Source: Patescibacteria group bacterium
GTDB lineage: Bacteria; Patescibacteriota; Patescibacteriia; Magasanikbacterales; GWA2-37-8
Assembly (NCBI GenBank): GCA_041661385.1
Contig: JBAZUP010000002.1
Location: 14,670-78,669, forward strand
Reading direction: 5' to 3'
DNA length: 64,000 nucleotides
Shown here: positions 1 to 64,000 of the stretch, one piece after another
How positions within the stretch are numbered: the stretch's first letter is position 1
Layout of the letters: every line of letters begins with the position of its first letter
Notes under the pieces: generated by a model
The model's database searches: none
The model's input: only the letters and a program-made list of their open reading frames with translations
Told to the model about the DNA's origin: nothing
Made by a program: the position numbers and the translations under genes

Positions 1-506
1 TTATAGATTATTTTTGAACCATCCGGATATTCTAGGACCGCTTTGTCTGTTGCTTTGCTCCAAGTAACATTTTTAACATTATAAAAGACCTGACTTGATA
101 ATTCGCGCACGCTTCCGTCCGGGCCAATGCCGTAAAATTTTCCATCGGAGCCATTTTGGTATCGAACGCTGCCAGCGGTAGCTACGGAAGGAAACAAAGC
201 AAAATCTTTTGTTAGAACAGTTTCTTTTTCCGGGCGATAATAGTTACTTCCGGTTGGTCCTGGTATAACATTTGCGGTAGGTAGTCCGCCGGTTTCAGTT
301 TCGGTTCCTCCAGTACCCACAGTAGAAGTTCGGTTGCCGGCTGGGTTGAAACGGTTGTCTCCGGTTCGTTGTCCGCCGGTTGGGGGTTGATTATTTCCTG
401 TTCCAACTTCAGATTTTTTAAAAACAGAATATAGCGCCCAGCCAATCGCAATGGTAATAAAAATTAATCCGCCGATTAAAACCAATCTTTTGACAAGTGG
501 AGACAT
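1..506 (-). CDS. Hypothetical membrane-anchored protein, 3' end truncated by the window edge. It has an N-terminal TM helix, then a Gly/Thr/Pro-rich low-complexity linker, then a globular C-terminal region.
   Basis: ATG at 506-504 (minus strand). The frame stays open to position 1 with no stop, so it is absent from the ORF track. Translation MSPLVKRLVLIGGLIFITIAIGWALYSVFKK...GTGGTETETGG... was checked codon by codon. The competing 79-aa ORF 212-451 in another frame looks non-protein-like. Confidence 0.5.
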   Translation of the reverse strand, partial: MSPLVKRLVLIGGLIFITIAIGWALYSVFKKSEVGTGNNQPPTGGQRTGDNRFNPAGNRTSTVGTGGTETETGGLPTANVIPGPTGSNYYRPEKETVLTKDFALFPSVATAGSVRYQNGSDGKFYGIGPDGSVRELSSQVFYNVKNVTWSKATDKAVLEYPDGSKIIY

Positions 507-516
507 AGTTTAAAAA

Positions 517-1332
517 TTAAGCAGCTTTTTGGCCAGCCGTTGGCTCATTCGCCGCCGGCAAATTATTAAATTGAGCTTGTTGAACTAAAGATTCTTCTTG
601 GGCCTCTTGCCGTTGTTGTTCATCCTGAGCTGCCATCAGATATTGTTTCAAAGCCTTACTAACTTGTTTTGTTGCTTTGGAGACAACTTTCGACAAACGG
701 GCTAGGGGTACTTTTTCCTGAAAAACCATGAAGATTAATAACCAAAATGGCGCAATGAGTATCATGATTAAAGGGCCCACGATAAAAATTGGTAAGGATG
801 CGGTAAAGGCTTCCACCCAGGTTATGGTTGCATCGGCAATGGCCGCGCCAGATTTGGCAATTTTTAAACGACGATCGAGTTTTTTTAAAATTTTAATTCT
901 TCCTCCCAAATCGGAAACCTTAAAGGCGGACAAACTTCCTCCGATCCCGGGAATAGTTTTTAAAATTGCTGCTGTATCACCAGAAAAAAGATCGCCTTTT
1001 ATTTTGCCGGATGAGTCGTTAAGGCCGGCATTTGCAGATTGTCTCAGCATGGCTTGGTTTTGGGCCTGCTGTCTTTGAATTTGTTGTTGATTGGCAATCT
1101 CCGCTTCTTGTCCTTCCGGCACTTTATTCGGTTCGCCGCCCGTGCCACTTGGCTTATCAACAATAATATCCGCTTTGTGGATTGCGGGGTTTTGCCAGCT
1201 CGCCATTTCGGTGGCAATATCATCCTGCTGACGCGGGTTGCCAGCAGGTGGAGGGGAACTCAGATTACTTTCGTCTTCAAAGTTATCCTTTTCTGGCCCC
1301 TCATCCAAATTGTATTCTCCATCCTCCGACAT
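517..1332 (-). CDS. Hypothetical membrane protein with an acidic/Gln-rich N-terminus and one central TM segment
   Basis: 271-aa ORF with hydrophobic stretch LPIFIVGPLIMILIAPFWLLIFMVF. It is tightly packed between clpC and the next minus-strand gene, so probably in the same operon. Confidence 0.45.
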   Translation of the reverse strand: MSEDGEYNLDEGPEKDNFEDESNLSSPPPAGNPRQQDDIATEMASWQNPAIHKADIIVDKPSGTGGEPNKVPEGQEAEIANQQQIQRQQAQNQAMLRQSANAGLNDSSGKIKGDLFSGDTAAILKTIPGIGGSLSAFKVSDLGGRIKILKKLDRRLKIAKSGAAIADATITWVEAFTASLPIFIVGPLIMILIAPFWLLIFMVFQEKVPLARLSKVVSKATKQVSKALKQYLMAAQDEQQRQEAQEESLVQQAQFNNLPAANEPTAGQKAA

Positions 1333-1333
1333 A

Positions 1334-3862
1334 TTACTTCACCGATAAATTATTATCAGTTACGGAAAGCGTATAACGCTTTTTTATTTTTTTACCAAGA
1401 ATAATGTCTGACATTAGATTTTCCACTCGCTCGCGCACAAAGCGTCGTACCGCTCTCGCGCCGCTGCCTGTTTCTGGCAATTGGGAGATGACCCATTCAA
1501 GGACTTTTTCATCTGAGGTAAGCGAGGTGCTGTAATTAGTGAGTTGTTCGTTGAATTTTTTTATTTCAAGATCTGCTAAACGGGTCAGGGTCTCACGTGA
1601 AAGCGGTTTGAAGAATACTATTTTATCAAGGCGGTTGATTACTTCTGGTGAAAAATATTCTTTTAATTTTTCAGTTGCTCGTTCCTGAACATCTTTACTG
1701 TCCGTTGAATCCTTGCCGAAGCCGAAGGAAGTTTTTTTGAGATCAGCGGCGCCGTAGGAGGTGGTGAGAATAATTATTGAGTGTCGCAAAGAAACGGTTT
1801 TTCCTGTTGAGTCGGTTATTTCACCGTTTTCTAACATTTGCAAAAGCAGTTTTACGATATCGCGATGCGCTTTATCAATTTCATCAAATAGTATTACGCA
1901 GTGCGGGTTCATTTTAATTTTGTCGGTAAATTGGTTGCCTTCTTTAAAACCGATATATCCTGCCGGCGAGCCGAGTAGTTTTGAAACGCCAAAGCTTTCG
2001 TTGAATTCGCTCATGTCTAGTTTGATAAATGATTCACGACTCGAATAAAGTGTTTTGGCTAAAATTTTTGCTAGTTCGGTTTTGCCGACTCCGCTTTCAC
2101 CCACGAACATAAAAGAAGCGAGCGGCCGTTCGGGGTGGGAGAGTCCAAGTTTCGCTTGTCGAACTTGCCGGCTGACATCTTTCAAAGCTTCGTCTTGTCC
2201 GACAATATGTTCGGCAAGCATTTTTTCCAGATTATCTAGTGATGATGAATCGTCGAGAAGCAGGTCGCTTGGTTTGGTGCCGATAATTTTAGCGACTTGC
2301 AGTAAAATATCTTTTTCAGTAACAACTCCGATTAACTCAATTTTTTTATTTTTGCTTTCCAAAGCAGTTTTTTTGAGTTCAGCGCGGAGTTTGTCTTCTT
2401 CTTTTTTCATTTTTACCGCTTCATCAAATTTATCTTCTCTTGCTGCCGCTTCTTTTGCCGCCACGACAATTTCTATTTTCTGTTCAAGGCGTGAAAGTTT
2501 ACTGTCGCGCGCCGAGCTTTTTACACCGAGGCGCTTTGCTGCGGCAGTTTCGTCTAATAAATCGATTGCTTTGTCTGGTAAAAATTTGTTGGTGATATAG
2601 CGTTCAGAAAGTCGCACTGCGGCCTCAACTGCTTCATCGCTAAAACCAACCTTATGATAAAGTTCGTAGTTTTGTTTTATTCCTTTTAAAATTTTTATCG
2701 CATCTTCGGTGTTTGGTTCTTTGGCATAAACCGTTTGAAATCGGCGTTCCAAGGCGGCGTCGTGCTCGATATATTTTTTAAATTCTGCCGGAGTAGTCGC
2801 GCCTATACAGCGGAGTAGTCCGCGAGATAGTGCGGGTTTCAAAATATTTGCCGCGTCCATGGTGCCTTGGTTCGATCCGGCGCCGACAATATTATGAATC
2901 TCGTCGATAAATAAAATAATATTTGGATTGCTGGTAGCTTCTTCAATAACTTGCCGAAGGCGGGCTTCAAATTCACCTCGGTAAATAGTGCCGGCGATAA
3001 GCATGCTCATGTCGAGCGTATAGATTTTTTTATTTAACAGGATATCCGGCACTTTGCCTTCGAGAATTTTTTTAGCTAAACCTTCGACGATTGCAGTTTT
3101 GCCCACACCTGGTTCGCCAAGAAGCAGGGGGTTGTTTTTTGTGCGTCGGCAAAGAATTTGAATCACGCGTTCAATTTCGTTGTCTCTGCCAATGACCGGA
3201 TCAATATTTTTTTGTACCGCCTGATTGGTGAGGTTCGTGCCAAAAAATTCTAAAACCGATTCTTTTTTCTTGTTTACTTTGGGCGGAGTCGTAGAAAGCG
3301 GAGCAATTTCTTCTTCAAGATTAATATTTTTTTCAACATTGTCTTCAATTTTTTTCGCCACTTCTGTTATTTCAGTAAGGTGAGGGAAGTGAGTCGCATT
3401 AGAAAGCACCGTATCAAGTTGTTTCAGCAATTCTTCCATGTCAACAGCGTTTACTTGCAGCACATCGACAATCAGGGGGTCTTCGGCTTCGACAAGAGCA
3501 CTAAATAAATGCTCGGTGCCGATATAATTATGATTATTGTCTTGGGCAATGGCCATGGCTTTCTCTAAAATCGTTTTAGTGATTGGAGAAAGTGGAGTCA
3601 GAGTTTGTTCTTTTACGGTGCGGGGTGGAGTATGGAGTAAATCGGTTTTGCGCACCGGCAAACTAAGCAGGGCTTGCTCAATAGTTTTAGGTGTAATTTT
3701 TAGGCGATTAATAATTTCGGCTGCGACGGAACCATGTTCGCCAGAGACAGCAAAAAAGAGGTGGATTGGTTCAACCTCTAAATTTTTTAATTCGGCCGCA
3801 AGATGAATACTGCGGGCAAGAACATCTCGCAGGTGAGAGGAAAATCGGTCAAGTAAATTCAT
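1334..3862 (-). CDS. clpC: ATP-dependent Clp protease ATP-binding subunit, ClpC-like (two AAA+ modules, short M-domain)
   Basis: 842 aa. Clp-N repeats at the N-terminus. Walker A motifs [15 protein letters not shown] and [15 protein letters not shown]. Short coiled-coil linker (ClpC-like rather than ClpB-like). An FGF loop consistent with ClpP docking. Confidence 0.85.
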
Positions 3863-3975
3863 ATTTTGATTTGGGATTTACCCCCTTGAAATTTTCCTTA
3901 AATATGTATAGAATATTGCTGAATTATCGTCTTTATTGTACACTAATGGAGATTCTGAGTCAAAGAGAATATATT

Positions 3976-5352
3976 ATGTTATTTAGTCCAGAAATTTTTA
4001 AAGCTTACGACATTCGCGGCCTCGTCAAAGGGCAACTTTCGGAAGAACTTGCTTACCGGGTGGGACGCGCTTTTATTACTTTTTTACGCTCCGGCGGTGA
4101 CCTTAGTGACGGGCAAGCGGTGGTAGTTGGCCGTGATATGCGTGAAAGTAGTCCGATTTTGGCCGACGCAATCATGAAAGGTATTCAGGATGAAGGAGTA
4201 GACGTGGTAAATATCGGTCTTAGTACTACGCCGCTTTTTAATTTTGCCTGCGCGAATTTTCCTGAATATGCCGGTGGAATTATGGTTACTGCAAGTCATA
4301 ACCCTTCCGAATATAATGGTTTTAAAATGACCCTCGGCAACGCTTTGCCCGTCGGAAAAAACAACGGCATGGAAGCAATTCGAGACTTGGTGGAAAAAAA
4401 TGATTTTATAGGTCAGGAAAAAAAGGGTTTGATTACCACACGTGATGTTTTTAGCGAATATTTAGAAAGAATTTTTGAGTTAGTTCGCCCCGAAGGAATT
4501 AAGCCGCTCAAAATAGTTATTGATGCCGGCAATGGCATGGCGAGTGCCACCTTTCCAAGAATGCTTAAACATTTACCGGTTGAAGTGACTTATCTTTATC
4601 TTGAGCCGGATGGAACTTTTCCAAACCATGAAGCAAATCCGCTTAAAAGTGAAACCTTAAAAGAACTTCAAAAAAGAGTTGTTTTGACGGGCGCAAATTT
4701 TGGTTTTGCGCTTGATGGCGATGCTGATCGTATTGGTCTCGTTGATGAAAAAGGTAATGTGGTTGATCCGTCAATTGTCGGCGCTATCGTCGGTCTCGAA
4801 GTTTTGCGTTCACACGAAGGTGACGCCCATATGCTGTATGATTTGCGTTCTAGCATGGTAGTAAAGGAAGTTTGGGAAAAGGCCGGCGCCACAACTGAAA
4901 TGTGTATGGTTGGACATGCTTTAATTAAAAAAATGATGTCAGTAAAGAAGGCGGATTTTGCCAGCGAACTTTCCCAGCACTTATATTATGCCGACATCTA
5001 TAATCTTGAATCCACAGATTTGTCGCTACTGTATATTTTGCAGCTGCTTTCACGCGAAGGCCGGTCACTTAGTCAATTGATTCGCCCTTATCAGAAATAT
5101 TTTCATTCCGGTGAAGTTAATTTTGTTGTGGAAGATAAAAATGATATTATATCAGCAGTGAAAAAAATGTATGAATCTGACGCGGATCAAGTTTCTCATC
5201 TCGATGGTCTGTGGCTTAAAATGCCGTGGGGGATTATTAGTCTCCGCAGTAGTAATACCGAGCCGGTGCTTCGACTTAATCTTGAAGCGACTACACGCGA
5301 AGCGCTTGACTCTGAACTTTCAAGAATTAAGAAGTTAATAAGCTCCTCGTAA
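3976..5352 (+). CDS. Phosphomannomutase/phosphoglucomutase (alpha-D-phosphohexomutase family)
   Basis: TASHNPSEYNGFK active-site Ser motif and N-terminal FKAYDIRG. The ORF is open from 3766 but the upstream part overlaps divergent clpC. ATG at 3976 preceded by a TTGAAA-N17-TAGAAT promoter at about 3885-3915. Confidence 0.85.
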   Translation: MLFSPEIFKAYDIRGLVKGQLSEELAYRVGRAFITFLRSGGDLSDGQAVVVGRDMRESSPILADAIMKGIQDEGVDVVNIGLSTTPLFNFACANFPEYAGGIMVTASHNPSEYNGFKMTLGNALPVGKNNGMEAIRDLVEKNDFIGQEKKGLITTRDVFSEYLERIFELVRPEGIKPLKIVIDAGNGMASATFPRMLKHLPVEVTYLYLEPDGTFPNHEANPLKSETLKELQKRVVLTGANFGFALDGDADRIGLVDEKGNVVDPSIVGAIVGLEVLRSHEGDAHMLYDLRSSMVVKEVWEKAGATTEMCMVGHALIKKMMSVKKADFASELSQHLYYADIYNLESTDLSLLYILQLLSREGRSLSQLIRPYQKYFHSGEVNFVVEDKNDIISAVKKMYESDADQVSHLDGLWLKMPWGIISLRSSNTEPVLRLNLEATTREALDSELSRIKKLISSS

Positions 5353-5367
5353 TGAGGAGTTTTTTAT
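5344..5367 (+). terminator. Intrinsic terminator after pgm
   Basis: CTCCTCGTAATGAGGAG hairpin followed by TTTTTT. Confidence 0.6.
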
Positions 5368-5444
5368 AATAATTTAAATTGCTCTTTTTAAGGGAGGAAG
5401 AAAAAAGTTTACGCGTCGTTGACAACTTAACCAGGGAGGCACCA

Positions 5445-6134
5445 ATGCTTAGCGTCGCTTCGACCAGAAGAGAAGACAAGACAATCGCCATTTACGAGCG
5501 TGCGAAAGCCGGTATGGTGGCAATTCTATCCGGTTCTCCGGGTATCGCAAATTACGCATCGATTTGCGCCACCACGCATCTCATGATCAATTGTTCCGGT
5601 GATTGGTTGAAAGTTTTGGACAACAGCATATTCAAATTGCTTGAGTATGAAGAGCGCGTGGCGGTTTTGCCGCTTGCTCTTGGTGAAGGTATTTTGCAGG
5701 GGTGCGCCGATAATCGGCGCATGAAAAAGTTGTGTGACGAACTTGATCCGGACCAATTTAATTCGCCGGCCTGCCGGGTGTTTACATATCTCTCAGCCCT
5801 GCTTGTCGGCTCCATCGTCATCCGACCCTATTACACCTCAGAACGGGGTGAAACGGATGGGTGGCTTCGTCATGCCCTCAAGGTCAACATGCCAGACTGT
5901 TCTCCGGAAATATATCGTTCCGAACTTGCCAAGTTCGAACCATTTTTCCGGAATCCGGATACTTTCCTTGTTCCTGGGGAGGATCCGGATGAAACCGTTG
6001 TCATGAATACTTTGGTTGCTGTTCAGACAGCGCGTCTGCGGCCCGAGTGGGAGCAGCAAAAGGCATTTCGCGAACGCGTTAGAACGGCCGAAATTTTTAC
6101 GGCCATTTGTCAGCGCGGAGGGCGCGCAAACTAA
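5445..6134 (+). CDS. Hypothetical protein encoded in a GC-rich (~53% GC) islet
   Basis: ORF open from 5379. ATG at 5445 is preceded by GGGAGG. No recognisable motifs. Local GC is clearly above the ~35-40% background. Confidence 0.5.
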   Translation: MLSVASTRREDKTIAIYERAKAGMVAILSGSPGIANYASICATTHLMINCSGDWLKVLDNSIFKLLEYEERVAVLPLALGEGILQGCADNRRMKKLCDELDPDQFNSPACRVFTYLSALLVGSIVIRPYYTSERGETDGWLRHALKVNMPDCSPEIYRSELAKFEPFFRNPDTFLVPGEDPDETVVMNTLVAVQTARLRPEWEQQKAFRERVRTAEIFTAICQRGGRAN

Positions 6135-6167
6135 TTGTTTTTGCTCGTTTTTCCGCAAAAATGAGCC

Positions 6168-6200
6168 AAAACCCGCCAGTCCGCTGGCGGGTTTCTTATT
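6168..6200 (+). terminator. Intrinsic terminator
   Basis: AAACCCGCCAGTCCGCTGGCGGGTTT hairpin plus CTTATTT. Confidence 0.6.
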
Positions 6201-6226
6201 TGGCTTGAATAAGCCAAATTATACCA

Positions 6227-6255
6227 TTGACAAAAGTGCAAAAAAGGAGTATAAT
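6227..6255 (+). promoter_or_regulatory. Consensus sigma70-type promoter TTGACA-17 nt-TATAAT
   Basis: TTGACA at 6227-6232, 17-nt spacer, TATAAT at 6250-6255. It drives a ~115-nt leader and the ORF at 6373. Confidence 0.65.
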
Positions 6256-6372
6256 GTTATGTTTTGATAATTAGGGGTAGAAGTCACTTTTTCCTCTGAT
6301 TATCGAAGCAAAACGCTTTCGAGAAGTAGGCTTGTCCTACGCAGTTCTTTCCAACCCAAACCAGGAGAAACG

Positions 6373-6915
6373 ATGTCCACGTCCCATGTTTATTTGAACA
6401 TTTTTCTCGTTGTCATGTTCTTTGGTAGCCTTGCTACCGCGGTCCTCTTCCGGAGCCGTTTTACGCGCTTGCTCAGCATCGCGATCATGTTGTCGGTTAT
6501 CGTGATCGTTTTCACTGTTCGTCACGAAGACGAGCATGACCTGCTTTCCAAGTTTCAGGCTACGAGCTTCGGAACTCTAGATATTGATGAGGTCGCGAGA
6601 TCCGCGTCCGACTGCCATAGCGGCAAGCTCGCGAAGGGCACCAATCGGTGCGCTCCTGATCAATTTCGAGTTTGCCTGAGCAGTGCCGGAGTTCCGGTTA
6701 CTTTCTGGGCGGGTTCAAGATTTAGCGGAACGCGTCTAACGGGTTCCGACAAGTGCGTGCTTAGCGATCCAAGCTCAGGGGAGACGGCCGCGACCGGCGT
6801 CGGTGAAATGTTCGGCTCTTGCCGGCAGTTTACTTTTTGGGAGCTAGACGGTGTTCCCTGTTGGTGGCGTGCCCCCAATTATCTCGCGACATGGGATCGC
6901 GGCAGAATCTATTAA
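6373..6915 (+). CDS. Hypothetical membrane-anchored protein with two N-terminal TM helices and a Cys-rich C-terminal domain (GC-rich islet)
   Basis: 180 aa. RBS CAGGAGA upstream of the ATG. Hydrophobic N-terminus LNIFLVVMFFGSLATAVLF and LLSIAIMLSVIVIVFTV. Several Cys in the C-terminal half. Confidence 0.5.
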   Translation: MSTSHVYLNIFLVVMFFGSLATAVLFRSRFTRLLSIAIMLSVIVIVFTVRHEDEHDLLSKFQATSFGTLDIDEVARSASDCHSGKLAKGTNRCAPDQFRVCLSSAGVPVTFWAGSRFSGTRLTGSDKCVLSDPSSGETAATGVGEMFGSCRQFTFWELDGVPCWWRAPNYLATWDRGRIY

Positions 6916-7018
6916 GTAATAGAAAAATGGTTTGGCACGAGTTCTCCGAAGCTCGCCGCCTTACCACTTTGTTTGCAAAAAAATTGCAGATAAAGTGGTG
7001 GCGAGCTTCTAAATAATT

Positions 7019-7050
7019 TAAAAAACCACCCATTTGGGTGGTTTTTTATT
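7019..7050. terminator. Bidirectional intrinsic terminator between the convergent 6373 gene and htpX
   Basis: AAAAACCACCCATTTGGGTGGTTTTTTATTT, a perfect hairpin with A-run and T-run flanks. Confidence 0.7.
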
Positions 7051-7058
7051 TGTAAAAT

Positions 7059-7952
7059 TTAAACCGTCATCTCCCGGAGTTTTTTAATTCTTTCGTCAAG
7101 TGGAGGATGTGTGGAAAAAGCATTGGCCCAATTTTTTCCAGAGAACGGGCTCGCAAGAAAGAGGTGAGCGGTCGCTTGTGAGGCTTTTTGCATTGGTAAA
7201 TTATCTTGCTTGATTTTTTCAAGCGCATTTGCAAGCCCCTCGGGAAAGCGGGTGAGTAGTGAGCCGGAGGCATCGGCGAGATATTCGCGGCGCCTTGAAA
7301 TTGCGAGTTTAATCATTTCGGCAATAACCGGAGAAAGGATTGCAAGCACGATTCCAACAATCATAAAGATTGCCATAATTTGACCACCGCCTTCGCTGTC
7401 ACTGCGGCGGCGCGAACCCCAAAATCGGCTGCGTAAAAATATTTGCGCCATTATTGAAATTGCTCCAACTAGCACCGCGACCAAAGTCATAAAGCGAATG
7501 TCGTAATTTTGGATATGTGAAAGTTCGTGGGCGATTACTCCTTCTAGTTCTTCATTTTCCAGTTTTTGAATTGCGCCGGTGGTAATGGCAATAGAAGCCA
7601 ATTCCGGTTTCCGTCCGGTCGCAAAAGCATTGATGGCCGGGTCGTCGATAATATAGATTTTTGGAATTGGAGCGCCGGAGGCAATGCAAAGATTTTCTAC
7701 CAGGCGATAAACATATTTATTTTCTTCTTCAGAAATGGGCCGGGCACCGCTCGTCCAAAGAGCGATTTTATCACCTTGAAAATACGAAATGCTGGTAGAA
7801 AAAAAAGAAAAAATTATTGCAAACCAGACTCCCGCATAGGTGGTGTCGCCTTGCGCCATACTAAAGACATAGCTAAGGCCAATGATTATCACAATAAAAA
7901 TCATCATTAAAATTACGGATTTTCTTTTGTTGGCGGCGATTTCAGTATACAT
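7059..7952 (-). CDS. htpX: M48-family zinc metalloprotease HtpX
   Basis: HELSH (HExxH) motif, TM helices, C-terminal FSTHPPLDERI. Start taken at MYTEIA (ATG 7952-7950), 1 nt after the stop of the upstream gene; the longer ORF extends to 7991. Confidence 0.85.
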   Translation of the reverse strand: MYTEIAANKRKSVILMMIFIVIIIGLSYVFSMAQGDTTYAGVWFAIIFSFFSTSISYFQGDKIALWTSGARPISEEENKYVYRLVENLCIASGAPIPKIYIIDDPAINAFATGRKPELASIAITTGAIQKLENEELEGVIAHELSHIQNYDIRFMTLVAVLVGAISIMAQIFLRSRFWGSRRRSDSEGGGQIMAIFMIVGIVLAILSPVIAEMIKLAISRRREYLADASGSLLTRFPEGLANALEKIKQDNLPMQKASQATAHLFLASPFSGKNWANAFSTHPPLDERIKKLREMTV

Positions 7953-7953
7953 A

Positions 7954-8769
7954 TTATTTGGCAGCAGTGGTTGCAAAAAATTTCGGTACAAAATCTTTGG
8001 TTTGATGTGGCGGAAGTCCGCGTAAAATCGGAGTAAAGGTTACTGAACATCTTTTTTGTATCATACCCTTACTTCTTCCTTTAAAGCTACAGTTGAATAA
8101 ATAAGTGGTAATTATTTCACCCCGGGAATTTTCTATTTCAACTTTTTCAAAATTAGTATAGCGCAAGCTGGCTGCTACAGGCATTTGGCGGGAATTAATT
8201 TTGAGATAATCGGTAAAAACCTTAACAATTTCTTCTACTGACATTTTACAGCCGCTTTGTTCTTTTAACTCTTCAAATATTTGTTCGGCGGTTAAAGAAT
8301 AATCCAATTCTTTTTTTTCAGGCTCAGCACTTTCAGGATTTTTTGGTATCCGGTATTCATCAGAAAAAAGCGGATGTGGTTCATCATTTTCCATCATCGT
8401 TCTTACTTCTTCAACAAACTTGCTGTGTTTTTTTGCCTGTTTAGGATTTTCTTTTTTTTCCGCAACATCCGGGTCAGCTGATTCGGAATTAAGATTAACT
8501 TTTTCTGCTATCTGGTTGTGAATATAGTCCCGCTCCTTTTTGGTAAGCAGATGATCGTGTTTGATCAACTCCATGATTTGATTAAAACGATCCATTTTGA
8601 CTTGGCGATTAATTTTTGAAGTATTTTCTAAATCAACTTTGAAAAAATAGGTTTCAATAAACCGGTCAATGCGTTTATCAAATTTATCGGCAAGTTCATC
8701 TGATTCTATTGCCGCTTTGCCGATTTCTTTTGATTTTTCAGGGTTATATCCCGAATTATTCTCAGGCAT
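7954..8769 (-). CDS. Hypothetical soluble protein encoded between lemA and htpX
   Basis: 271 aa, no TM segment, charged and low-complexity in the middle. Translationally coupled to both neighbours. Confidence 0.5.
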   Translation of the reverse strand: MPENNSGYNPEKSKEIGKAAIESDELADKFDKRIDRFIETYFFKVDLENTSKINRQVKMDRFNQIMELIKHDHLLTKKERDYIHNQIAEKVNLNSESADPDVAEKKENPKQAKKHSKFVEEVRTMMENDEPHPLFSDEYRIPKNPESAEPEKKELDYSLTAEQIFEELKEQSGCKMSVEEIVKVFTDYLKINSRQMPVAASLRYTNFEKVEIENSRGEIITTYLFNCSFKGRSKGMIQKRCSVTFTPILRGLPPHQTKDFVPKFFATTAAK

Positions 8770-8772
8770 AAT

Positions 8773-9339
8773 TTAGAACTTGACTTGGACGTTTTGTTTT
8801 TCTTCTGCTACCGCGGTGAAGAAATCAAAGGCGGTAAAATGAAGAACGTTTGCAAAAATATTGGTTGGAAAAACCTGAATCTTGGTGTTGAAGTCGCGGA
8901 CATTGCCGTTGTAAAAGCGGCGAGCAGCTTGAATTTTATTTTCCGTGTCGGAAATTTCATCTTGAAGCTGAAGAAAGTTATTGCTAGCTTTGAGTTCCGG
9001 GTAGTTTTCACTGACTGCAAAAATGGTTTTAAGAGTGGAAGAAAGCTGGTTTTCGGCCTGTTCTTTTTCGGCGACAGTTGCCTTGGGGTTATTGCTCGCG
9101 GTCATGGCAGCGGTACGGGCTTCGGCGAGCTTTACCAGGGTTTCCCGTTCATGAGTCATGTAGCCTTTTACAGTTTCGACCAGATTTGGAATCAGGTCGT
9201 AGCGTCTTTTGAGCTGAACATCAATATCACTGCTTGCTTCGCTGACTCGATTTTTACTTTGGATTAGATCATTATATACGTAAATTACGTAGATAACGAT
9301 TGCCGCTAAAATTGCGACAATTACCGTAGTTGGAGTCAT
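8773..9339 (-). CDS. lemA: LemA family protein
   Basis: N-terminal TM helix plus the conserved LemA core (QLKRRYDLIPNLVETVKGY ... NYPELKA ... ARRFYNG). Confidence 0.85.
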   Translation of the reverse strand: MTPTTVIVAILAAIVIYVIYVYNDLIQSKNRVSEASSDIDVQLKRRYDLIPNLVETVKGYMTHERETLVKLAEARTAAMTASNNPKATVAEKEQAENQLSSTLKTIFAVSENYPELKASNNFLQLQDEISDTENKIQAARRFYNGNVRDFNTKIQVFPTNIFANVLHFTAFDFFTAVAEEKQNVQVKF

Positions 9340-9423
9340 ATTTTATTGCTTATTTGATTTAAGTGCCAGACTTCACATCCGGCGAAAGGTAGTATATAAT
9401 GGGATAAGTTATTTTTCAAGATT

Positions 9424-10623
9424 TTGGCTGTGTTTACTCTTCTTACTTTTATAGCGGTTTTAGCGGTTCTAGTCATCTCCCATGAATTTGGGCATTTTAT
9501 TGTTGCCCGCAAAAACGGTATTCAGGTGGATGAATTTGGTTTTGGTTTTCCCCCTCGTTTGATTGGTATCCGCCGGGTATCGTTTGGCGGTAAAAAGAAG
9601 TGGCAAATAATTTGGCACAAGCGCCAACTGGAAGAAGTGCTCGAACACGACCATCTTGGAACGATTTATTCCATCAATCTTATTCCGCTTGGCGGATTTG
9701 TAAAAATAAAAGGTGAAAGCGGTTTTGAAGAAGGCGCAAACGACCCGGATAGTTTTTTTGTAAAAAAGACCTGGCAGAAAGCAATTGTGATTGCGGCCGG
9801 TGTTATCATGAACTTTTTCTTGGCAGGCGTATTGCTTTCAGTGGGTTATATGATAGGGATGCCCCAGGTTGGAGATGGCGATGCTGGACCAAATAGTAAA
9901 TTACAAGTGGTGCAGGTGATGCCAGAAATGCCGGCTGATAAAGTTGGTATTAAGTCAGGAGCGGAAATTTATGAAATGTCAGCTGGCGGACAAATTTTAA
10001 ACGCGCCGAACGTAAACAATTTTCGTGAGTTTGTAAATAGTCACCGCAATGAAGATATTTTGGTTAAGTATAAATTTGAAGGAAAAAATTTGGAAAAAAC
10101 TATAAAACCGGAAATACTTGAAGGTACGGATCGGGCCGGTTTCGGAGTGGTAATTGTAAATGTTGGTACCGTTCGTTATCCATGGTATCGCGCTATCGTT
10201 GAAGGTTTTAAAAGTGCCGGGCAATATTTATTCATGATTTTTGCCGGTCTCTGGTCGTTGCTTAAGCAGTTGTTTGCCGGGCAATCGCTTGATGGCCAAG
10301 TGGCTGGGCCGGTTGGTGTCGCGGTTATTACTGGCGAAGCCGCACGCATGGGATTTGTCTATTTACTACAGTTGACCGCTCTATTATCATTGAATTTGGC
10401 AGCCATAAATATTTTGCCGATACCGGCGTTAGACGGCGGCCGGCTCATGTTTATTCTGATCGGTAGAATTTTACGTCGAGAAATCAAACCGCGGATTGAA
10501 AACTTTATTCATACTGTAGGGTTCGTTTTGCTTATGGCCCTAGTGGTTACTGTGACGGTAAAAGATCTTGGAACTTTTGGCGGAGGTTTTATCGAATGGT
10601 GGAAAAATTTAATCCGTTTTTAA
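9424..10623 (+). CDS. rseP: RIP (site-2) zinc metalloprotease RseP/M50 family
   Basis: HEFGHF (HExxH) in the first TM helix, a PDZ-like middle region, and LNLAAINILPIPALDGGRL near the C-terminus. Apparent TTG (or GTG at 9430) start. Confidence 0.85.
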   Translation: MAVFTLLTFIAVLAVLVISHEFGHFIVARKNGIQVDEFGFGFPPRLIGIRRVSFGGKKKWQIIWHKRQLEEVLEHDHLGTIYSINLIPLGGFVKIKGESGFEEGANDPDSFFVKKTWQKAIVIAAGVIMNFFLAGVLLSVGYMIGMPQVGDGDAGPNSKLQVVQVMPEMPADKVGIKSGAEIYEMSAGGQILNAPNVNNFREFVNSHRNEDILVKYKFEGKNLEKTIKPEILEGTDRAGFGVVIVNVGTVRYPWYRAIVEGFKSAGQYLFMIFAGLWSLLKQLFAGQSLDGQVAGPVGVAVITGEAARMGFVYLLQLTALLSLNLAAINILPIPALDGGRLMFILIGRILRREIKPRIENFIHTVGFVLLMALVVTVTVKDLGTFGGGFIEWWKNLIRF

Positions 10624-10630
10624 TTTTGAT

Positions 10631-11680
10631 ATGTCGATAGATTTTATAAAATTTGAAAGCGAAGCACTGGCCGCGATTAAAGCGGTGGGTGATGCCACAG
10701 CACTTGAAGCGGTAGAAAATAAATTACTTGGCCGCAAGCAAGGCGAATTTACTTCGCTCATGAAAGGCATGGCCGCTCTGCCGCCGGAAGAGCGCAAGCT
10801 TGCCGGAACAAAATTAAATGAATTAAAGAATAAAATTTTGGCGTCGCTCGAAGAAAAAAAACAGGAAATAAATAATAAGTCCTGGAATGAAATAGGCGAA
10901 ACTGAAAAAATTGATTTGACTGCGCCGCCCTTACCGACAAAAAAATTCGGACATTTTCACCCCAATACTATTATTCAGAAAGATTTAGAAGATTTGTTTT
11001 CCTCAATGGGTTTTATTGTGCTTGATGGGCCGGAGCTAGAAAGCGACTATTATAATTTCTCGGCTTTAAATATTCCTGAAACTCACCCCGCTCGTGATAT
11101 GCAGGATACTTTTTATATAAAGGATCATTCTGGGTCGGAAGTTGCTGACAAGTGGGTGATGCGTACTCATACATCGCCTATGCAAGTTAGGGCGATGCAA
11201 AAATTCGGCGTACCGCTTCGGGCAATCGTACCCGGAAAATGTTATCGAAATGAATCTACCGACGTGCGGCATGAACACACTTTTTATCAGCTCGAGGGTT
11301 TTATTATTGATAAGGGAATAAATTTGAGTCATATGAAAGGGGTGCTTGAAACAGTAGCGAAACATCTTTATGGTGATGATACGGCGCTTCGGATGAGACC
11401 GAAGTATTATCCGTTTGTTGAACCGGGTGTAAATTATGAGGTAACTTGTTTTTTGTGCAAAGGAAAAGGTTGCCGAGTATGTAAAAGTTCGGGCTGGCTC
11501 GAAATCGGCGGCGCCGGCATGATTCATCGTAATGTCCTAAAAGAAGGAGGCATTGACCACAAAGTCTACAGCGGCTTTGCGTTTGGTTTTGGACTCACGC
11601 GCCTCGTGATGTTGCGGTATGGCATAGATGATATTAGGCTTCTTGAAAGCGGTAATCTAAAATTTTTAGAACAGTTCTAG
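10631..11680 (+). CDS. pheS: Phenylalanine--tRNA ligase alpha subunit
   Basis: Class II aaRS motifs (FRNE..D, YQLEG, GAGMIHRNVL). It lies immediately upstream of pheT. Confidence 0.95.
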   Translation: MSIDFIKFESEALAAIKAVGDATALEAVENKLLGRKQGEFTSLMKGMAALPPEERKLAGTKLNELKNKILASLEEKKQEINNKSWNEIGETEKIDLTAPPLPTKKFGHFHPNTIIQKDLEDLFSSMGFIVLDGPELESDYYNFSALNIPETHPARDMQDTFYIKDHSGSEVADKWVMRTHTSPMQVRAMQKFGVPLRAIVPGKCYRNESTDVRHEHTFYQLEGFIIDKGINLSHMKGVLETVAKHLYGDDTALRMRPKYYPFVEPGVNYEVTCFLCKGKGCRVCKSSGWLEIGGAGMIHRNVLKEGGIDHKVYSGFAFGFGLTRLVMLRYGIDDIRLLESGNLKFLEQF

Positions 11681-11681
11681 T

Positions 11682-14120
11682 ATGCAGATCTCTTATCAAT
11701 GGTTACGTGAATATGTAAAATTACCCGACTCACTCGAGCCGGAAACGATTGCTGAAAAATTAAAACTCAGCACGGTTGAAGTAGAGGGTTTGATTAGACT
11801 CGGAGCTCAGCTTGAAAATGTTGTAGTGGGGAAGGTTTTAAAAGCGGAAAAACATCCTGATGCCGACAAATTGAAAGTCTGCGAAGTCGATCTCGGAGAC
11901 GAAAAAGCTACTTTAGTTTGCGGAGGAAGTAATGTAAAAGAGGGAATGCTTTGCGCGGTCGCAAAAATTGGCGCCAAAGTGAAATGGCATGGTGAGGGTG
12001 AGCCGGTAACGCTTGAAAAGGCCAGTATTCGCGGGGTGGAATCAAGCGGTATGATTTGCGGCGCTGATGAGATTGGTTTACTGGATATGTTTCCAAAAAA
12101 AGAAGAAAAAGAAATTGTGGATTTGACGGCATTGAAATTAAAAGTTGGAAAACCGCTTGCTGAAGCTTTAAAATTAAATGATGTAATTTTTGAAATTGAC
12201 AATAAATCACTTTCTAATCGTCCAGATTTATGGGGGCATTATGGAATTGCCCGCGAAGTCGCGGCTCTTACTAATCGTTCCGTTCAACCGCCTAAAGTTA
12301 AAGATATTAAAGCCGGTTCAAAAACAATATCGGTTAAAGTTGAAAACGAAAAAGATTGTCCGCGATATATGGCGGTAGCAGTTGAAGGGGTAAAAATCGG
12401 CGAATCACCAGCTTGGTTAAAACAAAAATTGTCAGCGACGGGAGTGAGACCGATAAATAACGTGGTTGATATTACCAATTATGTAATGCTAGCGCTTGGT
12501 CAGCCACTCCACGCATTTGACGGCCGAACTCTACAAAAAGATAAGGGTTATAATATTGGTGTGCGAGCCGCCAAAATTGGTGAAAAATTTGTTACGCTTG
12601 ATGAAAAAGAACGTGATTTACCGACCGGAACTTTACTTATTACTTCTCTCGATCGACCGGTTGCAATAGCTGGTATTATGGGCGGTCTTCATAGCGGAGT
12701 AAAAAGCGATACTGAAACTGTAATATTTGAAGCGGCCAATTTCTCAGGGCCCCTAATTCGTAAAATTTCTACTTTATTAAATTTGCGCACCGATGCTTCC
12801 GCTCGGTTTGAGAAAAAACTCGATCCAAGTCTGTGTGAAACCGCTCTAAAAAAAGCCGTGGAAATGTTGCTTGAACTTTCACCTGGCGCGAAAGTGGCAA
12901 GCAAGGTTGCTGATGCCGGAAGGAATAATAAAATAATGCGGCCGCTTGAAATGCCGGTTGATTTTGTTGAAAAATTTTCCGGAATAAAAATACCCGCTAA
13001 AACAATTTTAACTATTTTAGAACGATTGGGTTTTGAAATTTCTCTAAAAGGCGAGATCTGGCATATTAATGTGCCAAGTTGGCGCGCTGAAGATGTAAAT
13101 TCACCCGAAGCGGTGGTAGAAGAGGTGCTGCGTATTTATGGTTATCAGAATATCACCGGTTCATTGCCGACTTTTACTATTACGCCGCCGCTTAAAAATT
13201 CCTTACGTAGCCTGGAGCGCCGGATAGCGGAAATACTAGTGCGAGATTTTGCTTATACCGAAGTTTATAATTATTCATTTGTCAGTGCTGAGCAAATGAA
13301 TAAAATTGGCGAGGATATTTCTTTGGCTTTGGAATTAGATAATCCACTGTCAAAAGAAAAACCGTTTCTGCGCCGCTCTTTACTCCCTAATCTTCTTGAA
13401 ATCTTCAAAAAAAATGCTGACCATGAAGAAATTGCAGTATTTGAAATTGGTCAGGTTTACCAGAAAGAATTATCTGGCCTGCGTGTTTCTGCTGGTAGTA
13501 ATGATCTTTTGCCTCGCGAAGACACTTATTTAACAGTTATTTTTAGTAATCGAAAAAATAATCAGCCATTTGGAGAAGTCAAAAAAATTGCGATTCGTAT
13601 TATGAATTTATTGGGTGTCGAGAGTCAGGCGCTACCTGCTACTCCGGCTTTTCATATTCATCCCGCACGAGCCGAAGAAATTAAAATTGGCGAAAATTCT
13701 GTTGGCAAGTATTACGAGCTTCACCCTAGAGTTTGTAAAAATTTTGGAGTTGAAGGCAGAGTTTCAGTATTAACTTTAAATTTATCACAACTTTCAGATT
13801 TAGTTTCGCCGCAAATTGTCGGACATTACGAACCAATGTCTCAATATCCGGAAGTGGAAAGAGACTTGGCTTTTGTGGTTGATAAAAAAATTACTAATCA
13901 AGAAGTTGTTGAGGTACTTGCCGGTTTAGACCCGGTTTTGAAAAAAATCGAGCTTTTTGATTCTTATGAAGGAGAGAAACTCGCTGTAAATAAAAAAAGT
14001 CTTGCTTATCATTTTACTTTTTCACACCAGGAACGCACTCTTACCTCCGATGAAGTGTCGGTAGTTGAGCAGAAGATTAAATCAGTTCTTACGAGTAGGT
14101 TTCAAGCCGAATTACGTTAA
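11682..14120 (+). CDS. pheT: Phenylalanine--tRNA ligase beta subunit
   Basis: 812 aa. N-terminal tRNA-binding domain (MQISYQWLREYV), B3/B4 and B5 domains, C-terminal FDVA-like region. Confidence 0.95.
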   Translation: MQISYQWLREYVKLPDSLEPETIAEKLKLSTVEVEGLIRLGAQLENVVVGKVLKAEKHPDADKLKVCEVDLGDEKATLVCGGSNVKEGMLCAVAKIGAKVKWHGEGEPVTLEKASIRGVESSGMICGADEIGLLDMFPKKEEKEIVDLTALKLKVGKPLAEALKLNDVIFEIDNKSLSNRPDLWGHYGIAREVAALTNRSVQPPKVKDIKAGSKTISVKVENEKDCPRYMAVAVEGVKIGESPAWLKQKLSATGVRPINNVVDITNYVMLALGQPLHAFDGRTLQKDKGYNIGVRAAKIGEKFVTLDEKERDLPTGTLLITSLDRPVAIAGIMGGLHSGVKSDTETVIFEAANFSGPLIRKISTLLNLRTDASARFEKKLDPSLCETALKKAVEMLLELSPGAKVASKVADAGRNNKIMRPLEMPVDFVEKFSGIKIPAKTILTILERLGFEISLKGEIWHINVPSWRAEDVNSPEAVVEEVLRIYGYQNITGSLPTFTITPPLKNSLRSLERRIAEILVRDFAYTEVYNYSFVSAEQMNKIGEDISLALELDNPLSKEKPFLRRSLLPNLLEIFKKNADHEEIAVFEIGQVYQKELSGLRVSAGSNDLLPREDTYLTVIFSNRKNNQPFGEVKKIAIRIMNLLGVESQALPATPAFHIHPARAEEIKIGENSVGKYYELHPRVCKNFGVEGRVSVLTLNLSQLSDLVSPQIVGHYEPMSQYPEVERDLAFVVDKKITNQEVVEVLAGLDPVLKKIELFDSYEGEKLAVNKKSLAYHFTFSHQERTLTSDEVSVVEQKIKSVLTSRFQAELR

Positions 14121-14213
14121 GAGTTGCAGAAAAAAAAGTTCATGTGATATAATAACTGTGTAAATAATTGTAAGTCCGTTAAAGATCAGCGTTTTTAGCG
14201 GGCAAGGAGTGGT

Positions 14214-14600
14214 ATGGTTATAACGCCTCAAGATATTTTGTACCTCGTAATATCATTTTGCGTGGTATGGGTAACAGTATTTCTGTGCTGGACTTTTTAT
14301 TACCTCATGAAGCTCCTGCGCACCACCAACCAGATTGTTGATGAATTTCGCACCCGCTTACAAACTTTGTCAGAAACTATTAATTATGTTCGCGGTAAGG
14401 TAGATCACATGTCCGGACTCATGACTCTTGCAACCGGCGGAGTGTCAGAATTGGTAAAAAAAATGGTGACAAAAAAAGCTAGGCAATGGGTAGACGACGG
14501 AGCTGATCAGTTTAGTGATGCTGCCAAGGATGCAGTTGATAAAGCCGTCGCCGCTACGGCAAAAAAAATGAAAAAAGCGACCAGTAAAATAAAAAAATAA
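14214..14600 (+). CDS. Hypothetical small membrane protein with a Lys/Ala-rich C-terminus
   Basis: 128 aa. RBS AAGGAG. N-terminal TM helix ILYLVISFCVVWVTVFLCWTFYYL. Confidence 0.5.
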   Translation: MVITPQDILYLVISFCVVWVTVFLCWTFYYLMKLLRTTNQIVDEFRTRLQTLSETINYVRGKVDHMSGLMTLATGGVSELVKKMVTKKARQWVDDGADQFSDAAKDAVDKAVAATAKKMKKATSKIKK

Positions 14601-14612
14601 TATAAAATTACA

Positions 14613-14648
14613 AACCCCTCACTATAAAAGCTGAGGGGTTTTTTTGTT
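14613..14648. terminator. Intrinsic terminator
   Basis: AAACCCCTCACTATAAAAGCTGAGGGGTTTTTTTG. Confidence 0.7.
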
Positions 14649-14685
14649 GGCCATTCAAGGCCTCCTCCTTGGAGTTCACCAGTTC

Positions 14686-14889
14686 TCACGTCGCTCGACG
14701 GTCGTTCCGCAGGGCGCGGATCTTGGCGCTGATGCGCTTTGTCGAGTCGCCGTTTGGGGCATGGCTGCGAAGCTGTTCAAGCTTCATGATGAGCTCTTCG
14801 GGCAAAAGTCCGCTCGTCATGATCTTGTCGAGTTCCACATTGAACTCCTCCGGTGTCCACTTATGGCTGCTGTCTGTTCCATCAGACAT
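14686..14889 (-). CDS. Small hypothetical protein (67 aa) in a ~55% GC islet
   Basis: ATG preceded by GAAGGAG. The ORF track shows a 72-aa version starting 5 codons earlier. Composition contrasts sharply with its neighbours. Confidence 0.35.
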   Translation of the reverse strand: MSDGTDSSHKWTPEEFNVELDKIMTSGLLPEELIMKLEQLRSHAPNGDSTKRISAKIRALRNDRRAT

Positions 14890-15043
14890 GTTGCACTCCT
14901 TCACTTCGGTGTTTTTTATGTTTCTGTAATCCTCGTAGAATGCTAAATTAGCTTAGCATTTTTAGCAGTAAAGTCAATGCTAGAGGGTAAATTTGGACGG
15001 TTGATTTAGTTAAAAATATAAGGTAAGATGGCTTTACAAAAAT

Positions 15044-18000
15044 ATGTCGGATTTTATCCATCTACACACGCATTCTCACTATTCATTACTCGACGCTTTG
15101 CCAAAGATTGACGAGCTGGTTAAAGCTGCCAAATCGCAAAATTATTCTGCTGTTGCGCTTACCGATCACGCAAATTTGTACGGTGCGATTGAGTTCTATG
15201 AAGCATGCGTCAAAGAAGGTATAAAGCCGATTGTCGGTGTAGAAATTTATACCACTCCATTTGATCTGGATGATAAAAATATTGTTGATCACAAACAATA
15301 TCACTTGGTTTTGCTCGTGGAAAATTACGAGGGATATAAAAATTTATTGAAACTAATTTCTTTTTCTCATTTGGAAGGAACGCGCGGAAGGCCGCTTGTT
15401 GACCGAAAGCGTCTTAGTCAGTTTAAAGACGGGCTCATCGCTTTATCAGGGTGTATTGAAGGAGAGATACCGACCATTATTCGAAAAGAAAATAATTTTG
15501 AAAAAGCCAAAAAAGTCGCTTTGGAATTACAAAATATATTTGGTCCGGAAAGATTTTATTTAGAATTAAATGATTTACCCTCGCTTGAGGGGCAACTCGA
15601 GGTAAATTCCGAATTAATAAAAATTAGCAAAGAAACCGGTATTCCGCTCGTGGTCACTAGAGACACTCATTATATCAATACCGACGATACCGAAGCGCAG
15701 GATATTTTGACCTGTATTCGAGACGGACAAACTTTGGATGAACCGAACCGGCCCACGATGCAGGGGGTAGATTATTCTTTTGGTTCAGCAAAAGAAATAA
15801 TTGGTCGCTTTAAACATTGTCCGGAAGCAATTGAAAATACCGTCAAAATTGCCGAACGCATAAATTTAAAAATTGAATTAAATAAATGGCATTTTCCGGC
15901 GCTTGATATCCCCGGCGGGAAAACTGCCTCAGAGTATTTGCGGGCAGAAGTGTATGAAAGAATTTTGAAATTAACTGACTTGACCGATGAGGTTAAAAAG
16001 CGTCTTGAATATGAATTAGAAATTATTGAAAAAAAAGGCTACTCACCATATTTTTTGGTTGTAGCAGATTATGTTCGTTTTGCTCGTGAAAATGGCATCA
16101 TTGAAACTACCCGTGGCTCGGCCGCCGGTTCGCTAGTTTCTTACGCGATGGGCATTGTTTCCGTAAACCCATTATTTTTTAAACTCCCATTTGAACGTTT
16201 TTTAAACCCTTTCCGCCCCAGCCCTCCTGATATTGATGCGGATTTTGCGGATGATCGGCGTGATGAAATGATCGCATACGTCACCAAAAAATATGGCGCC
16301 GATAAAGTAGCTCAAATTATTACTTTTGGTACTATGGCGGCGCGCGGCAGTATTCGCGATGTCGGTCGGGCACTCGGTTATAGTTATGCTTTTTGCGACC
16401 AAGTTTCCAAACTGATTCCATTTGGAGCGCAAGGATTTAACATGACAATCGCTAAGGCGCTCGAAAACACTCCTGAACTTAAAGAATTATCGGTAAAAAA
16501 TCAACAGGTAAAACGTCTGCTTGATCTCGCTCAAAAAATTGAAGGCTGTGTTCGTCATACTTCAATTCACGCCGCGGGCGTGGTTATTGCTCCGACTCCG
16601 CTCACCGATTTTACTCCGGTTCAACACGAAGTTGGAGGTGAAAAACTTACCACGCAATACGAAATGCATTCTGTGGAAGCAGCCGGACTTCTTAAGATGG
16701 ATTTTCTTGGAATTCGCAATCTTTCTATTCTTGGACGAGCCGTGGAAATTGTGGAAAAGACCACCGGCAAACATATAGATATCCACAATCTTCAACCTTG
16801 GGATGATAAAAAAACTTATGAGATGCTAGCACGCGGAGAGACTGTGGGAGTTTTTCAACTTTCCGGTTCAGGTATGACGAGATATTTGAAAGAATTAAAA
16901 CCCGCCAGTATTTTTGATATTATGGCGATGGTGGCGCTGTTCCGCCCGGGTCCGATGGAATCAATTCCTGAATATATCAAACGCAAGAATGATCCGAGCA
17001 CAATTGATTATTTGGATAAGCGAATGAAAGATTATCTTGATCAATCGCTTGGTCTTATTGTTTATCAGGATGATGTGCTCTTAACCGCTATTAATCTTGC
17101 CGGTTATAACTGGGAAGAAGCGGATAAATTTAGAAAGGCGATGGGTAAAAAAATTAAGGCGGAAATGGACAAGCAAAAAGAAAAATTTGTTAAGGGGTGC
17201 CGTGAGTTTGGTAAATTGCCGGAAGCAAAAATACATCGTTTATGGGAGCTTATTGAACCATTTGCGGCGTATGGGTTTAACAAAGCTCATGCCGCGAGTT
17301 ATGGGGTTATTGCTTATCAAACCGCCTACATGAAGGCAAATTTTCCGATTCAATATATGACTGCGGTGCTTATTGCCGAGAGCGGTGATATTGATAAAGT
17401 GCCATTCATAATTCACGAATGTGAACGCATGGGAATTAAAGTTTTACCTCCGTCTATTAATGAAAGTTTTAGAAGTTTTGCAATGATTAGCGCCGAAGGC
17501 GCGGAAACGCATATTCGATTTGGCTTAAATGGAATAAAGAATCTTGGCGAGAATATTGCCGAAGTTATTTATCGGGAGCGTAAAGAAAATGGTAAATACA
17601 CCAGTCTTGAAAATCTTTTAACCAGAGTAAAAGACCGGGATTTAAACCGACGATCGCTAGAAAGTTTAATTAAGTGTGGAGCGCTAGATGAATTTGGTTA
17701 TGATCGAGGGGTGCTACTTGGAAATAGCGATGTGATTATAGCGTTTGTTAAAGATCATCAAGAAGCAGGAGCGACTGCAAAAAAACAACATTCATTATTT
17801 GCGGGCAGTGCCATTGAATCTGTTTCAAAATTACGATTAGGCCCGGCCGCCAATGCGACCGCTGACGACAAGTTACATTGGGAAAAAGAATTACTTGGGC
17901 TATATGTTTCTTCGCACCCATTTTCTGGTTTTCAAAAAATAATGGAACGAGCGCTAACGCCAATCAGTGAATTATCCGGAGTTGGCAAGAAACAATGGGT

Positions 18001-18526
18001 GGTGGTGGGCGGAGTGATTGAAACGACTAAGAAAAAAATCACCAGAGCCGGAGCGGCCATGATGTTCGTTAATATTCAGGATGTTACTGGGAGTCTAGAA
18101 TTATTGGTATTTCCGAAAACTTATGAAACCACCAAAGATGTTTGGATTGAGGGCACGACCGTGTGCGTGGTGGGACGAACTGGAGACGAAGAGGGAGACG
18201 ATAAGTTATTCGTCGAACGCGCTTATCAAATTACCAAAGATAATGTAAAACAGCTAGCCGCGCAAATGGCAATGAATAACATGAAACCATCGGTGCGTGA
18301 TTATGTTCAGCCGGAAGCGCTTAAAAAAATTGAGGAAGACGGATTTGAAATTGAGCTTTCTGCTAAGGTGATGAAAGAAAAAGCGGACGCTATTAAAATG
18401 GTGCTTGTAAAATTTCCCGGTTCAAAAACGGTATTTTTAAAAGTCGGTGATAAAAAAATAAAGACGCAGTACCTGGTGGATGCGTCTGACAAACTTAAAG
18501 AAGAAATTGCTTCGGTGATTAATTAA
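15044..18526 (+). CDS. dnaE: DNA polymerase III alpha subunit
   Basis: 1160 aa. N-terminal PHP domain HLHTHSHYSLLDA, polymerase core, OB fold. Confidence 0.95.
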   Translation: MSDFIHLHTHSHYSLLDALPKIDELVKAAKSQNYSAVALTDHANLYGAIEFYEACVKEGIKPIVGVEIYTTPFDLDDKNIVDHKQYHLVLLVENYEGYKNLLKLISFSHLEGTRGRPLVDRKRLSQFKDGLIALSGCIEGEIPTIIRKENNFEKAKKVALELQNIFGPERFYLELNDLPSLEGQLEVNSELIKISKETGIPLVVTRDTHYINTDDTEAQDILTCIRDGQTLDEPNRPTMQGVDYSFGSAKEIIGRFKHCPEAIENTVKIAERINLKIELNKWHFPALDIPGGKTASEYLRAEVYERILKLTDLTDEVKKRLEYELEIIEKKGYSPYFLVVADYVRFARENGIIETTRGSAAGSLVSYAMGIVSVNPLFFKLPFERFLNPFRPSPPDIDADFADDRRDEMIAYVTKKYGADKVAQIITFGTMAARGSIRDVGRALGYSYAFCDQVSKLIPFGAQGFNMTIAKALENTPELKELSVKNQQVKRLLDLAQKIEGCVRHTSIHAAGVVIAPTPLTDFTPVQHEVGGEKLTTQYEMHSVEAAGLLKMDFLGIRNLSILGRAVEIVEKTTGKHIDIHNLQPWDDKKTYEMLARGETVGVFQLSGSGMTRYLKELKPASIFDIMAMVALFRPGPMESIPEYIKRKNDPSTIDYLDKRMKDYLDQSLGLIVYQDDVLLTAINLAGYNWEEADKFRKAMGKKIKAEMDKQKEKFVKGCREFGKLPEAKIHRLWELIEPFAAYGFNKAHAASYGVIAYQTAYMKANFPIQYMTAVLIAESGDIDKVPFIIHECERMGIKVLPPSINESFRSFAMISAEGAETHIRFGLNGIKNLGENIAEVIYRERKENGKYTSLENLLTRVKDRDLNRRSLESLIKCGALDEFGYDRGVLLGNSDVIIAFVKDHQEAGATAKKQHSLFAGSAIESVSKLRLGPAANATADDKLHWEKELLGLYVSSHPFSGFQKIMERALTPISELSGVGKKQWVVVGGVIETTKKKITRAGAAMMFVNIQDVTGSLELLVFPKTYETTKDVWIEGTTVCVVGRTGDEEGDDKLFVERAYQITKDNVKQLAAQMAMNNMKPSVRDYVQPEALKKIEEDGFEIELSAKVMKEKADAIKMVLVKFPGSKTVFLKVGDKKIKTQYLVDASDKLKEEIASVIN

Positions 18527-19604
18527 TCTCCCAATTCGGGTCTGCTTTTAAATCGCGCCAGTCTGTGTACTGGTTTTTTTGTGCTTTATAATATCCGGCA
18601 ACAGCAATCATGGCGGCATTATCCATGCAATATTTAGTATCCGGAATAAGAAAGGCAGAGTTTAACGATTGATTAACAATTTCTTTTTGCAGAGTTTCAC
18701 GCAATTTTTTATTGGCGGCAACCCCACCAGCCAAAATTATTGTTTTGGGGTTGAATTCTTTGGCGGCGCGTAAAGTTTTTTTAACGAGCACTTCCACAAT
18801 TGCTTCCTCAAACGAAGCGCAAAAGTCACTCATTGTTGGCGGTTCGGATTGTTGTCCTAAAATACCCGCCGGCAAAGTTATACTACCAAGTTTTACGGCG
18901 GTTAATTTATTATCTCTTAACCAATACAAAGCCGAGGTTTTTAATCCGGCAAAACTGAAAGCATAATTTTCGTGGGTCAGCATCGGTCGAGGGAATTTTA
19001 TCGCGTTAGTTTTTCCAGTTTCAGCAAGTTTAGAAATTTGCGGGCCGCCCGGATAGGGGAGATCCAAAAGTTTTGCAACCTTATCAAAACATTCACCGGC
19101 GGCGTCGTCTACCGTTGCGCCAAGTTTTTGGTAATCACCATGTTCATGCATTAAAATTAGTTCGGTATGGCCGCCGCTCACAATAAGAACGAGGGCTGGA
19201 AAGGTGATTTTATTCAATTTTGGGTTTTGGTCATTGGGATTTGGGATTTCTACTGAATGTATGTGTCCGTCGAGGTGGTTAAGGCTTACGATTGGAATAT
19301 TTTTAGCGAGGGAAAGTGCTCTCGCGGCGGTAGTTGCGACGAGAAGTCCGGTAATAAGGCCGGGACCCGATGTGACTGCCAAAACATCTGGATTTTTTTG
19401 TCCTTTCAACACTTCTTCAATCAGCGGTACAAGTTTTTCCGCGTGCATTCGACCGGCAATTTCCGGCACAACGCCACCGTATTTTTTGTGAATTTCAATT
19501 TGCGAAGCAGTTTTTTCGGCAATAACAAAATGGCCCTGGTCAGAACTTTCTACCAGAGCCACTGAAGTGTCGTCACAAGATGATTCAATTCCGAGAATTA
19601 TCAT
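18519..19604 (-). CDS. tsaD: tRNA N6-adenosine threonylcarbamoyltransferase TsaD (Kae1/Gcp family)
   Basis: MIILGIESSCDDTSVALV N-terminus and HxxGH metal site (HLDGHIHS). Overlaps the dnaE end by 8 nt, convergent. Confidence 0.9.
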   Translation of the reverse strand: MIILGIESSCDDTSVALVESSDQGHFVIAEKTASQIEIHKKYGGVVPEIAGRMHAEKLVPLIEEVLKGQKNPDVLAVTSGPGLITGLLVATTAARALSLAKNIPIVSLNHLDGHIHSVEIPNPNDQNPKLNKITFPALVLIVSGGHTELILMHEHGDYQKLGATVDDAAGECFDKVAKLLDLPYPGGPQISKLAETGKTNAIKFPRPMLTHENYAFSFAGLKTSALYWLRDNKLTAVKLGSITLPAGILGQQSEPPTMSDFCASFEEAIVEVLVKKTLRAAKEFNPKTIILAGGVAANKKLRETLQKEIVNQSLNSAFLIPDTKYCMDNAAMIAVAGYYKAQKNQYTDWRDLKADPNWEIN

Positions 19605-19608
19605 ATTG

Positions 19609-19682
19609 TGTCAAGGGCGGGGCTCGAACCCGCGACCTTAGCGTTATGAATGCTACGCTCTAACCAGCTGAGCTACCCTGAC
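19609..19682 (-). tRNA. tRNA-Met (anticodon CAT); could equally be initiator or Ile2-type, not distinguishable by eye
   Basis: Minus-strand sequence GTCAGGGTAGCTCAGCTGGTTAGAGCGTAGCATTCATAACGCTAAGGTCGCGGGTTCGAGCCCCGCCCTTGACA folds as a cloverleaf. Acceptor 7 bp (one GU), D-arm GCTC/GAGC, anticodon loop TTCATAA, T-arm GCGGG/CCCGC. CCA is not encoded. Confidence 0.8.
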
Positions 19683-19719
19683 AATTAGTCGTTCTTTACT
19701 GAACGCCTGATATTATAGT

Positions 19720-19757
19720 AAAAAAAAGCCGCTCGGTCAAGCCAGGCGGCTAGTTTT
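19720..19757. terminator. Bidirectional terminator
   Basis: AAAAAAAGCCGCTCGGTCAAGCCAGGCGGCTAGTTTT. Confidence 0.6.
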
Positions 19758-19761
19758 AGTG

Positions 19762-20253
19762 TTATTCAAGCCACTTGTGTTGCTGTACGAGTTTACATTT
19801 TTTCCAACATTTTCCAATGCCAAATGTTGACCCTGGTTCTTCAGCTACGAAAGCCAGTCCAAGAAAAACGATCGCATAGAGAATGTGTTCGTCTAAAAAG
19901 GGGTGATTTACTGGCGGTATTAAAGCGATATACATATATAAAACTAAGAGAGCGCCAGAAACACCGGCAATTTTAACTCCGGCGCCGAGAGTCATAGCAA
20001 GACCAATACCAAGCAGGCCAAGCATAAAAAACCAGTCAACTACCATGTTCCCGGCCAGACTGCTAAATACCTCGGCAAATGGTCCGTGGGCTCCAAATTT
20101 TAGAAAGCCATAGGTCGGCGAAACACCGTCTAGCCAGGTTTTTCCGGCCACGGTTGCAAATCCTAGGCCAAACATTTTATCGAGAAATGCCCACAGAAAT
20201 AGCAACCCAAAGTAGAGCCGCGCCATGACCCAAAATATTTTTATGCGTGTCAT
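19762..20253 (-). CDS. Small integral membrane protein, possibly DoxX-like
   Basis: 163 aa with 4 predicted TM helices and a Cys-rich tail (GKCWKKCK). Family assignment is tentative. Confidence 0.45.
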   Translation of the reverse strand: MTRIKIFWVMARLYFGLLFLWAFLDKMFGLGFATVAGKTWLDGVSPTYGFLKFGAHGPFAEVFSSLAGNMVVDWFFMLGLLGIGLAMTLGAGVKIAGVSGALLVLYMYIALIPPVNHPFLDEHILYAIVFLGLAFVAEEPGSTFGIGKCWKKCKLVQQHKWLE

Positions 20254-20268
20254 ATTTTAATTTTTTAA

Positions 20269-20970
20269 TTAGCGAATATAAACTTCGGCAATGTGAGCGC
20301 GGAATTGTTCGGCGAGATCCATTGTTTCTTTTTCACTAAAGGGGTGGTAATTGCCAAAGACCGGATTCAATGTTGTTTCCGGTCGGAAGGTCTGCAAGTA
20401 AAGTTTTTTTGCGCCCTTCAATAGTCGACACATTTCAATTATTACATCTGGGGTATGGACCTCTTTTACTAGGGTAGTGCGGAATTCATATTCAATTCCG
20501 CTGTCTTGTATTAAGCGAATACTTTCGGCGATTTGCTGTTCGGCTGCCCAAGGGCCAACCAGACCCTGGTATCTTGGAAGTGAAGTTTTCACATCCATAG
20601 CGATATAGTCGAGTAAGTTTTTGGCCAAAAGTTTTTTTAAGACTGCCGGTCGGTTACCATTGCTGTCGAGTTTAACCAAATAATTACGGGATTTAATTTT
20701 TTCAATAAATTGCTCAAGGTCAGACATGAGAGTTGGCTCGCCGCCCGAAACAACTACCCCATCAAGAAGGGTAGTGCGTTGATCCAAAAAGTTAAAAAAC
20801 GCTTCCTCCGTAATAAAATTCGGACGAAGCGCTGCAACCTTTTCCGGAAGAACAAATTCTGGATTGTGGCAGTAACCGCAACGGAAGTTGCAACCCGGGG
20901 TGAAAACAATGCAACTGACTTTGCCCGGGTAATCAAGTACGGTAAACGGCTGAATGCCGCTTAAGAGCAT
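20269..20970 (-). CDS. nrdG: Anaerobic ribonucleoside-triphosphate reductase activating protein (radical SAM)
   Basis: CNFRCGYCHN (CxxxCxxC) radical-SAM cluster motif. Directly downstream of nrdD. Confidence 0.85.
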   Translation of the reverse strand: MLLSGIQPFTVLDYPGKVSCIVFTPGCNFRCGYCHNPEFVLPEKVAALRPNFITEEAFFNFLDQRTTLLDGVVVSGGEPTLMSDLEQFIEKIKSRNYLVKLDSNGNRPAVLKKLLAKNLLDYIAMDVKTSLPRYQGLVGPWAAEQQIAESIRLIQDSGIEYEFRTTLVKEVHTPDVIIEMCRLLKGAKKLYLQTFRPETTLNPVFGNYHPFSEKETMDLAEQFRAHIAEVYIR

Positions 20971-21158
20971 AATTTGTATTGTTCGTTAAATTCATGGTTC
21001 GCAACCATTGCTTCGGTGAAGTGTTTGCGTGAGACATGTTCGGATTTCTTGCCGGTATTAAAATGCGATACCGGGCGGTGATAACCCATAACACGAGTCC
21101 ATACTTCACAGCGAGTTCGCTCGGCTGTGACTAATTGTGCTGCAGCTGCGGCTGACAT
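20961..21158 (-). CDS. Free-standing C-terminal glycyl-radical domain fragment of NrdD
   Basis: TRVMGYHRPVSHFNTGKKSE matches the class III RNR glycyl-radical motif (RVxGY..F..GK). It is in the same frame as nrdD but separated from it by TAA (21198-21200) and TAG (21171-21173). There is no SD in front. Confidence 0.55.
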   Translation of the reverse strand: MSAAAAAQLVTAERTRCEVWTRVMGYHRPVSHFNTGKKSEHVSRKHFTEAMVANHEFNEQYKLCS

Positions 21159-21197
21159 ATATTTGACAAGCTAAATATAATTATTTAAAAAATGTAG

Positions 21198-23318
21198 TTA
21201 TCGCGAGGAGGATTTGCTTTGGTGACGGGCGCGCCATTCAGCATCAAGGTGCGGTGCGTCGTTGTTAATTCCGAGCTCCGCGTCGCATTTCGGGCACCAG
21301 TCGTATTCTCCAATCAGGTAGCCATGTTTTGGACAAATTGAGAATGTCGGGGTAATGGTGATATAAGGGAGTCGAAAGTTAGTAAGAATTTTTCGAACCA
21401 GAGTGCGGCAAGTTTCTGGTGAGCTAACTTTTTCAGACATGTAGCAGTGTAATACTGTACCACCGGTGTATTTGGTTTGTAAACCGTCTTGCAGGCGGAG
21501 CACTTCGAACATGTCGTCGGAATAGCCAACCGGAACTTGCGATGAATTGGTGTAAAACGGAGCTTCGGGAGTGCCAGCCTGGAGAATTCCGGCAAAGCGT
21601 TTTTGATCTTCTTTGGCAAAACGGTAAGTGGCGCCTTCGGCCGGGGTTGCCTCAAGATTATACAGGTTTTTTGTTTCTTCTTGAAAATCCTGAAGTTTGG
21701 CGCGCATAAAGTCGAGAATCTCACCGGCAAACTCCTGGCCCCAGGCGGTAGTGATATTTTCTTTGTCATCGGTGAAGTTTCGAATCGCTTCATTGATACC
21801 GTTTACGCCGATGGTTGAAAAATGATTCTTCAGATTGCCGAGGTAGCGTTTGGTATAAGGGAAAAGTCCGCCATCAATCCATTTTTGGATTTCTTTACGT
21901 TTTAATTCTAAAGAGGTTTTTCCCAGTTCCATGAGATAAGCAATTCGTTCCAAGAATTTTGCTTTATCTCCTTTGTGCATGTAGCCGATGCGGGCAGCGG
22001 AAATAGTGACCACACCAATTGAACCAGTCATTTCGGCCGAGCCAAAGAGTCCGCCACCGCGTTTGCGTAATTCTTTTAAATCGAGTTGCAAACGGCAACA
22101 CATGGAGCGAACGTCGGCGGGGTTTAAATCTGAATTGATAAAGTTTTGGAAATAAGGAGTGCCGTATTTAGCGGTCATTTCGAAGAGGGGGAGAGTCTTG
22201 GGATCAGTCCAGTCGAAATCTTTGGTGATATTGTAAGTTGGAATCGGGAAGGTGAAGGTGCGGCCTTTGGAATCACCGTTGGTCATGACTTCAACAAAAG
22301 CGAGATTGATTATGTCCATTTCTTTTTGCAATTCTCCAAATTTAAAAGCAAAAGGTTTGCCGCCGAGGAGGAGTCGCTTTTCTTTCAGGTCGGTCGGTAC
22401 CGTCCAGTCGAGAGTGATATTGGTAAAAGGAGTTTGAGTGCCCCAGCGGGATGGAATATTCAGGTTAAAGACAAAAGACTGCATGTTCTGGTAAACGTAT
22501 TCGTAAACCTTTTTTTCAATGTGCTTTTCTTTTGCTGCTTCGTCTTTAAATACCAAACCACTTTCTTCAACATCTTTGCGTAATTCAAGTTCAAATTTTC
22601 TAACAAACGGCGCAAGGTATGTATCGAAACTTGAAAAGGCTTGTGCACCGGCCCATTCATTTTGGAGAGTGCCGAGAAAATTTACCATCTGAGCAACTGC
22701 TGAGGAAAGGTGTTTTGGTGGACCGCTTTCAATTTTGCCTGGAACGCCGTTGAAACCTTCTTCAAGCAGAGCGCGCAAGCTCCAGCCGGCGCAATAGCCA
22801 GAAAACATGTCTAGATCATGAATGTGCACGTCGGCATTGCGGTGCGCGTCACCAACGTACTTCGGATAGATGTGAGAAAGCCAATAATTAGCGGTAACTT
22901 TGCCGGCGGTGTTTAAAATCATGCCACCGAGCGAATATCCTTGGTTAGAATTAGCGTTTACGCGCCAGTCTAGCTGGTTTAAGTATTCAGAAATGGTCTT
23001 TTCTACCTCAACTACAACATTTTTTTCCTGACGGACCTCACTACGTTTCTGGCGGTAAATGATAAACGATTTTGCTACCGCGCTGTAATCATAATTGATG
23101 AGTTTTTGTTCCACAATGTCCTGAGCATCTTCAACGTGTGGTACAGTATCGACATATTTTTTTTCAAGTTCGGCAATTACATCGGCGGCGATGGTCGCGG
23201 CGGCAGCTGTGTCTGGTGTGCCGACGGAATTGAATGCTTTTATAATTGCATTTTCAATTTTCTTCGGATCAAAGTCAATTACGGCGCCGTTGCGTTTTTG
23301 GATCTTGTGAATAGGCAT
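21198..23318 (-). CDS. nrdD: Anaerobic ribonucleoside-triphosphate reductase NrdD (class III), lacking its glycyl-radical C-terminus
   Basis: 706 aa. N-terminal ATP cone, class III RNR core, C-terminal Zn ribbon CPKHGY...CPKCD. Promoter TTGAAG-17-TATAAT and RBS GAGGG upstream on the minus strand (about 23330-23400). Confidence 0.85.
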   Translation of the reverse strand: MPIHKIQKRNGAVIDFDPKKIENAIIKAFNSVGTPDTAAAATIAADVIAELEKKYVDTVPHVEDAQDIVEQKLINYDYSAVAKSFIIYRQKRSEVRQEKNVVVEVEKTISEYLNQLDWRVNANSNQGYSLGGMILNTAGKVTANYWLSHIYPKYVGDAHRNADVHIHDLDMFSGYCAGWSLRALLEEGFNGVPGKIESGPPKHLSSAVAQMVNFLGTLQNEWAGAQAFSSFDTYLAPFVRKFELELRKDVEESGLVFKDEAAKEKHIEKKVYEYVYQNMQSFVFNLNIPSRWGTQTPFTNITLDWTVPTDLKEKRLLLGGKPFAFKFGELQKEMDIINLAFVEVMTNGDSKGRTFTFPIPTYNITKDFDWTDPKTLPLFEMTAKYGTPYFQNFINSDLNPADVRSMCCRLQLDLKELRKRGGGLFGSAEMTGSIGVVTISAARIGYMHKGDKAKFLERIAYLMELGKTSLELKRKEIQKWIDGGLFPYTKRYLGNLKNHFSTIGVNGINEAIRNFTDDKENITTAWGQEFAGEILDFMRAKLQDFQEETKNLYNLEATPAEGATYRFAKEDQKRFAGILQAGTPEAPFYTNSSQVPVGYSDDMFEVLRLQDGLQTKYTGGTVLHCYMSEKVSSPETCRTLVRKILTNFRLPYITITPTFSICPKHGYLIGEYDWCPKCDAELGINNDAPHLDAEWRARHQSKSSSR

Positions 23319-23591
23319 AAATTAGTCCCTCGGGGTTAAAGATGAAGAAAATTTTTGGTAGAGAAATTATACCACTAGCCACTTCTATCTTCAATGGTAA
23401 AAACTGCAAAAAATTATGGCTTACTTAAGCGGAAAAAAACCAAGTAATAAGTTATCCACAGTTAGCAAATAAAAAAAACATTTAGTGGTTGAATATTTAT
23501 TCAAACACTACCGGTAGTATTTGAAACCAATACAAATTGGAATGGTGCTGTCAAGATAGTTTTTTTACTAAAAAAGTGCATAACTTTTGGA

Positions 23592-23625
23592 TAAAAAAAT
23601 CCCGTCATTTATAAATGGCGGGATA
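23592..23625 (-). terminator. Intrinsic terminator after pyrD
   Basis: ATCCCGCCATTTATAAATGACGGGAT hairpin followed by a T-run on the minus strand. Confidence 0.65.
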
Positions 23626-23638
23626 ATATTTTTAAAAT

Positions 23639-24739
23639 TTATTTTCCTTTTCCAACTGCTTCAGAAATATTTTTGAATCCGTCTTCTTGCAAAAGTTTGC
23701 CAAGTCCATCGTTAATTTTTTTAATCGTCATTGGGCCGCCATAAATGAAACCGGTCATAACTTGAACTGCCGAGGCGCCTAGTTTAATCTTGCGGTATGC
23801 ATCTTCGGCGGTAAATATGCCACCCACGCCGATAATCTTCAGCTTTCCCTGGCTTTCGCCATAAATTTGGCTAATTTTAGCATCGCTTTCGGCTTGAAGT
23901 AGTCGGCCAGAGATGCCACCCGGGTGGTCTAATTCAGTATTTTTACTCTTAAAATTAAGTCCGGAGCGGATCTTGAGGAGGTTGGTCGCGATAATGCCGG
24001 TAAGGCCGCTTTTAATACAGGCGGCAACAATACGTCGGATATCTTGCTCTGAACTGTGGGGCCCGATTTTAATAAAAACATCTTTATTAATACCGCGAAG
24101 TTTCATTAAGGTATAAACTTTTTCTAGCAGTTCCTCAATAAAATTTATTTGAGCAAATTGATCATGTTTCGCCACATTCGGGCAACTGACATTTAAAGTG
24201 ATATAGTCGGCGAAAGGATGAAGATGATCTAGGGTTTTTAAATAATCATCGGCAAGGTCGGCAAGTTCAATTCCGGTTGAAGGCGCAATACTGATTCCAT
24301 AAGGAACAGGTCGATTTACCAACAAAGAGATTTTTTCAGAGGTTTTGATGGCTCCGGAATTAGATAAGCCATAATTAACGATTAACCCTTTATCTTTGGG
24401 TATTCGCCACAGGCGTGGGGGCGGATTGCCGGGTTGTTCATTATAAGTAATGGATCCGAGTTCGGCAAAACCAAAACCGAGCATGGGGTAGGCGAGTGGC
24501 GCTTCAATATATTTATCAAAACCGGCTGCGAGTCCGACTGGGCTTTCCAAATTCAAACTTCCAATTTTAGTGTGTAGTTTTTTGTCGGTGTTTGCTAGAT
24601 ATTTATGAAGAAAATTATATAGGGGTTTTTGGCGACTTGCCAAACCTAGGCCGTTTATTACGGCGTGGTGGATTTTTTCTGGGTCGGTAAAACGAAAGAG
24701 GATTGGTCGAATGATGTGTTGATAAGGCATAGCAGACAT
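23639..24739 (-). CDS. pyrD: Dihydroorotate dehydrogenase (quinone-type, class 2)
   Basis: 366 aa. N-terminal extension typical of class 2. GLAAGFDK, NYGLSN and GGI..A motifs of the DHOD TIM barrel. Confidence 0.8.
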   Translation of the reverse strand: MSAMPYQHIIRPILFRFTDPEKIHHAVINGLGLASRQKPLYNFLHKYLANTDKKLHTKIGSLNLESPVGLAAGFDKYIEAPLAYPMLGFGFAELGSITYNEQPGNPPPRLWRIPKDKGLIVNYGLSNSGAIKTSEKISLLVNRPVPYGISIAPSTGIELADLADDYLKTLDHLHPFADYITLNVSCPNVAKHDQFAQINFIEELLEKVYTLMKLRGINKDVFIKIGPHSSEQDIRRIVAACIKSGLTGIIATNLLKIRSGLNFKSKNTELDHPGGISGRLLQAESDAKISQIYGESQGKLKIIGVGGIFTAEDAYRKIKLGASAVQVMTGFIYGGPMTIKKINDGLGKLLQEDGFKNISEAVGKGK

Positions 24740-24771
24740 AGAATAGCATTATTTGGGTAATATTCAAAATT

Positions 24772-24810
24772 AAAAAAACCACCAAATTACTTTGGTAGTT
24801 TTTATTTTTC
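24772..24810. terminator. Bidirectional terminator
   Basis: AAAAAAACCACCAAATTACTTTGGTAGTTTTTATTTTT. Confidence 0.6.
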
Positions 24811-24896
24811 TCTGAACCGTTCTCATCTATAGATAGTGTGTCTACAAATGAGAGCGAACGGTCCAGAATGGAGTCTGGTCGGTCGGTCTCTTTAAC

Positions 24897-25301
24897 TTAT
24901 GGATCAAGCCTGAAAGGGATAATCCACCTCAACTTTTCCCTCTCGTTTGAGAGGGTGGCGATTTGGGCGTTGGTGAAGAGTGTTCGAATCAGGGTCTTCT
25001 TTTCTTGGTCAGAGGTATTTTCATACCTGCCGAGGTTCGGAATGTGGCAAAAAAGGCCATTTTTTTCGTTCGCTACCCCAATGTCGTATTTGATTTTTGC
25101 CCAGCCATCGTGAAGCAAGCGAGGTTCATCCTTCACAAGAAGGGCAAATAATCGTTCGAGCGCTTCCTTATCGGTGGTTGCCACCATCCTTCTTTCAAAG
25201 GTAAGGAGCACGCCATCACGCTCGAGGTAGTAGATCCTTCTTGGTTGCCATCCTTCTGGGTCATCTAGAACAGCCGCTAAAGTTTCACCGATTTTACACA
25301 T
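24897..25301 (-). CDS. Hypothetical protein (134 aa), second gene of the operon divergent from lexA, in a GC-richer segment
   Basis: ATG at 25301 preceded by GGAGG. It overlaps the stop of the upstream ORF (translational coupling). The ORF track shows a longer 150-aa version. Confidence 0.45.
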   Translation of the reverse strand: MCKIGETLAAVLDDPEGWQPRRIYYLERDGVLLTFERRMVATTDKEALERLFALLVKDEPRLLHDGWAKIKYDIGVANEKNGLFCHIPNLGRYENTSDQEKKTLIRTLFTNAQIATLSNEREKLRWIIPFRLDP

Positions 25302-25710
25302 AGTGTGTCCTCCAGGGGTTGGAAATGAACCGGCTGTACTTTGGCTCAAGAATTACCATCAGTAGGATATCGTGTGGAGTCTTATCATCTTTATGTTTCA
25401 ACTGCAGGTAAACCTTGTAGAAATAAATTGCGGCCAAATGGGCGCCTGAGAAGTAAGATTGCACCTCACCGGTGTCTGGCAATCGGCAAAGAGTCCTTCT
25501 CCTGTTTACTTCTACGGTGACATGTTCAATTTGGTATTTGCATCCAGCAAGATTCAAATAATAATCAGAGTCACAGATGATCTCATCACCTTTGGCTTTG
25601 AGAATCTCTGTAAAAATATTTCCCGGCATGGTCACGCGGTTGGCGTTTGTTTTTTTCCAGCCGTGCCAAAGTTTTCCCAAAATTTCAAGGAGCCTTTCCT
25701 TGTATTTCAT
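25294..25710 (-). CDS. Hypothetical protein (138 aa), first gene of the operon divergent from lexA
   Basis: ATG preceded by GGAGG (minus strand). No recognisable domain. Confidence 0.45.
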   Translation of the reverse strand: MKYKERLLEILGKLWHGWKKTNANRVTMPGNIFTEILKAKGDEIICDSDYYLNLAGCKYQIEHVTVEVNRRRTLCRLPDTGEVQSYFSGAHLAAIYFYKVYLQLKHKDDKTPHDILLMVILEPKYSRFISNPWRTHYV

Positions 25711-25788
25711 AGCTTCCTCCGAGAGTGGAAATACTTGCTAATCCTCGCATAGAAACCGGCTTTAGTCAATGGTGGGGAAGTTATCCAC

Positions 25789-25817
25789 TTGACGGGTGAA
25801 CAACTGTTCACTATAAT
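25789..25817 (+). promoter_or_regulatory. lexA promoter (TTGACG-17-TATAAT) with an embedded Cheo-type LexA box GAACAACTGTTC (25798-25809)
   Basis: GAAC-N4-GTTC is the SOS-box type of Gram-positive-like LexA. It sits in the spacer of a near-consensus promoter 24 nt upstream of the lexA ATG. Confidence 0.7.
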
Positions 25818-25840
25818 ACCTTTTGTCATTAAAACATCTT

Positions 25841-26416
25841 ATGAATTTCCCAAAATATTTTTCATCTCTACTCACGTTCTATCGCAAGCATGGCTACCTG
25901 CCTAGCTTTCGTGAGATGCTCAAACTTACTGGTCTAAAGTCAACCAATGCCATTGCCAAGCATTTCAGCGCTTGGGTTAAAGGTGGTCTTCTGTACAAAG
26001 ATCATAATGGCCGGTTTACTTTGGCAGATTCAATTCTGGGTTTGCCCCTTCTCGGTACGGTAGAGGCCGGTTGGCCATCTGCCGCCGAGGAGGAGTTAGC
26101 AGACACTATGGATCTCGATGAATTTCTTATTCATAATCGTGAAGCCACTTACATGTTAACTGTTTCCGGTGAATCCATGATTGACGCCGGCATTAATCCC
26201 AAAGATTTGGTTTTGGTGGAGCGGGGTCGGGAGCCAAAAGATGGCGATATCGTCATTGCGGAAATTGATTCCGGTTGGACTATGAAATATTTCTATAAAA
26301 AGGGCGGTCAAGTTAGTCTCGAACCAGCCAATAAAAAGTTTAAAACCATTTATCCAAAGAACGAACTTAAAATCGCCGCCGTCGTTACCGCCGTTATTCG
26401 TAAATATCATTCATAA
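25841..26416 (+). CDS. lexA: LexA repressor (S24 peptidase)
   Basis: N-terminal wHTH, VEAG self-cleavage region, catalytic GESM (Ser) ... K dyad. ATG at 25841; the track ORF starts at an in-frame TTG 25823 that overlaps the promoter. Confidence 0.85.
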   Translation: MNFPKYFSSLLTFYRKHGYLPSFREMLKLTGLKSTNAIAKHFSAWVKGGLLYKDHNGRFTLADSILGLPLLGTVEAGWPSAAEEELADTMDLDEFLIHNREATYMLTVSGESMIDAGINPKDLVLVERGREPKDGDIVIAEIDSGWTMKYFYKKGGQVSLEPANKKFKTIYPKNELKIAAVVTAVIRKYHS

Positions 26417-26575
26417 ATAATAATAATATGATTAAAACATCACCACGAAAAAGATATACTTCCTGCCGCAAGTTTCAGCTTGGGTATGTAGTAAAGGGGT
26501 CACCAAGCTTTTTTCAACGACTCCAAAGACTAAACCGGCATAATTTTTTGACGCGCGTATTAGGTTAGAAAATTT

Positions 26576-27880
26576 ATGCCGCTCTCTATTCATTCCTATC
26601 CGAGGGCTCTTCTTCATATTGATGGGGATGCTTTTTTTGCCTCTTGTGAGCAATCTCGTAATCCGGCCTGGCGCGGTCGGCCGGTTATTTGCGGTAAAGA
26701 ACGCGGCATTGCCGCCTCCATGAGTTATGAGGCAAAAGCCAGGGGAGTAACACGGGCGATGCGGCTCTCGGAAATCTTGCGTCTTTGCCCAGATGCAATA
26801 ATTCTCCCGTCCGACTATGAAACCTATAGTCTGCTTTCCAAAAGGTTTTTTGCGATTGTGCGCCGCTATACTTCGGAGGTAGAAGAAAATGGCATTGATG
26901 AATGTTTTGCTGACATTACCGGTCTGCGCAGTGTTTATCACAGCAGTTATGAAAAAATCGCGCAAGAAATAAAAAAAGCGATTGATGCTGAACTCGGGTT
27001 TACTTTTTCGGTCGGCCTCGCTCCCACCAAGGTGCTCGCCAAAATTGCTTCCAATTATAAAAAGCCATCTGGCTTTACGGCAATTCCGGCCCGTGAAGCG
27101 CATTTATTTTTAAAAAATTTACCCACCCAAAAAATTTGGGGTATTGGGCCGGCAACTTCTGCCCTGCTTAGTAAACTCGGCAAACATACTGCGCTAGATT
27201 TTGCTTCGGCGAATGAACAATGGGTAAAACACAATTTAACTAAACCAATTTATGAAATTTGGCAGGAATTAAATGGCAAACCGGTTTACAATCTGAATTT
27301 AGAAGCCAAATCCGATTACGCCAGTATTCAAAAAACTAAAACCTTTACCCCGTCATCTAATGATCGGAATTTTGTTTTTTCTCAGCTGTCCAAAAATGTT
27401 GAAAACGCGCTTATCAAGGCGCGGCGCTACCATCTTGCGGCGAGCGAAGCCTATATTTTTGTTAAAACTCAGGATTTTAATTATTACGGTGTTGAATTGA
27501 AGTTTTCGCAGGCGACCAGTGTGCCGATGGATATTATAAAGAACGCCGAAGAAGTGTTTGATAAAATTTTTAGCAAACGAAAGCAATACCGCGCGACTGG
27601 AATAATACTCACCAAGCTCGGCGCCGAAAATCGTCAGCCGGATTTGTTTGGTAGTTTTCTAAAAGTAGAAAAGTTTATGAAGATTTATAAAGGAATAGAT
27701 GAACTTTCGGCGCGTTATGGCAAGCATACCCTATTTCTTGGAACTAGTTTTGAAGCGCAAAAGTTTGGCGCGCATCTCGGGCAAAGAGGAGATGAACCTG
27801 AACGTAAAAAACAAATGTTACTCGGTGAAAGCAAACGCCGCCGGCTTGGAATTCCGATGTGGCTTGGGGCGGTGGGTTGA
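26576..27880 (+). CDS. dinB: DNA polymerase IV (Y-family translesion polymerase)
   Basis: HIDGDAFFASCEQ N-terminus, Y-family palm/fingers/little-finger domains, ~80-aa C-terminal extension. Confidence 0.9.
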   Translation: MPLSIHSYPRALLHIDGDAFFASCEQSRNPAWRGRPVICGKERGIAASMSYEAKARGVTRAMRLSEILRLCPDAIILPSDYETYSLLSKRFFAIVRRYTSEVEENGIDECFADITGLRSVYHSSYEKIAQEIKKAIDAELGFTFSVGLAPTKVLAKIASNYKKPSGFTAIPAREAHLFLKNLPTQKIWGIGPATSALLSKLGKHTALDFASANEQWVKHNLTKPIYEIWQELNGKPVYNLNLEAKSDYASIQKTKTFTPSSNDRNFVFSQLSKNVENALIKARRYHLAASEAYIFVKTQDFNYYGVELKFSQATSVPMDIIKNAEEVFDKIFSKRKQYRATGIILTKLGAENRQPDLFGSFLKVEKFMKIYKGIDELSARYGKHTLFLGTSFEAQKFGAHLGQRGDEPERKKQMLLGESKRRRLGIPMWLGAVG

Positions 27881-27944
27881 AAGTAACAATCTTTACAAAT
27901 ACTATATATAATGATAGTTTCAAACCACAGGAGGAATTACCGAG

Positions 27945-28214
27945 ATGACAAACGAGCTGTTGAGCAGCGGTGACTTGCAGTTTTTGAAGAAATTGTCGCA
28001 TGGCATGACGCTCAGCGAGTTGTTTGAAAAAAAGGGGATTATTCGTTCGGGCATTCTCATTACTCGTATAATTAGACTCGCAAAACGAGGCTACGTCACC
28101 TTCGGCGAAGGTCGTTTTGCTTGCAGCTCTCCAAGATGTGTCCCAACCATTGCGGGAGAAGGGGAAGTCATTAGGAGTGAGTTCGAGGAGGATCCTTTTT
28201 GGAAAAATCGGTAA
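27945..28214 (+). CDS. Small hypothetical protein (89 aa), GC-rich islet
   Basis: RBS CAGGAGG. Possible helix-turn-helix-like segment LSELFEKKGIIRSGILITRIIRLAKRG. It has its own terminator. Confidence 0.4.
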   Translation: MTNELLSSGDLQFLKKLSHGMTLSELFEKKGIIRSGILITRIIRLAKRGYVTFGEGRFACSSPRCVPTIAGEGEVIRSEFEEDPFWKNR

Positions 28215-28252
28215 AAATAAACTATGGAGGCTGCATTTCGCAGCCTCCATAG
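28212..28252. terminator. Bidirectional terminator
   Basis: ATGGAGGCTGCATTTCGCAGCCTCCAT perfect hairpin, with a T-run on the minus-strand side. Confidence 0.6.
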
Positions 28253-28288
28253 TAGAATCACTTTAAAGAAGTGGTTTTTTTTATTGTG

Positions 28289-29092
28289 TTATTTTAATAA
28301 TAATCCGCCATCTACCACCATCATGGAGCCGGTCATGTATGAAGCGGCGTCGGAAGCGAGGAAAATAGTAGCAGTCGCGATTTCGTCTGGTTCTCCCATG
28401 CGTTTCATCGGCACATCCATCGGCGCAAATGAAGGCGCGTCTGGGTTCTCGGCAGCTTTCGTCGCACCTTGAGACATTTTTTCAACTCCTTCGGTACGTA
28501 TTCCACCCGGAGCAATACAATTTATTCTTATATTATGTTTCGCTGTCTCAAGAGCAAAGTTTTTGGTAAAACCCCATACGCCATGTTTAGAAGCGTCGTA
28601 CGCGGCAAGACCAATTGAACTGGGGTGTAAAGCATCTACTGAAGCAATGTTAACGATTGAACCCGAAATGCCAGTTTTGATCATGAGTTTGGCGGCCTCG
28701 CGTGAACAAAGAAAAGTCCCGCGCAAATTAATTGCCTGAGTTTTTTCCCAAAGAGCCAAATCCATTTCAAGAACCGGTTTTATCGGATAAATTCCGGCGT
28801 TGTTTACCAGAACATCAATTTTTTTAAAAGTTTTTTCAACTGTCTTAAAAAGTTTTATTACTTCTTTTTCTGAACTGATATCGGTTTTAACAAAAAATAC
28901 TTTAGAACCGTAGGTTTTTGTTAGTAATTCAGCTTTTTTCTTTCCGTCTTTATTTACGTCCGCAAGTATAATTGTCGAACCGGCCTCGGCAAATCTTTTT
29001 GCTATTCCATAACCGATTCCCATTGATCCGCCGGTTATAATTACTACCTTATTAGCAAAGTTAAATAATTCAATAAATGTTTTCTTAGTCAT
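28289..29092 (-). CDS. SDR-family NAD(P)-dependent oxidoreductase
   Basis: TGGSMGIG cofactor motif, catalytic YDASK (YxxxK), NNAG. Confidence 0.85.
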   Translation of the reverse strand: MTKKTFIELFNFANKVVIITGGSMGIGYGIAKRFAEAGSTIILADVNKDGKKKAELLTKTYGSKVFFVKTDISSEKEVIKLFKTVEKTFKKIDVLVNNAGIYPIKPVLEMDLALWEKTQAINLRGTFLCSREAAKLMIKTGISGSIVNIASVDALHPSSIGLAAYDASKHGVWGFTKNFALETAKHNIRINCIAPGGIRTEGVEKMSQGATKAAENPDAPSFAPMDVPMKRMGEPDEIATATIFLASDAASYMTGSMMVVDGGLLLK

Positions 29093-29179
29093 AAGTGATT
29101 AGATAAATATATAAATGTTTTCCAGCTGATATTATACTCCTTTGTTATCGGTTTGAAAATGTGCTACCCTTAATAAAGA

Positions 29180-30514
29180 TTGAAACTTGCTATGAAAAGA
29201 TTTATTAGTGCATTTATTATCATAATCTTAATCAGCTCGGTCATTTTAAGCCCGGCGGGTTTTGTGTTCGCGCAATCCAAGACCGACACTCAAATTCAGC
29301 TCGAACAGGAGTTGAAAGAAATTCAGTCACAAATAGATGAATATTCAAAAGTGCTCGCTAAAACCGTAAGCGAAAAAAAGACTCTGCAAAATAAAATAAA
29401 ACAATTACAAACCAAACAAAAAGCTTTGCAGTTACAAATAAAAGAATCAACTTTGAAACTTTATGCCCTGGAAGATAAAATTGTCGTTACTGAAAAGGGG
29501 ATTAAAAAAAATAAGCTGAAAGAAGATGAATTAAATAATGCTGTGGCTTCTGCAATACGGCGGATGAATCAAATTGATAATAATTTTTTGGTCGCCCTAA
29601 TCACGGCTGAAGGGTTTTCATCTTTTCTCAACGAAATACATGGTTATGCGGTGGTTTCGGATGCCTTAGGCAATCTTCGCGCCGAAACAAAGAATCTGAG
29701 AGTTAAATTAGAAGAACAAAATGTTCAATTGGAAGATCAAAAAAATGATACAGTAAACATTTTGCAGATAAAATCCATTCAACAGCAGGGTTTGATTGGC
29801 ACGATCGGCGAACAGAATAATGTCTTGGAAGAAACTAAAGGAAAGGAAAGTGAATATCAAGCAGCGCTTTCAGACACCAAAGCCCGCGCGGCAGAAATCC
29901 GCAACCGTATTTATGAATTATTTGACGTCGGTAAGCAAATTACTTTTGGACAAGCGGTAGAAATTGCTAAATGGGCGGCAGGCATTACCGGTGCGAGGCC
30001 GGCTTTTTTACTTGCTATACTTACTCAAGAATCAAATCTTGGAAAAAATGTAGGAACTTGTAATCGGCTTGGTGATCCGCCGGAAAAAAGTTGGAAGGTA
30101 ATAATGAAGCCTGATCGCGACCAGGAACCTTTTAAAGCAATTACCGCCGAACTTGGACTCGACCCGGATATTACTCCGGTTTCATGTCCGATGCGCGACC
30201 GGAAGGGAAAACAAGTCGGTTGGGGCGGGGCAATGGGTCCGGCGCAGTTTATTCCATCTACTTGGCTGGGTTGGAAAAGTAAGGTTAGTTCATATACCGG
30301 CAAAGCTGTAGCGGATCCGTGGGATATTCGGGATGCGTTTTTAGCTTCGGCATTAAAATTAAAAAGTAACGGAGCAGACGGTACGGATGCCGGTGAGTGG
30401 AAAGCCGCGATGATATATTTTTCCGGTTCGACCAATGTAAAAAATCGTTTCTACGGTGATAATGTAATTGCAACTACCAGGCAATATCTTCAGGACATTG
30501 CAGATCTAAGGTAA
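29180..30514 (+). CDS. Secreted coiled-coil protein with a C-terminal lytic-transglycosylase-like (MltB-type) domain
   Basis: Signal peptide, ~250 aa heptad-rich Q/K/E region, C-terminal GAMGPAQFIPSTW motif typical of family 3 lytic transglycosylases. Confidence 0.6.
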   Translation: MKLAMKRFISAFIIIILISSVILSPAGFVFAQSKTDTQIQLEQELKEIQSQIDEYSKVLAKTVSEKKTLQNKIKQLQTKQKALQLQIKESTLKLYALEDKIVVTEKGIKKNKLKEDELNNAVASAIRRMNQIDNNFLVALITAEGFSSFLNEIHGYAVVSDALGNLRAETKNLRVKLEEQNVQLEDQKNDTVNILQIKSIQQQGLIGTIGEQNNVLEETKGKESEYQAALSDTKARAAEIRNRIYELFDVGKQITFGQAVEIAKWAAGITGARPAFLLAILTQESNLGKNVGTCNRLGDPPEKSWKVIMKPDRDQEPFKAITAELGLDPDITPVSCPMRDRKGKQVGWGGAMGPAQFIPSTWLGWKSKVSSYTGKAVADPWDIRDAFLASALKLKSNGADGTDAGEWKAAMIYFSGSTNVKNRFYGDNVIATTRQYLQDIADLR

Positions 30515-30553
30515 TAAAAAAACCGCCATTCTAAAAGTTGCGGTTTTTTTATT
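30515..30553. terminator. Bidirectional terminator
   Basis: AAAAAACCGCCATTCTAAAAGTTGCGGTTTTTTTATT. Confidence 0.65.
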
Positions 30554-30554
30554 A

Positions 30555-31871
30555 TTAAAAAGAAAATTTTTCATAATGAAGTCGGCCCGGTCTGACTCCC
30601 AACTCTTTCAGCATATTAGTTACCGGGTCGTGCATGTTCGGCGGTCCGCAAAAGAAAATATCACAATCCAAATAATCTGGTGCTAATTGTTTAATTTTAT
30701 CTTTATCAAGCCTGCCCGAAATGTATTCTTTTCCGCCGTAGCCGGCGCCGGCATCGGAAATTAGATAATAGGTTTTAATTGGCAGTTCATCAAAATGCGC
30801 TCGAAAAGGAATTTGCGCCGCTGAACGGATGCAGTACAGCAAAGTAATATCTGTGATGCCTTTTTTTGTGAGTGAATCTATTATGCCGGCAATGGGAGTA
30901 ATGCCGACACCGGCCGCAATAAATAGAAAACGCTTGGTTTTAGATTTTTTTTCTGTAAAAGTCCCGAGCGGGCCATCAATAATAACTCCAGTTCCGGGAG
31001 ACAGCTCTTTAATTCGATTGGTAAAATCACCCAGAGATTTAATTGTAAAACGAAGGTAATCGTTGTTTGGCGCGCAGGATATAGAAAAAGGATGGCTTGA
31101 AAGCATTCCCCATTTCAAAAAATTAATAATCGCAAATTGGCCGGCATCAAAAGAAAATTTGTTTATATCTTTGCCGGAAATATAAATTGACGTAACATCG
31201 TTTGATTCAGCGACAATTTTTTCAATTTTAAATCGATGGCGAGCAAATAAATAGAACGGTCGTAGAAAGCGGTAGAATAAAATTAGCCCGAACACGGCAT
31301 AATTTAAAGTGAGCCAATAGTATAAAGCTGGCGCCCGGGTCAAATCACCGGATTTAGTTTGGTGCTCAAGCGCAAGAACGATAGCGATATAAATAAAAAG
31401 ATGAGTGAAGTGCCAGCGTTCGTATTTTAGTTTTTTTCGAAAAACAGTCAGGGATAAAATGATTGCGATTGTAAAAATTATTAAACCGATTAGAGCGTTT
31501 ACTACATCATGCCAATCTGAAATAAAACTAAGAAATTGAGCCCAATAAGATGTATCGGTCATGCTGCCCCAACCGATGCTAAGCAGGAGCGGGTGGGCGA
31601 CTAAAAATATTATTATGTATGTTCCAACCCAGCGGTGCACATTATTTAATTCGTCATGGCCAAATTGTTTTTCAATAAAGCGAATGCGGCCAATTAGCAC
31701 CAGTTGAAATAATATTAAAAATTCTGAAAGCAATCCGGTAATTCTGCCAAGAGCGATAAAAATACCGGCAAAAGACCCCGCTCGCAAAAAGCTCCCAGAG
31801 ACCGCATACCAAAAATAAAAAATCACCAATAAATTAGTTATGAATAGTGCTTGTAGTAGTCTTTTTTTCAT
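30555..31871 (-). CDS. Ferric-reductase/NOX-family membrane flavoprotein: 6-TM ferric-reductase domain plus FAD- and NAD(P)H-binding FNR-like domain
   Basis: Multiple His-containing TM helices, HPFSIS FAD-binding motif, C-terminal nucleotide-binding GVGITP and CGPP. Confidence 0.75.
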   Translation of the reverse strand: MKKRLLQALFITNLLVIFYFWYAVSGSFLRAGSFAGIFIALGRITGLLSEFLILFQLVLIGRIRFIEKQFGHDELNNVHRWVGTYIIIFLVAHPLLLSIGWGSMTDTSYWAQFLSFISDWHDVVNALIGLIIFTIAIILSLTVFRKKLKYERWHFTHLFIYIAIVLALEHQTKSGDLTRAPALYYWLTLNYAVFGLILFYRFLRPFYLFARHRFKIEKIVAESNDVTSIYISGKDINKFSFDAGQFAIINFLKWGMLSSHPFSISCAPNNDYLRFTIKSLGDFTNRIKELSPGTGVIIDGPLGTFTEKKSKTKRFLFIAAGVGITPIAGIIDSLTKKGITDITLLYCIRSAAQIPFRAHFDELPIKTYYLISDAGAGYGGKEYISGRLDKDKIKQLAPDYLDCDIFFCGPPNMHDPVTNMLKELGVRPGRLHYEKFSF

Positions 31872-32041
31872 TTAATTTAAGAAATATATAGACATTTTCT
31901 ATAAGTAATTTTACATTTATATATGCAAAATAGCAACCCTAGCTTTGCTATATTTCGCTTGTAACTTACTTAACTTTAGCTGTGTATACTCTGTAAGGCG
32001 GCACATTGTTACATGCGCCTTTATTATTTAGCCAAGTTAGT

Positions 32042-32956
32042 ATGAAAAAAACAACAATGCTAACAGTAATGGTTGTTGCGTTTGCAGCTGGTATTGTGTT
32101 GCCGGCGATTGTAAATGCTCAGACAATTGGAAATCAAATTACTCTTATTCTAAAAAAAGAAAATATTAATCCGGTTGTGTTGGTATCGACTAATACAATT
32201 CCTACCGCCTCAACTACGGTCATTGTTCCGGCTTTGAAAGAGGCTGCTAAACCAAACACACAAAAGATCTCGCGCCTAGATCAGTTGGTCGCCAAACTTA
32301 AATTAAATACTATTAGCAATGAAGTTTTAGAATTACAAACTGGGTTAAAAAAACTTGGGTATTTTTCTGTAAATTTTAAGCCGACAAAAAAATATGGTCC
32401 AGCAACTGCCGCGGCAGTAAAAAAATATCAGGCTGATAAAAAATTGCCTCGTTTTGAGCAGTTGGTTTCTAGACTTCGGTCCGGAATGGTAAGTAATGAA
32501 GTTTTAGAATTACAAACAGGGTTAAAAAAACTTGGATATTTATCAAAAACTTTTAAACCTACAAATAAATATGGGTCGGCAACCGCTGTCGCCGTAAAAA
32601 AATATCTGGCAGATAAAAAGAAAAAAACGAACGTTTCGACTGCGGTAAAATCGCCGGCAATAAAAACTTCGGTTGTTGCAAAATCGGCGACAGTGGTAAA
32701 ACCCGCGACTGTTCCGGTCGTGCGAAGTTATACAATGGCAGAAGTTAGTGTAAATAACAGCGCTGCGAAATGTTGGTCAGCAATTAACGGCAAAGTTTAT
32801 AATCTTACTAATTTCTTTGGTAATCATGCTGGTGGGGATCCGGCGATTGCGTCGTTATGCGGTAAAGATGGTACAGTTTCTTTTGATGCTATGCATGGCG
32901 GAAAGGTGAAACCCGAAACGGTTCTAAAAACCTTTGAAATCGGATTGTTAAAATAA
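32042..32956 (+). CDS. Secreted protein with two peptidoglycan-binding (PG_binding_1-like) repeats and a C-terminal cytochrome b5-like heme-binding domain
   Basis: Signal peptide. Duplicated LELQTGLKKLGY...KYG.ATA.AVKKY modules. C-terminus YTMAEVSVNNSAAKCWSAINGKVYNLTNFFGNHAGG (b5-like H.GG). The track ORF starts at 32006. Confidence 0.6.
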   Translation: MKKTTMLTVMVVAFAAGIVLPAIVNAQTIGNQITLILKKENINPVVLVSTNTIPTASTTVIVPALKEAAKPNTQKISRLDQLVAKLKLNTISNEVLELQTGLKKLGYFSVNFKPTKKYGPATAAAVKKYQADKKLPRFEQLVSRLRSGMVSNEVLELQTGLKKLGYLSKTFKPTNKYGSATAVAVKKYLADKKKKTNVSTAVKSPAIKTSVVAKSATVVKPATVPVVRSYTMAEVSVNNSAAKCWSAINGKVYNLTNFFGNHAGGDPAIASLCGKDGTVSFDAMHGGKVKPETVLKTFEIGLLK

Positions 32957-32968
32957 ATTTTAAAATTT

Positions 32969-32997
32969 AAAGGGGCCGAAAGGCCTCTTTTTTTGTT
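32969..32997 (+). terminator. Intrinsic terminator
   Basis: AGGGGCCGAAAGGCCTCTTTTTTTG. Confidence 0.6.
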
Positions 32998-33020
32998 TAA
33001 GTAAATAGTTCGGAAAACCA

Positions 33021-33049
33021 TTGACAAAACCCGGTTTTTGTGATATATT
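33021..33049 (+). promoter_or_regulatory. Strong sigma70-type promoter TTGACA-17-TATATT
   Basis: TTGACA 33021-33026, 17-nt spacer, TATATT 33044-33049. Drives a GC-rich ~330-nt unit ending in the terminator at 33356-33385. Confidence 0.6.
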
Positions 33050-33186
33050 GTGATGTTCTTTAAAATCGCCAAAACACTCCGATGTTTGCCGGTTTATACC
33101 GCTAAACACCGGAAGGGTCCAGATTTAAAACTGGACGCAAGACCGGTTTAGTCGCCCGAGTCTCCCTTCCTAAACAGGACAAATAT

Positions 33187-33348
33187 ATGTTTAGGGCCAT
33201 AAGTGGAGCCTTGTCGCTTCTTCTCTGCATTCTAGTCTTGCGTTTGGCTCTTCCTGAGGTGTTCACGGTCCTGGTCGGGATCATTCTAAAAGTGCTGACC
33301 TTAGTCAGCAACGGAATTGATCTCGCATCAAGCCAAAGAACACTTTAA
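33187..33348 (+). CDS. Candidate small hydrophobic protein (53 aa, two predicted TM helices) inside the GC-rich unit
   Basis: MFRAISGALSLLLCILVLRLALPEVFTVLVGIILKVLTLVSNGIDLASSQRTL. Below the 60-aa cutoff of the ORF track. Weak RBS (AGGAC). A terminator hairpin starts 8 nt after the stop. The ~130-nt leader contains hairpins and a duplicated ACCGGTTTA. Confidence 0.35.
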   Translation: MFRAISGALSLLLCILVLRLALPEVFTVLVGIILKVLTLVSNGIDLASSQRTL

Positions 33349-33355
33349 ACGACTT

Positions 33356-33385
33356 GGGGTTCGCGTCGCGAACCCCTTCTCTTTG
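33356..33385 (+). terminator. Intrinsic terminator
   Basis: GGGGTTCGCGTCGCGAACCCC followed by TTCTCTTT. Confidence 0.65.
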
Positions 33386-33410
33386 ACAAAACTCTAACTC
33401 GGAGGAACTC

Positions 33411-33791
33411 ATGAAGTTCTTCGCACTGCTTGCAGTCGTTTGCCTTTTTGGTTGTGGTAATCTCAGTTACCCTTGCGGGCTATCATGTGACAATGATAGC
33501 CACCTTTGTACCTGCGAGCCACACCATGGCTCCACCGAACAGTTCTGGATTCACGATGCCTACGCCGTCCGATTCTTCACCTGTGGCTGCAAGTATACTC
33601 GCAGCGCAGGTTCTACATCGGGGGCTCCGATTCCATCTGACCCAAGTCTCGGCGAGTGCTACGCCATCGCAGTCGGTTCGGTGAACCCACCATATGATTG
33701 TGAGATGTCTCGCAGTCAGTATTCTGGGTACGAACCCTGCATTCGTATTATCGAGATGGGGGGCTCGGTTGCCTGCGGAGATCCTCGTTAA
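33411..33791 (+). CDS. Cys-rich secreted lipoprotein (GC-rich islet)
   Basis: RBS GGAGG. Signal peptide with lipobox LFGC. 14 Cys in 126 aa. Confidence 0.55.
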   Translation: MKFFALLAVVCLFGCGNLSYPCGLSCDNDSHLCTCEPHHGSTEQFWIHDAYAVRFFTCGCKYTRSAGSTSGAPIPSDPSLGECYAIAVGSVNPPYDCEMSRSQYSGYEPCIRIIEMGGSVACGDPR

Positions 33792-33815
33792 GGATCAAAT
33801 TCGTTCTTTTTCAAA

Positions 33816-33848
33816 GCCGGTCGCTTCCACGCGACCGGCTCTTCTTTT
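33816..33848 (+). terminator. Intrinsic terminator
   Basis: AGCCGGTCGCTTCCACGCGACCGGCT followed by CTTCTTTT. Confidence 0.6.
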
Positions 33849-33849
33849 A

Positions 33850-33895
33850 ATAAAAAACTCCCCGATTGCTCGGGGAGTTAAAATTTTATTTTTTA
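33850..33895. terminator. Bidirectional terminator; on the minus strand it terminates hup
   Basis: AACTCCCCGATTGCTCGGGGAGTT flanked by A-runs and T-runs. Confidence 0.65.
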
Positions 33896-33900
33896 TCTTA

Positions 33901-34182
33901 TTATAATACAGCTTCTTTGGCAGCCTTTGAGAGTCTGAATTTGCAAACAGTCTTGGCTTTGATCTGGATGGTTTCACCGGTAGCTGGGTTGCGGCCTTGG
34001 CGAGCAGCGCGGTTAACTTTTACCATTTTACCAAATCCTGGCAAAACGAATACGCCAGTTTTCTTAACTTCCTTGTAAGCAGTTTCCGCGAGTTTCTCGA
34101 GGAAAGCACCAACATCTTTCTTGCTGAGACCGGTTTGTTCGGCCAACATACTTAATAAAGCTGACTTTGTCATACCTGCCAT
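33901..34182 (-). CDS. hup: HU family DNA-binding protein (paralog 1)
   Basis: 93 aa. KKDVGAFLEKLAETAYKEVKKTGVFVLPGFGKMVKVNRAARQGRNPATGETIQIKAKTV is the canonical HU arm region. Confidence 0.85.
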   Translation of the reverse strand: MAGMTKSALLSMLAEQTGLSKKDVGAFLEKLAETAYKEVKKTGVFVLPGFGKMVKVNRAARQGRNPATGETIQIKAKTVCKFRLSKAAKEAVL

Positions 34183-34276
34183 ATGAATATATGGTTAATA
34201 ATTAAAATTTATATGGTATAAATTAGGTTTAGTATATAACAAACCTATAAAAAGAGCAATAGATACGGGGATAATC

Positions 34277-34498
34277 TTACATTTTGAAAAATTCCATGAC
34301 TTTATAAACCAAAAAAGCTGGCCAAACTAGTGCCTTTAAAAATCCAAGCACACCTCCCCAAAACGTTGTGGCGTGCTGAATTAAATATATGGCCGCTCCG
34401 ATAAACCCAAGACCATAGGCACCCCCGGAAACATTGTTGTTTCCGCTTTTTTTGCAACACTTTTTATTTGGGTCGCAAACTTTTTGCTCTTCCGTCAT
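34277..34498 (-). CDS. Small membrane protein (73 aa)
   Basis: Cys-rich N-terminus CDPNKKCCKK then two TM helices. Immediately downstream of the PspC-domain gene. Confidence 0.4.
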   Translation of the reverse strand: MTEEQKVCDPNKKCCKKSGNNNVSGGAYGLGFIGAAIYLIQHATTFWGGVLGFLKALVWPAFLVYKVMEFFKM

Positions 34499-34503
34499 AT
34501 AAT

Positions 34504-34698
34504 TTATATTTTATTTTCTACTGGCATAATTAGCCAGGCGATTAAATAAAAGGGGATGCCAGGGCCGGCCAAACCAGCAAAAACAAAAATTAAGCGAACC
34601 AAGGTTGGGTCAATGTTAAAAAATTCAGCAAAACCGCCCGCTACTCCGGCAATCATTTTATTTTTGGTCGAACGATAGAGTTTTTTGTCGGTTATCAT
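34504..34698 (-). CDS. PspC-domain small membrane protein
   Basis: LYRSTKNKMIAGVAGGFAEFFNIDPTLVRLIFVFAGL matches the PspC domain signature. Confidence 0.6.
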   Translation of the reverse strand: MITDKKLYRSTKNKMIAGVAGGFAEFFNIDPTLVRLIFVFAGLAGPGIPFYLIAWLIMPVENKI

Positions 34699-34769
34699 AG
34701 GGATAAATGGTTGTGTTTAATCGCCAATAATGTAACACATTATCAAAAAACAATAAAGGTTTTGATTAT

Positions 34770-35912
34770 TTAGTTGGTAATTTGTTTAATGTATTTAGCA
34801 AATACCCATTCATTATTTTCGCTAATGCGTAGCCAGCCATTTTTTGATTCATAAACTATTACCGGCTCTTTATAATTAAGTTTTTTAAGAACTTTGCCTT
34901 TGGTATTTGGCGCATTACGAACATTTAATCCTTTTTCTGTTACTGATCCTCTTGAAACAATCGGAAAAGCGCCCATCAAGTGTGGCAGAGTACGGCCTGG
35001 CTCGACAAAATATTGTCCAGTAAGGTTGTAGGCGCAAGTGGCGCTGCCGCCGCCATCGGCTTGTAGTTGGTTTTCTACAGGAACACCAGCGGCGAGTAGT
35101 GCTTCTCTCGCTTCACTAGGGCTAGCACCCTTACTACAATAAATAATTAGTTCTTTACCACCGGGTTTGACGCCTATAAATAATCTGGCAACTTCTGAAT
35201 CAGAACCCTTTGGAGTAATACTCGCGTCAAATCCTTCCACGGCTTGATCGCCGTCATTAATAAAAAGATTTTCATCAAAAGAACTAATCGTGCTTGTTCC
35301 GGCGGCATTATTAATAATAAGCATTTGTCGCAGTTGAGCGATATCAGAATCTGGACGACTGCCGCTTGTCACATAAGTGCCGGAGGTATCGGAAGATTTT
35401 AAACTCATGCTAAGATCAGTAACCGGAATTTCAACATTGAAAAATGGAACATTCCAAATAAATTTAGCATTTTTATTTGCGGCTTTGGCCCTTTCAACCT
35501 GTAGCTTGGCAAAAGCCCAATCATGTATCTCTGCGGTACTGGTTGCCGGGGATGATGCTGCTATTTCTGGGGTTGAGGTCACTTCGACAAAATCAGTTTG
35601 GACCTCGGTCGTTGTTTCAGACGCGGCAACGGTCGGATTAAATGGAGGTTTGCCAAGACCCCAATCTGTCTTTGGGGTTGATGAGGCGATAAATTTTATT
35701 TGGTTGTAGGGTAGGTATATAACTGTTAGAAAATCGAGGTGGCCGTTTCCTTCAGGCGCTTTCATAAATGTGGAAATGCCCCGCGCTCCAGCCCAAGTTA
35801 TTGGGGTATAGCCTTCGGGAGTGGTTGCTTTCCAGGTAGCTGCTTTTGCCGAACCGGTCTGAACTGCCATGAATGTGACCAAGAAACTAACAAAGAGAAG
35901 AAGCTTTTTCAT
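34770..35912 (-). CDS. Secreted Thr/Ser-rich protein with a C-terminal bacterial SH3 (SH3b) domain
   Basis: Signal peptide MKKLLLFVSFLVTFMAVQTGSAKA. C-terminus GLNVRNAPNTKGKVLKKLNYKEPVIVYESKNGWLRIS is SH3b-like. The track ORF extends to 35954. Confidence 0.55.
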   Translation of the reverse strand: MKKLLLFVSFLVTFMAVQTGSAKAATWKATTPEGYTPITWAGARGISTFMKAPEGNGHLDFLTVIYLPYNQIKFIASSTPKTDWGLGKPPFNPTVAASETTTEVQTDFVEVTSTPEIAASSPATSTAEIHDWAFAKLQVERAKAANKNAKFIWNVPFFNVEIPVTDLSMSLKSSDTSGTYVTSGSRPDSDIAQLRQMLIINNAAGTSTISSFDENLFINDGDQAVEGFDASITPKGSDSEVARLFIGVKPGGKELIIYCSKGASPSEAREALLAAGVPVENQLQADGGGSATCAYNLTGQYFVEPGRTLPHLMGAFPIVSRGSVTEKGLNVRNAPNTKGKVLKKLNYKEPVIVYESKNGWLRISENNEWVFAKYIKQITN

Positions 35913-35957
35913 ATAATTTGACAAAGTTATGTCGTGCAGCGCCCTTTGAAGCATGAC

Positions 35958-36578
35958 TTATTTTAAATGTTTGTTATTTTTTTCCCAATTTAATAACCAT
36001 TTTTTTTGAGTGCTATCAATACCGCCCCGAAATAATCTCGATTCAGCGATGGCGTCGGTCATTGTCCAGCCGTCTATTTCATATCGATAAAGTGCGATTA
36101 GAGTTCCAGTTCTTCCAAAGCCGCCACGGCAATGAATATGAACGGGTTGGTTTTTAGGGTCAGTTGCAAATTTTAAGAAGCTGCGGGCCTCCGCAATGGT
36201 CGGTGCGGCACCGTCGCGCATTGGCAAGTATAAATAATTGAATTTTAAGCTATTAAACCCCTTAATTTTTTTGTCGTCGCTTATTTCTTTGTACTCATTA
36301 TTATATCTTAAATCAATAATGCTTTTCCAACCTTGTTTTTTTAACCACTTAAATTCAGAAAGTAAAGGCTGGCCGGAGCGTGAAATCTTTCCGTTGTCCA
36401 AAATAGCAAAAGACCAGAAGCCATAGGCTTTGGGTGTGCTGGTCGGAATATTATCGCGCGGACCGGTAAAGATTGGGGGAGTAATGGCGGCAATCGAAAA
36501 TTTTGTCGATCCAAAAAAAATTACTCCAAGCAATAACGTGAAGAAAGTTAATATTTTTGTTAATGAAAATTTTTTCAT
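35958..36578 (-). CDS. Secreted or membrane-anchored protein tyrosine/dual-specificity phosphatase
   Basis: N-terminal signal/anchor. CX5R P-loop HCRGGFGRTG. Confidence 0.7.
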   Translation of the reverse strand: MKKFSLTKILTFFTLLLGVIFFGSTKFSIAAITPPIFTGPRDNIPTSTPKAYGFWSFAILDNGKISRSGQPLLSEFKWLKKQGWKSIIDLRYNNEYKEISDDKKIKGFNSLKFNYLYLPMRDGAAPTIAEARSFLKFATDPKNQPVHIHCRGGFGRTGTLIALYRYEIDGWTMTDAIAESRLFRGGIDSTQKKWLLNWEKNNKHLK

Positions 36579-36629
36579 AAATATTTGTCTAGTTAGATTA
36601 TCATACTCGAAAGTAAATTGATAGCAAAT

Positions 36630-36672
36630 AATTAAATAAATACTCCGCGTAAAGCGGAGTATTTATTTAATA
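36630..36672. terminator. Terminator-like hairpin. It belongs to a family of related hairpins (A(C/T)(C/T)CCRC-N5-GYGGAGTATTT) that recurs at 37439-37470 and 37604-37640.
   Basis: ACTCCGCGTAAAGCGGAGT with T-rich flanks on both strands. Confidence 0.55.
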
Positions 36673-36685
36673 TATTGTTGTCCTG

Positions 36686-37372
36686 CTACTCTTGTTCTTT
36701 ATAGCGATTTAAAATTTGTTCAATTAATTTCGGATCGCCCGTATATTTCTCGTGAATAATTTGTTCGATTTCTTTAAAACTATATTCTTGGTTGTAGGGT
36801 CGGTGTGAGGCGAGAGCATCAAAAATATCCGCCGCCGCAACTATTGCCGCGCGCTCATAAATTTTTTTCTCTCCATTCCGGCGGTTTGGTTGCGCGGGCT
36901 TGCCGTTACCATTTCCATTTCTGGGGTAGGGGTTGTTCTGATGTTCATGATGAGATGCGACAATTTCTCTAATGCCATCAAAGGCCGGATCAATTAGTCT
37001 TTCAAAACCTTTTCTAGCGTGAGTGCGCATTAAATCCATTTCTTCTTTGGTGAGGGGAGAATTTTTTGCAAGAACCTCTAAAGGAATGTAGCATTTGCCA
37101 AGGTCATGGAGAAGTCCGCCCGCGCCAACTAACTTTGTTTCTTCTGGTTGTAGATGGTTTTCTATGCAAAGGTCAGTGCTTAGGGTTCCAACTCTTACGC
37201 TATGTTCGTACGAGGGGGCATGGTGTTTTCTAAGGAAATCTAAATGACCAGCTATTCTTTCATCGCTCAAAAGTTCACTGATTAAATCGACGGCTTCTAC
37301 ATTCTTGAGTTTGTAAGGGAAATCAACCGAGCCAATTTTTCCTTCGGGATTGAACCCTAATCTTTCGGGCAT
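36686..37372 (-). CDS. HD-domain metal-dependent phosphohydrolase, HD-GYP-like
   Basis: HDLGK, HHEHQNNPYP (HHE..YP in place of GYP) and DIFDAL. Single domain of 228 aa. Confidence 0.65.
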   Translation of the reverse strand: MPERLGFNPEGKIGSVDFPYKLKNVEAVDLISELLSDERIAGHLDFLRKHHAPSYEHSVRVGTLSTDLCIENHLQPEETKLVGAGGLLHDLGKCYIPLEVLAKNSPLTKEEMDLMRTHARKGFERLIDPAFDGIREIVASHHEHQNNPYPRNGNGNGKPAQPNRRNGEKKIYERAAIVAAADIFDALASHRPYNQEYSFKEIEQIIHEKYTGDPKLIEQILNRYKEQE

Positions 37373-37436
37373 ATCGTAATGGTTTTTAACAGTTAAATAT
37401 TACAGCTATTATTAATTTTTGACAACTAGTAAATAA

Positions 37437-37800
37437 AAACCCCGCATATAGCGGAGTATTATATTTATAGTTGCCAACGAGAATTTCACTCGCTCACTTC
37501 GTTCGCTCTCACGAAAACCTTCGGGTTTTCGTGGACTTTCCTCGGCAAGAGAAAACTCCCGTTTTCTCCCTTTCCCGCTCAATTCCCCAGATCACTAAAT
37601 AAAATACCCCACTTAAAGTGGAGTATTTTATTTTGTAGTCCCAACGGGGAATTTCACTGCTCGGCCTTCGGCCTGCGCTTTGAGAAACCGTTCGGGTTTC
37701 TCAATACTCATCCGCAGCAATGCGGGGAAATACTTTCCCCGCCACCCCTTTGTTCAATTCCCTCGACAGAAATATAAAAACAAAAACCGCCATAAATGGC
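37437..37800 (-). repeat. Two diverged tandem ~170-bp units. Each contains a copy of the 3'-terminal ~21 nt of the adjacent tRNA-Glu, a ~110-nt hairpin-dense segment and a terminator-like hairpin.
   Basis: tRNA gene TAGTCCCAACGGGAATTGAACC (37814-); copy 1 TAGTCCCAACGGGGAATTTCAC (37636-); copy 2 TAGTTGCCAACGAGAATTTCAC (37468-). Units also share GAGAAACCGTTCGGGTTTCTC vs CACGAAAACCTTCGGGTTTTCGTG and CTTTGTTCAATTCCCTC vs CTTTCCCGCTCAATTCCCC. Confidence 0.6.
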
Positions 37801-37813
37801 AGTTTTGTTTTTG

Positions 37814-37885
37814 TAGTCCCAACGGGAATTGAACCCGTATTTTCGCCTTGAAAGGGCAATGTCCTAACCATTAGACGATGAGACC
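37814..37885 (-). tRNA. tRNA-Glu (anticodon TTC)
   Basis: Minus-strand GGTCTCATCGTCTAATGGTTAGGACATTGCCCTTTCAAGGCGAAAATACGGGTTCAATTCCCGTTGGGACTA. Cloverleaf with anticodon loop CTTTCAA and T-arm ACGGG/CCCGT. Promoter TTGACT-17-TATATT upstream on the minus strand (about 37900-37932). A terminator hairpin directly follows. Confidence 0.75.
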
Positions 37886-37987
37886 ATTTTCAATGAGTAC
37901 CAATATATCATAAATTTATAAGAAAGTCAATCTGACCAAGCTGGCATTGGTTGTTTTAATATAATTCTCGTGGAATAATATAATTAT

Positions 37988-38605
37988 ATGAGCAATAGCC
38001 ATAAACAACTAATTAATGATTTGACCGAAAGTGGAGTACTGAAGAGTGAGGCTATAATAAAATCATTTAACAAGATTGACCGTAATGATTTTGTTTCCGA
38101 TGAGTTTCAAAAAATTGCATATTCCGATATCCCATTACCAACCCTTGCTAATCAGACTATTTCACAGCCGACTACTGTTGCGTTTATGTTTGAGTTGCTC
38201 GGCGTGAATTCGGGCGATAAAATACTTGATGTTGGTTCAGGTTCAGGGTGGACTACGGCAATTCTGGCAGATCTCACTGGTCAAAAAGGCCGCGTGTGGG
38301 GTGTAGAAATTATTCCCGAGCTAGTTAAACTTGGGAATAATAATCTTTCTAAATATAATTTTAATATCGCGAAGATTCTGTTTGCAAAAAAGTTAGGATT
38401 ACCAGAAAAAGCCCCATTTGATAAAATATTGGTGTCGGCCGCTGCGGAACGAATTCCCACGGAATTAATAGATCAACTAAAAAAAGGCGGCACAATGGTT
38501 ATTCCGGTCCGGAACTCAATTATAAAATTAACTAAAGACGAGATTGGAAATATATCTGAAACGGAATTTCTTGGGTTTGTTTTTGTCCCGCTTGTTAATA
38601 TTTAG
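37988..38605 (+). CDS. pcm: Protein-L-isoaspartate O-methyltransferase
   Basis: ISQP (substrate motif) and LDVGSGSGW SAM-binding motif. 205 aa. Confidence 0.8.
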   Translation: MSNSHKQLINDLTESGVLKSEAIIKSFNKIDRNDFVSDEFQKIAYSDIPLPTLANQTISQPTTVAFMFELLGVNSGDKILDVGSGSGWTTAILADLTGQKGRVWGVEIIPELVKLGNNNLSKYNFNIAKILFAKKLGLPEKAPFDKILVSAAAERIPTELIDQLKKGGTMVIPVRNSIIKLTKDEIGNISETEFLGFVFVPLVNI

Positions 38606-38611
38606 CTAAAT

Positions 38612-38646
38612 TAAAAAATCCCTCATGCAGAACATGGGGGATTTTT
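38612..38646. terminator. Bidirectional terminator
   Basis: AAAAAATCCCTCATGCAGAACATGGGGGATTTTTAG. Confidence 0.6.
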
Positions 38647-38660
38647 AGTGTGTAAGTTTA

Positions 38661-38945
38661 TTATTTTGCTTCTTTGAGAGCATCCTTAAGAGCTTTACCA
38701 GCTTTGAATTTTGGAACTTTTACGGCTGGGATTTGGATCTTTTCGGTTGGTCTTTGTGGGTTAACGCCGGTACGAGCTGCCCTTTGCTTTACGCTAAAGG
38801 CGCCGAAACCTGTCAAAACCACTTCGTCACCTTTCTTAAGAGTTTCGGTAACGGTGTCTATAAAAGAGTTAATGAAATCTTCACCTTCCCGTTTGGAGAG
38901 ATTAAGTTTTTCTGCTAACACTTGGGCTAAATCAGCTTTGTTCAT
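38661..38945 (-). CDS. hup: HU family DNA-binding protein (paralog 2)
   Basis: 94 aa. GFGAFSVKQRAARTGVNPQRPTEKIQIPAVKVPKFKAGKALKDA is the HU arm. Confidence 0.85.
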   Translation of the reverse strand: MNKADLAQVLAEKLNLSKREGEDFINSFIDTVTETLKKGDEVVLTGFGAFSVKQRAARTGVNPQRPTEKIQIPAVKVPKFKAGKALKDALKEAK

Positions 38946-39130
38946 AATTCACCACCCTTCTATATTATAGGATAAATGTTTGCTTGAATGTGGTAATTAT
39001 AGCATTTTCGCTTTTTTTTGGCTATGATTAGCAAATTTACTTGTCCACAGGGCTTCGCCTTCGGCTACGCCCTGTAAACGAGATAAAGAATCATTGTGAT
39101 TTATAGTGCATAGCCCCATGGGGCGACGCA

Positions 39131-40660
39131 CTATTTTGCGTATTCTACAACGCGAGTTTCGCGGATAACAGAAACGCGAATTTCGCCAGGATATTTGAGT
39201 TCTTGTTCGATTTTATGAGCAATATCTTTCGCGAGTTGAAAGGCAGAATAATCATCGATTTCATTTGGTTTAACAAACACGCGAACTTCTCGTCCGGCTT
39301 GAATGGCATAAACTTTGTCAATTCCCGGGAAGCCGCTCGCAGTTTTTTCGAGGTCTTGAAGACGGGCAATATATTGTTCGTAGCTGTCGCGACGCGCGCC
39401 AACTCTCGCGGCAGAAATAGCGTCAGCGGCTTTCGCAATCGTTGAATAAATATTGAAAGGCTTATCGTTGTGGTGGGTGAGGGCGGCCTGACAAATATCT
39501 TCATCCATGTTGAATTTCTTCAAAATCATGTTGCCGATTTCCGGATGAGAACCTTGGGTTTCGTGGTCGACAGATTTTCCAATGTCGTGGAAGAAGCCGC
39601 ATTTTTTGGCGAGCGCGGCGTTTAGACCAAGTTCAGAAGCGATGAGGCCGGATACATGTCCGACTTCCATGGAATGGTTCATTACGCTTTGGCCGTAGCT
39701 GGTTCGATATTTAAGGCGGCCAACAATGTTAACTAATTTTGGATCAATTCCGGTAATACCCATTTTGTAGAGTGCTTCTTCACCGGCTTTTTTAATATCA
39801 AGCGATAAATCTTGTTTGGCTTTTTCGACAAACTCTTCAATACGAGCCGGTTGAATGCGGCCATCCAAAATAAGTTTTTCAATCGCGAGTTTGGCGATTT
39901 GTCGGCGAATAGTTGAGAAGCCGGAAATCATAATGGAGTCCGGGGTGTCATCAATAACGATTTCACAGCCAGTAAGTTTTTCAATAGTTTTGATGTTGCG
40001 GCCTTCTTTGCCGATAATACGTCCTTTCATTTCTTCACTTGGAATATTTACCATGGAAGAAGTATTTTCTGCGGCGTGTGAAGCGGCGCAGCGCTGGATG
40101 GAATCAACGATTATTTCTCTCGCTTTGTCGTCGTAAACTTCCGTGGATTCTTTTTCGAGTTTCATAATTCGGCCGAGGAGGTCGGACTTGCTGGTTTCTT
40201 CTACTTTCTTAATTAACATTTCAACGGCTTGCTCGCGGGTCATGGAAGCAACCTGTTGCAAGGTGGCGATTTGTTGATCGCGAATTTTTTCGATTTCAGC
40301 TTTGATCAAAGTTACTTTGTCGATTTTTTCCTGCAACTTGGTTTGTTTGTCTTGCAGCTCGAGTAATTTCTGGTCAAAAGTCGTTTCTCGTTTTTCCAAT
40401 CGTTGTTTTTCAACAGAAAGTTCTTGGCGCATTTTTTGTTCTTCCTTTTTGGCTTCATCTAGGAAGTGAACGGCCTTTTCTTTTGCTTCCAGAATTATGG
40501 TCTGGTATTTGTTTTTTGCTTCCGTTAACATTTGCTCGGCTTTGGCCTCTAGGGAGTTAACCTGGGCTTGAGCGACTTTTTTGCGTAAGAAATATCCAAA
40601 CGCAGTTCCGGCGCCACCTCCGGCAATCATTAACACTACTGCTAATAATGTGCTGTCCAT
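39131..40660 (-). CDS. rny: Ribonuclease Y
   Basis: N-terminal TM anchor, long coiled coil, KH domain (GRIIGKEGRNIK), HD domain (HSMEVGHVSGLIASELGL...FFHDIGK). Confidence 0.9.
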   Translation of the reverse strand: MDSTLLAVVLMIAGGGAGTAFGYFLRKKVAQAQVNSLEAKAEQMLTEAKNKYQTIILEAKEKAVHFLDEAKKEEQKMRQELSVEKQRLEKRETTFDQKLLELQDKQTKLQEKIDKVTLIKAEIEKIRDQQIATLQQVASMTREQAVEMLIKKVEETSKSDLLGRIMKLEKESTEVYDDKAREIIVDSIQRCAASHAAENTSSMVNIPSEEMKGRIIGKEGRNIKTIEKLTGCEIVIDDTPDSIMISGFSTIRRQIAKLAIEKLILDGRIQPARIEEFVEKAKQDLSLDIKKAGEEALYKMGITGIDPKLVNIVGRLKYRTSYGQSVMNHSMEVGHVSGLIASELGLNAALAKKCGFFHDIGKSVDHETQGSHPEIGNMILKKFNMDEDICQAALTHHNDKPFNIYSTIAKAADAISAARVGARRDSYEQYIARLQDLEKTASGFPGIDKVYAIQAGREVRVFVKPNEIDDYSAFQLAKDIAHKIEQELKYPGEIRVSVIRETRVVEYAK

Positions 40661-40950
40661 ATTGTTATAATGAAAAAAACCTCAATAATTTGAGGATATC
40701 AAGTGAAGTTAAAGCAAAAATTACCACCCCGCGGATGTTTATTGAGTTTTTTTGGTTGATTTGTTTTGAAGACTATTTGCCGGGTGAATTGTAATTGTCA
40801 TAGTAATTCCGAAATCTCTCGATTCATGACTTTTTTCTGCTAAAAAGGCTAGATATCCAATAAATTAATTACATTGTAAGGTGCGAAAGAATGATTAAAT
40901 TATTTCCTTTCGCTGGTTTTACTTTAGCAGGTTTGGGTCACTTTGTCAAC

Positions 40951-40980
40951 GAAAAACCGCCTTTAGGGCGGTTTTATTGG
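40951..40980. terminator. Bidirectional terminator-like hairpin in the 450-bp rny/truB intergenic region
   Basis: GAAAAACCGCCTTTAGGGCGGTTTTATTGG. Confidence 0.5.
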
Positions 40981-41111
40981 GTTTGTATAAGACTGGCGTT
41001 GGCCGCCGCGGAGCGTACAGGAAGGGCGCAAAGCGTCTTCCCAGCTTATACCGGTGCGACCAACGCCATCTTCTTATAGTAGAGTGAATTGAGCGAATCT
41101 AAAACCAACTG

Positions 41112-41783
41112 TCAAGAGATTTTTAATATATCAGAATCGGAAGGTTTTTTTGCATCTTTTAAGTTGTATTCGCCAATTGCGGTTCTAACCAGTTCTTCGC
41201 AATAAGCTCCGACGCCAAGTTTTTCACCGATATCGCGGGCGAGCGTTCTTATATAGGTGCCGGTCGAGCAGGCGACCTCAATTTTGAGGAGCGGATATGA
41301 ATAACTAAGCAGTTTTAAAGAGTGTATTTCTATTTCATCGGGCTGTCTTTCAATTGTTTCGCCCTTGCGCGCTAGTTTATATAATCTTTGGCCGGCGACT
41401 TTTTTCGCCGAAAACATCGGCGGTATCTGTTGTTGTTTGCCGACAAAATCAGCAAGGGTTTTTTCAACTTCTTTTGTTAGCGGCTCTTTTTCAGAAATTA
41501 AAGAAATTTCTCCGGTTTTGTCATCGGTATTAGAAGTAGCGCCCAAATGAATCGTCGTTAAATATGTTTTTGGTAAATTTTTAAATTCATCAAGTCGCTT
41601 TGTTGCTTCGCGTCCGATACCGACAATAAGAAGGCCGGTAGCGAATGGGTCGAGTGTGCCGGCGTGGCCGACTTTAATATTTTTTAATTCCGGGTTTTCT
41701 TTTTTTATTTTGTTACGCAAAAAGCCAACCACATCAAAACTGGTCCAACCTTCGGGTTTGTTTACTAAGATAAAATCTTTCAT
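41112..41783 (-). CDS. truB: tRNA pseudouridine(55) synthase
   Basis: LVNKPEGWTSFDVV ... VGHAGTLDPFATGLL catalytic Asp motif. 223 aa (short form without PUA). Confidence 0.9.
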   Translation of the reverse strand: MKDFILVNKPEGWTSFDVVGFLRNKIKKENPELKNIKVGHAGTLDPFATGLLIVGIGREATKRLDEFKNLPKTYLTTIHLGATSNTDDKTGEISLISEKEPLTKEVEKTLADFVGKQQQIPPMFSAKKVAGQRLYKLARKGETIERQPDEIEIHSLKLLSYSYPLLKIEVACSTGTYIRTLARDIGEKLGVGAYCEELVRTAIGEYNLKDAKKPSDSDILKIS

Positions 41784-41986
41784 AGCCTCGTCATTCTAGC
41801 TTTATTTTATTAATTAATCAATTATCAACAAAAAAATCCCTTGAAAGAAAATATAATATATGCTAGCATGAAGTATCCTTTTTTGGTTTTGTTCTTTCTT
41901 TGGCTGCGTGCTGCTTGTTGTGAAGAAGTTTTATTCACAAAGTGCAGTACGTAGCAAAACAGCGAACCATCATCCGGAGGCGGAAG

Positions 41987-42163
41987 ATGAATGATGCGAT
42001 TGAGGGCGGTGCTTTCATGGGTAGGTCTCTAGATCGGGGGAATGTCGCCACCAGTGGAAAGAAGCGAAGTCTTCACAATCTCGCAATCGATTTGTTTGCC
42101 CTCATGATGGGGCTTACGATGTGGCTCATCATTGTTGCCGTCTTCGTGGGTTTTGCCCACTAG
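41987..42163 (+). CDS. Small hypothetical protein (58 aa) with a C-terminal TM helix, in a GC-rich islet
   Basis: ATG preceded by GGAGG. TM helix LFALMMGLTMWLIIVAVFVGF. Followed by its own terminator. The track ORF starts at 41942. Confidence 0.35.
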   Translation: MNDAIEGGAFMGRSLDRGNVATSGKKRSLHNLAIDLFALMMGLTMWLIIVAVFVGFAH

Positions 42164-42226
42164 GTTCGCGAAAGTTGCGCGGGTAGTTAGTCTTCCCGCC
42201 TAAGCTCTTCGGAGCTTTGCTTAAAA

Positions 42227-42267
42227 GGGGTCGGTGTTGTTTTATGGCACCGACCCCTCCTTCTTAT
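42227..42267 (+). terminator. Intrinsic terminator
   Basis: GGGGTCGGTGTTGTTTTATGGCACCGACCCC followed by TCCTTCTTATT. Confidence 0.6.
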
Positions 42268-42398
42268 TAGTTTTAATTTGTTGAAGCTAGTAACAATGAA
42301 AAACATCCGAAATCATTGAGTATTTAATTTTGGCTTGGTTGACTTAAATACGAAATAGATATATAATAAGGCAACTTTTATTGATTTATTTCTGTACC

Positions 42399-44411
42399 AT
42401 GAATGTATCAGAACTCGCTAGACAACTCCGAATCCATCCACAAAAACTCCTTACAATTTTACCGGAGTTTGGTTTTGATATCGGCGTCCGGGCCGTAAAA
42501 ATTGACGATCGCGTTGCTCAGCAGATCCAGCGTGATTGGAAACGTATTAAGTTTGTTTTAGAAAAAAAGGAAAAGGCTGAAAAAGAAAAGCAAAAAGAAT
42601 TGGAAAAAGAAGCCCGCAAGAGCAGCGGTGCGAGTGTTGAAATTCCTTCCGTGTTAACCGTGCGCGAACTTGCCGAGCGACTATCACTTCCAACCACCAC
42701 TCTTATTAAAGAACTCATGAAGAATGGTATTCTTGCCACTCAAAATGAAAATATCGATCGTGATACAGCAATAATTTTAGCAGAAGATCTTGGGTTTGCT
42801 GTTAAACAAAATGAAAATAAAGTTGAAGATGCAGTAAATGAACATATTGAAGGTCTTGAAACATCACTCAACGCCGGCAATTTACAATCCCGTGCGCCGG
42901 TAGTAGTTGTTATGGGTCACGTCGATCATGGAAAAACCAGTTTACTGGATGCAATTCGCCATACCAATGTTATCGCCGGAGAAGCCGGAGGTATTACTCA
43001 GCATATCGGCGCGTACCAGGTGATTTGGACTAATCCTAAAACCAAAAAGAAAGACAATCTTACTTTTATTGATACACCAGGCCATGAGGCTTTTACTGTC
43101 ATGCGTAGCCGTGGCGCCAAGGTTGCCGATATCGCGATTTTGGTTGTTGCCGCCGACGATAGTGTTAAACCTCAAACCGTGGAAGCAATAAATATTATCA
43201 AAGCCGCGAAGCTTCCGTTCATCGTTGCGATTAACAAAATTGATAAACCAGGAGCTGATGGTAAAAAAGTTCGCTCCGATCTTTCACAACATAACATTCT
43301 TACCGATGATTGGGGTGGGGAAGTGCCGGTAGTAGAAATGTCCGCCAAACAAAAAATCGGTATTGATAAATTACTTGATACGATTTTGATTGTTGCTGAC
43401 ATGGAAGAAAAAAATATTAAAGCCGATCCAGAGCGCCCCGCCGCTGGTACTGTCATTGAAGCGCACGTCGATAAGGGTGCTGGTCCGGTTGCGACTATTC
43501 TTGTTCAAACTGGAACACTCCGAGTAAACGATCCGCTTATTATCAATGGTGAAATATACGGCAAGGTTAGAGCGCTCAAAAATCACCGTGGTGAAAATAT
43601 TGAATCTGCTCCGCCGAGCACCCCAGCCCGCATTCTCGGTCTCAAAATCGCTCCGGCGGTAGGTGATGTATTAGATCTTAGTAGAGCAGGCGGCGCCGAA
43701 CAGGTAAATGTACGTAGTAAAAAATCGCAGCAGACCGGTGCCGAACAAACTCCTATTAAGCCCGTTGATGACGAAGCTGATGAAAATAAGCATGTGTTGA
43801 ATGTCGTGGTAAAAGCCGACACTCTTGGTTCACTTGAAGCGATTGTTGGTTCGCTTGAAACTATTAAAAATGATGAGGTTAGCGTAAAGGTGGTTGCCAA
43901 AGGCCTTGGCAATATTACTGCCGACGATGCCACTCGCGCCAAAACTACCGATGCGCTTTTGTTTGCTTTCAATGTCACTACTAATTCCGAATCTTTTGAA
44001 ATGATTCAAAATAGTGAAGTGAAATTTTTTGAATATAAAGTTATTTACGATTTACTTAATAAAGTAAAAGAAAAGCTTGAAGAACTTCTAGTGCCGGAAA
44101 TTATTACCACTGAACTTGGTAATTTCAAAGTCGTTGCTATTTTTCGTACCAACAAAGGTGGTATGGTGGTGGGTGGACGGGTTGAAAATGGAAAACTTAT
44201 TAAAGATTCAAAATTACGCGTTAAAAGAAAGGGTGAAGAAATCGGCGCCGGCAAACTCGCCGGTTTACAATCTGGTAAGCAGGCAGTAAATCAGGTTCCG
44301 TCTGGCAGTGAGTGTGGACTTGAATTCTCTGGTAAGCTAAAATTGGAAGAAGGGGATGTACTGGAAGCCTATACCGAAGAAAAGAAATATAAAAAATTAA
44401 TACTTAAATAG
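42399..44411 (+). CDS. infB: Translation initiation factor IF-2
   Basis: G domain [29 protein letters not shown], plus beta-barrel domains. The ORF is open from 42381; start placed at MNVSELARQ. Confidence 0.95.
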
Positions 44412-44538
44412 TAATTTATCGCCGGGCTTTGGGGGCATTGCTTGGCATAATTTATAAATCGTATAGGGGCTTCGCCTCATATATTCTCATTCATTCGGAA
44501 ATGAAAACACATTTTCATTTCTCTCATTCATTTCGAAT

Positions 44539-44859
44539 ATGGAACATACATTTACCGATGCAAACTTCAATGATGAAGTTATCAAATCTACAACTCCGGT
44601 TTTTGTAGATTTTTGGGCGCCGTGGTGCGGGCCGTGTCAGATGATGGGGCCAATTGTGGCAGGACTCGCAAAAGATTTAGATGCTACCAAAATAAAAATT
44701 GGAAAATTAAATGTTGATGAGAATCCAGAAAAAGCCGGGGAGTTCAATGTCATGAGTATTCCGACCTTTTTGATTTTCAAAGGTGGAAAAGTAGTCGACC
44801 AAGTGGTTGGCGGTGTGCAAAGAGAAAAGATTTTGGAAGTTATCAATAAACACATCTAA
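44539..44859 (+). CDS. trxA: Thioredoxin
   Basis: WCGPC active site. 106 aa. Confidence 0.9.
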   Translation: MEHTFTDANFNDEVIKSTTPVFVDFWAPWCGPCQMMGPIVAGLAKDLDATKIKIGKLNVDENPEKAGEFNVMSIPTFLIFKGGKVVDQVVGGVQREKILEVINKHI

Positions 44860-44871
44860 AAAATTCGCATT

Positions 44872-44905
44872 TCAAAAAGACCAGTGAAGCTGGTCTTTTT
44901 TTATT
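44872..44905 (+). terminator. Intrinsic terminator after trxA
   Basis: AGACCAGTGAAGCTGGTCT followed by TTTTTTTATT. Confidence 0.7.
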
Positions 44906-45300
44906 CTCGCTATCCCCGCCTACAACGCTTTGCGTAGCAATGCGGGCAGGGCTCAATCAATTTTAAGTTTACCATATATTCAATTTTCCTTAGCCCTGCC
45001 GGCGGCATCACTTTTCATAACTGAAAAGTAATCAAAAGGTTCTGGGGGCCGGCAGAACTCGTCGTGCGAACTCCTCAAACAGCTGGCGGCCCCCAAACCC
45101 CCGTTGGGTAATTAGTTTGTCAGCTTCGATTCCGAGCATATGTGAAACGACTGCAAACTTCCCGGCGAAATTAGTTTTTTCAATGCGACTTTGTACTTTT
45201 GAAAAAATCGTTAAGATTGAGCCGAGGAATTTGCGGAGTGGAGCATCAGCTCGGCGCCTTTTGGGCTCCACCCGTTTTGGGCGCACAAAATGGGTGGAAT
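44906..45300 (+). repeat. Copy A of a ~395-bp GC-rich hairpin-dense repeat (candidate structured RNA element)
   Basis: Near-identical over ~200 nt to 52955-53160, then ~70% identical with indels. Contains at least 5 strong stem-loops. ORFs 45117-45302 (+) and 45032-45364 (-) inside it are probably artefacts. Confidence 0.7.
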
Positions 45301-45399
45301 AGACAAATGAATAATAGATAACTAAACTAAAAGAGCGGCAGTTAAAAAATATTGTAATAGACAAGCGAATAAGCTAGAATAGCGAAGCTATCTTTATAT

Positions 45400-46014
45400 A
45401 TGTCTGAACTTCGGGAAGACAAAATAAAACCAGTTTTATTCTGTGATTTTGATGGAACTATTTGTCATGATCGATATTGGAGAAGTCTACCATCAGAAAT
45501 ATATGAAAAAGTGCAAAGTCTTCTTTTTGGTCTAGACAAGATCTTCATAAACGACTGGATGAGAGGAAAATATACAGCTGAAGAAGCCAATGAATATGTT
45601 TCAAAAAAAATCGATTTTCCATTTGAAGAACTTTGGAGTTTATTTGTGAATGACTGTAAAACAATGAAGGTAGATTCAGCTGTGCTAAACAAACTATCTG
45701 CATTGCGGAACGATTATAGAACTATTCTTTTGACTGGTAACATGGATAGCTTTTCAAGGTTTACAGTGCCGGCTCTGGAATTAAATAAATATTTTGATCA
45801 TGTCAGTAACTCGTATTATGAAGAAAAACACAAAACGGATAACAATGGCGAAATTTTTGTAGAATATTGTAATAAATTTAAAACGAATGTTTCCAATTCA
45901 GTATTAATTGATGATTCGCCAAAAGTTTGCCAGATATTTGCACATCTTGGTGGTACGGTAATGCAAATTACCCCCGAGACAGACATAAATTATTTTTTGG
46001 AAAATTCATTTTAA
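45400..46014 (+). CDS. HAD-superfamily hydrolase
   Basis: FCDFDGTI (DxDGT motif I) at the N-terminus. Motif II/III-like LLTGN and IDDS. Confidence 0.65.
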   Translation: MSELREDKIKPVLFCDFDGTICHDRYWRSLPSEIYEKVQSLLFGLDKIFINDWMRGKYTAEEANEYVSKKIDFPFEELWSLFVNDCKTMKVDSAVLNKLSALRNDYRTILLTGNMDSFSRFTVPALELNKYFDHVSNSYYEEKHKTDNNGEIFVEYCNKFKTNVSNSVLIDDSPKVCQIFAHLGGTVMQITPETDINYFLENSF

Positions 46015-46018
46015 AAAT

Positions 46019-46918
46019 ATGCCCGAACTCCCGGAAGTTGAAACAATAAGACAAGACCTGCGAAAAAAGATCATGAACAAAAAAATTGTTCAACTTAAAG
46101 TTGTTCGCGAAAAATCTGTTTTGAGCATGGTCACCAATTTTGTTCATGCCATAAAAGGAAACGAAATAAAAGAAATTGACCGCCGGGGCAAGCTGATGAT
46201 TTTCCGTTTAAAGAAAAGTTTTAAACCAAAAAACCATAAAGAATCTTTTACTTCCATTTTGGTTCACCTCAAAATGACCGGCCAACTTATTTACGAAAAA
46301 AAAGTACATAATAAAGTTGAGGTTATTGCCGGGGGACACAGTTTGACCGAAAAGGATTTTGATTTGCCGAATAAACATACCCAAATTATTTTCACTTTCT
46401 CCGACAAAGGAATATTATTTTTCAACGACCTGCGCCGGTTTGGTTACATGAAACTTGCGACTGATGGGGAAGTCGAAACCGCTTTGCTACGCTTCGGCAT
46501 TGAACCTCTTACTAAAAATTATACCTTTGACGCTTTTGTAAAAGCACTGGGTAAACGAAGAGTTTCTATCAAAGTCGCCCTCATGGATCAGCCGCGAATT
46601 GCCGGCATTGGAAATATTTATGCCGACGAGGCTTGTTTTGCGGCCGGTATAAAACCAACTCGTCATGTGAATGCTTTAAAAAAAGACGAAGTGAAAAAAC
46701 TTTTTGATTGTATTTCAAAGATAATAAAAAAAGCTATTGAACATCGTGGCACAACTTTTAAGGATTATATGGATACTGAAGGCAAAAAGGGGAACTATAC
46801 CGATTTCCTAAAGGTGTATGGTCACGGTGGAGATAAATGCCCGCGATGCGGCAAAGTAATTCAAAAGATAAAAAGCAACGGCCGGGGCACGCATTTCTGC
46901 GCAGGCTGTCAGCATTGA
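46019..46918 (+). CDS. mutM: Formamidopyrimidine-DNA glycosylase
   Basis: N-terminal MPELPEVE catalytic Pro/Glu. H2TH. C-terminal zinc finger CPRCG...CAGCQ. Confidence 0.9.
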   Translation: MPELPEVETIRQDLRKKIMNKKIVQLKVVREKSVLSMVTNFVHAIKGNEIKEIDRRGKLMIFRLKKSFKPKNHKESFTSILVHLKMTGQLIYEKKVHNKVEVIAGGHSLTEKDFDLPNKHTQIIFTFSDKGILFFNDLRRFGYMKLATDGEVETALLRFGIEPLTKNYTFDAFVKALGKRRVSIKVALMDQPRIAGIGNIYADEACFAAGIKPTRHVNALKKDEVKKLFDCISKIIKKAIEHRGTTFKDYMDTEGKKGNYTDFLKVYGHGGDKCPRCGKVIQKIKSNGRGTHFCAGCQH

Positions 46919-46952
46919 TTTTTTTGCGAGGATTAGGTAAGATTCTTTCATT

Positions 46953-49832
46953 ATGAATAAATACGACCCAAACAAAATTGAAGCCAAGTGGCAAAAGCAC
47001 TGGGAGAAAAACAAGACTTTTTGCGTTAAAGAAGATTCAAAGAAGAAAAAGTTTTATTCACTCATTGAATTTCCATACCCATCGGGTGAAGGTTTGCATG
47101 TCGGCCACCCCCGTCCCTTTACTGCCATGGACGTGATTTCGCGCAAACGACGCATGGATGGTTTTAATGTTTTGTATCCAATTGGCTTTGACGCGTTTGG
47201 ACTCCCAACCGAGAATCACGCTATCAAAACCAAACAGCAGCCCGCTGTAGTCACGAAAAAAAATATTGCCAACTTTACCCGCCAGCTCAAACTGCTCGGC
47301 TATAGTTTCGATTGGGACCGGGTGGTTGATACCACCGACCCGAAATATTTCAAATGGACCCAGTGGCTGTTTTTACAATTTTATAAACACGGACTAGCTT
47401 ACAAAAAAAATCAGCCTATTAACTGGTGCCCGAAAGATAAAATCGGCCTCGCAAATGAAGAAGTAGTAAATGGTTGCTGTGAACGTTGCGGTACCGCCGT
47501 CGAACAGCGCAACAAAGAACAGTGGATGCTCGCGATTACCAAATACGCCGAAAAATTACTTCAAGGTCTTAAAGAAGTTGACTACATTACTCCGGCCCGT
47601 GTCAGCCAAGAAAATTGGATTGGAAAAAGCGAAGGCGCGTTAGTTAATTTTGCTTTAGAGAATTCCGACGAAAAACTACAGGTCTTCACCACCCGGCCGG
47701 ATACTTTATTTGGTGCCACCTTTATGGCTGTCTCTGCTGAGCTTGCCAAGAGCTGGCTTGATAAGGGCTGGAAAGTAAGTAAGGAAATTGAAAAATATCT
47801 TGAAAAAACTTTATCCGAACAGAAAGTCCTCGACCGGGTAGAAAAAGAAAAGACCGGTATTGCGACCGATAAGTTTGCAATCAACCCCGTGAATGGAAAA
47901 AAGATTCCGGTTTGGATTACGAATTATGTTTTGGGTGGAGTTGGTACCGGCGCTATTATGGCCGTGCCCGCGCACGATGAAAGAGATTTTGAATTTGCCA
48001 AAAAGTTTGGATTGCCGATTACGCAGGTTGTAGCGCCATATTTTTACGATAGTAATAACCCGCCGCGCTCGGACAAAAAAACCGTCAAACGAATTAATAT
48101 TCAAGCCGTTGTAAAGCATTGGTCAGAAGACAAAGTAATTCAGATCCAATGGAAGGAGCAGCCCTGGAAAACTTTTGTCATCGGCGGAGCTGAAGCCGGT
48201 GAGAAGTTGGAAGACGCGGTAAAGCGGGAAGTGCTGGAAGAAACCGGATATAAAAATATCAAATCAATTAAACGAGTCGGAATGGAGCTTCGTTCGGAAT
48301 GGTTCGCCGCCCACAAAGATGAAAATCGTTATGCCAACATGAATGTTTTTGAGGTTGAACTTGCAGACGGAGAAAAAGACGAATTGTCCGCCGAAGAAAG
48401 TGAGAAGCACGTTGTCGCCTGGGTTCCTTACAAAGATATTCCGTCTTTTGCTGGAGTTGGGGAGCTGGCCTATATCTGGAAAGAATTAAATAATAAATCC
48501 GGTTGTTTTTGTGAAGACGGTGTTGCAATAAATTCCGGTGAATTTTCCGAATTGAAAACTGCCGAAACTAAAGAAAAAATGATTGCTTGGCTAGAAGAAA
48601 AGAAGATCGGCAAGCGCCAAGTAAATTATAAACTTCGCGATTGGGTATTTTCCCGTCAGCGCTATTGGGGTGAACCGATTCCGCTCGTTTATTGTGAAGC
48701 CTGCGCGAAAAATAAAAGGTTTGAAAGCAAGGGCGAAGAAATGAATCCAGGCTGGATTCCAGTTGAAGAAAAATCTCTGCCGCTCGAACTTCCAAAAGTT
48801 GATAAATATGAACCGACTGACACCGGCGAGTCGCCGCTCGCGCCAATGACAGATTGGGTAAATACTAAATGCCCGCGCTGTGGTGGAAAGGCGAGGCGTG
48901 AAACCGACACTATGCCAAACTGGGCTGGATCAAGTTGGTATTTCCTGCGTTACACCGACCCGCACAATGATAAAGCTTTCGCCGGTAAAGACGCGCTAAA
49001 ATATTGGATGAGTGTAGATTGGTACAACGGCGGCATGGAACATACTGTACTGCATCTTTTATATTCTCGTTTTTGGAATGAATTTTTATTTGATCTTGGA
49101 CTCGTGCCAACCAGTGAACCATATAAAAAGCGCACCAGCCATGGCATGATTCTCGGCCCCGATGGTGAAAAGATGAGTAAGAGCCGGGGTAATGTAATAA
49201 ACCCCGACGAAATGATTGAAAAGTTTGGTACGGATTCTTTTCGCACTTATATAATGTTCATGGGTCCGTTTGATCAGGCGGTAATGTGGGATACCAATGG
49301 GCTAGTCGGCGTCCGCCGTTTCCTCGAGCGAGTTTGGTTTTTACAAGAAAAAATTTCCGATAGTCCAGCGAGCGCAAACGCAATTTCAGTTTTGCATAGA
49401 ACCATTAAAAAAGTTGGCGAAGATATAGATACGATGCGATATAATACTGCAGTTGCCGCTCTCATGCAGCTCACCAACGATTTAATGAAAGAAGAAACTA
49501 TTGATAAAAATACTTACAAAATATTAATTCAATTGCTGTCGCCGTTTGCCCCGCACCTTTCCGAGGAACTCTGGGCAGAATATGGCGAAAAGGATTTGAC
49601 GTTTAGCGCTTGGCCGAAGTTTGATCCGGCACTAGCCAAATCCGCTACTTTTACCCTTGCCGTCCAAATCAATGGTAAGGTGCGCGATACGATCGAAGTC
49701 GACTCAGAGATAAGCGAAGCAGATGTAAAAGAATTGGTTTTGAAAAGTGAAAAGGTGCAGAAATGGCTGGAAGGCAAAGAGCCAAAGAAAATAATTTACA
49801 TTAAAGGCAAGCTTGCGAGTGTAGTAATATAG
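46953..49832 (+). CDS. leuS: Leucine--tRNA ligase with an internal Nudix-hydrolase domain insertion
   Basis: HVGHPRP (HIGH), KMSKS, CP1 editing domain (TTRPDTLFGATF, MAVPAHDERDFEFA), RDW..SRQRYWG.PIP. In addition a ~140-aa insertion at about aa 361-516 carries a perfect Nudix box GGAEAGEKLEDAVKREVLEETGY. Confidence 0.9.
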   Translation: MNKYDPNKIEAKWQKHWEKNKTFCVKEDSKKKKFYSLIEFPYPSGEGLHVGHPRPFTAMDVISRKRRMDGFNVLYPIGFDAFGLPTENHAIKTKQQPAVVTKKNIANFTRQLKLLGYSFDWDRVVDTTDPKYFKWTQWLFLQFYKHGLAYKKNQPINWCPKDKIGLANEEVVNGCCERCGTAVEQRNKEQWMLAITKYAEKLLQGLKEVDYITPARVSQENWIGKSEGALVNFALENSDEKLQVFTTRPDTLFGATFMAVSAELAKSWLDKGWKVSKEIEKYLEKTLSEQKVLDRVEKEKTGIATDKFAINPVNGKKIPVWITNYVLGGVGTGAIMAVPAHDERDFEFAKKFGLPITQVVAPYFYDSNNPPRSDKKTVKRINIQAVVKHWSEDKVIQIQWKEQPWKTFVIGGAEAGEKLEDAVKREVLEETGYKNIKSIKRVGMELRSEWFAAHKDENRYANMNVFEVELADGEKDELSAEESEKHVVAWVPYKDIPSFAGVGELAYIWKELNNKSGCFCEDGVAINSGEFSELKTAETKEKMIAWLEEKKIGKRQVNYKLRDWVFSRQRYWGEPIPLVYCEACAKNKRFESKGEEMNPGWIPVEEKSLPLELPKVDKYEPTDTGESPLAPMTDWVNTKCPRCGGKARRETDTMPNWAGSSWYFLRYTDPHNDKAFAGKDALKYWMSVDWYNGGMEHTVLHLLYSRFWNEFLFDLGLVPTSEPYKKRTSHGMILGPDGEKMSKSRGNVINPDEMIEKFGTDSFRTYIMFMGPFDQAVMWDTNGLVGVRRFLERVWFLQEKISDSPASANAISVLHRTIKKVGEDIDTMRYNTAVAALMQLTNDLMKEETIDKNTYKILIQLLSPFAPHLSEELWAEYGEKDLTFSAWPKFDPALAKSATFTLAVQINGKVRDTIEVDSEISEADVKELVLKSEKVQKWLEGKEPKKIIYIKGKLASVVI

Positions 49833-49835
49833 AAC

Positions 49836-51347
49836 ATGAGGGAGGGGATTGAAAAAATTCTAAATTCTAAAAGCAAGACGTTTCTCACGTTTTGCTTTTG
49901 TTTTATTGCGGGAAGCGCAATCGTCTCGGTTGCGGCAGTCAATATTTTTGTCTGGTATCTATATTATTTTATCTGCGCCTTGGTTTCCTTGTTAATACTT
50001 TTTTATAGTAACAAACTTTATCGATTTGTATTACTCGCGATAATATTTTTTTCGATTGGTATCTTGCGTTTTGCATTTTCAACTCCTGATTGCACACAAA
50101 GTAATAATGCTTGTTTTTATAATTCCCGATTGGTAAATGTAATTGGGTTTGTGTCCGCCGAGCCAAATGAAAAAGTTGGAGCGACCGAATATTATGTAAA
50201 TATCACACAAATTAAATTTGATAATTTAACAAATAATATTTCCGGCAAAATATTTATTAAAACCTCGCCCTATCCAAAATATCAATATGGCGACGAAATA
50301 CAAATAACTTGCAAACTTCAATCGCCGAAAGAATTGGACACTGGAGATTTTAGATATGATAAATATTTGGCCAGGTATGGAGCTTTCTCAGTTTGCTATC
50401 AACCCCAAATAAACAAGCTTGCTTCGGGCAAAGGTAATATTTTTCTTTCGGGTATTCTGACTTTTAAGAAAAATTTAAATGAACGTTTGAATAAACTATG
50501 GGTGGAGCCCGAGAGTTCGCTCATGGCCGGAGTTTTATATGGAGCTAAATCCGGCCTTCCACAATATTTGTCGGACGCCTTCAGTAAGACTGGCTTGTCG
50601 CACATTATTGCGGTTTCGGGTTATAACATTGCGATCATTGCCGTGGTCGCGATGCAGATTTTAATATATTTGGGATTTTACCGGCAAAAAGCTTTTTATC
50701 TGGTTTTGGTTTTAACCGTTGCGTTTGTTATTTTTTCCGGTATCTCAGCTTCCGCAATCCGGGCTGCCATCATGGGTGTGTTGGTGCTGGGCGCGCGGCA
50801 AGTGGGTCGGGGGAGCCGGATGATAAATGTGCTCGCCCTAACCGTTGCCCTCATGCAACTTGGGAATCCATATTTATTTTTTTGGGATGTTGGGTTTCAG
50901 CTGTCCTTCCTCGCGACGCTCGGGCTTGTATATTTGTCGCCGATTTTAAATTTAAGGCTGGAAAAAATTCCTCTTGCCGGTATCCGGGAGCCGTTCATTA
51001 CTACAATTTCGGCAATAGTTTTTACATTACCACTTATGCTCTATCAATTCGGAACCTTGTCATTTATCGCTCCGCTGGTAAATGTATTAGTTCTCTGGCT
51101 AGTTCCATATTTAATGCTTTTCGGCGCCGTTACCGTCGCTCTGTCTTTCATATTTTTTTCAATTGCTAAAATTGTAGCCGGCCTCACTTATTTTGGTTTA
51201 CATTATGTTATAATAGTTGTAGAATTTTTTGGGAAACAAGGTTGGGCCAGCGCCGCCGTCAATATTCCGCTTTGGCTCATGGTAGTGTTGTATATAGTTT
51301 TATTTTCATTTATAATCAAACAAAATGAAAAAAGTAAAAGTGTATGA
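49836..51347 (+). CDS. comEC: ComEC/Rec2 DNA-uptake channel, N-terminal (DUF4131-like) plus competence membrane domain only
   Basis: Polytopic membrane protein with the ComEC core (GLSHIIAVSGYNIAII...AIRAAIMG). It lacks the C-terminal metallo-beta-lactamase domain, which is encoded separately at 53361-54191. Confidence 0.8.
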   Translation: MREGIEKILNSKSKTFLTFCFCFIAGSAIVSVAAVNIFVWYLYYFICALVSLLILFYSNKLYRFVLLAIIFFSIGILRFAFSTPDCTQSNNACFYNSRLVNVIGFVSAEPNEKVGATEYYVNITQIKFDNLTNNISGKIFIKTSPYPKYQYGDEIQITCKLQSPKELDTGDFRYDKYLARYGAFSVCYQPQINKLASGKGNIFLSGILTFKKNLNERLNKLWVEPESSLMAGVLYGAKSGLPQYLSDAFSKTGLSHIIAVSGYNIAIIAVVAMQILIYLGFYRQKAFYLVLVLTVAFVIFSGISASAIRAAIMGVLVLGARQVGRGSRMINVLALTVALMQLGNPYLFFWDVGFQLSFLATLGLVYLSPILNLRLEKIPLAGIREPFITTISAIVFTLPLMLYQFGTLSFIAPLVNVLVLWLVPYLMLFGAVTVALSFIFFSIAKIVAGLTYFGLHYVIIVVEFFGKQGWASAAVNIPLWLMVVLYIVLFSFIIKQNEKSKSV

Positions 51348-51351
51348 ATCA

Positions 51352-51392
51352 TAAAACCCCCGACAGTAACACTGTCGGGGGGTTTTATTTTT
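51352..51392. terminator. Bidirectional terminator
   Basis: AAAACCCCCGACAGTAACACTGTCGGGGGGTTTTATTTTT. Confidence 0.7.
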
Positions 51393-51442
51393 AGCTTTTA
51401 TAAAAAAAATAGTAAATATTTTTTGAAATCCGCTGAGCTTTC

Positions 51443-52165
51443 TTATATTTTTTTAGCAACAGTTATGAGATGCCAAGCATTTATAAATGTGGATCCGTGT
51501 CCGACATAGTCATTTGAAATAATCTTTAGGTCGGCTTTTGAGATTAAAGATTTAATTTCTTCTTTGTGAAAGCAGTGAATGTATAAATTTTTTTTCTCTT
51601 CCCCAATCCATGAGTCATTTTTATCAAGAGATGGCAGTGATCTGCCTAACCAAAGATGCCAGAGTTTTTGTCGCGTGACAGAATGCCAGCATCGGACATT
51701 CCAATTGGCCATAAGAAGTTGCCCGCCAGGTGTCAACACGCGAGCAATTTCTTTAATTGCCTTCTGTCTTAATTCACTACTAGGGATATGGTGCAAAACA
51801 CCAAAACACAGAACAACATCGACTGATGCATCGGCAAGAGGGATATTCAAAACATCTCCCAACAATAGTTTTACGCGGATTGGGTTTGTACCCGTGTTAT
51901 GTTCTTTGATATAGAAATCTGCAGCCGCTAGCATTGTTTGTGAAATATCCTGGCCGATGTAATCTGTAATTTGTTTGTTGACTGCGGAAAAAGCGACGCC
52001 GTTACCACAACCTAGATCCAACAAACGATTTCCTTTACCATATTTATTCCATAGCTCTTTAAGTTGTTCTGGGGGTGTAATTCTGCTAGCGGCCCAATCT
52101 TTTGCCATTTTTTCATATATAATTGCATTTGACTTTAGAATAGCTTCAGCGATTTTCAAATCCAT
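51443..52165 (-). CDS. Class I SAM-dependent methyltransferase
   Basis: LDLGCGNGV motif I. 240 aa. Confidence 0.75.
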   Translation of the reverse strand: MDLKIAEAILKSNAIIYEKMAKDWAASRITPPEQLKELWNKYGKGNRLLDLGCGNGVAFSAVNKQITDYIGQDISQTMLAAADFYIKEHNTGTNPIRVKLLLGDVLNIPLADASVDVVLCFGVLHHIPSSELRQKAIKEIARVLTPGGQLLMANWNVRCWHSVTRQKLWHLWLGRSLPSLDKNDSWIGEEKKNLYIHCFHKEEIKSLISKADLKIISNDYVGHGSTFINAWHLITVAKKI

Positions 52166-52338
52166 ATGATTTATTTGATATGAAAGTTAATCAGAATTCA
52201 TTAAATGATTATTGTTACTACTATACCAGTTATTTTCTTCATAGTATAGTAATAGAATTTCATTAAAAATATGATATAATAATATTAGATATTTTGATAA
52301 AATAGTTAATGTAGTTATGTATAATTTCCACAAACAAA

Positions 52339-52944
52339 ATGAAAAAAGTAAAAGTATATGATTCGAGGGAGGGGTATAATCTCGCTGCGCACGAATATGA
52401 TAAGCGTGAAGCTTATCTTGGAAGTTTTGAAAAAAATCAACTCATCCCGTTGCTTGGAGATTTGAAGGGCAAGAAAGTTCTTGATGTGGGAGCGGGAACC
52501 GGCCGGTTATCGGTTTCATTTGCGAGACTAGGGGCAGGCGTTACCGCGCTCGACGTTTCGGAAACAATGCTTCAGGAATTATCAAAAAAGAACCGCAACA
52601 TTAAAACCGTAATCGGTGACGCGGAAAGTTTGCCTTTTGAAAACGAAGCATTTGATATTGTCGCCGCCGCTTTTCTTATTGTCCACTTGAAAGACCCGAC
52701 CAAATTTTTTGATGAAGCTTATCGCGTATTAAAGGACGGCGGAATTTTTTTAGTGACAAATATTAATCAAAAAGATCCGCCTAAGATCAAAGCCCACAAT
52801 CATGAGTTTGTGGTCGAATCGTTTTATCATCGCCCGGAGAAAATTAGGGAGATATTGGAATCTTTGGCGTTTGGAATAGAGAAAGAAGAGTTTATAAAAG
52901 AAAATGATGTTTGGATTAATCAAATAATTCTTGCTAGAAAATAG
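52339..52944 (+). CDS. Class I SAM-dependent methyltransferase
   Basis: VLDVGAGTGRLS motif I. 201 aa. Its promoter/5' end (TATAAT...CAAACAAAATGAAAAAAGTAAAAGT) is duplicated at the 3' end of comEC. Confidence 0.75.
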   Translation: MKKVKVYDSREGYNLAAHEYDKREAYLGSFEKNQLIPLLGDLKGKKVLDVGAGTGRLSVSFARLGAGVTALDVSETMLQELSKKNRNIKTVIGDAESLPFENEAFDIVAAAFLIVHLKDPTKFFDEAYRVLKDGGIFLVTNINQKDPPKIKAHNHEFVVESFYHRPEKIREILESLAFGIEKEEFIKENDVWINQIILARK

Positions 52945-52954
52945 TTTTACGCAT

Positions 52955-53350
52955 CTCGCTATCCCCGCCTGCAACGCTTTGCGTAGCAATGCGGGCAGGG
53001 CTCAATCAATTCAACACTTACCTTAATTCAATATTCCTTAGCCCTGCCGGCGGCATCACTTTTCATAACTGAAAAGTAATCAAAAGGTTCTGGGGGCCGG
53101 CAGAACTCGTTGCCGCGAGGCACCTCAAACAGCTGGCGGCCCCCAAACCCCGTTGGGTAATTGGTTGGTAAACAATTGGATTCCGAGCCTTTGTGGAACG
53201 AAAGCCAAATGTCCGGCGAAATTAGATTTTTTCAATGCGACCCTGCACTTTTGAAAAAATCGTTTTGATTTCGCCGAGACATTTGCCGAGTGAAGCATCT
53301 GCGAGGCAATTTTGGGGGCACACCTTTTGTTGCCAAAAGGGGTGTGGAAT
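52955..53350 (+). repeat. Copy B of the ~395-bp GC-rich hairpin-dense repeat
   Basis: Starts directly after the methyltransferase stop codon. Aligned to copy A in the text of the findings. Its last hairpin overlaps the putative RBS of the downstream ComEC-MBL gene. Confidence 0.7.
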
Positions 53351-53360
53351 AAAATGTTTT

Positions 53361-54191
53361 GTGACAAAAAACAAAATTTTAATAATCGCAATTATAATAA
53401 TCCTAGGGGGATTTTTTTATTTCCGCTATTCTGAAGCGGAACGCCACAAATTTAAGATTGTATTTTTAAATGTCGGCCAGGGTGATGCAACTGTAATACA
53501 ATTTGAAACTGGAGAAAAAATGTTGGTGGATTGTGGGCCTGATCGGGGGATTCTCTCGGCACTTGGTCGCAACCTGGCTTTTTACGACCGTACTATTGAT
53601 TACCTTTTAATCTCTCATCCCGATCTTGATCATTATGGCGGCTGTGTGGATGTTTTAAAAAATTATCAGATAAAAAAGATCTATATAAATGGACGGGAAA
53701 AAACCGACTCGTATTTTCGGGAGTGGAAAAGTGTGAGTACCGGATATTTAACTGAAATCGCCGGCGTCTCAACCACTCTCACCATTGCTTCATCGTCGTT
53801 CCGATTTTTTTCGCCGGACTTATCTTTGGTTTTTAAAAATAAAATATCCGATAATGATTATTCAATAATTTTTAAATTAAGCCATGGTAGCAGCAGTTAT
53901 TTGTTTACCGGCGACGCCGAAGAAACGCTGGAAAAATTATTAGTTGAAAAATATTGTCCGGAAGTAAATAATGCCTGTCCACTTCAGTCTGGTGTTTTGA
54001 AAGTTGGTCACCACGGTTCCGACGGATCTTCGAGTGAGTTATTTTTGTCGCGGGTGAAGCCAATTGAAGCTGTCATTTCGGTTGGCAAGAATAAATTCGG
54101 CCATCCGGGCCTGCGTGCCATCCGCCACCTTGAAAGAATTGGCGCGAAAATCAAACGGACTGATGAAAGCGGGGACATTTCTATAAAATGA
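53361..54191 (+). CDS. ComEC-type metallo-beta-lactamase-fold domain protein with an N-terminal TM anchor (detached C-terminal domain of ComEC)
   Basis: FLNVGQGDATVIQ ... ISHPDLDHYGG (HxHxDH) ... VGHHGS. GTG start at 53361. The in-frame ORF extending upstream to 53235 runs through repeat B and is not conserved with copy A at the protein level. Confidence 0.7.
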   Translation: MTKNKILIIAIIIILGGFFYFRYSEAERHKFKIVFLNVGQGDATVIQFETGEKMLVDCGPDRGILSALGRNLAFYDRTIDYLLISHPDLDHYGGCVDVLKNYQIKKIYINGREKTDSYFREWKSVSTGYLTEIAGVSTTLTIASSSFRFFSPDLSLVFKNKISDNDYSIIFKLSHGSSSYLFTGDAEETLEKLLVEKYCPEVNNACPLQSGVLKVGHHGSDGSSSELFLSRVKPIEAVISVGKNKFGHPGLRAIRHLERIGAKIKRTDESGDISIK

Positions 54192-54365
54192 AAAACTCTT
54201 GACGATATTCGTCGGCAAGAGTAAACTTTTTGTAAATATAGGCTGGCTTGCCAGCTGCTACAAAAGCGGCTCAGGCCGCACCTGGGGGCCCCTCCCCATC
54301 AGCGCCGTCGATCCAAAGATCTCCGGCGCTTTAAATTTAGATGAAATTTACTGTGCAAAATAGCC

Positions 54366-54394
54366 TTGACAAAGTTGATAAAAAGGAGTATAAT
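54366..54394 (+). promoter_or_regulatory. Consensus promoter TTGACA-17-TATAAT, near-duplicate of the promoter at 6227
   Basis: TTGACAAAGTTGATAAAAAGGAGTATAAT vs TTGACAAAAGTGCAAAAAAGGAGTATAAT. Confidence 0.65.
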
Positions 54395-54399
54395 TCGAT

Positions 54400-54740
54400 G
54401 TTGTGACAGTACGGAATTAGCCATTTTTGGCTTATCTGGCTGACGATTTTGGCTTGTTTTGAGCCAAGGTCGGCAGCCGGATTTCCCGGCGCCACAACCA
54501 AAGGGGTCTTTAAAGACTCAAATGACGACCATCACCAGCTTCAGCTTTTCCCACGTTCACATCGATCGTCACACCGCGGGCGCCGTCGCGCCCTGACCCG
54601 TCGCCGCCGGCCGCCGAAGCCGACAGTTAGCGCCTGGTGCGCTACCTGACCGGTTAGGCCAACCAACTCCTCATGGAGGAGTCACATCGTGAAGATCACG
54701 AAGCCGAAGGTTCCGCTGTAGCGGATACAACCCCCAACAC
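54400..54740 (+). other. GC-rich (~58% GC) transcribed segment between the promoter and terminator with no convincing ORF: candidate non-coding RNA of unknown class
   Basis: Only ORFs are a TTG-initiated Arg-rich 66-aa frame without an SD, plus 24-aa and 10-aa fragments. Hallmark motifs of tmRNA (T-arm/CCA), RNase P (GGAAAGTCC) and SRP were looked for by eye and not found. Confidence 0.35.
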
Positions 54741-54778
54741 CGGGCGGCCGAGCAATCGGCCGCCCTCATCTTTTTTTG
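54740..54778 (+). terminator. Intrinsic terminator
   Basis: GGGCGGCCGAGCAATCGGCCGCCC followed by TCATCTTTTTTT. Confidence 0.7.
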
Positions 54779-54834
54779 GAAACAAAAACAAAAAATGTTA
54801 TAATAATTGCGCCTCGTTTTAGGGCACGGGCATT

Positions 54835-55440
54835 ATGAAAAAATATTTTATAATTTTAATTGTTTTCTTTACATTGGTTTTTATTTTTCCGGCGCGGGCT
54901 GCCGAAGAAATAGATAGTGACAACGACGGTTTGTCTGATAGTGTAGAAATTTCTTTAGGAACAGATCCAAACAATGTTGATACGGACGGTGACGGATTTT
55001 TAGACGGTGTCGAAGTAAAGAATGGTTTTAATCCCTTGAAGGGAAACAAAGACCGCTCGGTGAAGCGCCGGGTAGAAGTGAATCTTGCCACGCAGTCACT
55101 TGATTATTTTTTAAATGATATTAAGGTCGGTTCAGTATTTGTTTCTACCGGTCTTCCTCAAACTCCCACTCCAAAAGGGGAATTTAGCATTATTAGAAAA
55201 CGCCCGATTGTAAATTATTATCATTATCCAAATACCAAGTGGAGCGCTGAGTTCAAAAAAGGTTTCTATATTCATGGCGCTTATTGGCATAATAAATTTG
55301 GTATTCAGGTTATGAGCGGCGGATGTGTGAATGTTGCTTACAAAGATATGGAAGCTTTGTATTCATTCCTGAGTCTCGGCGATAAAGTAAAGATTTTTGG
55401 AGTTCCACCCAAAAAACCGCTAGCACTGTCAAAAAAATAG
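54835..55440 (+). CDS. Secreted L,D-transpeptidase (YkuD domain) with N-terminal calcium-binding Asp-rich repeats
   Basis: Signal peptide. DSDNDGLSDSVE / DTDGDGFLDGVE repeats. Catalytic HGAYWHNKFGIQVMSGGCVNV. Confidence 0.8.
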   Translation: MKKYFIILIVFFTLVFIFPARAAEEIDSDNDGLSDSVEISLGTDPNNVDTDGDGFLDGVEVKNGFNPLKGNKDRSVKRRVEVNLATQSLDYFLNDIKVGSVFVSTGLPQTPTPKGEFSIIRKRPIVNYYHYPNTKWSAEFKKGFYIHGAYWHNKFGIQVMSGGCVNVAYKDMEALYSFLSLGDKVKIFGVPPKKPLALSKK

Positions 55441-55587
55441 AGGTTGATCCCGCTTCACTAGGGAGCAGGGCAAGCAAAAAGTGATGTTTGACAAAACTGT
55501 TTGCCTCGTGTATCATATTGACAGTAATAGCACGATTAAATATCGGTGCTTTTTTTTAACCTAATTTTAATTTAGTAGGAAATAAGT

Positions 55588-56799
55588 ATGTCAGAAATTA
55601 CCAAAGCAATTCAGGCGCTCTGCGATGAGAAAGCCCTCAGTTATGAAGCGGTCATGGAAACCATTGAAGCGGCGCTCGCTGCAGCTTACCGCAAAGATTT
55701 TGGCAACAAGCAACAAAACATCAAAGTAAAATTTGACCCGGACACTGGGGATATGGAAGCTTGGGATGTGAAAACTGTTGTTGAAGATATTGAACCGGAA
55801 GCGCTAGAAAAAGCTCAAGAAGAACTTTCTGCTCGCCGTGAAAAAGCGCGCGGAGAAAATCGCGAACTTACCGAAGAAGAAATGGCCGATTTGCCTCGCT
55901 TCAATCCAAAAACTGAAATCATGATGGCTGAAGCAAAAGTAATTAAAAAGAAAGCCAAAATCGGCGACGTTCTTGAAATTGTTCTCGAAATTCCGCACGA
56001 CTTCGGACGCATGGCCGCCCAGACTGCGAAACAAGTTATTATTCAAAAGATTCGTGAGGCCGAACGCAATATGGTATTCGGAGATTTCAAAGGGCAAGAA
56101 GGCCAAATTATTATGGGTACGATTCAGCGCGTGGAAGGACGTAAAGTTTTGGTTGATCTTGGAAAAATTACCGGTATCATGCCAAGCGACCAACAAAATT
56201 ACAACGAACATTACCGCCCGGGCAACCGCATGAAATTTTATGCTGTGTCTGTGCAGATGACAAATAAAGGGCCGGAAATCGTATTATCACGCAGTGACAA
56301 AGGCATGGTTCGCGAAATTTTCAAGCAAGAAATTCCTGAAGTTCAATCGGGAGTCATTGAAATAAAAGGCATTGCCCGCGACCCGGGTTTCCGTTCCAAA
56401 GTTGCTGTTGCAACCAGTGATCCATCGATTGATCCAATCGGCTCATGTATCGGTCAGCGCGGCAGCCGTATTAACACCATTATTGAAGAACTTGGCGGTG
56501 AAAAAATTGATGTGATTCAATATAATGAAGACGCTGTTAAATATATTTCTCACGCTCTTTCTCCGGCAAAAATTTTGTCGGTAGATTTGAACGAAGGCGA
56601 CAAGGTTGCGACTGTCTCGGTTGCACCTGAGCAATTTTCTATTGCCATCGGACGCAGCGGACAAAATGTGCGCCTCGCTTCCGAATTGGTAGGTTGGAAA
56701 ATAAATGTTCAGGAACCGGCCGGCGGAGCAGTTAAAGATGAAGCAGTAGAAACTGCCGAAACAACCGAAGAAGTTAAAGAAGAAACTAACAAAGAATAA
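55588..56799 (+). CDS. nusA: Transcription termination/antitermination factor NusA
   Basis: N-terminal domain, S1, and two KH domains (GSCIGQRGSRINTI, GRSGQNVRLA). Preceded by TTGACA-17-TATCAT (about 55487-55515). Confidence 0.9.
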   Translation: MSEITKAIQALCDEKALSYEAVMETIEAALAAAYRKDFGNKQQNIKVKFDPDTGDMEAWDVKTVVEDIEPEALEKAQEELSARREKARGENRELTEEEMADLPRFNPKTEIMMAEAKVIKKKAKIGDVLEIVLEIPHDFGRMAAQTAKQVIIQKIREAERNMVFGDFKGQEGQIIMGTIQRVEGRKVLVDLGKITGIMPSDQQNYNEHYRPGNRMKFYAVSVQMTNKGPEIVLSRSDKGMVREIFKQEIPEVQSGVIEIKGIARDPGFRSKVAVATSDPSIDPIGSCIGQRGSRINTIIEELGGEKIDVIQYNEDAVKYISHALSPAKILSVDLNEGDKVATVSVAPEQFSIAIGRSGQNVRLASELVGWKINVQEPAGGAVKDEAVETAETTEEVKEETNKE

Positions 56800-56801
56800 T
56801 T

Positions 56802-57557
56802 ATGTTCTCTTCCGTTTTTCACGAGGTTTTATACAAACCACTATTTAATTTATTTGTCGGTTTGTATAATATTATTCCCGGCCACGATCTTGGCGTTGTT
56901 ATTTTAATTATCACAATAATTCTTAGGGTTATTTTGTACCCGCTTACCACTGCCTCAATCAAGGCCCAAAAGTCTTTACAGGATTTGCAGCCGAAATTAG
57001 ACGCGATAAAAAAAGAATTTCCAACTGACAAACAAAAACAAGCTCAGGCCACCATGGAATTATATAAAAATAATAAAGTTAATCCGCTCGCGTCTTGTTT
57101 GCCGCTCCTTATTCAACTGCCGCTGCTCATTGCCTTATTTTGGGTTTTGCGCGACGGTCTCGCTTCAAAAGATTTGGCCACGAATTTGTATTCATTTGTT
57201 ACGAACCCGGGAACACTCAAATCTATTTCCTTTGGTTTTCTTGATTTATCGAAACCGAGCATCATTCTTGCGGTACTTTCCGGTGCGGCTCAGTTTGTAC
57301 AGACCAAAATGTTAAGTAGAAAATCTCCTCCGAAAGAGGCGGGTGCCGGAGCGAAGGATGAAGATATGGCAACAACCATGAATAAACAGATGCTATATAT
57401 GATGCCGATTATGACCGTGATAATCGGTATAAAATTTCCAGCCGGTTTATCGCTTTATTGGTTTTTCAGCACCGCGCTTATGGTTCTTCAGCAATATATA
57501 GTATTTAAAAAACCCCAAACCCCAATATCCAATGACCAAGTGGTCTCAAAGCAATAA
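56802..57557 (+). CDS. yidC: Membrane protein insertase YidC (short Gram-positive-like form)
   Basis: 251 aa with 5 TM helices and the conserved GCLPLLIQLP..ALFWVL region. Confidence 0.8.
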   Translation: MFSSVFHEVLYKPLFNLFVGLYNIIPGHDLGVVILIITIILRVILYPLTTASIKAQKSLQDLQPKLDAIKKEFPTDKQKQAQATMELYKNNKVNPLASCLPLLIQLPLLIALFWVLRDGLASKDLATNLYSFVTNPGTLKSISFGFLDLSKPSIILAVLSGAAQFVQTKMLSRKSPPKEAGAGAKDEDMATTMNKQMLYMMPIMTVIIGIKFPAGLSLYWFFSTALMVLQQYIVFKKPQTPISNDQVVSKQ

Positions 57558-57613
57558 TAATTTTCTTAAGTATTTTATTGGAAATTGGGATTTGGTCATT
57601 GAGATTTCATAAT

Positions 57614-57916
57614 AATATGTTCATCAACGAACAGACCTTGATCCGTCTGCCAGTGGTTACAAAATCGGGTGACAAACTCGGGCATATTATCGATATTGAA
57701 ATTGATGTTGATAATCATCAAATCCGCAAATATTTTGTCAGTTCACGTTTTCAAAAAGATACTTACCTCATTGCTCCCTCGCAAATTTTACAGATTACCG
57801 ACGAGAAAATTGTGGTAGAAGACACGGTAATTAAAGATCCGTCTAAACTTCTGAAAAAAAAGAATATCTTGCCGAGAAATTTGGATGCAGTATTGCCGGC
57901 TGAATTTAAAAATTAA
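57614..57916 (+). CDS. PRC-barrel-like small protein
   Basis: 100 aa. LPVVTKSGDKLGHIIDIEID resembles the YlmC/YmxH PRC-barrel fold. Tentative. Confidence 0.4.
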   Translation, partial: NMFINEQTLIRLPVVTKSGDKLGHIIDIEIDVDNHQIRKYFVSSRFQKDTYLIAPSQILQITDEKIVVEDTVIKDPSKLLKKKNILPRNLDAVLPAEFKN

Positions 57917-57920
57917 ACTT

Positions 57921-57950
57921 ACAAAGCCCCCTTGGGGGCTTTTGTTTTTA
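57921..57950 (+). terminator. Intrinsic terminator
   Basis: AAAGCCCCCTTGGGGGCTTTTGTTTTTA. Confidence 0.7.
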
Positions 57951-57966
57951 TAGGTATACTAAAGGT

Positions 57967-58881
57967 ATGAAAGCAGAAACAGCTATTATAAAAACCTTGT
58001 CATATTTTGATGTTTTTAATTTTCCTTTGACCAAGGAAGAGCTTTTAAATTATCTTTGGCAGGGCCATGAACAAAATGAGGTGGAAGTTAATACAGCGCT
58101 TCAGGCGCTGGTGTCGGCCGGTAAAGTGGGGGGAGTTGGGTCGTATTATTTTTTACCGGGTCGCGAGGATATTATTGTGAAACGCAATCTTGCGGTTGCT
58201 CATACCGAAAAAAAATTACGCCGCGCTCAGTTTGCAATCAAACTAATTTCTGGTATTCCGTTTTTAAAAGCAGTTTTTGTCTGCAACTCGGTCGCGGCGG
58301 AAACCGCTAGTGCTGAAAGCGATATAGATTTTTTTATTGTGTCCGCCGAAGGGCGGCTCTGGCTGGTGCGGTTTTTCTCCAATCTTATTTTGCGCGTTTT
58401 AGGCCTGCGTACTGGCAAACTGCATAGCGCCAACCGGGTTTGCTTATCTTTTTTTGTGGGGGAAAAGCATCTTGATCTTACCGGACTTCGGATTTGTGAA
58501 GAAGATATTTATTTAGTCTATTGGTTACGCCAGCTTTATCCGCTGTATGATCCGAAAAATTTTCTAATCAAAATTTGGCGAGCCAACGGTTGGGCGAAAG
58601 ATTATTTAAAGTTGCCATCCGCGTCTGCAGTAAAAAATGAAAAACCAGATCAATTTAAAATAATTATTGAGCGGGCACTGCAGGGCAAGACTGGCGACGG
58701 GTACGAAAAAATATTGAAAAAAATTCAGTGGTCTAAGCTGCGGCCCGAGCTGAAAAAGCTGGCGGAAGAAAACGGTAAAGAAGTGGTGATTAATGAAGGG
58801 GTTCTAAAATTTCATGAAACCGACGCCCGAATGCGAATTCGCGAAACTTGGTTAAAAAATATTCAGAAATATGTTAGCTAA
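57967..58881 (+). CDS. Hypothetical protein with a possible Pol-beta-like nucleotidyltransferase motif
   Basis: 304 aa. SAESDIDFFIV resembles the GS..D.D NTase signature. Otherwise unrecognised. Confidence 0.4.
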   Translation: MKAETAIIKTLSYFDVFNFPLTKEELLNYLWQGHEQNEVEVNTALQALVSAGKVGGVGSYYFLPGREDIIVKRNLAVAHTEKKLRRAQFAIKLISGIPFLKAVFVCNSVAAETASAESDIDFFIVSAEGRLWLVRFFSNLILRVLGLRTGKLHSANRVCLSFFVGEKHLDLTGLRICEEDIYLVYWLRQLYPLYDPKNFLIKIWRANGWAKDYLKLPSASAVKNEKPDQFKIIIERALQGKTGDGYEKILKKIQWSKLRPELKKLAEENGKEVVINEGVLKFHETDARMRIRETWLKNIQKYVS

Positions 58882-60172
58882 AATTTGGAAGATATTATTA
58901 ATAATGTATGTTTTTATTTTGCCTTGGCAAACAAGGTTTATTTATGAACCAAGATTTTTGAACGGCGGTTTTTGGGAATATGGCAGTGCGAGTTTCTTTG
59001 GTTCAGAGATTTTGCTTTGGATAATAGTAATTCTTTTTGCTATAGACTTTTTTCGAAAAAAATCATTTTCACACTTGTTTGGAAAAATACATTACGAAAC
59101 TCATAAAAAGAATTTGTGGCTCGCGATGTCGGTAATTTTTTTTATTATCGTTTTAGTTTTACACAGCGTCAATCGGGTGGTTTCGTATGAATACGCATTT
59201 CGTATTTTAGAAGGGGTTTGTTTGTTTTTGGTTCTGGCCGGTTCCGGCGAAAAAAATAAACTCTTGCATTCGTTTTGGCTTGGGGCGATCGTGCAAGCTT
59301 TGCTTGGTATCTATCAGTTTTTTTCACAGGCGGTTGTCGCTAATAAGTGGCTTGGTCTTGCCGCGCATAAACCGGCGGAGCTTGGAAGTTTTGTTGTAGA
59401 ATTTGGCGATGAACGCTGGCTTCGGGCATATGGCGCTTTTGGTTCGCCAAATATTTTGGGCGGGTTTCTTGCCGCGGCATTCGTACTCGGAATTATTTTA
59501 TATTTATATAGCTCACCGGCTTCAAAAATATATCTCATTCTCGGTCAGTCGATAATTTTAACCGGTCTTGTCATGTCGTTTTCTCGCGGCGCCTGGGCCG
59601 CGGCAATTTTTGGCTGGGTAATTTGCGGAATATATATTATTTATACTGGAAAAAATAAAGAACTGCCATTTTTTAAACGCTACCATTTGTTTGGTCCATA
59701 TTTAAAACAATCTATTTTTTACGCGGTCATTTTCGCTGGTTTATTTACTTTGCTTTCTCCGATATTTTTTGTCCGGTTTAATTCGAGTTACCGGCTAGAA
59801 GCAAAGTCATTATCCGATCGCGGGAAACAATATCAAGAGTCCTTTAAAATTTTAAATAAAAATTTATTACTTGGAGTCGGGCCGGGAGCCTATACCTATC
59901 AGCTGTATAAAAATGAGCCGACCAAAAAAGTTTATGATTATCAGCCGGTTCACAATATATATTTTCTGATTCTATGTGAATGGGGGATCTTTGGATTTGC
60001 CTTTTGGGCAGCTTTATTTGGTTTTGTAATCCGGGAAATTTGGCGTCGCCGACCTGAATATTTGGCTTTGATATTTACCGTGCTACTTGCGGCCGCTTTC
60101 GATCATTTCTGGTGGAGTTTGCCAGGCGGAATGGCTCTGTGGTGGGTAATCTTCGGCATGCTGCTTGCGTAG
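58871..60172 (+). CDS. O-antigen ligase/O-antigen polymerase (Wzy_C/WaaL-like) polytopic membrane protein
   Basis: About 11 TM helices and a periplasmic loop with SFSRGAWAAAIFG typical of the WaaL/PglL/Wzy_C family. Overlaps the upstream gene by 11 nt. Confidence 0.6.
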   Translation: MLAKIWKILLIMYVFILPWQTRFIYEPRFLNGGFWEYGSASFFGSEILLWIIVILFAIDFFRKKSFSHLFGKIHYETHKKNLWLAMSVIFFIIVLVLHSVNRVVSYEYAFRILEGVCLFLVLAGSGEKNKLLHSFWLGAIVQALLGIYQFFSQAVVANKWLGLAAHKPAELGSFVVEFGDERWLRAYGAFGSPNILGGFLAAAFVLGIILYLYSSPASKIYLILGQSIILTGLVMSFSRGAWAAAIFGWVICGIYIIYTGKNKELPFFKRYHLFGPYLKQSIFYAVIFAGLFTLLSPIFFVRFNSSYRLEAKSLSDRGKQYQESFKILNKNLLLGVGPGAYTYQLYKNEPTKKVYDYQPVHNIYFLILCEWGIFGFAFWAALFGFVIREIWRRRPEYLALIFTVLLAAAFDHFWWSLPGGMALWWVIFGMLLA

Positions 60173-60248
60173 TAAATAATTGTGGAAAAACGGGAGTCGA
60201 CAGCTTGACAGTTTTTCTAATCAGCTATAAAATGCTCTATACAAGATA

Positions 60249-60275
60249 TTATCACTCCTTAAATTAGAGTGATAA
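60249..60275 (+). promoter_or_regulatory. CIRCE-like inverted repeat (HrcA operator) upstream of groES
   Basis: TTATCACTC-N9-GAGTGATAA vs consensus TTAGCACTC-N9-GAGTGCTAA. TTGACA at 60203-60208 and a TATAAA candidate upstream. Confidence 0.75.
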
Positions 60276-60302
60276 TTTATTCTTAATTAACTTCGTATAA
60301 GT

Positions 60303-60593
60303 ATGCGTATAAGACCATTAGGAGATAATGTATTAATCAAACAAACTAAGGCGGATGAAGTGACTTCGTTTGGGTTGGTGCTACCGGAAAAAGATGAAAA
60401 AAAGCCTGAGGGTGACGTAGTTGCGGTCGGTCCAGGAAAATTATTAGAAAACGGCAGTCGATCAGCTTTGGAAGTAAAAGTTGGCGATCGGGTAGTTTTA
60501 AAAAGCTGGGGAGGAGAAAAGGTTGAAATAGATAAAGAAGAATACAAAATAGTTTCCGCCGATGAAATACTCGCGGTTGTTGAAAAAAATTAA
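60303..60593 (+). CDS. groES: Co-chaperonin GroES
   Basis: 96 aa. IRPLGDNVLIK ... GGEKVEIDKEEY. Confidence 0.95.
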   Translation: MRIRPLGDNVLIKQTKADEVTSFGLVLPEKDEKKPEGDVVAVGPGKLLENGSRSALEVKVGDRVVLKSWGGEKVEIDKEEYKIVSADEILAVVEKN

Positions 60594-60601
60594 CATAATA
60601 A

Positions 60602-62242
<1,641 letters not shown>

Positions 62243-62255
62243 GGTTGGCGGCATG

Positions 62256-62291
62256 CCTGCCCGCATTGCTACGCAAAGCGTTGCAGGCGGG
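62256..62291 (-). repeat. Isolated inverted copy of the 5' hairpin module of the 395-bp repeat
   Basis: CCTGCCCGCATTGCTACGCAAAGCGTTGCAGGCGGG is the reverse complement of CCCGCCTGCAACGCTTTGCGTAGCAATGCGGGCAGG at 52965-53000. The real groEL terminator hairpin follows at 62312-62345. Confidence 0.65.
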
Positions 62292-62311
62292 TACTAAAAA
62301 TTTTAAACTAA

Positions 62312-62345
62312 CCCTTCGCATTTCGCGGAGGGTTTTTTATTTTAG
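62312..62345 (+). terminator. Intrinsic terminator after groEL
   Basis: CCCTTCGCATTTCGCGGAGGG followed by TTTTTTATTTT. Confidence 0.65.
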
Positions 62346-62406
62346 AGTTGTATTAATAATAAAAACAGGGTAAAATAATGCTGTTCTTAGCGAAGCAATA
62401 ATTTAT

Positions 62407-62892
62407 ATGCCAATTGCAGTAATGCATTTTTTTAGCCAATTTCCGCCCACGGTCAGTGTTATTTTAATGGGAGTACTACCGATAGTAGAAAGGTTTGCTT
62501 TGCCGGTCGCAGTAGTGGGTTATAAAATGCCGTTACTCGAGGCCTTTACTTTAGTTATTATTTCCAACATGGTGCCGGTGGTTACGATTTCACTCCTCGG
62601 AGAAAAATTTCATATTTGGATATCTCAGCACGACAGTATTTTTGGCAAGGCTTGGGTGCACACGGTTGCTCATGCGCAAAAAAAGTTTTTGAAATATGAA
62701 AAATATGGCTTAATTGGTCTTTTCGTATTTTTAATTATTCCTTCTCCGGTCAACGGGGCATTTTCTGCTTCTATTGTCGCATTTATTCTCGGTTATCCGA
62801 TGCGCAAATCTATCCCGTATTTGTTTGCCGGCGTGGTAGTAGGAAATATTGTGACTTTACTTCTCACCTTTGGCGCCGTTCGGATTTTTTAG
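62407..62892 (+). CDS. Small polytopic membrane protein of unknown function
   Basis: 161 aa with 4 TM helices. No confident family assignment. Confidence 0.45.
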   Translation: MPIAVMHFFSQFPPTVSVILMGVLPIVERFALPVAVVGYKMPLLEAFTLVIISNMVPVVTISLLGEKFHIWISQHDSIFGKAWVHTVAHAQKKFLKYEKYGLIGLFVFLIIPSPVNGAFSASIVAFILGYPMRKSIPYLFAGVVVGNIVTLLLTFGAVRIF

Positions 62893-62893
62893 T

Positions 62894-63967
62894 ATGGAAG
62901 AAAGACTAAAAGCGTTGCGTGAAAAAATAATTAGCACGCAGCAGCTTTTGAAAATTGATGAGTTAAAAAATAAATTAGATCAGCTGGGCAAAGAAATGTC
63001 TTCAGCTGGTTTTTGGTCCGATCAAAAAAATGCGCAAAATATTTCTCAGGATTATCAGGATATAAAAAAAGAAGTTGATAAGTGGCTCGAAATAGAAAAT
63101 AAAGTAACTGATCTTTTGGAACTCTCTGCCGCCGCCGATAAAAGTTTGGTCAAAGAAATCGAAAGTCAAACTGCAGTTTTAGAAAAACAATTTTCTGATT
63201 ACGAATTTTATTTGTTGTTAAATGGTACTTACGATCAAAATAATGCGATCGTCGCCGTGCATGCCGGCAGTGGCGGAACCGAGGCGCAGGATTGGGCCGA
63301 AATGCTGGTCAGAATGTTGTTTCGTTTTAGTGAAAAACAAAATTGGTCCGTAAATGTTGTCGACGAATCTCGCGGCGCCGAAGCCGGGTATAAATCGATA
63401 ATGTTTGAAGTTAAGGGTCGCTATGCGTATGGTTATTTAAAATCCGAACACGGTGTTCACCGCTTGGTGCGCATCTCGCCATTTGATGCCGAAAAAATGC
63501 GCCATACTTCGTTTGCTTTGGTGGAAGTATTACCGGAAATAAATGATGAAATAGCCATTCAAATTAAGCCCGAAGATTTGCGTATTGATACATTTATGTC
63601 CGGCGGTAAGGGCGGTCAGAGTGTAAACACTACTTATTCGGCGGTTCGCATTGTGCACCTTCCGACAAATATTACCGTGCAATGCCAAAATGAACGCTCC
63701 CAACAACAAAATAAAGAAACGGCGATGAAAATTTTACGCGCCAGATTATATCGGTTAGAAGAAGAAAAGCGCGCGAAAGAAAGATTAGATTTGCGCGGTG
63801 AATACAAATCGGCCGAGTGGGGCAATCAAATTCGGTCTTATGTTTTACACCCGTATCATTTGGTAAAAGATCACCGTACCGAGTTTGAATCGACTGACCC
63901 CGAAAGTGTTTTAGAAGGAAAATTATTACCGTTATCGGAAGCTTATTTAAAGTGGATAAAAAGTTAA
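62894..63967 (+). CDS. prfB: Peptide chain release factor 2, encoded in a single frame without the programmed +1 frameshift
   Basis: SPF tripeptide (RF2 specificity) and GGQ motif. ATG at 62894 directly after the upstream stop. No internal in-frame UGA near codon 25. Confidence 0.85.
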   Translation: MEERLKALREKIISTQQLLKIDELKNKLDQLGKEMSSAGFWSDQKNAQNISQDYQDIKKEVDKWLEIENKVTDLLELSAAADKSLVKEIESQTAVLEKQFSDYEFYLLLNGTYDQNNAIVAVHAGSGGTEAQDWAEMLVRMLFRFSEKQNWSVNVVDESRGAEAGYKSIMFEVKGRYAYGYLKSEHGVHRLVRISPFDAEKMRHTSFALVEVLPEINDEIAIQIKPEDLRIDTFMSGGKGGQSVNTTYSAVRIVHLPTNITVQCQNERSQQQNKETAMKILRARLYRLEEEKRAKERLDLRGEYKSAEWGNQIRSYVLHPYHLVKDHRTEFESTDPESVLEGKLLPLSEAYLKWIKS

Positions 63968-64000
63968 TGTGGAAATAGTAACCCAATGTAACCTCGCAAA

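Follow-up and report, generated by a model that had tools for sequence, protein, structure and literature searches.

GC-rich accessory islets with Shine-Dalgarno sites between core genes of a Candidatus Magasanikbacteria genome

Accessory gene systems related to the islets

Patescibacteria possess tiny genomes and are thought to be attached to other cells. Accessory DNA is usually AT-richer than the core, and the O-antigen gene clusters of Enterobacteria represent surface-antigen loci with a persistently atypical GC content. In a survey of Patescibacteria, hundreds of genomic islands were found, with the exchange mostly within the phylum (PMC12455944). The islets described here, which are scattered over a window of 64,000 nt (the whole stretch of DNA that was analysed), are similar to these islands (PMC12455944) in the atypical composition, the absence from syntenic positions, the accessory or ORFan content and the location between core genes; however, they are tiny (0.3-1.5 kb, one or two genes), GC-richer than the core, devoid of genes for mobility, of an anchoring tRNA and of repeats at their flanks, and marked by an initiation signal that the core lacks. 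The O-antigen clusters are resembled by the block containing the parent gene of one islet product, I1b, which is fixed in place, evolves much more quickly than the adjoining genes and is atypical in composition across species, but this block shows the opposite polarity, being GC-rich within an AT-rich genome, its products are Cys-rich lipoproteins rather than sugar-pathway enzymes, and the islets of the window are scattered single genes instead of one locus. The integron cassettes are likewise short and mostly consist of one ORF without an assigned function, frequently for a secreted product, with a hairpin-forming sequence on the 3' side; however, they are typically promoterless and arrayed, whereas the islets have their own promoters, are scattered, and contain neither an attC-like site nor an adjacent integrase.

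As to translation, the GeneMarkS-2 work (PMC6028130) describes mixed initiation regimes, including genome classes of the non-Shine-Dalgarno and leaderless types and the 'atypical genes', where, as in the present case, a non-Shine-Dalgarno core stands beside a Shine-Dalgarno minority and atypical genes. Unlike in those regimes, the Shine-Dalgarno minority here is the GC-rich accessory and surface-protein class, and it is so across ~45 related loci. The literature search found no paper on this coupling of GC and Shine-Dalgarno sites in Patescibacteria.

Composition, signals and gene content of the islets

The mean GC of the window was measured as 41.6%, above the background of ~35-40% assumed in the earlier sequence-only reading, by which eight segments had been taken for compositional outliers. 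When the bulk GC of each segment was compared with all same-length intervals of the window, five of the eight stood out, namely 5400-6915 (50.4% GC, z 3.6, the top 0.1%), 14650-14900 (56.2%, z 2.8), 33056-33800 (50.3%, z 2.6), 54240-54780 (55.5%, z 3.65, with 67.5% in the core 54567-54766) and, more weakly, 41880-42260 (49.9%, z 1.9). The other three, 21130-21290 (45.3%, z 0.6), 24840-25750 (45.6%, z 1.3) and 27940-28215 (47.1%, z 1.1), are not outliers; the segment 21130-21290, normal in GC and corresponding to the junction of a two-piece nrdD, was dropped from the class. The GC3 of the core genes was 0.376 ± 0.043, with the maximum of 0.458 (n = 48), versus 0.50-0.71 in the nine islet ORFs, each of which exceeds all the 48 core genes (Mann-Whitney p = 1e-6), including the ORFs of the two segments with an unremarkable bulk GC that were retained (islets 4 and 5). 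The non-coding parts of the islets contain 40-59% GC versus 31 ± 7% in the core intergenic regions. Thus, the view that the islets are not ordinary compositional drift withstood the measurement, and they form a distinct class by both GC3 and non-coding GC, with about half of the GC excess being synonymous and about half explained by the amino-acid content. A lineage-specific ORFan with 35% GC is also located in the window, at 7954-8769, so that GC-richness is not a feature of all accessory genes of this region.

The Shine-Dalgarno sites ascribed to the islets proved to be an even stronger mark than had been claimed: the strict motif GGAGG/AGGAG precedes eight of the nine islet ORFs and one of the 48 core genes (Fisher p = 5e-8), the islet starts being partly picked with this motif in view and agreeing with independent gene callers for seven of the nine. 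The ninth islet ORF has AGGA upstream, and the core genes of the window lack Shine-Dalgarno sites (47 of 48 are without the strict motif). When the entire window was scanned blindly for ORFs of 25 codons or more that lie outside the core genes and follow a strict Shine-Dalgarno sequence, the eight strict-motif islet ORFs were recovered, some of them also at alternative starts, together with a short antisense ORF within islet 1 and one further short ORF. In the ~45 related loci, the window excluded, the strict motif was present at 4-5% of the genes with a core-like GC3 and at 40-42% of those whose GC3 surpassed the locus median by over 0.15, which makes the Shine-Dalgarno sites eightfold more frequent in the GC-rich than in the core genes of these loci. 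This GC-rich Shine-Dalgarno class in the related loci is also rich in Cys (3.9% versus 0.95%) and in lipobox signals (26% versus 1%). The frequency of the canonical Shine-Dalgarno sequence in two Bacillota control loci was 42%. The 3' end of 16S rRNA, with the anti-Shine-Dalgarno sequence, was sought in the related loci examined, which contain no rRNA.

Islet 1 starts on the plus strand with I1a (5445..6134), a 229-aa ORFan with GGAGG, 51% GC and GC3 of 0.53, which is predicted to be helical and cytoplasmic (the AF2 model, with pLDDT of 35, is uninformative) and is followed by a terminator hairpin at 6169-6194. Downstream there are a perfect sigma-70-type promoter TTGACA-N17-TATAAT (6227..6255, plus strand), a predicted leader of ~111 nt and the gene I1b (6373..6915, plus strand; 180 aa, AGGAG, 54% GC, GC3 0.60), and the 3' end of the islet (6945..7048) consists of a long imperfect hairpin at 6945-7010 and then a bidirectional terminator at 7019-7048, common to islet 1 and the minus-strand htpX. 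The minus-strand I2 (14686..14889), located in the junction between the 128-aa gene and dnaE, encodes a 67-aa ORFan, with AAGGAG, 56% GC and GC3 of 0.71, and shares an inverted-repeat hairpin at 14612-14641 with the upstream gene. Islet 4 (24897..25710, minus strand) is a two-gene operon of I4b (25294-25710, 138 aa) and I4a (24897-25301, 134 aa), whose stop and start overlap (ATGTGTAA), with GGAGG at both genes and GC3 of 0.50 and 0.52, respectively, at an unremarkable bulk GC; it is divergent from lexA and has a terminator at 24774-24803. The plus-strand I5 (27945..28214) is an 89-aa ORF with AGGAGG, GC3 of 0.52, a weak winged-helix-like match and a strong hairpin at 28221-28253. Islet 6 (33021..33879, plus strand) comprises a promoter at 33021-33049, a leader of ~131 nt, the plus-strand I6a for a 53-aa membrane peptide (33187-33348) with a hairpin at 33356-33376, the plus-strand I6b for a 126-aa Cys-rich lipoprotein-like ORFan with GGAGG (33411-33791), and two terminators (33815-33840 and 33856-33879). 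Islet 7 (41841..42258, plus strand), between truB on the minus and infB on the plus strand, has a weak promoter at 41841-41869, a leader of ~111 nt (fold z -4.9), the plus-strand I7 of 58 aa with GGAGG and a C-terminal hydrophobic helix (41987-42163), and a terminator at 42226-42258, while islet 8 (54366..54785, plus strand) has a perfect promoter (54366-54394) and a terminator at 54742-54765. An envelope location is predicted for five of the nine islet products, namely a Cys-rich beta-domain protein anchored by two helices, a Cys-rich lipoprotein-like protein and short membrane peptides, and a role at the cell surface, such as in the contact with a partner cell, would be plausible for them.

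The strong TTGACA-N17-TATAAT promoters attributed to the islets in general are confined to two 12/12 matches (6227-6255 and 54366-54394) and the 11/12 match of islet 6, with the remaining ones scoring 9-10 of 12. The dedicated hairpin terminators hold for islets 1 (both genes), 4, 5, 6, 7 and 8, and islet 2 has only the inverted repeat, which is absent from the terminator-scan list. As read from the sequence, the islets are predicted to be autonomous transcription units, in agreement with the earlier suggestion. The promoter module of islet 1 (6221-6267) is 79% identical to that of islet 8 (54360-54406). Where the promoter of a protein-coding islet could be mapped, in three cases (I1b, islet 6 and islet 7), it is followed by leaders of 110-130 nt, which are predicted to be structured (fold z from -2.9 to -5.4), and for the islet leaders together with some coding sequences the z values against shuffled sequences range from -2.5 to -6, versus -0.25 ± 1.3 in the controls.

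The closest dnaE relatives of the window belong to Magasanikbacteria, with the best amino-acid identity of 77%, and the gene order PGM-HtpX-LemA-M50-PheS-PheT-128aa-DnaE-361aa is kept in ~30 related loci, where other genes occupy the PGM|HtpX and 128aa|DnaE junctions. Accordingly, the expected absence of islets 1 and 2 from syntenic positions was confirmed across ~30 related genomes, and the single insertion between conserved genes is supported by synteny for islets 1 and 2 and partly for islet 7 (locus L014). A tblastn search with I1a, I1b and I2 gave zero matches in 162 related loci (2.3 Mb in total), and in tblastx of every islet against 168 loci the sole match was the I1b domain. The metagenome scan with PheS for closer relatives revealed none above 67% identity, and therefore the insertion boundaries of the islets remain approximate; with the best available DnaE identity of 77%, the change may be either a gain here or a loss elsewhere.

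The I1b domain and its parent lipoprotein

The product of I1b has two hydrophobic helices at the N-terminus and a Cys-rich C-terminal domain (residues 64-180) predicted to be beta-rich; its AF2 model (pLDDT 74) is also beta-rich, with no significant neighbours in the PDB. The exhaustive HMMER search with I1b revealed only six other clusters, all of them large Cys-rich lipoproteins bearing the domain at the C-terminus, one of which, a 573-aa surface lipoprotein, is encoded in the genome of I1b itself. The residues 64-180 match this family with E from 5e-21 to 4e-10 and with 39-43% identity. The domain family (P0013-P0018, P0021, P0022) is characterized by a length of ~115 aa, six invariant Cys and other invariant residues that include S, G, P, F, T and two Trp, and I1b keeps 17 of the 17 invariant alignment columns, including all six Cys. 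In the profile search with the I1b-domain alignment against a word-indexed database, only the query's own cluster was returned. The parent-type proteins (380-650 aa) consist of an N-terminal lipoprotein signal, Cys-rich repeats and often a cytochrome-c-like CxxCH module, and their genes sit upstream of a Wzy_C gene, whereas I1b, with 180 aa, lacks this architecture and is located between PGM and HtpX. Thus, judging by the homology, I1b is a truncated and relocated paralogue of the C-terminus of a resident surface lipoprotein, and it is the only one of the nine products for which the alignments show an endogenous origin. The gene I1b has been called with three different starts, and the parent gene is fragmented in the NCBI records.

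The parent gene belongs to a block of 3-4 genes with 52-65% GC and GC3 of 0.63-0.91, which occupies one conserved site in four species beside Wzz-like and Wzy_C genes. The proteins of the block are 23-40% identical, versus 56-87% for the flanking proteins (flank GC3 0.29-0.51). Since I1b is paralogous to a resident gene of a conserved GC-rich block, GC-richness alone is here no evidence of a recent foreign origin.

Origin of the islets and the competing explanations

A host- or phage-derived origin had been proposed for the islets, but no donor or phage match was found for the islet proteins searched. The comparison of I1a and I6b with 5.8 billion protein clusters gave self matches only; IMG/VR contained no match to I1a, I1b or I6b, and blastn of the islet 1 DNA (5380-7050) against INPHARED was likewise negative. 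With the six further products compared with the profile libraries, none of the nine islet proteins matched PHROGs, Pfam or NCBIfam above noise. A prophage remnant or moron was rejected by the lack of phage homology in the PHROGs, IMG/VR and INPHARED searches, and a phage match was also absent for the GC-rich enzyme-like gene of a relative. At the islet ends, no direct repeats were shared or flanking, save the terminator hairpins, and the search for target-site duplications and terminal inverted repeats revealed just AT-rich chance matches and terminator stems, by which a MITE or IS-derived element was discarded. Neither DNA similarity among the islets, nor a repeat family common to their 3' ends, nor attC-like sites were found, no recombinase was seen adjoining the islets, and there is no tRNA anchoring, as the two tRNA genes of the window (19608-19682 and 37813-37885) adjoin none of them. 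In view of the missing shared end repeats, integrase and att-like sites, the idea of a specific kind of mobile cargo is unsupported. Thus, of the features of genomic islands, the atypical composition and, for islets 1 and 2, the syntenic absence were found, and the mobility hallmarks and a donor lineage were not.

The islets are regarded here, with a probability of about 0.55, as lineage-specific accessory genes of the Candidatus Magasanikbacteria genome that constitute a distinct flexible gene pool with no recognisable host or phage. A recent acquisition from outside the lineage, that is, from a GC-richer Shine-Dalgarno-using host, phage or plasmid, each islet arriving with its own signals, seems rather unlikely. 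It would be consistent with the atypical GC of both coding and non-coding parts, with the canonical Shine-Dalgarno frequency equal to that of the two Bacillota control loci, with the ORFan products and the absence of islets 1 and 2 from the syntenic sites of the relatives, and with the seemingly imported GC-rich copies of ordinary enzymes, such as uridine kinase and adenylosuccinate lyase, that relatives carry; moreover, Patescibacteria encode the uptake machinery of the ComEC type, and a gene for a ComEC-type metallo-beta-lactamase domain is present in the window at 53235-54191. However, neither a donor nor a phage match is visible in the searches given above, the integration hallmarks are absent, the relatives of I1b, the only islet protein to show any, were found exclusively in Magasanikbacteria-type contexts, its own genome included, and a single old import should have drifted to the host composition, whereas the block at 23-40% identity is still GC-rich in four species. 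The last fact is also an argument for quite another and, on the whole, improbable explanation, by which the islets are native genes with actively maintained high GC and with no transfer involved, due to the amino-acid composition (Cys, Gly, Ala, Arg, Pro), the structured Shine-Dalgarno-dependent mRNAs, or the GC-biased gene conversion in a recombining surface-protein family. The GC3 of 0.63-0.91 in the orthologous block, kept in four species through extreme protein divergence, implies a standing force; the amino-acid content accounts for about half of the GC excess, I1b shows a within-family duplication, and the leaders and some coding sequences fold better than the controls. It is opposed by the absence of the islet genes from syntenic sites in every relative examined, by the GC-rich non-coding spacers, which the codon-level selection does not explain, and by the lack of a paralogue to convert with for eight of the nine products.

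Two further explanations concern the nature of the GC-rich segments themselves. Some of them may be RNA genes instead of protein genes, chiefly islet 8 (54401-54770) and perhaps the extended leaders that belong to islets 1b, 6 and 7, which is a real possibility, with the odds somewhat against it. Structured RNAs are known to form conspicuous GC-rich islands where the genome is AT-rich, and islet 8, with its perfect promoter, strong terminator and predicted transcript of ~370-390 nt (59% GC), has no ORF over 66 aa and none that is convincing or has a credible start, the small ones being 10 codons with a Shine-Dalgarno sequence at 54678 and 24 codons at 54522. Its fold z was -5.8 by the tool and -7.5 by separate shuffles, and the leaders are predicted to be structured as well; islet 8 is probably a structured RNA. 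However, the minus strand also folds well (z -4.5), so that a part of the fold signal comes from hairpin symmetry, no homologues of islet 8 were found in any related locus examined, and no Rfam family matches it. The Rfam search at the gathering score gave two tRNAs only, and the islet cores stayed unmatched when E values up to 5 were admitted; ARAGORN found no tmRNA and only the same two tRNAs, both outside the islets, by which known non-coding RNAs were rejected as the source of the GC peaks. The remaining islets have long ORFs with Shine-Dalgarno sites, one of them with conserved residues. The chimeric joining of foreign GC-rich fragments in assembly or binning could be suspected, the window being derived from a metagenome assembly, but its likelihood is close to nil: the gene order around islet 1 recurs in one ENA and two Logan contigs, the looked-up islet proteins are all encoded by a JGI/NCBI contig of 148.9 kb as well as by two MAGs that were deposited separately, and the boundaries of the islets fall at the terminators and promoters of the neighbouring genes.

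Proposed organization and biological meaning

For the islets as lineage-specific accessory genes, the following scheme may be suggested. Each of them would be expressed from a sigma-70-type promoter through a Shine-Dalgarno site and one or two short ORFs to a terminator hairpin, and the islet mRNAs, being GC-rich and more structured, would need the Shine-Dalgarno pairing to initiate. Their sites would be the intergenic junctions of the strongly syntenic core, where other accessory genes are found in relatives. I1b unites a copied lipoprotein C-terminal domain with a new membrane anchor and with the promoter module that recurs at islet 8. The entry and turnover of the other ORFans would most likely proceed via DNA uptake and recombination in the patescibacterial gene pool.

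More tentatively, and with considerable doubt, Magasanikbacteria and perhaps Patescibacteria may have two genomic compartments, an AT-rich non-Shine-Dalgarno core and a GC-rich Shine-Dalgarno set whose high GC is actively maintained over speciation and is no transient mark of foreign ancestry, with the islets as its small-gene fringe and I1b as a gene in the course of being born, through the duplication of a domain and the capture of a promoter. Such a compartment would comprise structured mRNAs, with long leaders where a promoter is mappable, for envelope proteins that are rich in Cys and evolve fast, along with small genes of recent formation, and its GC could be kept up by GC-biased conversion within a pool of recombining surface genes, or by selection on mRNA structure and Shine-Dalgarno-dependent control.

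The islets are well-documented accessory ORFan islets with an unusual, reproducible signature and not a new mechanism. This signature (high GC3, a Shine-Dalgarno site, an own promoter and terminator) allows lineage-specific and probably surface-exposed genes to be recognised from the sequence alone, while the gene callers and annotators treat genes of the islet type poorly, as is the case with I1b and its parent gene. If the link between GC and Shine-Dalgarno sites is genome-wide, the composition-based island calls are not simply readable as recent foreign DNA, and these bacteria would provide a natural system for a ribosome that mostly ignores the Shine-Dalgarno sequence yet meets a minority of mRNAs that carry it.

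Base composition and Shine-Dalgarno sites of the islets

The 64-kb window belongs to an uncultured Candidatus Magasanikbacteria genome (Patescibacteria/CPR), and its overall GC content is 41.6%. The sequence-only reading had named at least eight GC-outlying segments, an observation upheld in part. Compared with all windows of the same length, 5400-6915 (50.4%, z 3.6), 14650-14900 (56.2%, z 2.8), 33056-33800 (50.3%, z 2.6) and 54240-54780 (55.5%, z 3.65; core 67.5%) are clear outliers and 41880-42260 (49.9%, z 1.9) is a weaker one, while 24840-25750 (45.6%), 27940-28215 (47.1%) and 21130-21290 (45.3%) are unremarkable in bulk GC. The last was excluded from the class, being merely the junction of a two-piece nrdD (20961-23318, minus strand). 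This gene comprises a 706-aa ORF ending just past the Zn-ribbon and a separate 65-aa ORF with the glycyl-radical C-terminal motif (Pfam NRDD, E 9e-8), in the same frame, with two stop codons eight codons apart between them; because the same split occurs in a relative (L015, ~21345-23555), it looks like a conserved two-subunit arrangement, not a fresh pseudogene.

Third codon positions separate the islet ORFs cleanly from the core genes, with GC3 of 0.50-0.71 in all nine against 0.376 ± 0.043 (maximum 0.458, n=48; Mann-Whitney p = 1e-6). When the islet proteins were back-translated using core codon frequencies, the predicted GC was 40-49% versus 43-57% observed, and therefore about half of the excess lies in amino-acid content and about half in synonymous choice. 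The non-coding leaders, spacers and 3' ends of the islets have 40-59% GC versus 31 ± 7% in core intergenic DNA; the GC shift is thus regional, beyond the codon level alone.

The most striking confirmed point is the Shine-Dalgarno contrast, which proved stronger than originally claimed: GGAGG/AGGAG lies 4-17 nt upstream of the start codon in 8/9 islet ORFs (AGGA in the ninth), while this strict motif precedes one of 48 core genes (Fisher p = 5e-8) and any Shine-Dalgarno-like motif is absent upstream of 43 of them. A blind scan of both strands outside core genes, for start codons with the strict motif and at least 25 codons, returned the same eight islet ORFs (alternative starts for some), one short antisense ORF within islet 1 and a further short ORF. 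Independent gene callers gave identical starts for 7/9 islet ORFs. In the window, A/T-rich sequence ending in ...AAT instead precedes many starts of core genes.

The coupling recurs in about 45 Magasanikbacteria loci with the window left out, where the strict motif precedes 4-5% of ORFs with GC3 no more than 0.05 from the locus median and 40-42% of those more than 0.15 above it; the same method gave 42% in two Bacillota control loci. Other Patescibacteria groups (loci L003-L082) are likewise poor in Shine-Dalgarno sites, the strict motif preceding 8-19% of ORFs. The GC-rich Shine-Dalgarno class is enriched in Cys (3.9% vs 0.95%) and lipobox signals (26% vs 1%), and also holds ordinary enzymes that look imported, e.g., uridine kinase and adenylosuccinate lyase. 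A literature search found no paper tying Shine-Dalgarno use to GC-rich genes in Patescibacteria.

GC-rich gene pairs with Shine-Dalgarno sites were also seen downstream of dnaE in three relatives (L013, 16111-17178; L024, 5040-6887; L029, 13605-15469). Each pair contains a conserved 350-aa protein without a Pfam match; the partner in L029 is a uridine-kinase-family protein (Pfam PRK), and that in L024 has the same P-loop N-terminus by eye. The pairs look like a small cassette common to these relatives, and no phage match was found for them.

Transcription signals and candidate RNAs

The strong promoters attributed to the islets were borne out in part. Perfect 12/12 promoter-like sites lie at 6227, before I1b (6373-6915, plus strand; second gene of islet 1), and at 54366 (islet 8, 54366-54785, plus), and an 11/12 site at 33021 (islet 6, 33021-33879, plus); those of islets 5 (27945-28214, plus) and 7 (41841-42258, plus), the others that the scan covered, are weaker, at 9-10/12. 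Predicted leaders of I1b, I6a (first gene of islet 6) and islet 7 are ~110-130 nt long. Dedicated terminators had also been claimed; terminator-like hairpins follow both genes of islet 1 and islets 4 (24897-25710, minus), 5, 6, 7 and 8, and islet 2 (14686-14889, minus) has an inverted repeat alone, at 14612-14641. Whole islet transcripts are more stably folded than dinucleotide shuffles (z -1 to -8, most below -4), against -0.25 ± 1.3 for core controls. Terminators account for part of this signal, with z of -0.4 to -5 for the coding parts alone and -2.9 to -5.4 for the leaders.

Islets 1 and 8 have in common a 47-nt promoter module (6221-6267 and 54360-54406, 79% identical) spanning the -35 box, spacer, AAGGAGTATAAT and start region, followed in both copies by a minimal ATG-codon-TGA open frame; its AAGGAGTATAAT part occurs again at 29131-29142 (minus), upstream of an SDR gene. 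I1b is predicted to be driven by this module.

Between its perfect promoter and strong terminator, islet 8 has 59% GC, a fold z of -5.8 and no ORF longer than 66 aa, and no ORF in it begins credibly. The simplest reading is a structured RNA of ~380 nt or a decayed gene; an RNA gene, for this islet only, is a tentative reading, put at somewhat under even odds. Searches gave no Rfam match and no homologue among the related loci. A 10-codon ORF with a GTG start (MKITKPKVPL; 54678-54710, plus), whose GGAGGAG site lies within a CTCCTC/GAGGAG hairpin, or a 24-codon ORF (54522-54596, plus) could encode a small peptide or serve as a regulatory upstream ORF.

Elsewhere in the window, a GC-rich 404-bp direct repeat pair (44905-45301 and 52954-53351; 84% identical; plus-strand fold z -4.7) has indels of lengths not divisible by three and no Rfam match. 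Its copies lie immediately upstream of plus-strand genes (at 45400, and a ComEC-type metallo-beta-lactamase gene at 53235), and a 36-nt core recurs at 62256-62291 (minus) and in L015 (14556-14592). The repeat may represent a structured leader or a family of small RNAs.

Synteny, relatives and the GC-rich block

The gene order PGM-HtpX-LemA-M50 protease-PheS-PheT-128aa-DnaE-361aa is conserved across ~30 related loci. Absence of the islets from syntenic sites, as far as these loci cover them, holds for islets 1 and 2 and partly for islet 7: tblastn gave no match to I1a (5445-6134, plus), I1b or I2 among 162 related loci (2.3 Mb in total), and in L014 both truB and islet 7 are missing, with the islet's neighbours only ~0.5 kb apart versus 1.7 kb in the window. 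The PGM/HtpX gap is 1.7 kb versus 11-1564 bp in relatives and the 128aa/DnaE gap 443 bp versus about 150-2350 bp, and in other species both junctions hold quite different accessory genes of variable GC. At the HtpX/LemA junction a 271-aa ORFan of 35% GC (7954-8769, minus) is absent from all relatives, so the accessory genes of this genome are not all GC-rich. No relative closer than 77% DnaE identity was found, and the islet boundaries are therefore approximate.

None of the nine islet products matches Pfam, NCBIfam or PHROGs, and I1a and I6b have only self matches among 5.8 billion protein clusters. When 1.84 billion representatives were searched exhaustively with HMMER, six other clusters matched residues 64-180 of I1b (39-43% identity, E 5e-21 to 4e-10). 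Their proteins, of 380-650 aa, are rich in Cys, Thr and Gly; a lipoprotein signal peptide is found in most and a cytochrome-c-like CxxCH module in several, and all have the domain C-terminally or nearly so. I1b keeps 17/17 invariant alignment columns, six Cys among them, and the model of its domain is beta-rich (pLDDT 74) and has no significant neighbour in the PDB. One relative is encoded by the same genome (WC725_01570, 573 aa, locus L164). I1b is thus a shortened paralogue of a gene resident in this genome, moved to another site and joined to an anchor of two helices.

WC725_01570 is the last gene of a four-gene block with 52-60% GC and GC3 of 0.63-0.73, among genes of 36-42% GC. Three other species also carry the block at this site, flanked by Wzz-like and Wzy_C genes (L163, L167 and, for at least the last gene, L168). 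Its proteins are 23-40% identical across species versus 56-87% for flanking proteins, and it is far GC-richer than its flanks in every species (GC3 in L163, L164 and L167: 0.63-0.91 versus 0.29-0.51). Foreign composition should be lost over such divergence, which disfavours a single ancient import; the block is either replaced time and again out of a GC-rich pool or held GC-rich by some force. In L164, two of its genes are preceded by a repeated leader (8880-9000 and 9920-10000) made up of AAGAATTACCG, two hairpins, the second of which overlaps the Shine-Dalgarno site, and finally GGAG, a layout that suggests a common cis-regulatory RNA element.

Origin of the islets

The favoured reading, with a probability of roughly 0.55, is that the islets hold accessory genes specific to the lineage, which came from, or arose inside, a GC-rich, Shine-Dalgarno-using flexible gene pool of Magasanikbacteria. 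They would sit between the genes of a rigid core, each as an autonomous transcription unit, acquired presumably by uptake plus recombination. Predicted envelope proteins make up 5/9 of the products. The islets are probably expressed, their products may act at the surface, and mRNA structure may make their translation dependent on Shine-Dalgarno sites. According to a published survey, Patescibacteria carry hundreds of genomic islands detected by composition, with exchange mostly within the phylum (PMC12455944).

Derivation from a host of another phylum or a phage, sources of a kind that the sequence-only reading had given as examples, would fit the composition and the Shine-Dalgarno signature, but neither a donor nor hallmarks of mobility were found. 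Besides PHROGs for all nine products, IMG/VR queried with I1a, I1b and I6b gave no hit, nor did INPHARED when queried by blastn with islet 1 DNA, and such an origin is judged unlikely. The proposed family of mobile cassettes finds no support either, as no DNA except the promoter module is shared among islets or with any related locus, and the islet ends bear no target-site duplications or terminal inverted repeats. What stands of that interpretation is the accessory nature of the islets and their foreign-looking composition. Less probable still is that the genes are native and their GC is actively maintained, which would agree with the conserved GC-rich block but not with the absence of islets from relatives. 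Assembly artefact is very unlikely, the least credible source of all, because one ENA contig and two Logan contigs contain the same sequence and the proteins are found in two deposited MAGs (locus tags WC725_ and WCT43_); the best DnaE matches are Magasanikbacteria and Patescibacteria MAGs at no more than 77% identity.

Scattered ORFan islets of atypical composition, such as the flexible-pool reading describes, are a known kind of thing; worth genome-wide follow-up are the GC-rich polarity, its coupling to Shine-Dalgarno sites and the conserved GC-rich surface-protein block.

Follow-up and report, generated by a model that had tools for sequence, protein, structure and literature searches.

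[quoted passage not shown] This raises the question of whether the units are scars of integration at the tRNA gene, decayed tandem duplicates of the gene or structured small RNAs, the three options left by a preliminary description of the locus. Our answer, which is tentative and close to evenly balanced, is that they are paralogues belonging to an undescribed family of structured RNAs, linked to tRNA-Glu and co-transcribed with it, that is found in some Patescibacteria. A structured small RNA is the best supported of the three options, on the grounds of a conserved structure, strand-specific wobbles, GC-rich units in an AT-rich genome and recurrence in a second genome (L103), while the label "tRNA-like" that had been attached to it was wrong, the tRNA-derived part of each unit being merely its 3' 17-18 nt.

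Layout of the locus

The array lies in the 64-kb stretch of DNA that was analysed (the window), where the flanking genes include those for RNase Y, TruB, IF-2, HU, NusA, YidC and RF-1, neighbours on account of which a phage origin of the window was rejected, and where an HD-domain gene follows downstream. An independent ENA assembly is identical across the entire 615-bp intergenic region, so the units are not an assembly artefact; further contigs of this locus end within the array. The GC content of the units is 50-54% compared to 41.6% in the window, and shuffling the sequence 100 times never gave the box-to-box pattern, of which the window has two occurrences. In minus-strand order, the features are:

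37902..37930, minus strand: promoter-like site of tRNA-Glu (TTGACT, 17 nt, TATATT, with TG ahead of the second hexamer; 10/12 consensus)
37814..37885, minus strand: tRNA-Glu(UUC), from ARAGORN and the Rfam tRNA model (65.1 bits; ARAGORN/Rfam start 37813/4)
37767..37813, minus strand: trailer with terminator T1, CUGCCA-UUUA-UGGCGG plus U-tract (terminator scan)
37752..37762, minus strand: unit 1 5' box GGGAAUUGAAC (inverted repeat, 11/11 complementary to 37824-37834)
37722..37742, minus strand: unit 1 hairpin P1, 9 bp, loop GUA (folding and unit comparison)
37677..37707, minus strand: unit 1 hairpin P2, 2 + 10 bp, loop CGAAC (inverted repeat and folding)
37659..37676, minus strand: unit 1 hairpin P3, GAA triloop (folding)
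37636..37657, minus strand: unit 1 3' box, GUGA and then AAUUCCC(C)GUUGGGACUA (direct repeat)
37592..37635, minus strand: terminator T2 with A-rich and U-rich flanks (inverted repeat, 21-nt arms, 90% complementary)
37577..37588, minus strand: unit 2 5' box GGGGAAUUGAGC (box pattern)
37548..37569, minus strand: unit 2 hairpin P1, 9 bp, loop GGGA (folding)
37507..37535, minus strand: unit 2 hairpin P2, 2 + 10 bp, loop CGAA (inverted repeat and folding)
37492..37506, minus strand: unit 2 hairpin P3, GAA triloop, stem with tandem G.A/A.G (unit comparison)
37468..37489, minus strand: unit 2 3' box, GUGA and then AAUUCUCGUUGGCAACUA, a degenerate tRNA 3'-end copy (direct repeat)
37426..37467, minus strand: terminator T3 (terminator scan)
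37396..37425, minus strand: promoter-like site of the HD-domain gene (TTGTCA, 17 nt, TAATAT), at the end of the array and not part of it

ARAGORN and Rfam agree on the tRNA-Glu that had been placed on the minus strand; the gene does not encode CCA, and its acceptor stem carries the wobbles G1.U72 and U5.G68. Each unit runs from a 5' box (GGGAATTGA) through three hairpins and GTGA to the tRNA 3' end (from T-loop A57/58) and its own terminator. The element proper is a GC-rich, four-helix segment of ~125 nt, which has an antisense T-loop copy at its start and a spare tRNA 3' end last. Both copies of the 3' end that had been noticed were recovered, the near-exact one as GAAATTCCCCGTTGGGACTA at 37636-37655, with one inserted C relative to the tRNA, and the degenerate one as AATTCTCGTTGGCAACTA at 37468-37485, with several substitutions or indels; their spacing, given as ~170 bp, measured 167-178 bp. 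The three hairpins singled out earlier (GCGGGGAAAGTATTTCCCCGC, GAGAAACCCGAACGGTTTCTC and GGCCGAAGGCC) were all found and their coordinates verified, as were the three homologous terminator-like hairpins after the tRNA, unit 1 and unit 2. The inverted T-loop copy GGGAATTGAAC (37752-37762) is an 11/11 complement of GTTCAATTCCC in the tRNA, and unit 2 has GGGAATTGAGC in its place. The description of the copied part was borne out for the 3' end only: the copy does not start with the 3' strand of the T-arm alone, its start being inside the T-loop at A57/A58. The unit 1 3' box corresponds to the tRNA from T-loop A57/58 to discriminator A73 plus one C, and the A57/58-to-A73 repeats at 37636-37653 and 37468-37485 are direct repeats of the attL/attR type, with intervals of 115-165 bp between repeats.

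In our models each unit is a four-way junction, in which a closing helix through tandem G.A/A.G meets P1, P2 and P3. In the closing helix, the antisense T-loop/T-stem supplies the 5' strand, and the tRNA copy from T-loop to discriminator supplies the 3' strand and the tail; in unit 1 the 5' box is antisense to tRNA positions G53-C63 and doubles as the 5' strand of the helix (H0, tandem G.A, H0b).

Conservation of the fold and its strand

Both units fold more stably than their dinucleotide shuffles (MFE, z = -7.8 for unit 1 and z = -3.5 for unit 2). A covariance model of unit 1 recovers unit 2 end to end (42.6 bits, E ~1e-9), which upholds the proposed homology of the GC-rich segments, and finds nothing else in the 64-kb window. 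Among 36 homologous pairs in units 1 and 2, 18 are unchanged, 12 have changed on both sides, four have changed on one side and still pair, and two are broken, so that pairing persists in 16 of the 18 changed pairs (binomial P ~1e-5 against 0.375) and 31 of the 72 paired nucleotides differ (43%), in what is a comparison of only two paralogues, with an alignment fitted to the structure and weak phylogenetic sampling. In the model-derived alignment, 100% of the paired cells pair and there are 11 both-sided changes, compared to 1-3 in slid controls, and 0/500 shuffles match; the unit alignments combine covariance-model and manual alignment, MAFFT/RNAalifold on the three units (the third from L103) having misaligned the hairpins. 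The loop and junction motifs UUGC, AAACC-CGAA-GGUUU, GAA and GUGA are conserved. As judged from the sequences, the fold is kept by compensatory substitutions, which is the conservation of structure looked for in a non-coding RNA.

The fold also has a direction. Each of the three terminators has one U.G pair, always at the same position in the stem, and the helices of the units contain four G.U pairs, all of which become A.C mismatches on the plus strand (C.A in the stem of T1), and the reverse case was not seen; on this evidence the fold is one that makes sense on the tRNA-coding strand only. Quasi-palindromes can be perfected at the DNA level by template-switch correction, or when single-stranded DNA is the functional form, and the mismatch that DNA tolerates most is G.T. 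Upkeep of the palindromes at the DNA level, together with this tolerance, is a point against an RNA.

Template switching is also part of an explanation that we consider improbable, in which replication or repair at a palindromic T-arm produced the units as neutral by-products, through tandem duplication and template switching, and they have no function. The T-arm is itself palindromic, with a self-complementary AATT, and template switching can yield apparent compensatory changes without selection. The about equal similarity of the three core-plus-terminator modules (68-75%) would fit local duplication, and unit 2 is more degenerate than unit 1. This origin is, however, hard to reconcile with stems that differ at 43% of positions and still pair around conserved loops and junctions, a pattern of constrained structure, with wobble pairs that all fall on one strand, with the recurrence of the 5' box, GAA-loop hairpin, GTGA and core in the non-syntenic L103, and with the architecture occurring in 0/~110 other tRNA-Glu loci that have the same palindromic T-arm, among the matches listed.

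The two units had been called degenerating, which holds for the core of unit 2 and not as simple decay, given the 16/18 changed pairs that are still paired. The defects of unit 2 affect 5/68 nt in the stems and 6/21 nt in the 3' core (Fisher P = 0.018), and it looks like a less constrained, partly decaying paralogue. That the entire tRNA-Glu gene was duplicated in tandem and its copies decayed into the units, as tRNA pseudogenes, is the option to which we attach hardly any probability and the least supported of the three. Homology with the tRNA gene covers their 3' 17-18 nt and terminators, but the 5' 100 nt resemble neither the acceptor 5' strand nor the D arm or anticodon arm, no tRNA or pseudo-tRNA signal was returned for the units by ARAGORN or by Rfam, even with E values up to 10 admitted, and the helices are under compensatory maintenance rather than decay. 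The L103 unit has no tRNA match either.

Among 4227 Rfam models, the best matches of the units reach 14-22 bits against cut-offs of 38-100, and the L103 unit has none. Several other assignments were considered and rejected. A T-box leader is contradicted by a unit 3' end that is identical, not complementary, to the tRNA 3' end and by the lack of a match to the Rfam T-box; that the HD gene has its own promoter after T3 also counts against it. As for an integron attC site, the 5' ends read ATTGAAC/ATTGAGC, GTTGGGA or GTTGGCA lies outside the closing helix, and the fold is a four-way junction, not a single hairpin. For a k-turn, a C/D-box RNA, IS200/IS605 ends or omega-RNA and an invertible segment, the defining features or the partner protein gene are missing. 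A coding role was dismissed because the ORFs are not conserved between the units. Where the HD gene begins, a stretch that might have been a fourth tRNA remnant (37345-37367) encodes an F-x-P-E that is conserved in HD homologues and scores as the best chance match in the window, and an MBL-fold ORF considered as RNase Z is ComEC-like instead.

Transcription of the units

The sole promoter-like site upstream of the array on the minus strand is that of tRNA-Glu, and the promoter scan gave none for the units themselves. The hairpins that separate them have the GC-rich stem and U-tract of intrinsic terminators, T1 and T3 being called on the minus strand; the scan put T2 on the plus strand, and a U.G pair in T2, positioned as in T1 and T3, fits the minus strand. 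The three modules made of core plus terminator are 68-75% identical pairwise (72-75% for the T2 module against the T1 and T3 modules), and with all pairs in this range, module identity does not discriminate between tandem duplication and serial integration. In L103, the spacer between tRNA and unit holds a hairpin without a U-tract. From the lack of a promoter of their own and of a U-tract at that position in L103, we infer that the units are co-transcribed with tRNA-Glu and made within its transcript, here by read-through of T1 and T2. Their location on the strand of the tRNA, the wobbles specific to that strand and the terminators that each unit has are further, indirect signs of transcription. 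Since good terminators lie between tRNA, unit 1 and unit 2 and no unit has a promoter, expression could be very low.

A second genome and the distribution of the unit

A related unit is present behind tRNA-Glu in a second Patescibacteria MAG (L103), at a non-syntenic locus with unrelated neighbour genes (P-type ATPase, nucleoside deoxyribosyltransferase and LemA) that is identical in three assemblies. The order there is tRNA-Glu, the spacer hairpin, GGGAATTGAA, hairpins with GCA and GAA loops, GTGA and the tRNA 3' end, and the covariance model of unit 1 aligns this unit over its full length with a score of 13 bits, P2 being absent. L103 is thus the one further genome in which a homologue, as looked for in a non-coding RNA, was found at a comparable locus of another species.

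The search of GTDB genomes with a tRNA-3'-end pattern gave at least 120 matches, with three CPR loci among the matches listed; the pattern was degenerate (IUPAC) and also matched tRNAs of, among others, Nitrospira, Deltaproteobacteria and Actinomycetota. An inverted T-arm copy together with a direct 3'-end copy was present at 2/114 distinct tRNA-Glu loci that share T-arm and acceptor, among the matches listed, namely those of the window and L103, and the unit at 0/~110 non-CPR tRNA-Glu loci with the same T-arm among the matches listed, so that the whole comparison amounts to three unit copies in two genomes, with a tiny CPR sample. The unit is absent downstream of tRNA-Glu in one CPR locus (L098), and another (L089) has merely a short diverged fragment there, a patchy distribution as for mobile DNA that argues against the RNA. 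Likewise, the 3' copies track the local tRNA at positions 57 and 72 and the 5' box is the same in both genomes, which is a direct prediction of integration, whereas an RNA family needs gene conversion to account for it. Synteny searches with the HD gene, the L103 nucleoside deoxyribosyltransferase and PCMT led to nearest homologues that are 55-66% identical and non-syntenic, with no tRNA-Glu there.

Integration at the tRNA gene

The main alternative, which we regard as possible though rather unlikely, is that the units are, or are what remains of, miniature integrative elements without cargo (att-only, CIME-like) at a T-loop-type att site of tRNA-Glu. Such elements would have entered serially by means of a recombinase encoded elsewhere, each insertion adding a tRNA 3' end and a terminator and displacing the older one, and their hairpin module would belong to the element, either as an RNA that it encodes or as single-stranded DNA that could fold into a signal for recombination, transfer or replication. 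A direct repeat that extends from inside the T-loop to the end of the tRNA and slightly beyond is a classical integrase att footprint, and mycobacteriophage Ms6 is a documented case of an attB in the T-loop (PMC1762012). Islands that lie in tandem at ssrA of Dehalococcoides have 20-bp repeats of its 3' end at their borders, with a conserved element-derived motif just upstream of each repeat, and include cis-mobilizable elements without integration genes (PMC3146451). Here, a conserved non-tRNA motif (the GAA-loop hairpin, then GTGA) abuts every repeat in both genomes, and degeneration is greatest in the most distal copy, as would suit the oldest displaced 3' end. The same target is used in two non-syntenic genomes and left without a unit at the other CPR tRNA-Glu loci among the matches listed, the local tRNA is tracked by the 3' copies and not by the constant 5' box, the units lack a promoter, and the current tRNA has the G1.U72 wobble, all of which would be in keeping with integration.

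The preliminary description had proposed integration scars while noting that neither integrase nor cargo was present. The footprint of repeats, the distal decay and the abutting GTGA speak for this proposal, and no integrase, cargo, empty site or attP was found in its favour. Pfam or NCBIfam screening of 30 ORFs of the window revealed no integrase or recombinase, and none is among the neighbours of the L103 unit. Between the repeats there is no cargo, the 115-165 bp holding no conserved ORF (unit 1 closes the frame that is open in unit 2) and having the same architecture in all three copies; such a uniform, compact architecture is unlike random deletion remnants, and a circle this small would be difficult to excise. 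Neither an empty site nor a copy-number variant was seen in the two assemblies of this locus or the three of L103. No attP-like copy came from the viral collection, annotated phages or plasmids: a DNA pattern based on the unit had 29 matches in viral contigs, all chance ones in AT-rich or coding DNA, and 13 in JGI metagenomes, all by chance as well; patterns of box plus core gave one chance match in viral contigs, in a coding region (L177); the 17-nt core had 0 matches in viral contigs; and BLAST of the array against plasmids and phages gave no match. Moreover, arm sites for protein binding leave the 11-12 compensated pairs and the strand-specific wobbles unexplained, a long unused unit 2 should have lost its stems as well as its core but has kept the former, and the homology runs on through the terminators (68-75%), which is not required of att sites.

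A possible switch between two folds

One point that the preliminary description had missed is that, by predicted energies, the 5' box prefers the T-arm of the tRNA itself. Its duplex with the tRNA T-region has -19.6 kcal/mol in unit 1 and -18.3 kcal/mol in L103, compared to -13.4 and -10.2 kcal/mol, respectively, with the unit's own 3' box; the 5' box of unit 2 reaches -16.3 kcal/mol with the 3' box of unit 1 and -9.9 with its own. The swapped fold is the MFE structure in both genomes, by 7.1 and 3.2 kcal/mol over an enforced cloverleaf, in nearest-neighbour energies that ignore tRNA tertiary structure and modifications, both of which favour the cloverleaf. As the 5' box pairs better with the tRNA T-arm than with its own 3' box, the transcript of tRNA plus unit has two predicted alternative folds.

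For the structured RNA that we favour, the following mode of action may be proposed. The tRNA-identical 3' end and trailer would give the unit RNA the 3' maturation and protection of the tRNA, for which RNase Z-type cleavage and then CCA addition is the likely route in CCA-less precursors. The anti-T-arm box would toggle the transcript between a first fold, of cloverleaf and closed unit, and the swapped fold, in which the box unzips the T-arm of the tRNA and the spare 3' end of the unit pairs with the 5' acceptor strand of the tRNA. Such a toggle would act in cis on the share of read-through transcript that matures into tRNA-Glu.

That the locus encodes a programmed 3'-end swap for tRNA-Glu is a further step, and a long shot. 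In such a swap the spare 3' end would complete the acceptor stem, and in L103 the T-stem too, to give a product that keeps acceptor stem, D arm and UUC anticodon arm intact but in which a structured domain of ~150 nt replaces the T-loop. This product might serve as a riboregulatory off-state for tRNA-Glu maturation, or perhaps even as a GluRS-chargeable, ribosome-incompetent carrier of Glu for non-ribosomal use, an idea for which the staphylococcal T-arm-altered tRNA-Gly species dedicated to the cell wall offer a loose analogy.

Significance

If the units are RNA, they would add a new class of structured, tRNA-linked RNA to the very few ncRNAs described in the CPR, a vast section of bacterial diversity with hardly any cultured members. 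The design of this RNA is unusual: by combining an antisense T-loop box with a spare tRNA 3' end, it hints at control in cis over how the tRNA folds or matures, and we know of no such regulatory layer for bacterial tRNAs. If they are mobile DNA, no known integrative element that targets tRNA genes would be smaller, each unit being in essence an att site whose core is folded, and they would give a handle on recombinase action in CPR genomes. For annotation, a duplicated tRNA 3' end is not automatically the boundary of a genomic island.

Comparison with known systems

The arrays of attL/attR sites at tRNA and tmRNA genes (Dehalococcoides ssrA, PMC3146451; Ms6, PMC1762012) share with this locus a repeat from T-loop to 3' end, the tandem arrangement and a distal copy that is the most degenerate. 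The Dehalococcoides islands also have a conserved non-tRNA motif upstream of the repeats, and some of their elements lack an integrase of their own (PMC3146451). In contrast to these systems, there is no gene in the 115-165 bp and neither a nearby recombinase nor an empty site or attP was found here, and the interval is a compact RNA-type fold kept by compensation. An antisense T-loop copy at the start of the interval is, to our knowledge, not a described att feature.

Folded single-strand recombination sites are known from integrons (attC) and from the CTX phage, whose attP is used by XerCD. The units resemble them in conserving structure over sequence, in a strand-specific fold, in tandem arrays by a fixed site and in a closing helix that imitates the target-site duplex with central mismatches. 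They differ in having no R''/R' core sites (RYYYAAC / GTTRRRY), a multi-hairpin junction and no cassette ORFs, integron integrase or dif-like site. REP/BIME, BOX and Correia-type MITEs are dispersed, occur in many copies per genome and have target-site duplications of 2-10 bp. Like them, the units are short, GC-rich hairpin modules in intergenic DNA downstream of genes, and such elements can be modular; unlike them, only two copies occur in 64 kb, both at tRNA-Glu, with a tRNA repeat of 17-18 bp.

mascRNA (the MALAT1 3' end), viral 3' tRNA-like structures (TLS) and the bacterial Y RNA YrlA with its tRNA-like domain also borrow tRNA sequence or shape at a 3' end, and like them the units could recruit tRNA end-processing enzymes. 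These RNAs mimic the whole L-shape (acceptor, T arm and elbow), whereas the units carry the 3' strands and a purpose-built 5' box; Rfam models for tRNA, mascRNA, TLS and Y RNA did not match the units. The 3'ETS-leuZ of E. coli is a functional RNA cut from the 3' external transcribed spacer of a tRNA precursor, and such 3'ETS RNAs are short and sponge Hfq-dependent sRNAs. None known to us copies the tRNA 3' end or has an anti-T-arm box, and here, unlike there, a terminator separates the tRNA from unit 1. The likeness lies in the position of the units in the tRNA trailer, with a terminator downstream and no promoter of their own, from which they are presumably freed by tRNA 3' processing.

Results

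The window (GC ~41.6%) is of chromosomal and not phage origin and belongs to an uncultured Patescibacteria (CPR) bacterium; the genes flanking the array code for RNase Y, HU, protein-L-isoaspartate methyltransferase (PCMT), TruB, IF-2, NusA, YidC and RF-1. On the minus strand, a terminator (T1) and two units ~170 bp apart lie, in that order, downstream of the tRNA gene, with the coordinates of all parts verified by sequence extraction.

37813/4-37885, minus strand: tRNA-Glu(UUC), called by ARAGORN and Rfam
Units 1 and 2, minus strand, in order: 5' box (antisense T-loop copy), hairpins P1, P2 and P3, GUGA, tRNA copy (T-loop A57/58 to discriminator A73; with GUGA, the 3' box), own terminator (T2 or T3)
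5' box of unit 1: GGGAAUUGAAC
5' box of unit 2: GGGGAAUUGAGC

The tRNA copy deviates by a single extra C in unit 1 and by several changes in unit 2. A repeat finder returned two direct copies (D1, D2) and an inverted match (I4) between the unit 1 5' box and the tRNA T-arm (11/11), the box-to-box pattern occurred twice in the window and in 0/100 shuffles, and an independent ENA assembly is identical throughout the intergenic region. The preliminary description of tandem units carrying tRNA 3'-end copies, bounded by an inverted T-loop copy and with a hairpin after the tRNA and after each unit (T1, T2, T3), is thereby confirmed. It had also raised a known non-coding RNA as a check; no family matched in a permissive Rfam scan of the region (E up to 10), in which all hits but the tRNA were noise, nor in a scan of the related unit behind tRNA-Glu in L103, a second, non-syntenic Patescibacteria MAG. 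The units, richer in GC (0.54 and 0.50) than the genome (0.416), are not tRNAs and resemble no known RNA family, and it is highly improbable that they are tRNA pseudogenes.

A further candidate remnant of tRNA-Glu, CGAAAGATTAGGGTTCAATCCCG (37345-37367, minus strand), resembles positions 41-64 (variable region and T-arm) and lies ~100 nt past the array in the first codons of the downstream HD-domain gene. This is most likely coincidence, since the encoded F-x-P-E is kept in HD homologues and the score is that of the best chance match in the window. Elsewhere in the window, an ORF at 32006-32956 (plus strand) joins two PG_binding_1 peptidoglycan-binding repeats to a C-terminal cytochrome b5-like heme-binding domain, an unusual fusion. 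Three PCMT homologue loci from Hainich groundwater assemblies (L178, L179, L180, ~2618-3200) are otherwise collinear and differ downstream of PCMT, where some carry an annotated MazG gene and others have ~500 nt devoid of gene calls.

Some Logan contigs end within the array: those of the same organism from short reads (L002:1, L003:1, L176:1) have ends inside the P2 hairpin of unit 2 and inside the tRNA, so that some assemblies consistently lose or interrupt the array, and such elements may be under-represented in metagenome collections through assembly breaks. The organism's own locus was not among the matches of a JGI metagenome scan.

Both units fold better than dinucleotide shuffles (z = -7.8 and -3.5 for units 1 and 2) and share a predicted four-way junction, closed by a 7-bp helix in which the 5' box pairs with AAUUC(C/U)C of the 3' box and which continues through tandem G.A/A.G into 2 more pairs, with arms P1 (9 bp), P2 (2 + 10 bp) and P3 (GAA triloop). 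Between units 1 and 2, 31/72 paired nucleotides differ. The 36 homologous pairs comprise 18 identical ones, 12 in which both partners were substituted, 4 in which a single substitution left pairing intact, and 2 converted to tandem G.A/A.G, so that pairing is kept in 16/18 changed pairs (P ~1e-5). With unit 1 and the four-way-junction structure as input, a covariance model matches unit 2 end to end (42.6 bits); in its alignment all cells are paired and 11 pairs have substitutions in both partners, compared with 1-3 for slid partners, and no shuffle reached the observed values. UUGC, AAACC-CGAA-GGUUU, GAA and GUGA are conserved in sequence in loops and junctions. The folded strand is the tRNA-sense strand, because all four helix G.U pairs, and a U.G at one position in all three terminator stems, become A.C mismatches on the other. 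Wobbles and mismatches are more numerous in unit 2 than in unit 1, yet the unit 2 stems have held up better than its tRNA-derived core, with 5 defects in 68 nt against 6 in 21 nt (Fisher P = 0.018). The units, earlier called degenerating, are thus a conserved structure and not decaying sequence as far as the helices are concerned, and an origin as neutral replication by-products is unlikely.

Matches listed in a genome scan with the T-arm and acceptor of the window tRNA came mostly from non-CPR phyla, the pattern being too degenerate. Among 114 distinct tRNA-Glu loci from the matches listed, only the window and L103 have an inverted T-arm copy and a direct 3'-end copy just downstream, and the remainder are at background.

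L103 (Patescibacteria MAG REEB140): tRNA-Glu(UUC), hairpin without U-tract, CGGGAAUUGAAAG, long GCA-loop hairpin, GAA-loop hairpin, GUGACC, GAUCCCGUUGGGACCA, CCA
L089:7283-7353 (MAG H51-bin166_1): tRNA-Glu(CUC), terminator-like hairpin CGGGGTTACCCCG, then GTGTGGGGTTCAAATCCCGATTAAGACACCA

The model aligns with the L103 unit end to end (13 bits; same architecture without P2), which brings the comparison to three copies in two genomes. The L103 locus is identical across three assemblies, and its neighbours (P-type ATPase, tRNA-Ser, nucleoside deoxyribosyltransferase, LemA) are unrelated to those of the window. Two other CPR tRNA-Glu loci have no unit: L098 has nothing comparable downstream, and L089 has a short fragment, a diverged copy of a complete T-arm and acceptor 3' strand with CCA encoded at its end, which lacks hairpin module and 5' box and scores only marginally above background (22; 95th percentile 20). 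It may represent an 'empty' or earlier state of what is seen in the window and L103, or else a simple att scar. CCA is encoded after the displaced 3'-end copies (L103:2053-2058; L089 ~7351-7353) and is absent from the adjacent tRNA-Glu genes; it occurs in 1/11 tRNA genes of the CPR loci compared, numbers too small to call. The acceptor stem of the window tRNA (37814-37885) has two wobbles (G1.U72, U5.G68), whereas all seven pairs are Watson-Crick in the L103 orthologue; each of the three 3'-end copies of the window has U72. Intergenic L089:7703-7790 holds a GGTTTTA heptamer about five times, directly followed by CCCAATA and CACCTAA repeats.

A feature missed in the preliminary description is that the 5' box markedly prefers the tRNA T-region to its own 3' box (-19.6 vs -13.4 kcal/mol in the window; -18.3 vs -10.2 in L103), its UUGAA complementing T-loop UUC(A/G)A where the units' own 3' boxes have GUGA; the unit 2 5' box likewise prefers the 3' box of unit 1 to its own (-16.3 vs -9.9 kcal/mol). 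For both genomes, transcripts of tRNA plus unit are predicted to share one swapped topology: the tRNA keeps its acceptor 5' strand, D arm and anticodon arm, its T-region is bound by the 5' box, and the acceptor stem (in L103 also the T-stem) is made up with the 3' copy of the unit. This fold is 7.1 (window) and 3.2 (L103) kcal/mol better than the enforced cloverleaf by nearest-neighbour energies, although real tertiary contacts would favour the cloverleaf, and 1-nt indels mean that the 3' copies are not clean replacement exons. Since upstream of the array no promoter-like site other than that of the tRNA (TTGACT, 17 nt, TATATT) is seen, and since no U-tract separates tRNA and unit in L103, the window units would be transcribed together with tRNA-Glu, with polymerase reading through T1 and T2. 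After T3 comes a separate predicted promoter for the HD gene.

Discussion

Our data lead us to favour, tentatively, a functional structured RNA, a role suggested by helices maintained through compensatory changes, by strand specificity, GC richness and an architecture that is both uniform and compact, and by recurrence at tRNA-Glu in unrelated contexts; in addition, all protein and cargo signs of mobility are missing. As first described, integrase and cargo are lacking: no integrase or recombinase was found among 30 screened window ORFs or beside the L103 unit, the units contain no conserved ORF, and neither the unit nor its isolated core turned up in the viral contigs, annotated phages and plasmids searched.

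A less probable but serious alternative is a miniature, att-only element, including a version whose fold works as single-stranded DNA. It would account for the repeat boundary in the T-loop, the order of decay along the tandem, the patchiness of the distribution and the units' lack of a promoter. The 3' copies track lineage-specific tRNA bases (A57 or G57; U72 or C72) and the 5' box is the same in the window and L103, a combination of local 3' copy and conserved 5' box that an integration model predicts directly. Attachment sites in the T-loop are documented for Ms6 (PMC1762012), and the tandem ssrA islands of Dehalococcoides, where integrase-less cis-mobilizable elements also occur, lie between 20-bp repeats of the 3' end, each with a conserved element-derived motif just upstream (PMC3146451). 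With its repeat boundary in the T-loop, the array has the classical footprint of integration seen at the Ms6 attB and in the Dehalococcoides ssrA islands.

Follow-up and report, generated by a model that had tools for sequence, protein, structure and literature searches.

Two copies of a long, hairpin-rich intergenic repeat in a Patescibacteria genome raise the question of whether this repeat is a functional RNA, a regulatory leader of the genes that follow it, or a piece of mobile DNA. A sequence-only reading of the window, by which we mean the entire stretch of 64,000 nucleotides that was analysed, had placed copy A at 44906-45300 and copy B at 52955-53350, both on the plus strand, and had proposed a novel structured RNA, with a long leader or riboswitch-like element and a mobile structured element as the main options. 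These coordinates were confirmed, and the two copies are homologous and strongly hairpin-forming: BLASTN of A against the window aligned B at 86% identity over 365 nt (E 2e-116), while mean column identity in a MAFFT alignment was 91%. Much as had been described, positions 1-207 of the two copies are almost identical and the 3′ part is ~75-80% identical, with indels, and all of the helices that had been named were found in A and in B; they include the CAGGGCT/AGCCCTG stem, the hairpin CACTTTTCATAACTGAAAAGT and the helix GGGGGCCGGCAG...CTGGCGGCCCCC, and a terminal hairpin is formed by CCACCC.../...GGGTGG in A and by CACACC.../...GGTGTG in B (Table 1). The gene context was equally well described, as A lies between the trxA terminator and a HAD hydrolase gene, and B between the stop codon of a methyltransferase (MTase) gene and a gene for a ComEC metallo-beta-lactamase (MBL) domain. 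Two statements required amendment. The core at 44906-45300 stands, while homology of A to another family member continues for ~40 nt past 45300; both of the "two full copies" are real, and a further, solo copy of the first 36 nt of their shared module is present on the minus strand.

Table 1. Positions in the window of the two repeat copies, their parts and the neighbouring features
Feature	Position	Strand	Remarks
trxA intrinsic terminator	44874..44902	+	Copy A begins 3 nt after its T-run
Copy A of the hairpin-rich repeat	44906..45343	+	nhmmer 436 bits; A-C homology beyond 45300; 3′ boundary probably near 45343
36-nt palindromic mini-element nested in copy A	44915..44950	+	One mismatch, G8A; missing from L119 at exactly that point
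Hairpin 1 of copy A	45009..45029	+	Hairpin CACTTTTCATAACTGAAAAGT; loop in copy C bears a 69-nt insertion
Helix 2 of copy A (GGGGG...CCCCC)	45042..45098	+	Helix GGGGGCCGGCAG...CTGGCGGCCCCC; interior in copy C of different sequence and equal length, still pairs
Long imperfect hairpin of copy A, ~57 bp	45132..45254	+	Most conserved block of the family; invariant GATTTTTTCAA/TTGAAAAAATC helix
Terminal hairpin of copy A	45268..45297	+	Segment shared with copy C at 97% identity; covarying outer stem in B and L119
Degenerate 3′ motif AGAGCGGCAG of copy A	45332-45341		
Copy B	52955..53350	+	Between MTase stop and likely GTG start (53361) of the ComEC MBL-domain gene
36-nt mini-element nested in copy B	52964..52999	+	Matches consensus exactly
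Hairpin CACTTTTCATAACTGAAAAGT in copy B	53057-53077		
Helix GGGGGCCGGCAG...CTGGCGGCCCCC in copy B	53090-53148		
Terminal hairpin of copy B	53319-53346		
Solo 36-nt mini-element	62256..62291	-	13 nt past groEL stop codon, upstream of groEL terminator

The module with which A and B open had been regarded as an integral part of the repeat, a view that had to be given up. It is an independent 36-nt palindromic mini-element, CCCGCCTGCAACGCTTTGCGTAGCAATGCGGGCAGG, that has been inserted into the larger repeat. A copy of the repeat from another metagenome, L119, lacks exactly these 36 nt and reads CTCGCTATCG directly followed by CTTAATCAA where A, B and a third copy, C, carry the 36-mer, which represents a clean empty site, and the 26-nt core of the 36-mer was found exactly at at least 113 unrelated loci in a scan of one genome per species. 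A repeat search of the window returned three matches to the 36-mer, with none expected by chance. Among the matches listed for the core, the full 36-mer is identical in 87, and the flanks are unrelated, only positions 10-45 of A and B being matched.

The copies C and L119 were obtained by a scan of metagenomes, in which a first pattern, AATCAAAAGGTTCTGGGGGCC, gave 0 matches and the pattern CAATGCGACNNNNNACTTTTGAAAAAATCG, taken from a block conserved in the diverged half, returned two contigs, L119 and L120. The latter (equivalent to L121 and L122) holds copy C, between the rplA terminator and a dCMP-deaminase operon, and belongs to the same MAGs as the window (MFA6105759/60/65 with MFA6106019, and MFA6490869/70/75 with MFA6490901; shared ENA sample), so that copies A, B and C lie within about 104 kb of one Patescibacteria MAG. 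It had been considered that C might stem from a distant lineage and hence imply horizontal transfer, an idea that was dropped, as the protein accessions place C in the same MAG. L119 has a divergent gene on one side and unknown sequence on the other. Searches of about 950 kb of CPR loci with nhmmer and with a covariance model of the 3′ domain detected no other member, and 40 kb more of the same genome yielded no additional copy of the element and one extra solo 36-mer (L126:17913); in about 104 kb of this genome, five copies of the 36-mer are present.

Comparison of the four copies defines a unit with a sharp 5′ end, T-CTCGCTATCGCT, which in A and C lies directly after the T-run of a terminator (that of rplA in the case of C), these two copies beginning 0-3 nt behind strong terminators, and the 5′ CTCGCTATC is invariant in all four. 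In copy C a terminal inverted repeat, TCTCGCTATCGCT / AGCGATAACGAGA, is seen with 12 of 13 positions matching, its second arm being located about 510 nt downstream of the 5′ end; shuffles of C gave a match at two errors or fewer in 56 of 2000 trials, the observed match having one mismatch. The inverted repeat is clear in C only, with a related motif, AGCGACAACGACA, in L119, the degenerate AGAGCGGCAG in A, and none in B, the 3′ end of which is truncated or diverged. Flanking direct repeats, read by eye, are imperfect and T-rich (TTTTTTATTT/TTTTTTGTGT for C and AATGTCTT/AATGTTTG for L119), with no clear counterpart in A or B. The element measures about 380-405 nt without later insertions, and ~510 nt of element occupies the copy C spacer. 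Two secondary invasions can be distinguished, namely that of the 36-mer at position 10 (in A, B and C, not in L119) and that of a 69-nt insertion in the loop of hairpin 1, seen in C only; the 36-mer of C is a variant with a compensatory T16A/A26T pair, and its helix 2 differs in sequence with pairing retained. Which two copies are nearly identical varies from segment to segment, A and B being 100% identical in the GC box and hairpin 1, A and L119 91% identical in helix 2, and A and C 97% identical in the terminal hairpin, which points to recombination or gene conversion among the copies.

On balance we favour, with modest confidence, the view that A and B belong to a new family of non-autonomous elements that are MITE-like and internally palindromic and that were later invaded by a 36-mer resembling REP sequences and Rickettsia palindromic elements (RPE), and among the options raised by the sequence-only reading it is the mobile structured element that comes closest to the data. 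At about 380-510 nt, the ~400-nt element is non-coding and within the size range of MITEs (<~600 bp), it is dispersed in unrelated contexts (trxA/HAD, MTase/ComEC-MBL and rplA/dCMP deaminase), no similarity between the copies extends into the flanks outside the repeat unit, and its presence varies between relatives: three related loci lack it between rplA and the dCMP-deaminase gene. In two of these (L123 and L124; L1 87% identical) the spacer is 78 nt and the terminator abuts the operon promoter, TTGACT-N17-TATACT, and in the third (L125; L1 90% identical) a 320-nt spacer holds a small promoter-terminator unit and no element. A transposase supplied in trans and recognising the terminal repeats would have spread the element, which would insert into the T-rich tract that immediately follows an intrinsic terminator, a place where insertions would be tolerated. 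The serial hairpins would then be a DNA or ssDNA property of palindromic elements, and not the mark of a dedicated RNA gene, and might persist through template switching, through gene conversion or because hairpin formation is selected for. Copies that are co-transcribed, such as B, with no terminator between the MTase and ComEC MBL genes, would form a highly structured intercistronic RNA which may affect mRNA stability, as is the case for ERIC, RUP and Correia. Several observations weigh against this MITE-like reading. The sequences searched contained no autonomous IS whose ends match, the ORFs of the 64-kb window include no transposase, C alone has a clear terminal inverted repeat and target-site duplications are at best imperfect, the compensatory changes exceed shuffled and slid controls, and all copies share the direction of the flanking genes. 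In addition, segmental duplication and loss could mimic mobility in an element that is known from four copies.

The excess of compensatory changes bears most directly on the alternative that the repeat is a multi-copy gene, on the plus strand, for a novel structured non-coding RNA, trans-acting or mobile, whose hairpins are a functional fold and whose insertions occupy tolerated peripheral loops, an explanation that we consider unlikely, albeit one to be taken seriously. Compared with dinucleotide-shuffled sequence, the folds gave z values of -6.1 (plus strand) and -3.4 (minus strand) for A, and of -5.4 and -6.2, respectively, for B. RNAalifold, applied to an alignment of A, B, C and L119 from which insertions had been removed (alignment A4), predicted 87 pairs in serial hairpins, including the imperfect hairpin of ~57 bp. 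Ten of these 87 pairs are changed on both sides among the four members, which bears out the earlier description of a non-coding, hairpin-built repeat with helices kept through two-sided changes; the shuffled mean was 5.3, none of 500 shuffles reached 10, and slid controls gave 0-3. In the pair-count test 94.7% of cells pair and the covariation score was matched by 0 of 500 shuffles, values that derive from n=4 sequences, three of them from one genome, and from a structure that was itself obtained from the same sequences. The retained pairing of helix 2 in C, the covarying outer stem of the terminal hairpin, and conserved unpaired linkers such as TC(A/C)AAAGGTT are likewise consistent with an RNA, as are the terminator-like hairpin and U-run with which L119 ends and the co-orientation of every copy with its neighbours. 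Conservation is highest not at the ends but within the element, in the long hairpin with its conserved internal loops, which fits an RNA or protein-binding function better than a simple MITE.

Nevertheless, helix conservation alone is no proof of an RNA, since template switching during replication can create and maintain hairpins without selection at the RNA level, and can also yield compensatory changes (PMC8794818). Folding of the plus strand is slightly better in four of four copies, yet no clear strand preference emerges: MFE values of the two strands lie 1-12 kcal/mol apart, the number of G-U pairs is similar, and comparison of G-U with A-C counts reveals no clear bias towards either strand, the long hairpin having 7 G-T versus 2 A-C. 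The fold is a string of long near-perfect hairpins and not a compact multi-branched RNA. No conserved sigma70-type promoter was found in or before the core, although canonical promoters are easily seen elsewhere in this genome; A and C begin right behind strong terminators, and no conserved terminator of an independent RNA gene was detected. An RNA gene is further at odds with the very narrow distribution of the element, with the failure of the covariance model to find anything in the other CPR DNA searched, and with its absence from close relatives at the site of C. Both copies were also compared with Rfam, as the sequence-only reading had recommended; nothing scored at the gathering threshold, and E<=10 gave chance-level matches only, none of them inside the core. 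A group I intron in a hidden tRNA gene, an idea derived from PMC13011429, was rejected, as the flanks lack tRNA halves and no intron model matched.

It is also conceivable, if in our view improbable, that the repeat does not move at all and represents a local graveyard of independent small palindromic insertions, spread to a few sites by recombination or segmental duplication. That hairpin loops do collect small palindromes here is evident from the 36-mer and the 69-nt insertion, other hairpins take the place of helix 2 and of the terminal hairpin in some copies, and intergenic clusters of different hairpins occur in other CPR genomes (L054). However, no other hairpin of A or B recurs in the window, in 40 kb more of the genome, or in the 113 CPR loci among the matches listed, and a graveyard accounts poorly for the same sharp 5′ end in four copies, for its inverted repetition at the 3′ end of C, and for flanks that are without similarity beyond the unit.

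The possibility of a long cis-regulatory leader or riboswitch for the downstream gene (HAD hydrolase, ComEC MBL domain or dCMP deaminase, possibly in nucleotide salvage) is now very slight, even though a role in DNA uptake or nucleotide salvage is conceivable for each of the three downstream genes and the orientation of the element agrees with theirs. The four copies adjoin unrelated genes, at variance with the suggestion that homologues might always sit upstream of HAD, ComEC or one class of gene, and promoters lie between element and gene: in C, the dCMP deaminase is separated from the element by a distinct promoter-terminator unit and by the promoter of its own operon, and a sigma70-like promoter candidate lies between A and HAD. 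The leader reading is largely refuted by the empty sites in relatives, where the operon promoter is kept without the element; furthermore, HAD orthologues (<=67% identity) are not syntenic and have no upstream spacer, and no riboswitch model matched.

A decayed protein-coding gene or IS fragment on either strand can practically be dismissed, for while short stretches of A and B translate alike (FSKVQ.RIEK on the minus strand and MR.CTFEKIV on the plus strand), such likeness is what 80% DNA identity yields, the ORFs in A and B are, as had been noted before, unconserved, with frames broken by indels and without a Pfam match, an exhaustive HMMER search of 1.84 billion representative proteins with the 110-aa minus-strand ORF returned that ORF alone, and plasmid and phage collections contain no match to the element. 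Viral contigs gave 0 matches for the 36-mer core and for three element patterns.

The 36-mer has a far wider distribution than the element that it invaded. Among the matches listed, loci with the core are labelled Saccharibacteria and Berkelbacteria, Microgenomates (Gottesman-, Woese-, Roizman-, Levyi- and Blackburnbacteria) and Parcubacteria (Moran-, Nealson-, Portnoy-, Staskawicz-, Buchanan-, Komeili- and Magasanikbacteria, and Paceibacterota). A few bins with the core carry the titles Gammaproteobacteria, Verrucomicrobiota or archaeon (labels as given), and one of these shares flanks with a Blackburnbacteria locus (L051/L060). The DNA hairpin of the 36-mer was calculated at -11 to -12 kcal/mol, and its apical stem occurs as TTGC/GCAA, ATGC/GCAT, TCGC/GCGA or GCGC/GCGC around an invariant GCGTAGC; as these variants change both sides of the stem, the hairpin itself is under constraint. 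The 36-mer is found in the loops of other hairpins, including its own copies (L030, L039, L038, L105, L027 and L044), at the D-loop position of 5′ fragments of tRNAs, in a 5S rRNA fragment (L102) and in long ORFs, with neither a target duplication nor a conserved flank among the matches listed.

Within coding sequence, 30 of 116 copies among the matches listed lie in ORFs that are open for at least 50 codons on both sides, and 20 of these 30, again among the matches listed, are in one frame that is translated as PARIATQSVAGG or a version differing from it by one or two residues. Of the six frames of the 36-mer five are open, and its frame bias therefore points to translation and selection and not to splicing. 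That the 36-mer interrupts functional tRNAs was considered and discarded, as deletion in silico restored no intact tRNA and the pieces are 5′ fragments beside intact genes. The interrupted pieces are partial duplicates, consisting of the promoter region and tRNA nt 1 to about 30, located directly upstream of the intact tRNA; such a duplicated 5′ fragment accompanies 13 of 20 tRNAs with a 36-mer within 220 nt upstream, versus 2 of 57 without one, among the matches listed. The 36-mer would be a separate selfish palindrome of a REP- or RPE-like kind, inserting precisely and without target duplication and probably preferring single-stranded loops.

Similarity to REP sequences and REPINs is apparent in the short imperfect palindrome (36 nt, against a criterion of 20-40 nt), in the many copies per genome, in both orientations, in the precise insertion without target duplication, in the invariant GTAG within GCGTAGC and in the covariation of the stem (REP features as given in PMC2817692 and PMC3116915). 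In contrast to REPs, which are extragenic and lineage-specific, the 36-mer lies in ORFs in about a quarter of the matches listed, its core is identical across loci labelled as many CPR lineages, and the GTAG is located in the apical loop instead of 5′ of the palindrome; no RAYT (Y1 transposase, IS200/IS605-like) is present within the 64-kb window. As a G+C-rich palindrome in an A+T-richer reduced genome, the 36-mer is also comparable to RPEs and to the GC clusters of yeast mitochondria, and like RPEs it occurs in-frame in protein-coding genes, with one frame strongly preferred, and in RNA genes. RPEs, as reportedly described by Ogata et al. in 2000, are selfish palindromes inside genes, with a length of 100-150 nt. 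The 36-mer is much shorter than this, of unrelated sequence as judged by description only, and from a different phylum. It is, in addition, associated with partial 5′ tRNA gene duplications, which to our knowledge have not been described for RPEs. RPEs are mentioned in PMC1779305, and a search of the literature returned no paper that gives the sequence of the 36-mer or describes such CPR palindromes.

A more far-reaching reading, which we put forward very tentatively and hold to be rather doubtful, is that the 36-mer is a new kind of mobile element, actively spreading throughout the Patescibacteria, non-coding and identical across phylum-level lineages, which inserts precisely into single-stranded loops (tRNA D-loops, 5S rRNA, hairpins and itself), is translated in frame, and whose insertion is mechanistically coupled to short tandem target duplications. 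Were this reading true, a conserved trans-acting enzyme, or an ssDNA- or competence-linked route, would be common to all CPR bacteria, and the ~400-nt element would be one of several larger repeats colonised by the 36-mer.

The larger element resembles the prokaryotic MITEs, such as Correia/NEMIS of Neisseria, ERIC of enterobacteria and RUP/BOX of Streptococcus, in being small, non-coding, self-complementary and dispersed between genes, in the terminal inverted repeat of copy C, in its presence or absence between relatives and in its occasional location within operons; the general properties of prokaryotic MITEs, copies of which become structured RNA inside operons, have been reviewed (PMC10969869). 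It shares no sequence similarity with Correia/NEMIS, ERIC or RUP/BOX and, unlike these, is about 400 nt long with several serial hairpins; its imperfect target repeats, the lack of a parent IS among the sequences found, the four copies seen and its host, a Patescibacteria MAG, also set it apart from known MITEs. With large structured non-coding RNAs and leaders in Rfam (OLE, ROOL, GOLLD, raiA and T-box) it has in common a length of several hundred nt, an abundance of hairpins, an intergenic location and some compensatory changes, and it differs from them in lacking a relevant Rfam match at E<=10, a conserved association with genes and a conserved promoter or terminator, and in its very narrow distribution with insertion polymorphism.

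The result turns away a tempting lead towards a riboswitch or conserved RNA gene, and adds a new hairpin-rich repeat family to the very sparse catalogue of mobile DNA in the ultra-small, reduced genomes of the Patescibacteria. Novelty at the level of the family is modest and the 36-mer is the more surprising object. If confirmed, the 36-mer would serve as a marker of gene flow across the radiation, would be a cause of contig breaks in MAGs (two public contigs end at or in the 36-mer) and a source of 12-residue insertions in CPR proteins, and would offer a handle on an unknown mechanism of DNA insertion.

Public short-read contigs of the genome to which the window belongs were found to stop at or inside the 36-mer, the 36-nt palindromic mini-element, or where copy B of the hairpin-rich repeat begins; these repeats break assemblies. 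Copy B lies, together with two methyltransferase genes, between the two parts of a split ComEC, and a 34-nt direct repeat stands on either side of the first methyltransferase segment. The leucyl-tRNA synthetase encoded in the window contains a NUDIX domain inserted behind its editing domain, and an ORF with PG_binding_1 and Cyt-b5 domains contains a 128-nt direct repeat. The coordinates of these features, and the loci of the 36-mer discussed below, are collected in the table.

Features in the window (positions without a locus name) and at other loci
Feature	Position or loci	Strand	Details
ORF, PG_binding_1 and Cyt-b5	32006-32956		
128-nt direct repeat	32315-32442, 32492-32619		84% identity, 177 nt apart
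Leucyl-tRNA synthetase	46953-49832	+	NUDIX at residues ~402-496
ComEC, both parts	49836-54191		
ComEC, DUF4131+Competence	49836-51347		
34-nt direct repeat	51317-51350, 52331-52364		94% identity
Methyltransferase gene 1	51443-52165	-	
Methyltransferase gene 2	52339-52944	+	
ComEC, MBL domain ORF	53235-54191		likely start GTG 53361
Promoter-to-terminator unit	54367-54778	+	terminator ~54742-54778
Promoter similar to that of the unit	6221-6267	+	79% identity
Solo 36-mer (region)	62234-62300	-	13 nt past groEL stop codon
~190-nt unit	L121 11293-11482		
~190-nt unit, relative	L125 ~2090-2290		
Contig breaks	L116, L131		Logan contig end; contig start
36-mer in partial tRNA copy	L011, L014, L017, L024, L025, L031, L049, L057, L058, L068, L074, L081, L100, L106, L110		
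Variant 36-mer in larger repeat	L006, L033, L036, L053, L065, L080, L089, L095, L099		
36-mer in open ORF (examples)	L003, L013, L015, L018, L021, L026, L034, L052, L059, L072, L088, L092, L096, L108		

Two promoter-to-terminator units were also observed. The first, inside a 640-nt spacer of the window, has a canonical promoter (TTGACA-N17-TATAAT) followed by ~370 nt at 55% G+C and a strong terminator; no Rfam match was found for this unit, which may encode either an sRNA or a small protein. The second, of ~190 nt, separates copy C from the dCMP-deaminase operon in the MAG that also includes the window, is kept in one relative (L125) and missing from another (L123), and represents a candidate small RNA, for the L125 version of which no Rfam family was found at gathering score.

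A variant of the 36-mer (CCCGCCCGCA...) occupies a constant place within a larger repeat that spans a few hundred nt, is present on many contigs of one MAG labelled Verrucomicrobiota (~51% G+C) and is accompanied by other hairpin variants and, in at least one copy, by a tRNA. Here, for a second time, the mini-palindrome resides within a bigger repeat. At other loci a partial 5′ tRNA copy, with its upstream region, carries the 36-mer at the D-loop position, the intact tRNA gene following directly downstream. Among the loci listed, such a partial duplicate was present for 13 of the 20 tRNAs that have a 36-mer upstream versus 2 of 57 without it; the pattern recurs at L102, where the 36-mer lies in a fragment of 5S rRNA and the duplication measures 30 nt. 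The solo 36-mer behind groEL forms a block with GGTTGGCGGCATG that is flanked on both sides by TACTAA, which suggests that the insertion came with a short duplication.

Long ORFs stay open across an internal 36-mer, and among the matches listed (L001-L113) a single frame is used in 20 of the 30 in-ORF copies; this preferred frame, on the strand opposite to the 36-mer as written, encodes PARIATQSVAGG or a variant differing by one or two residues. Judged from these reading frames, the in-ORF 36-mers imply that CPR proteins would carry 12-residue insertions.
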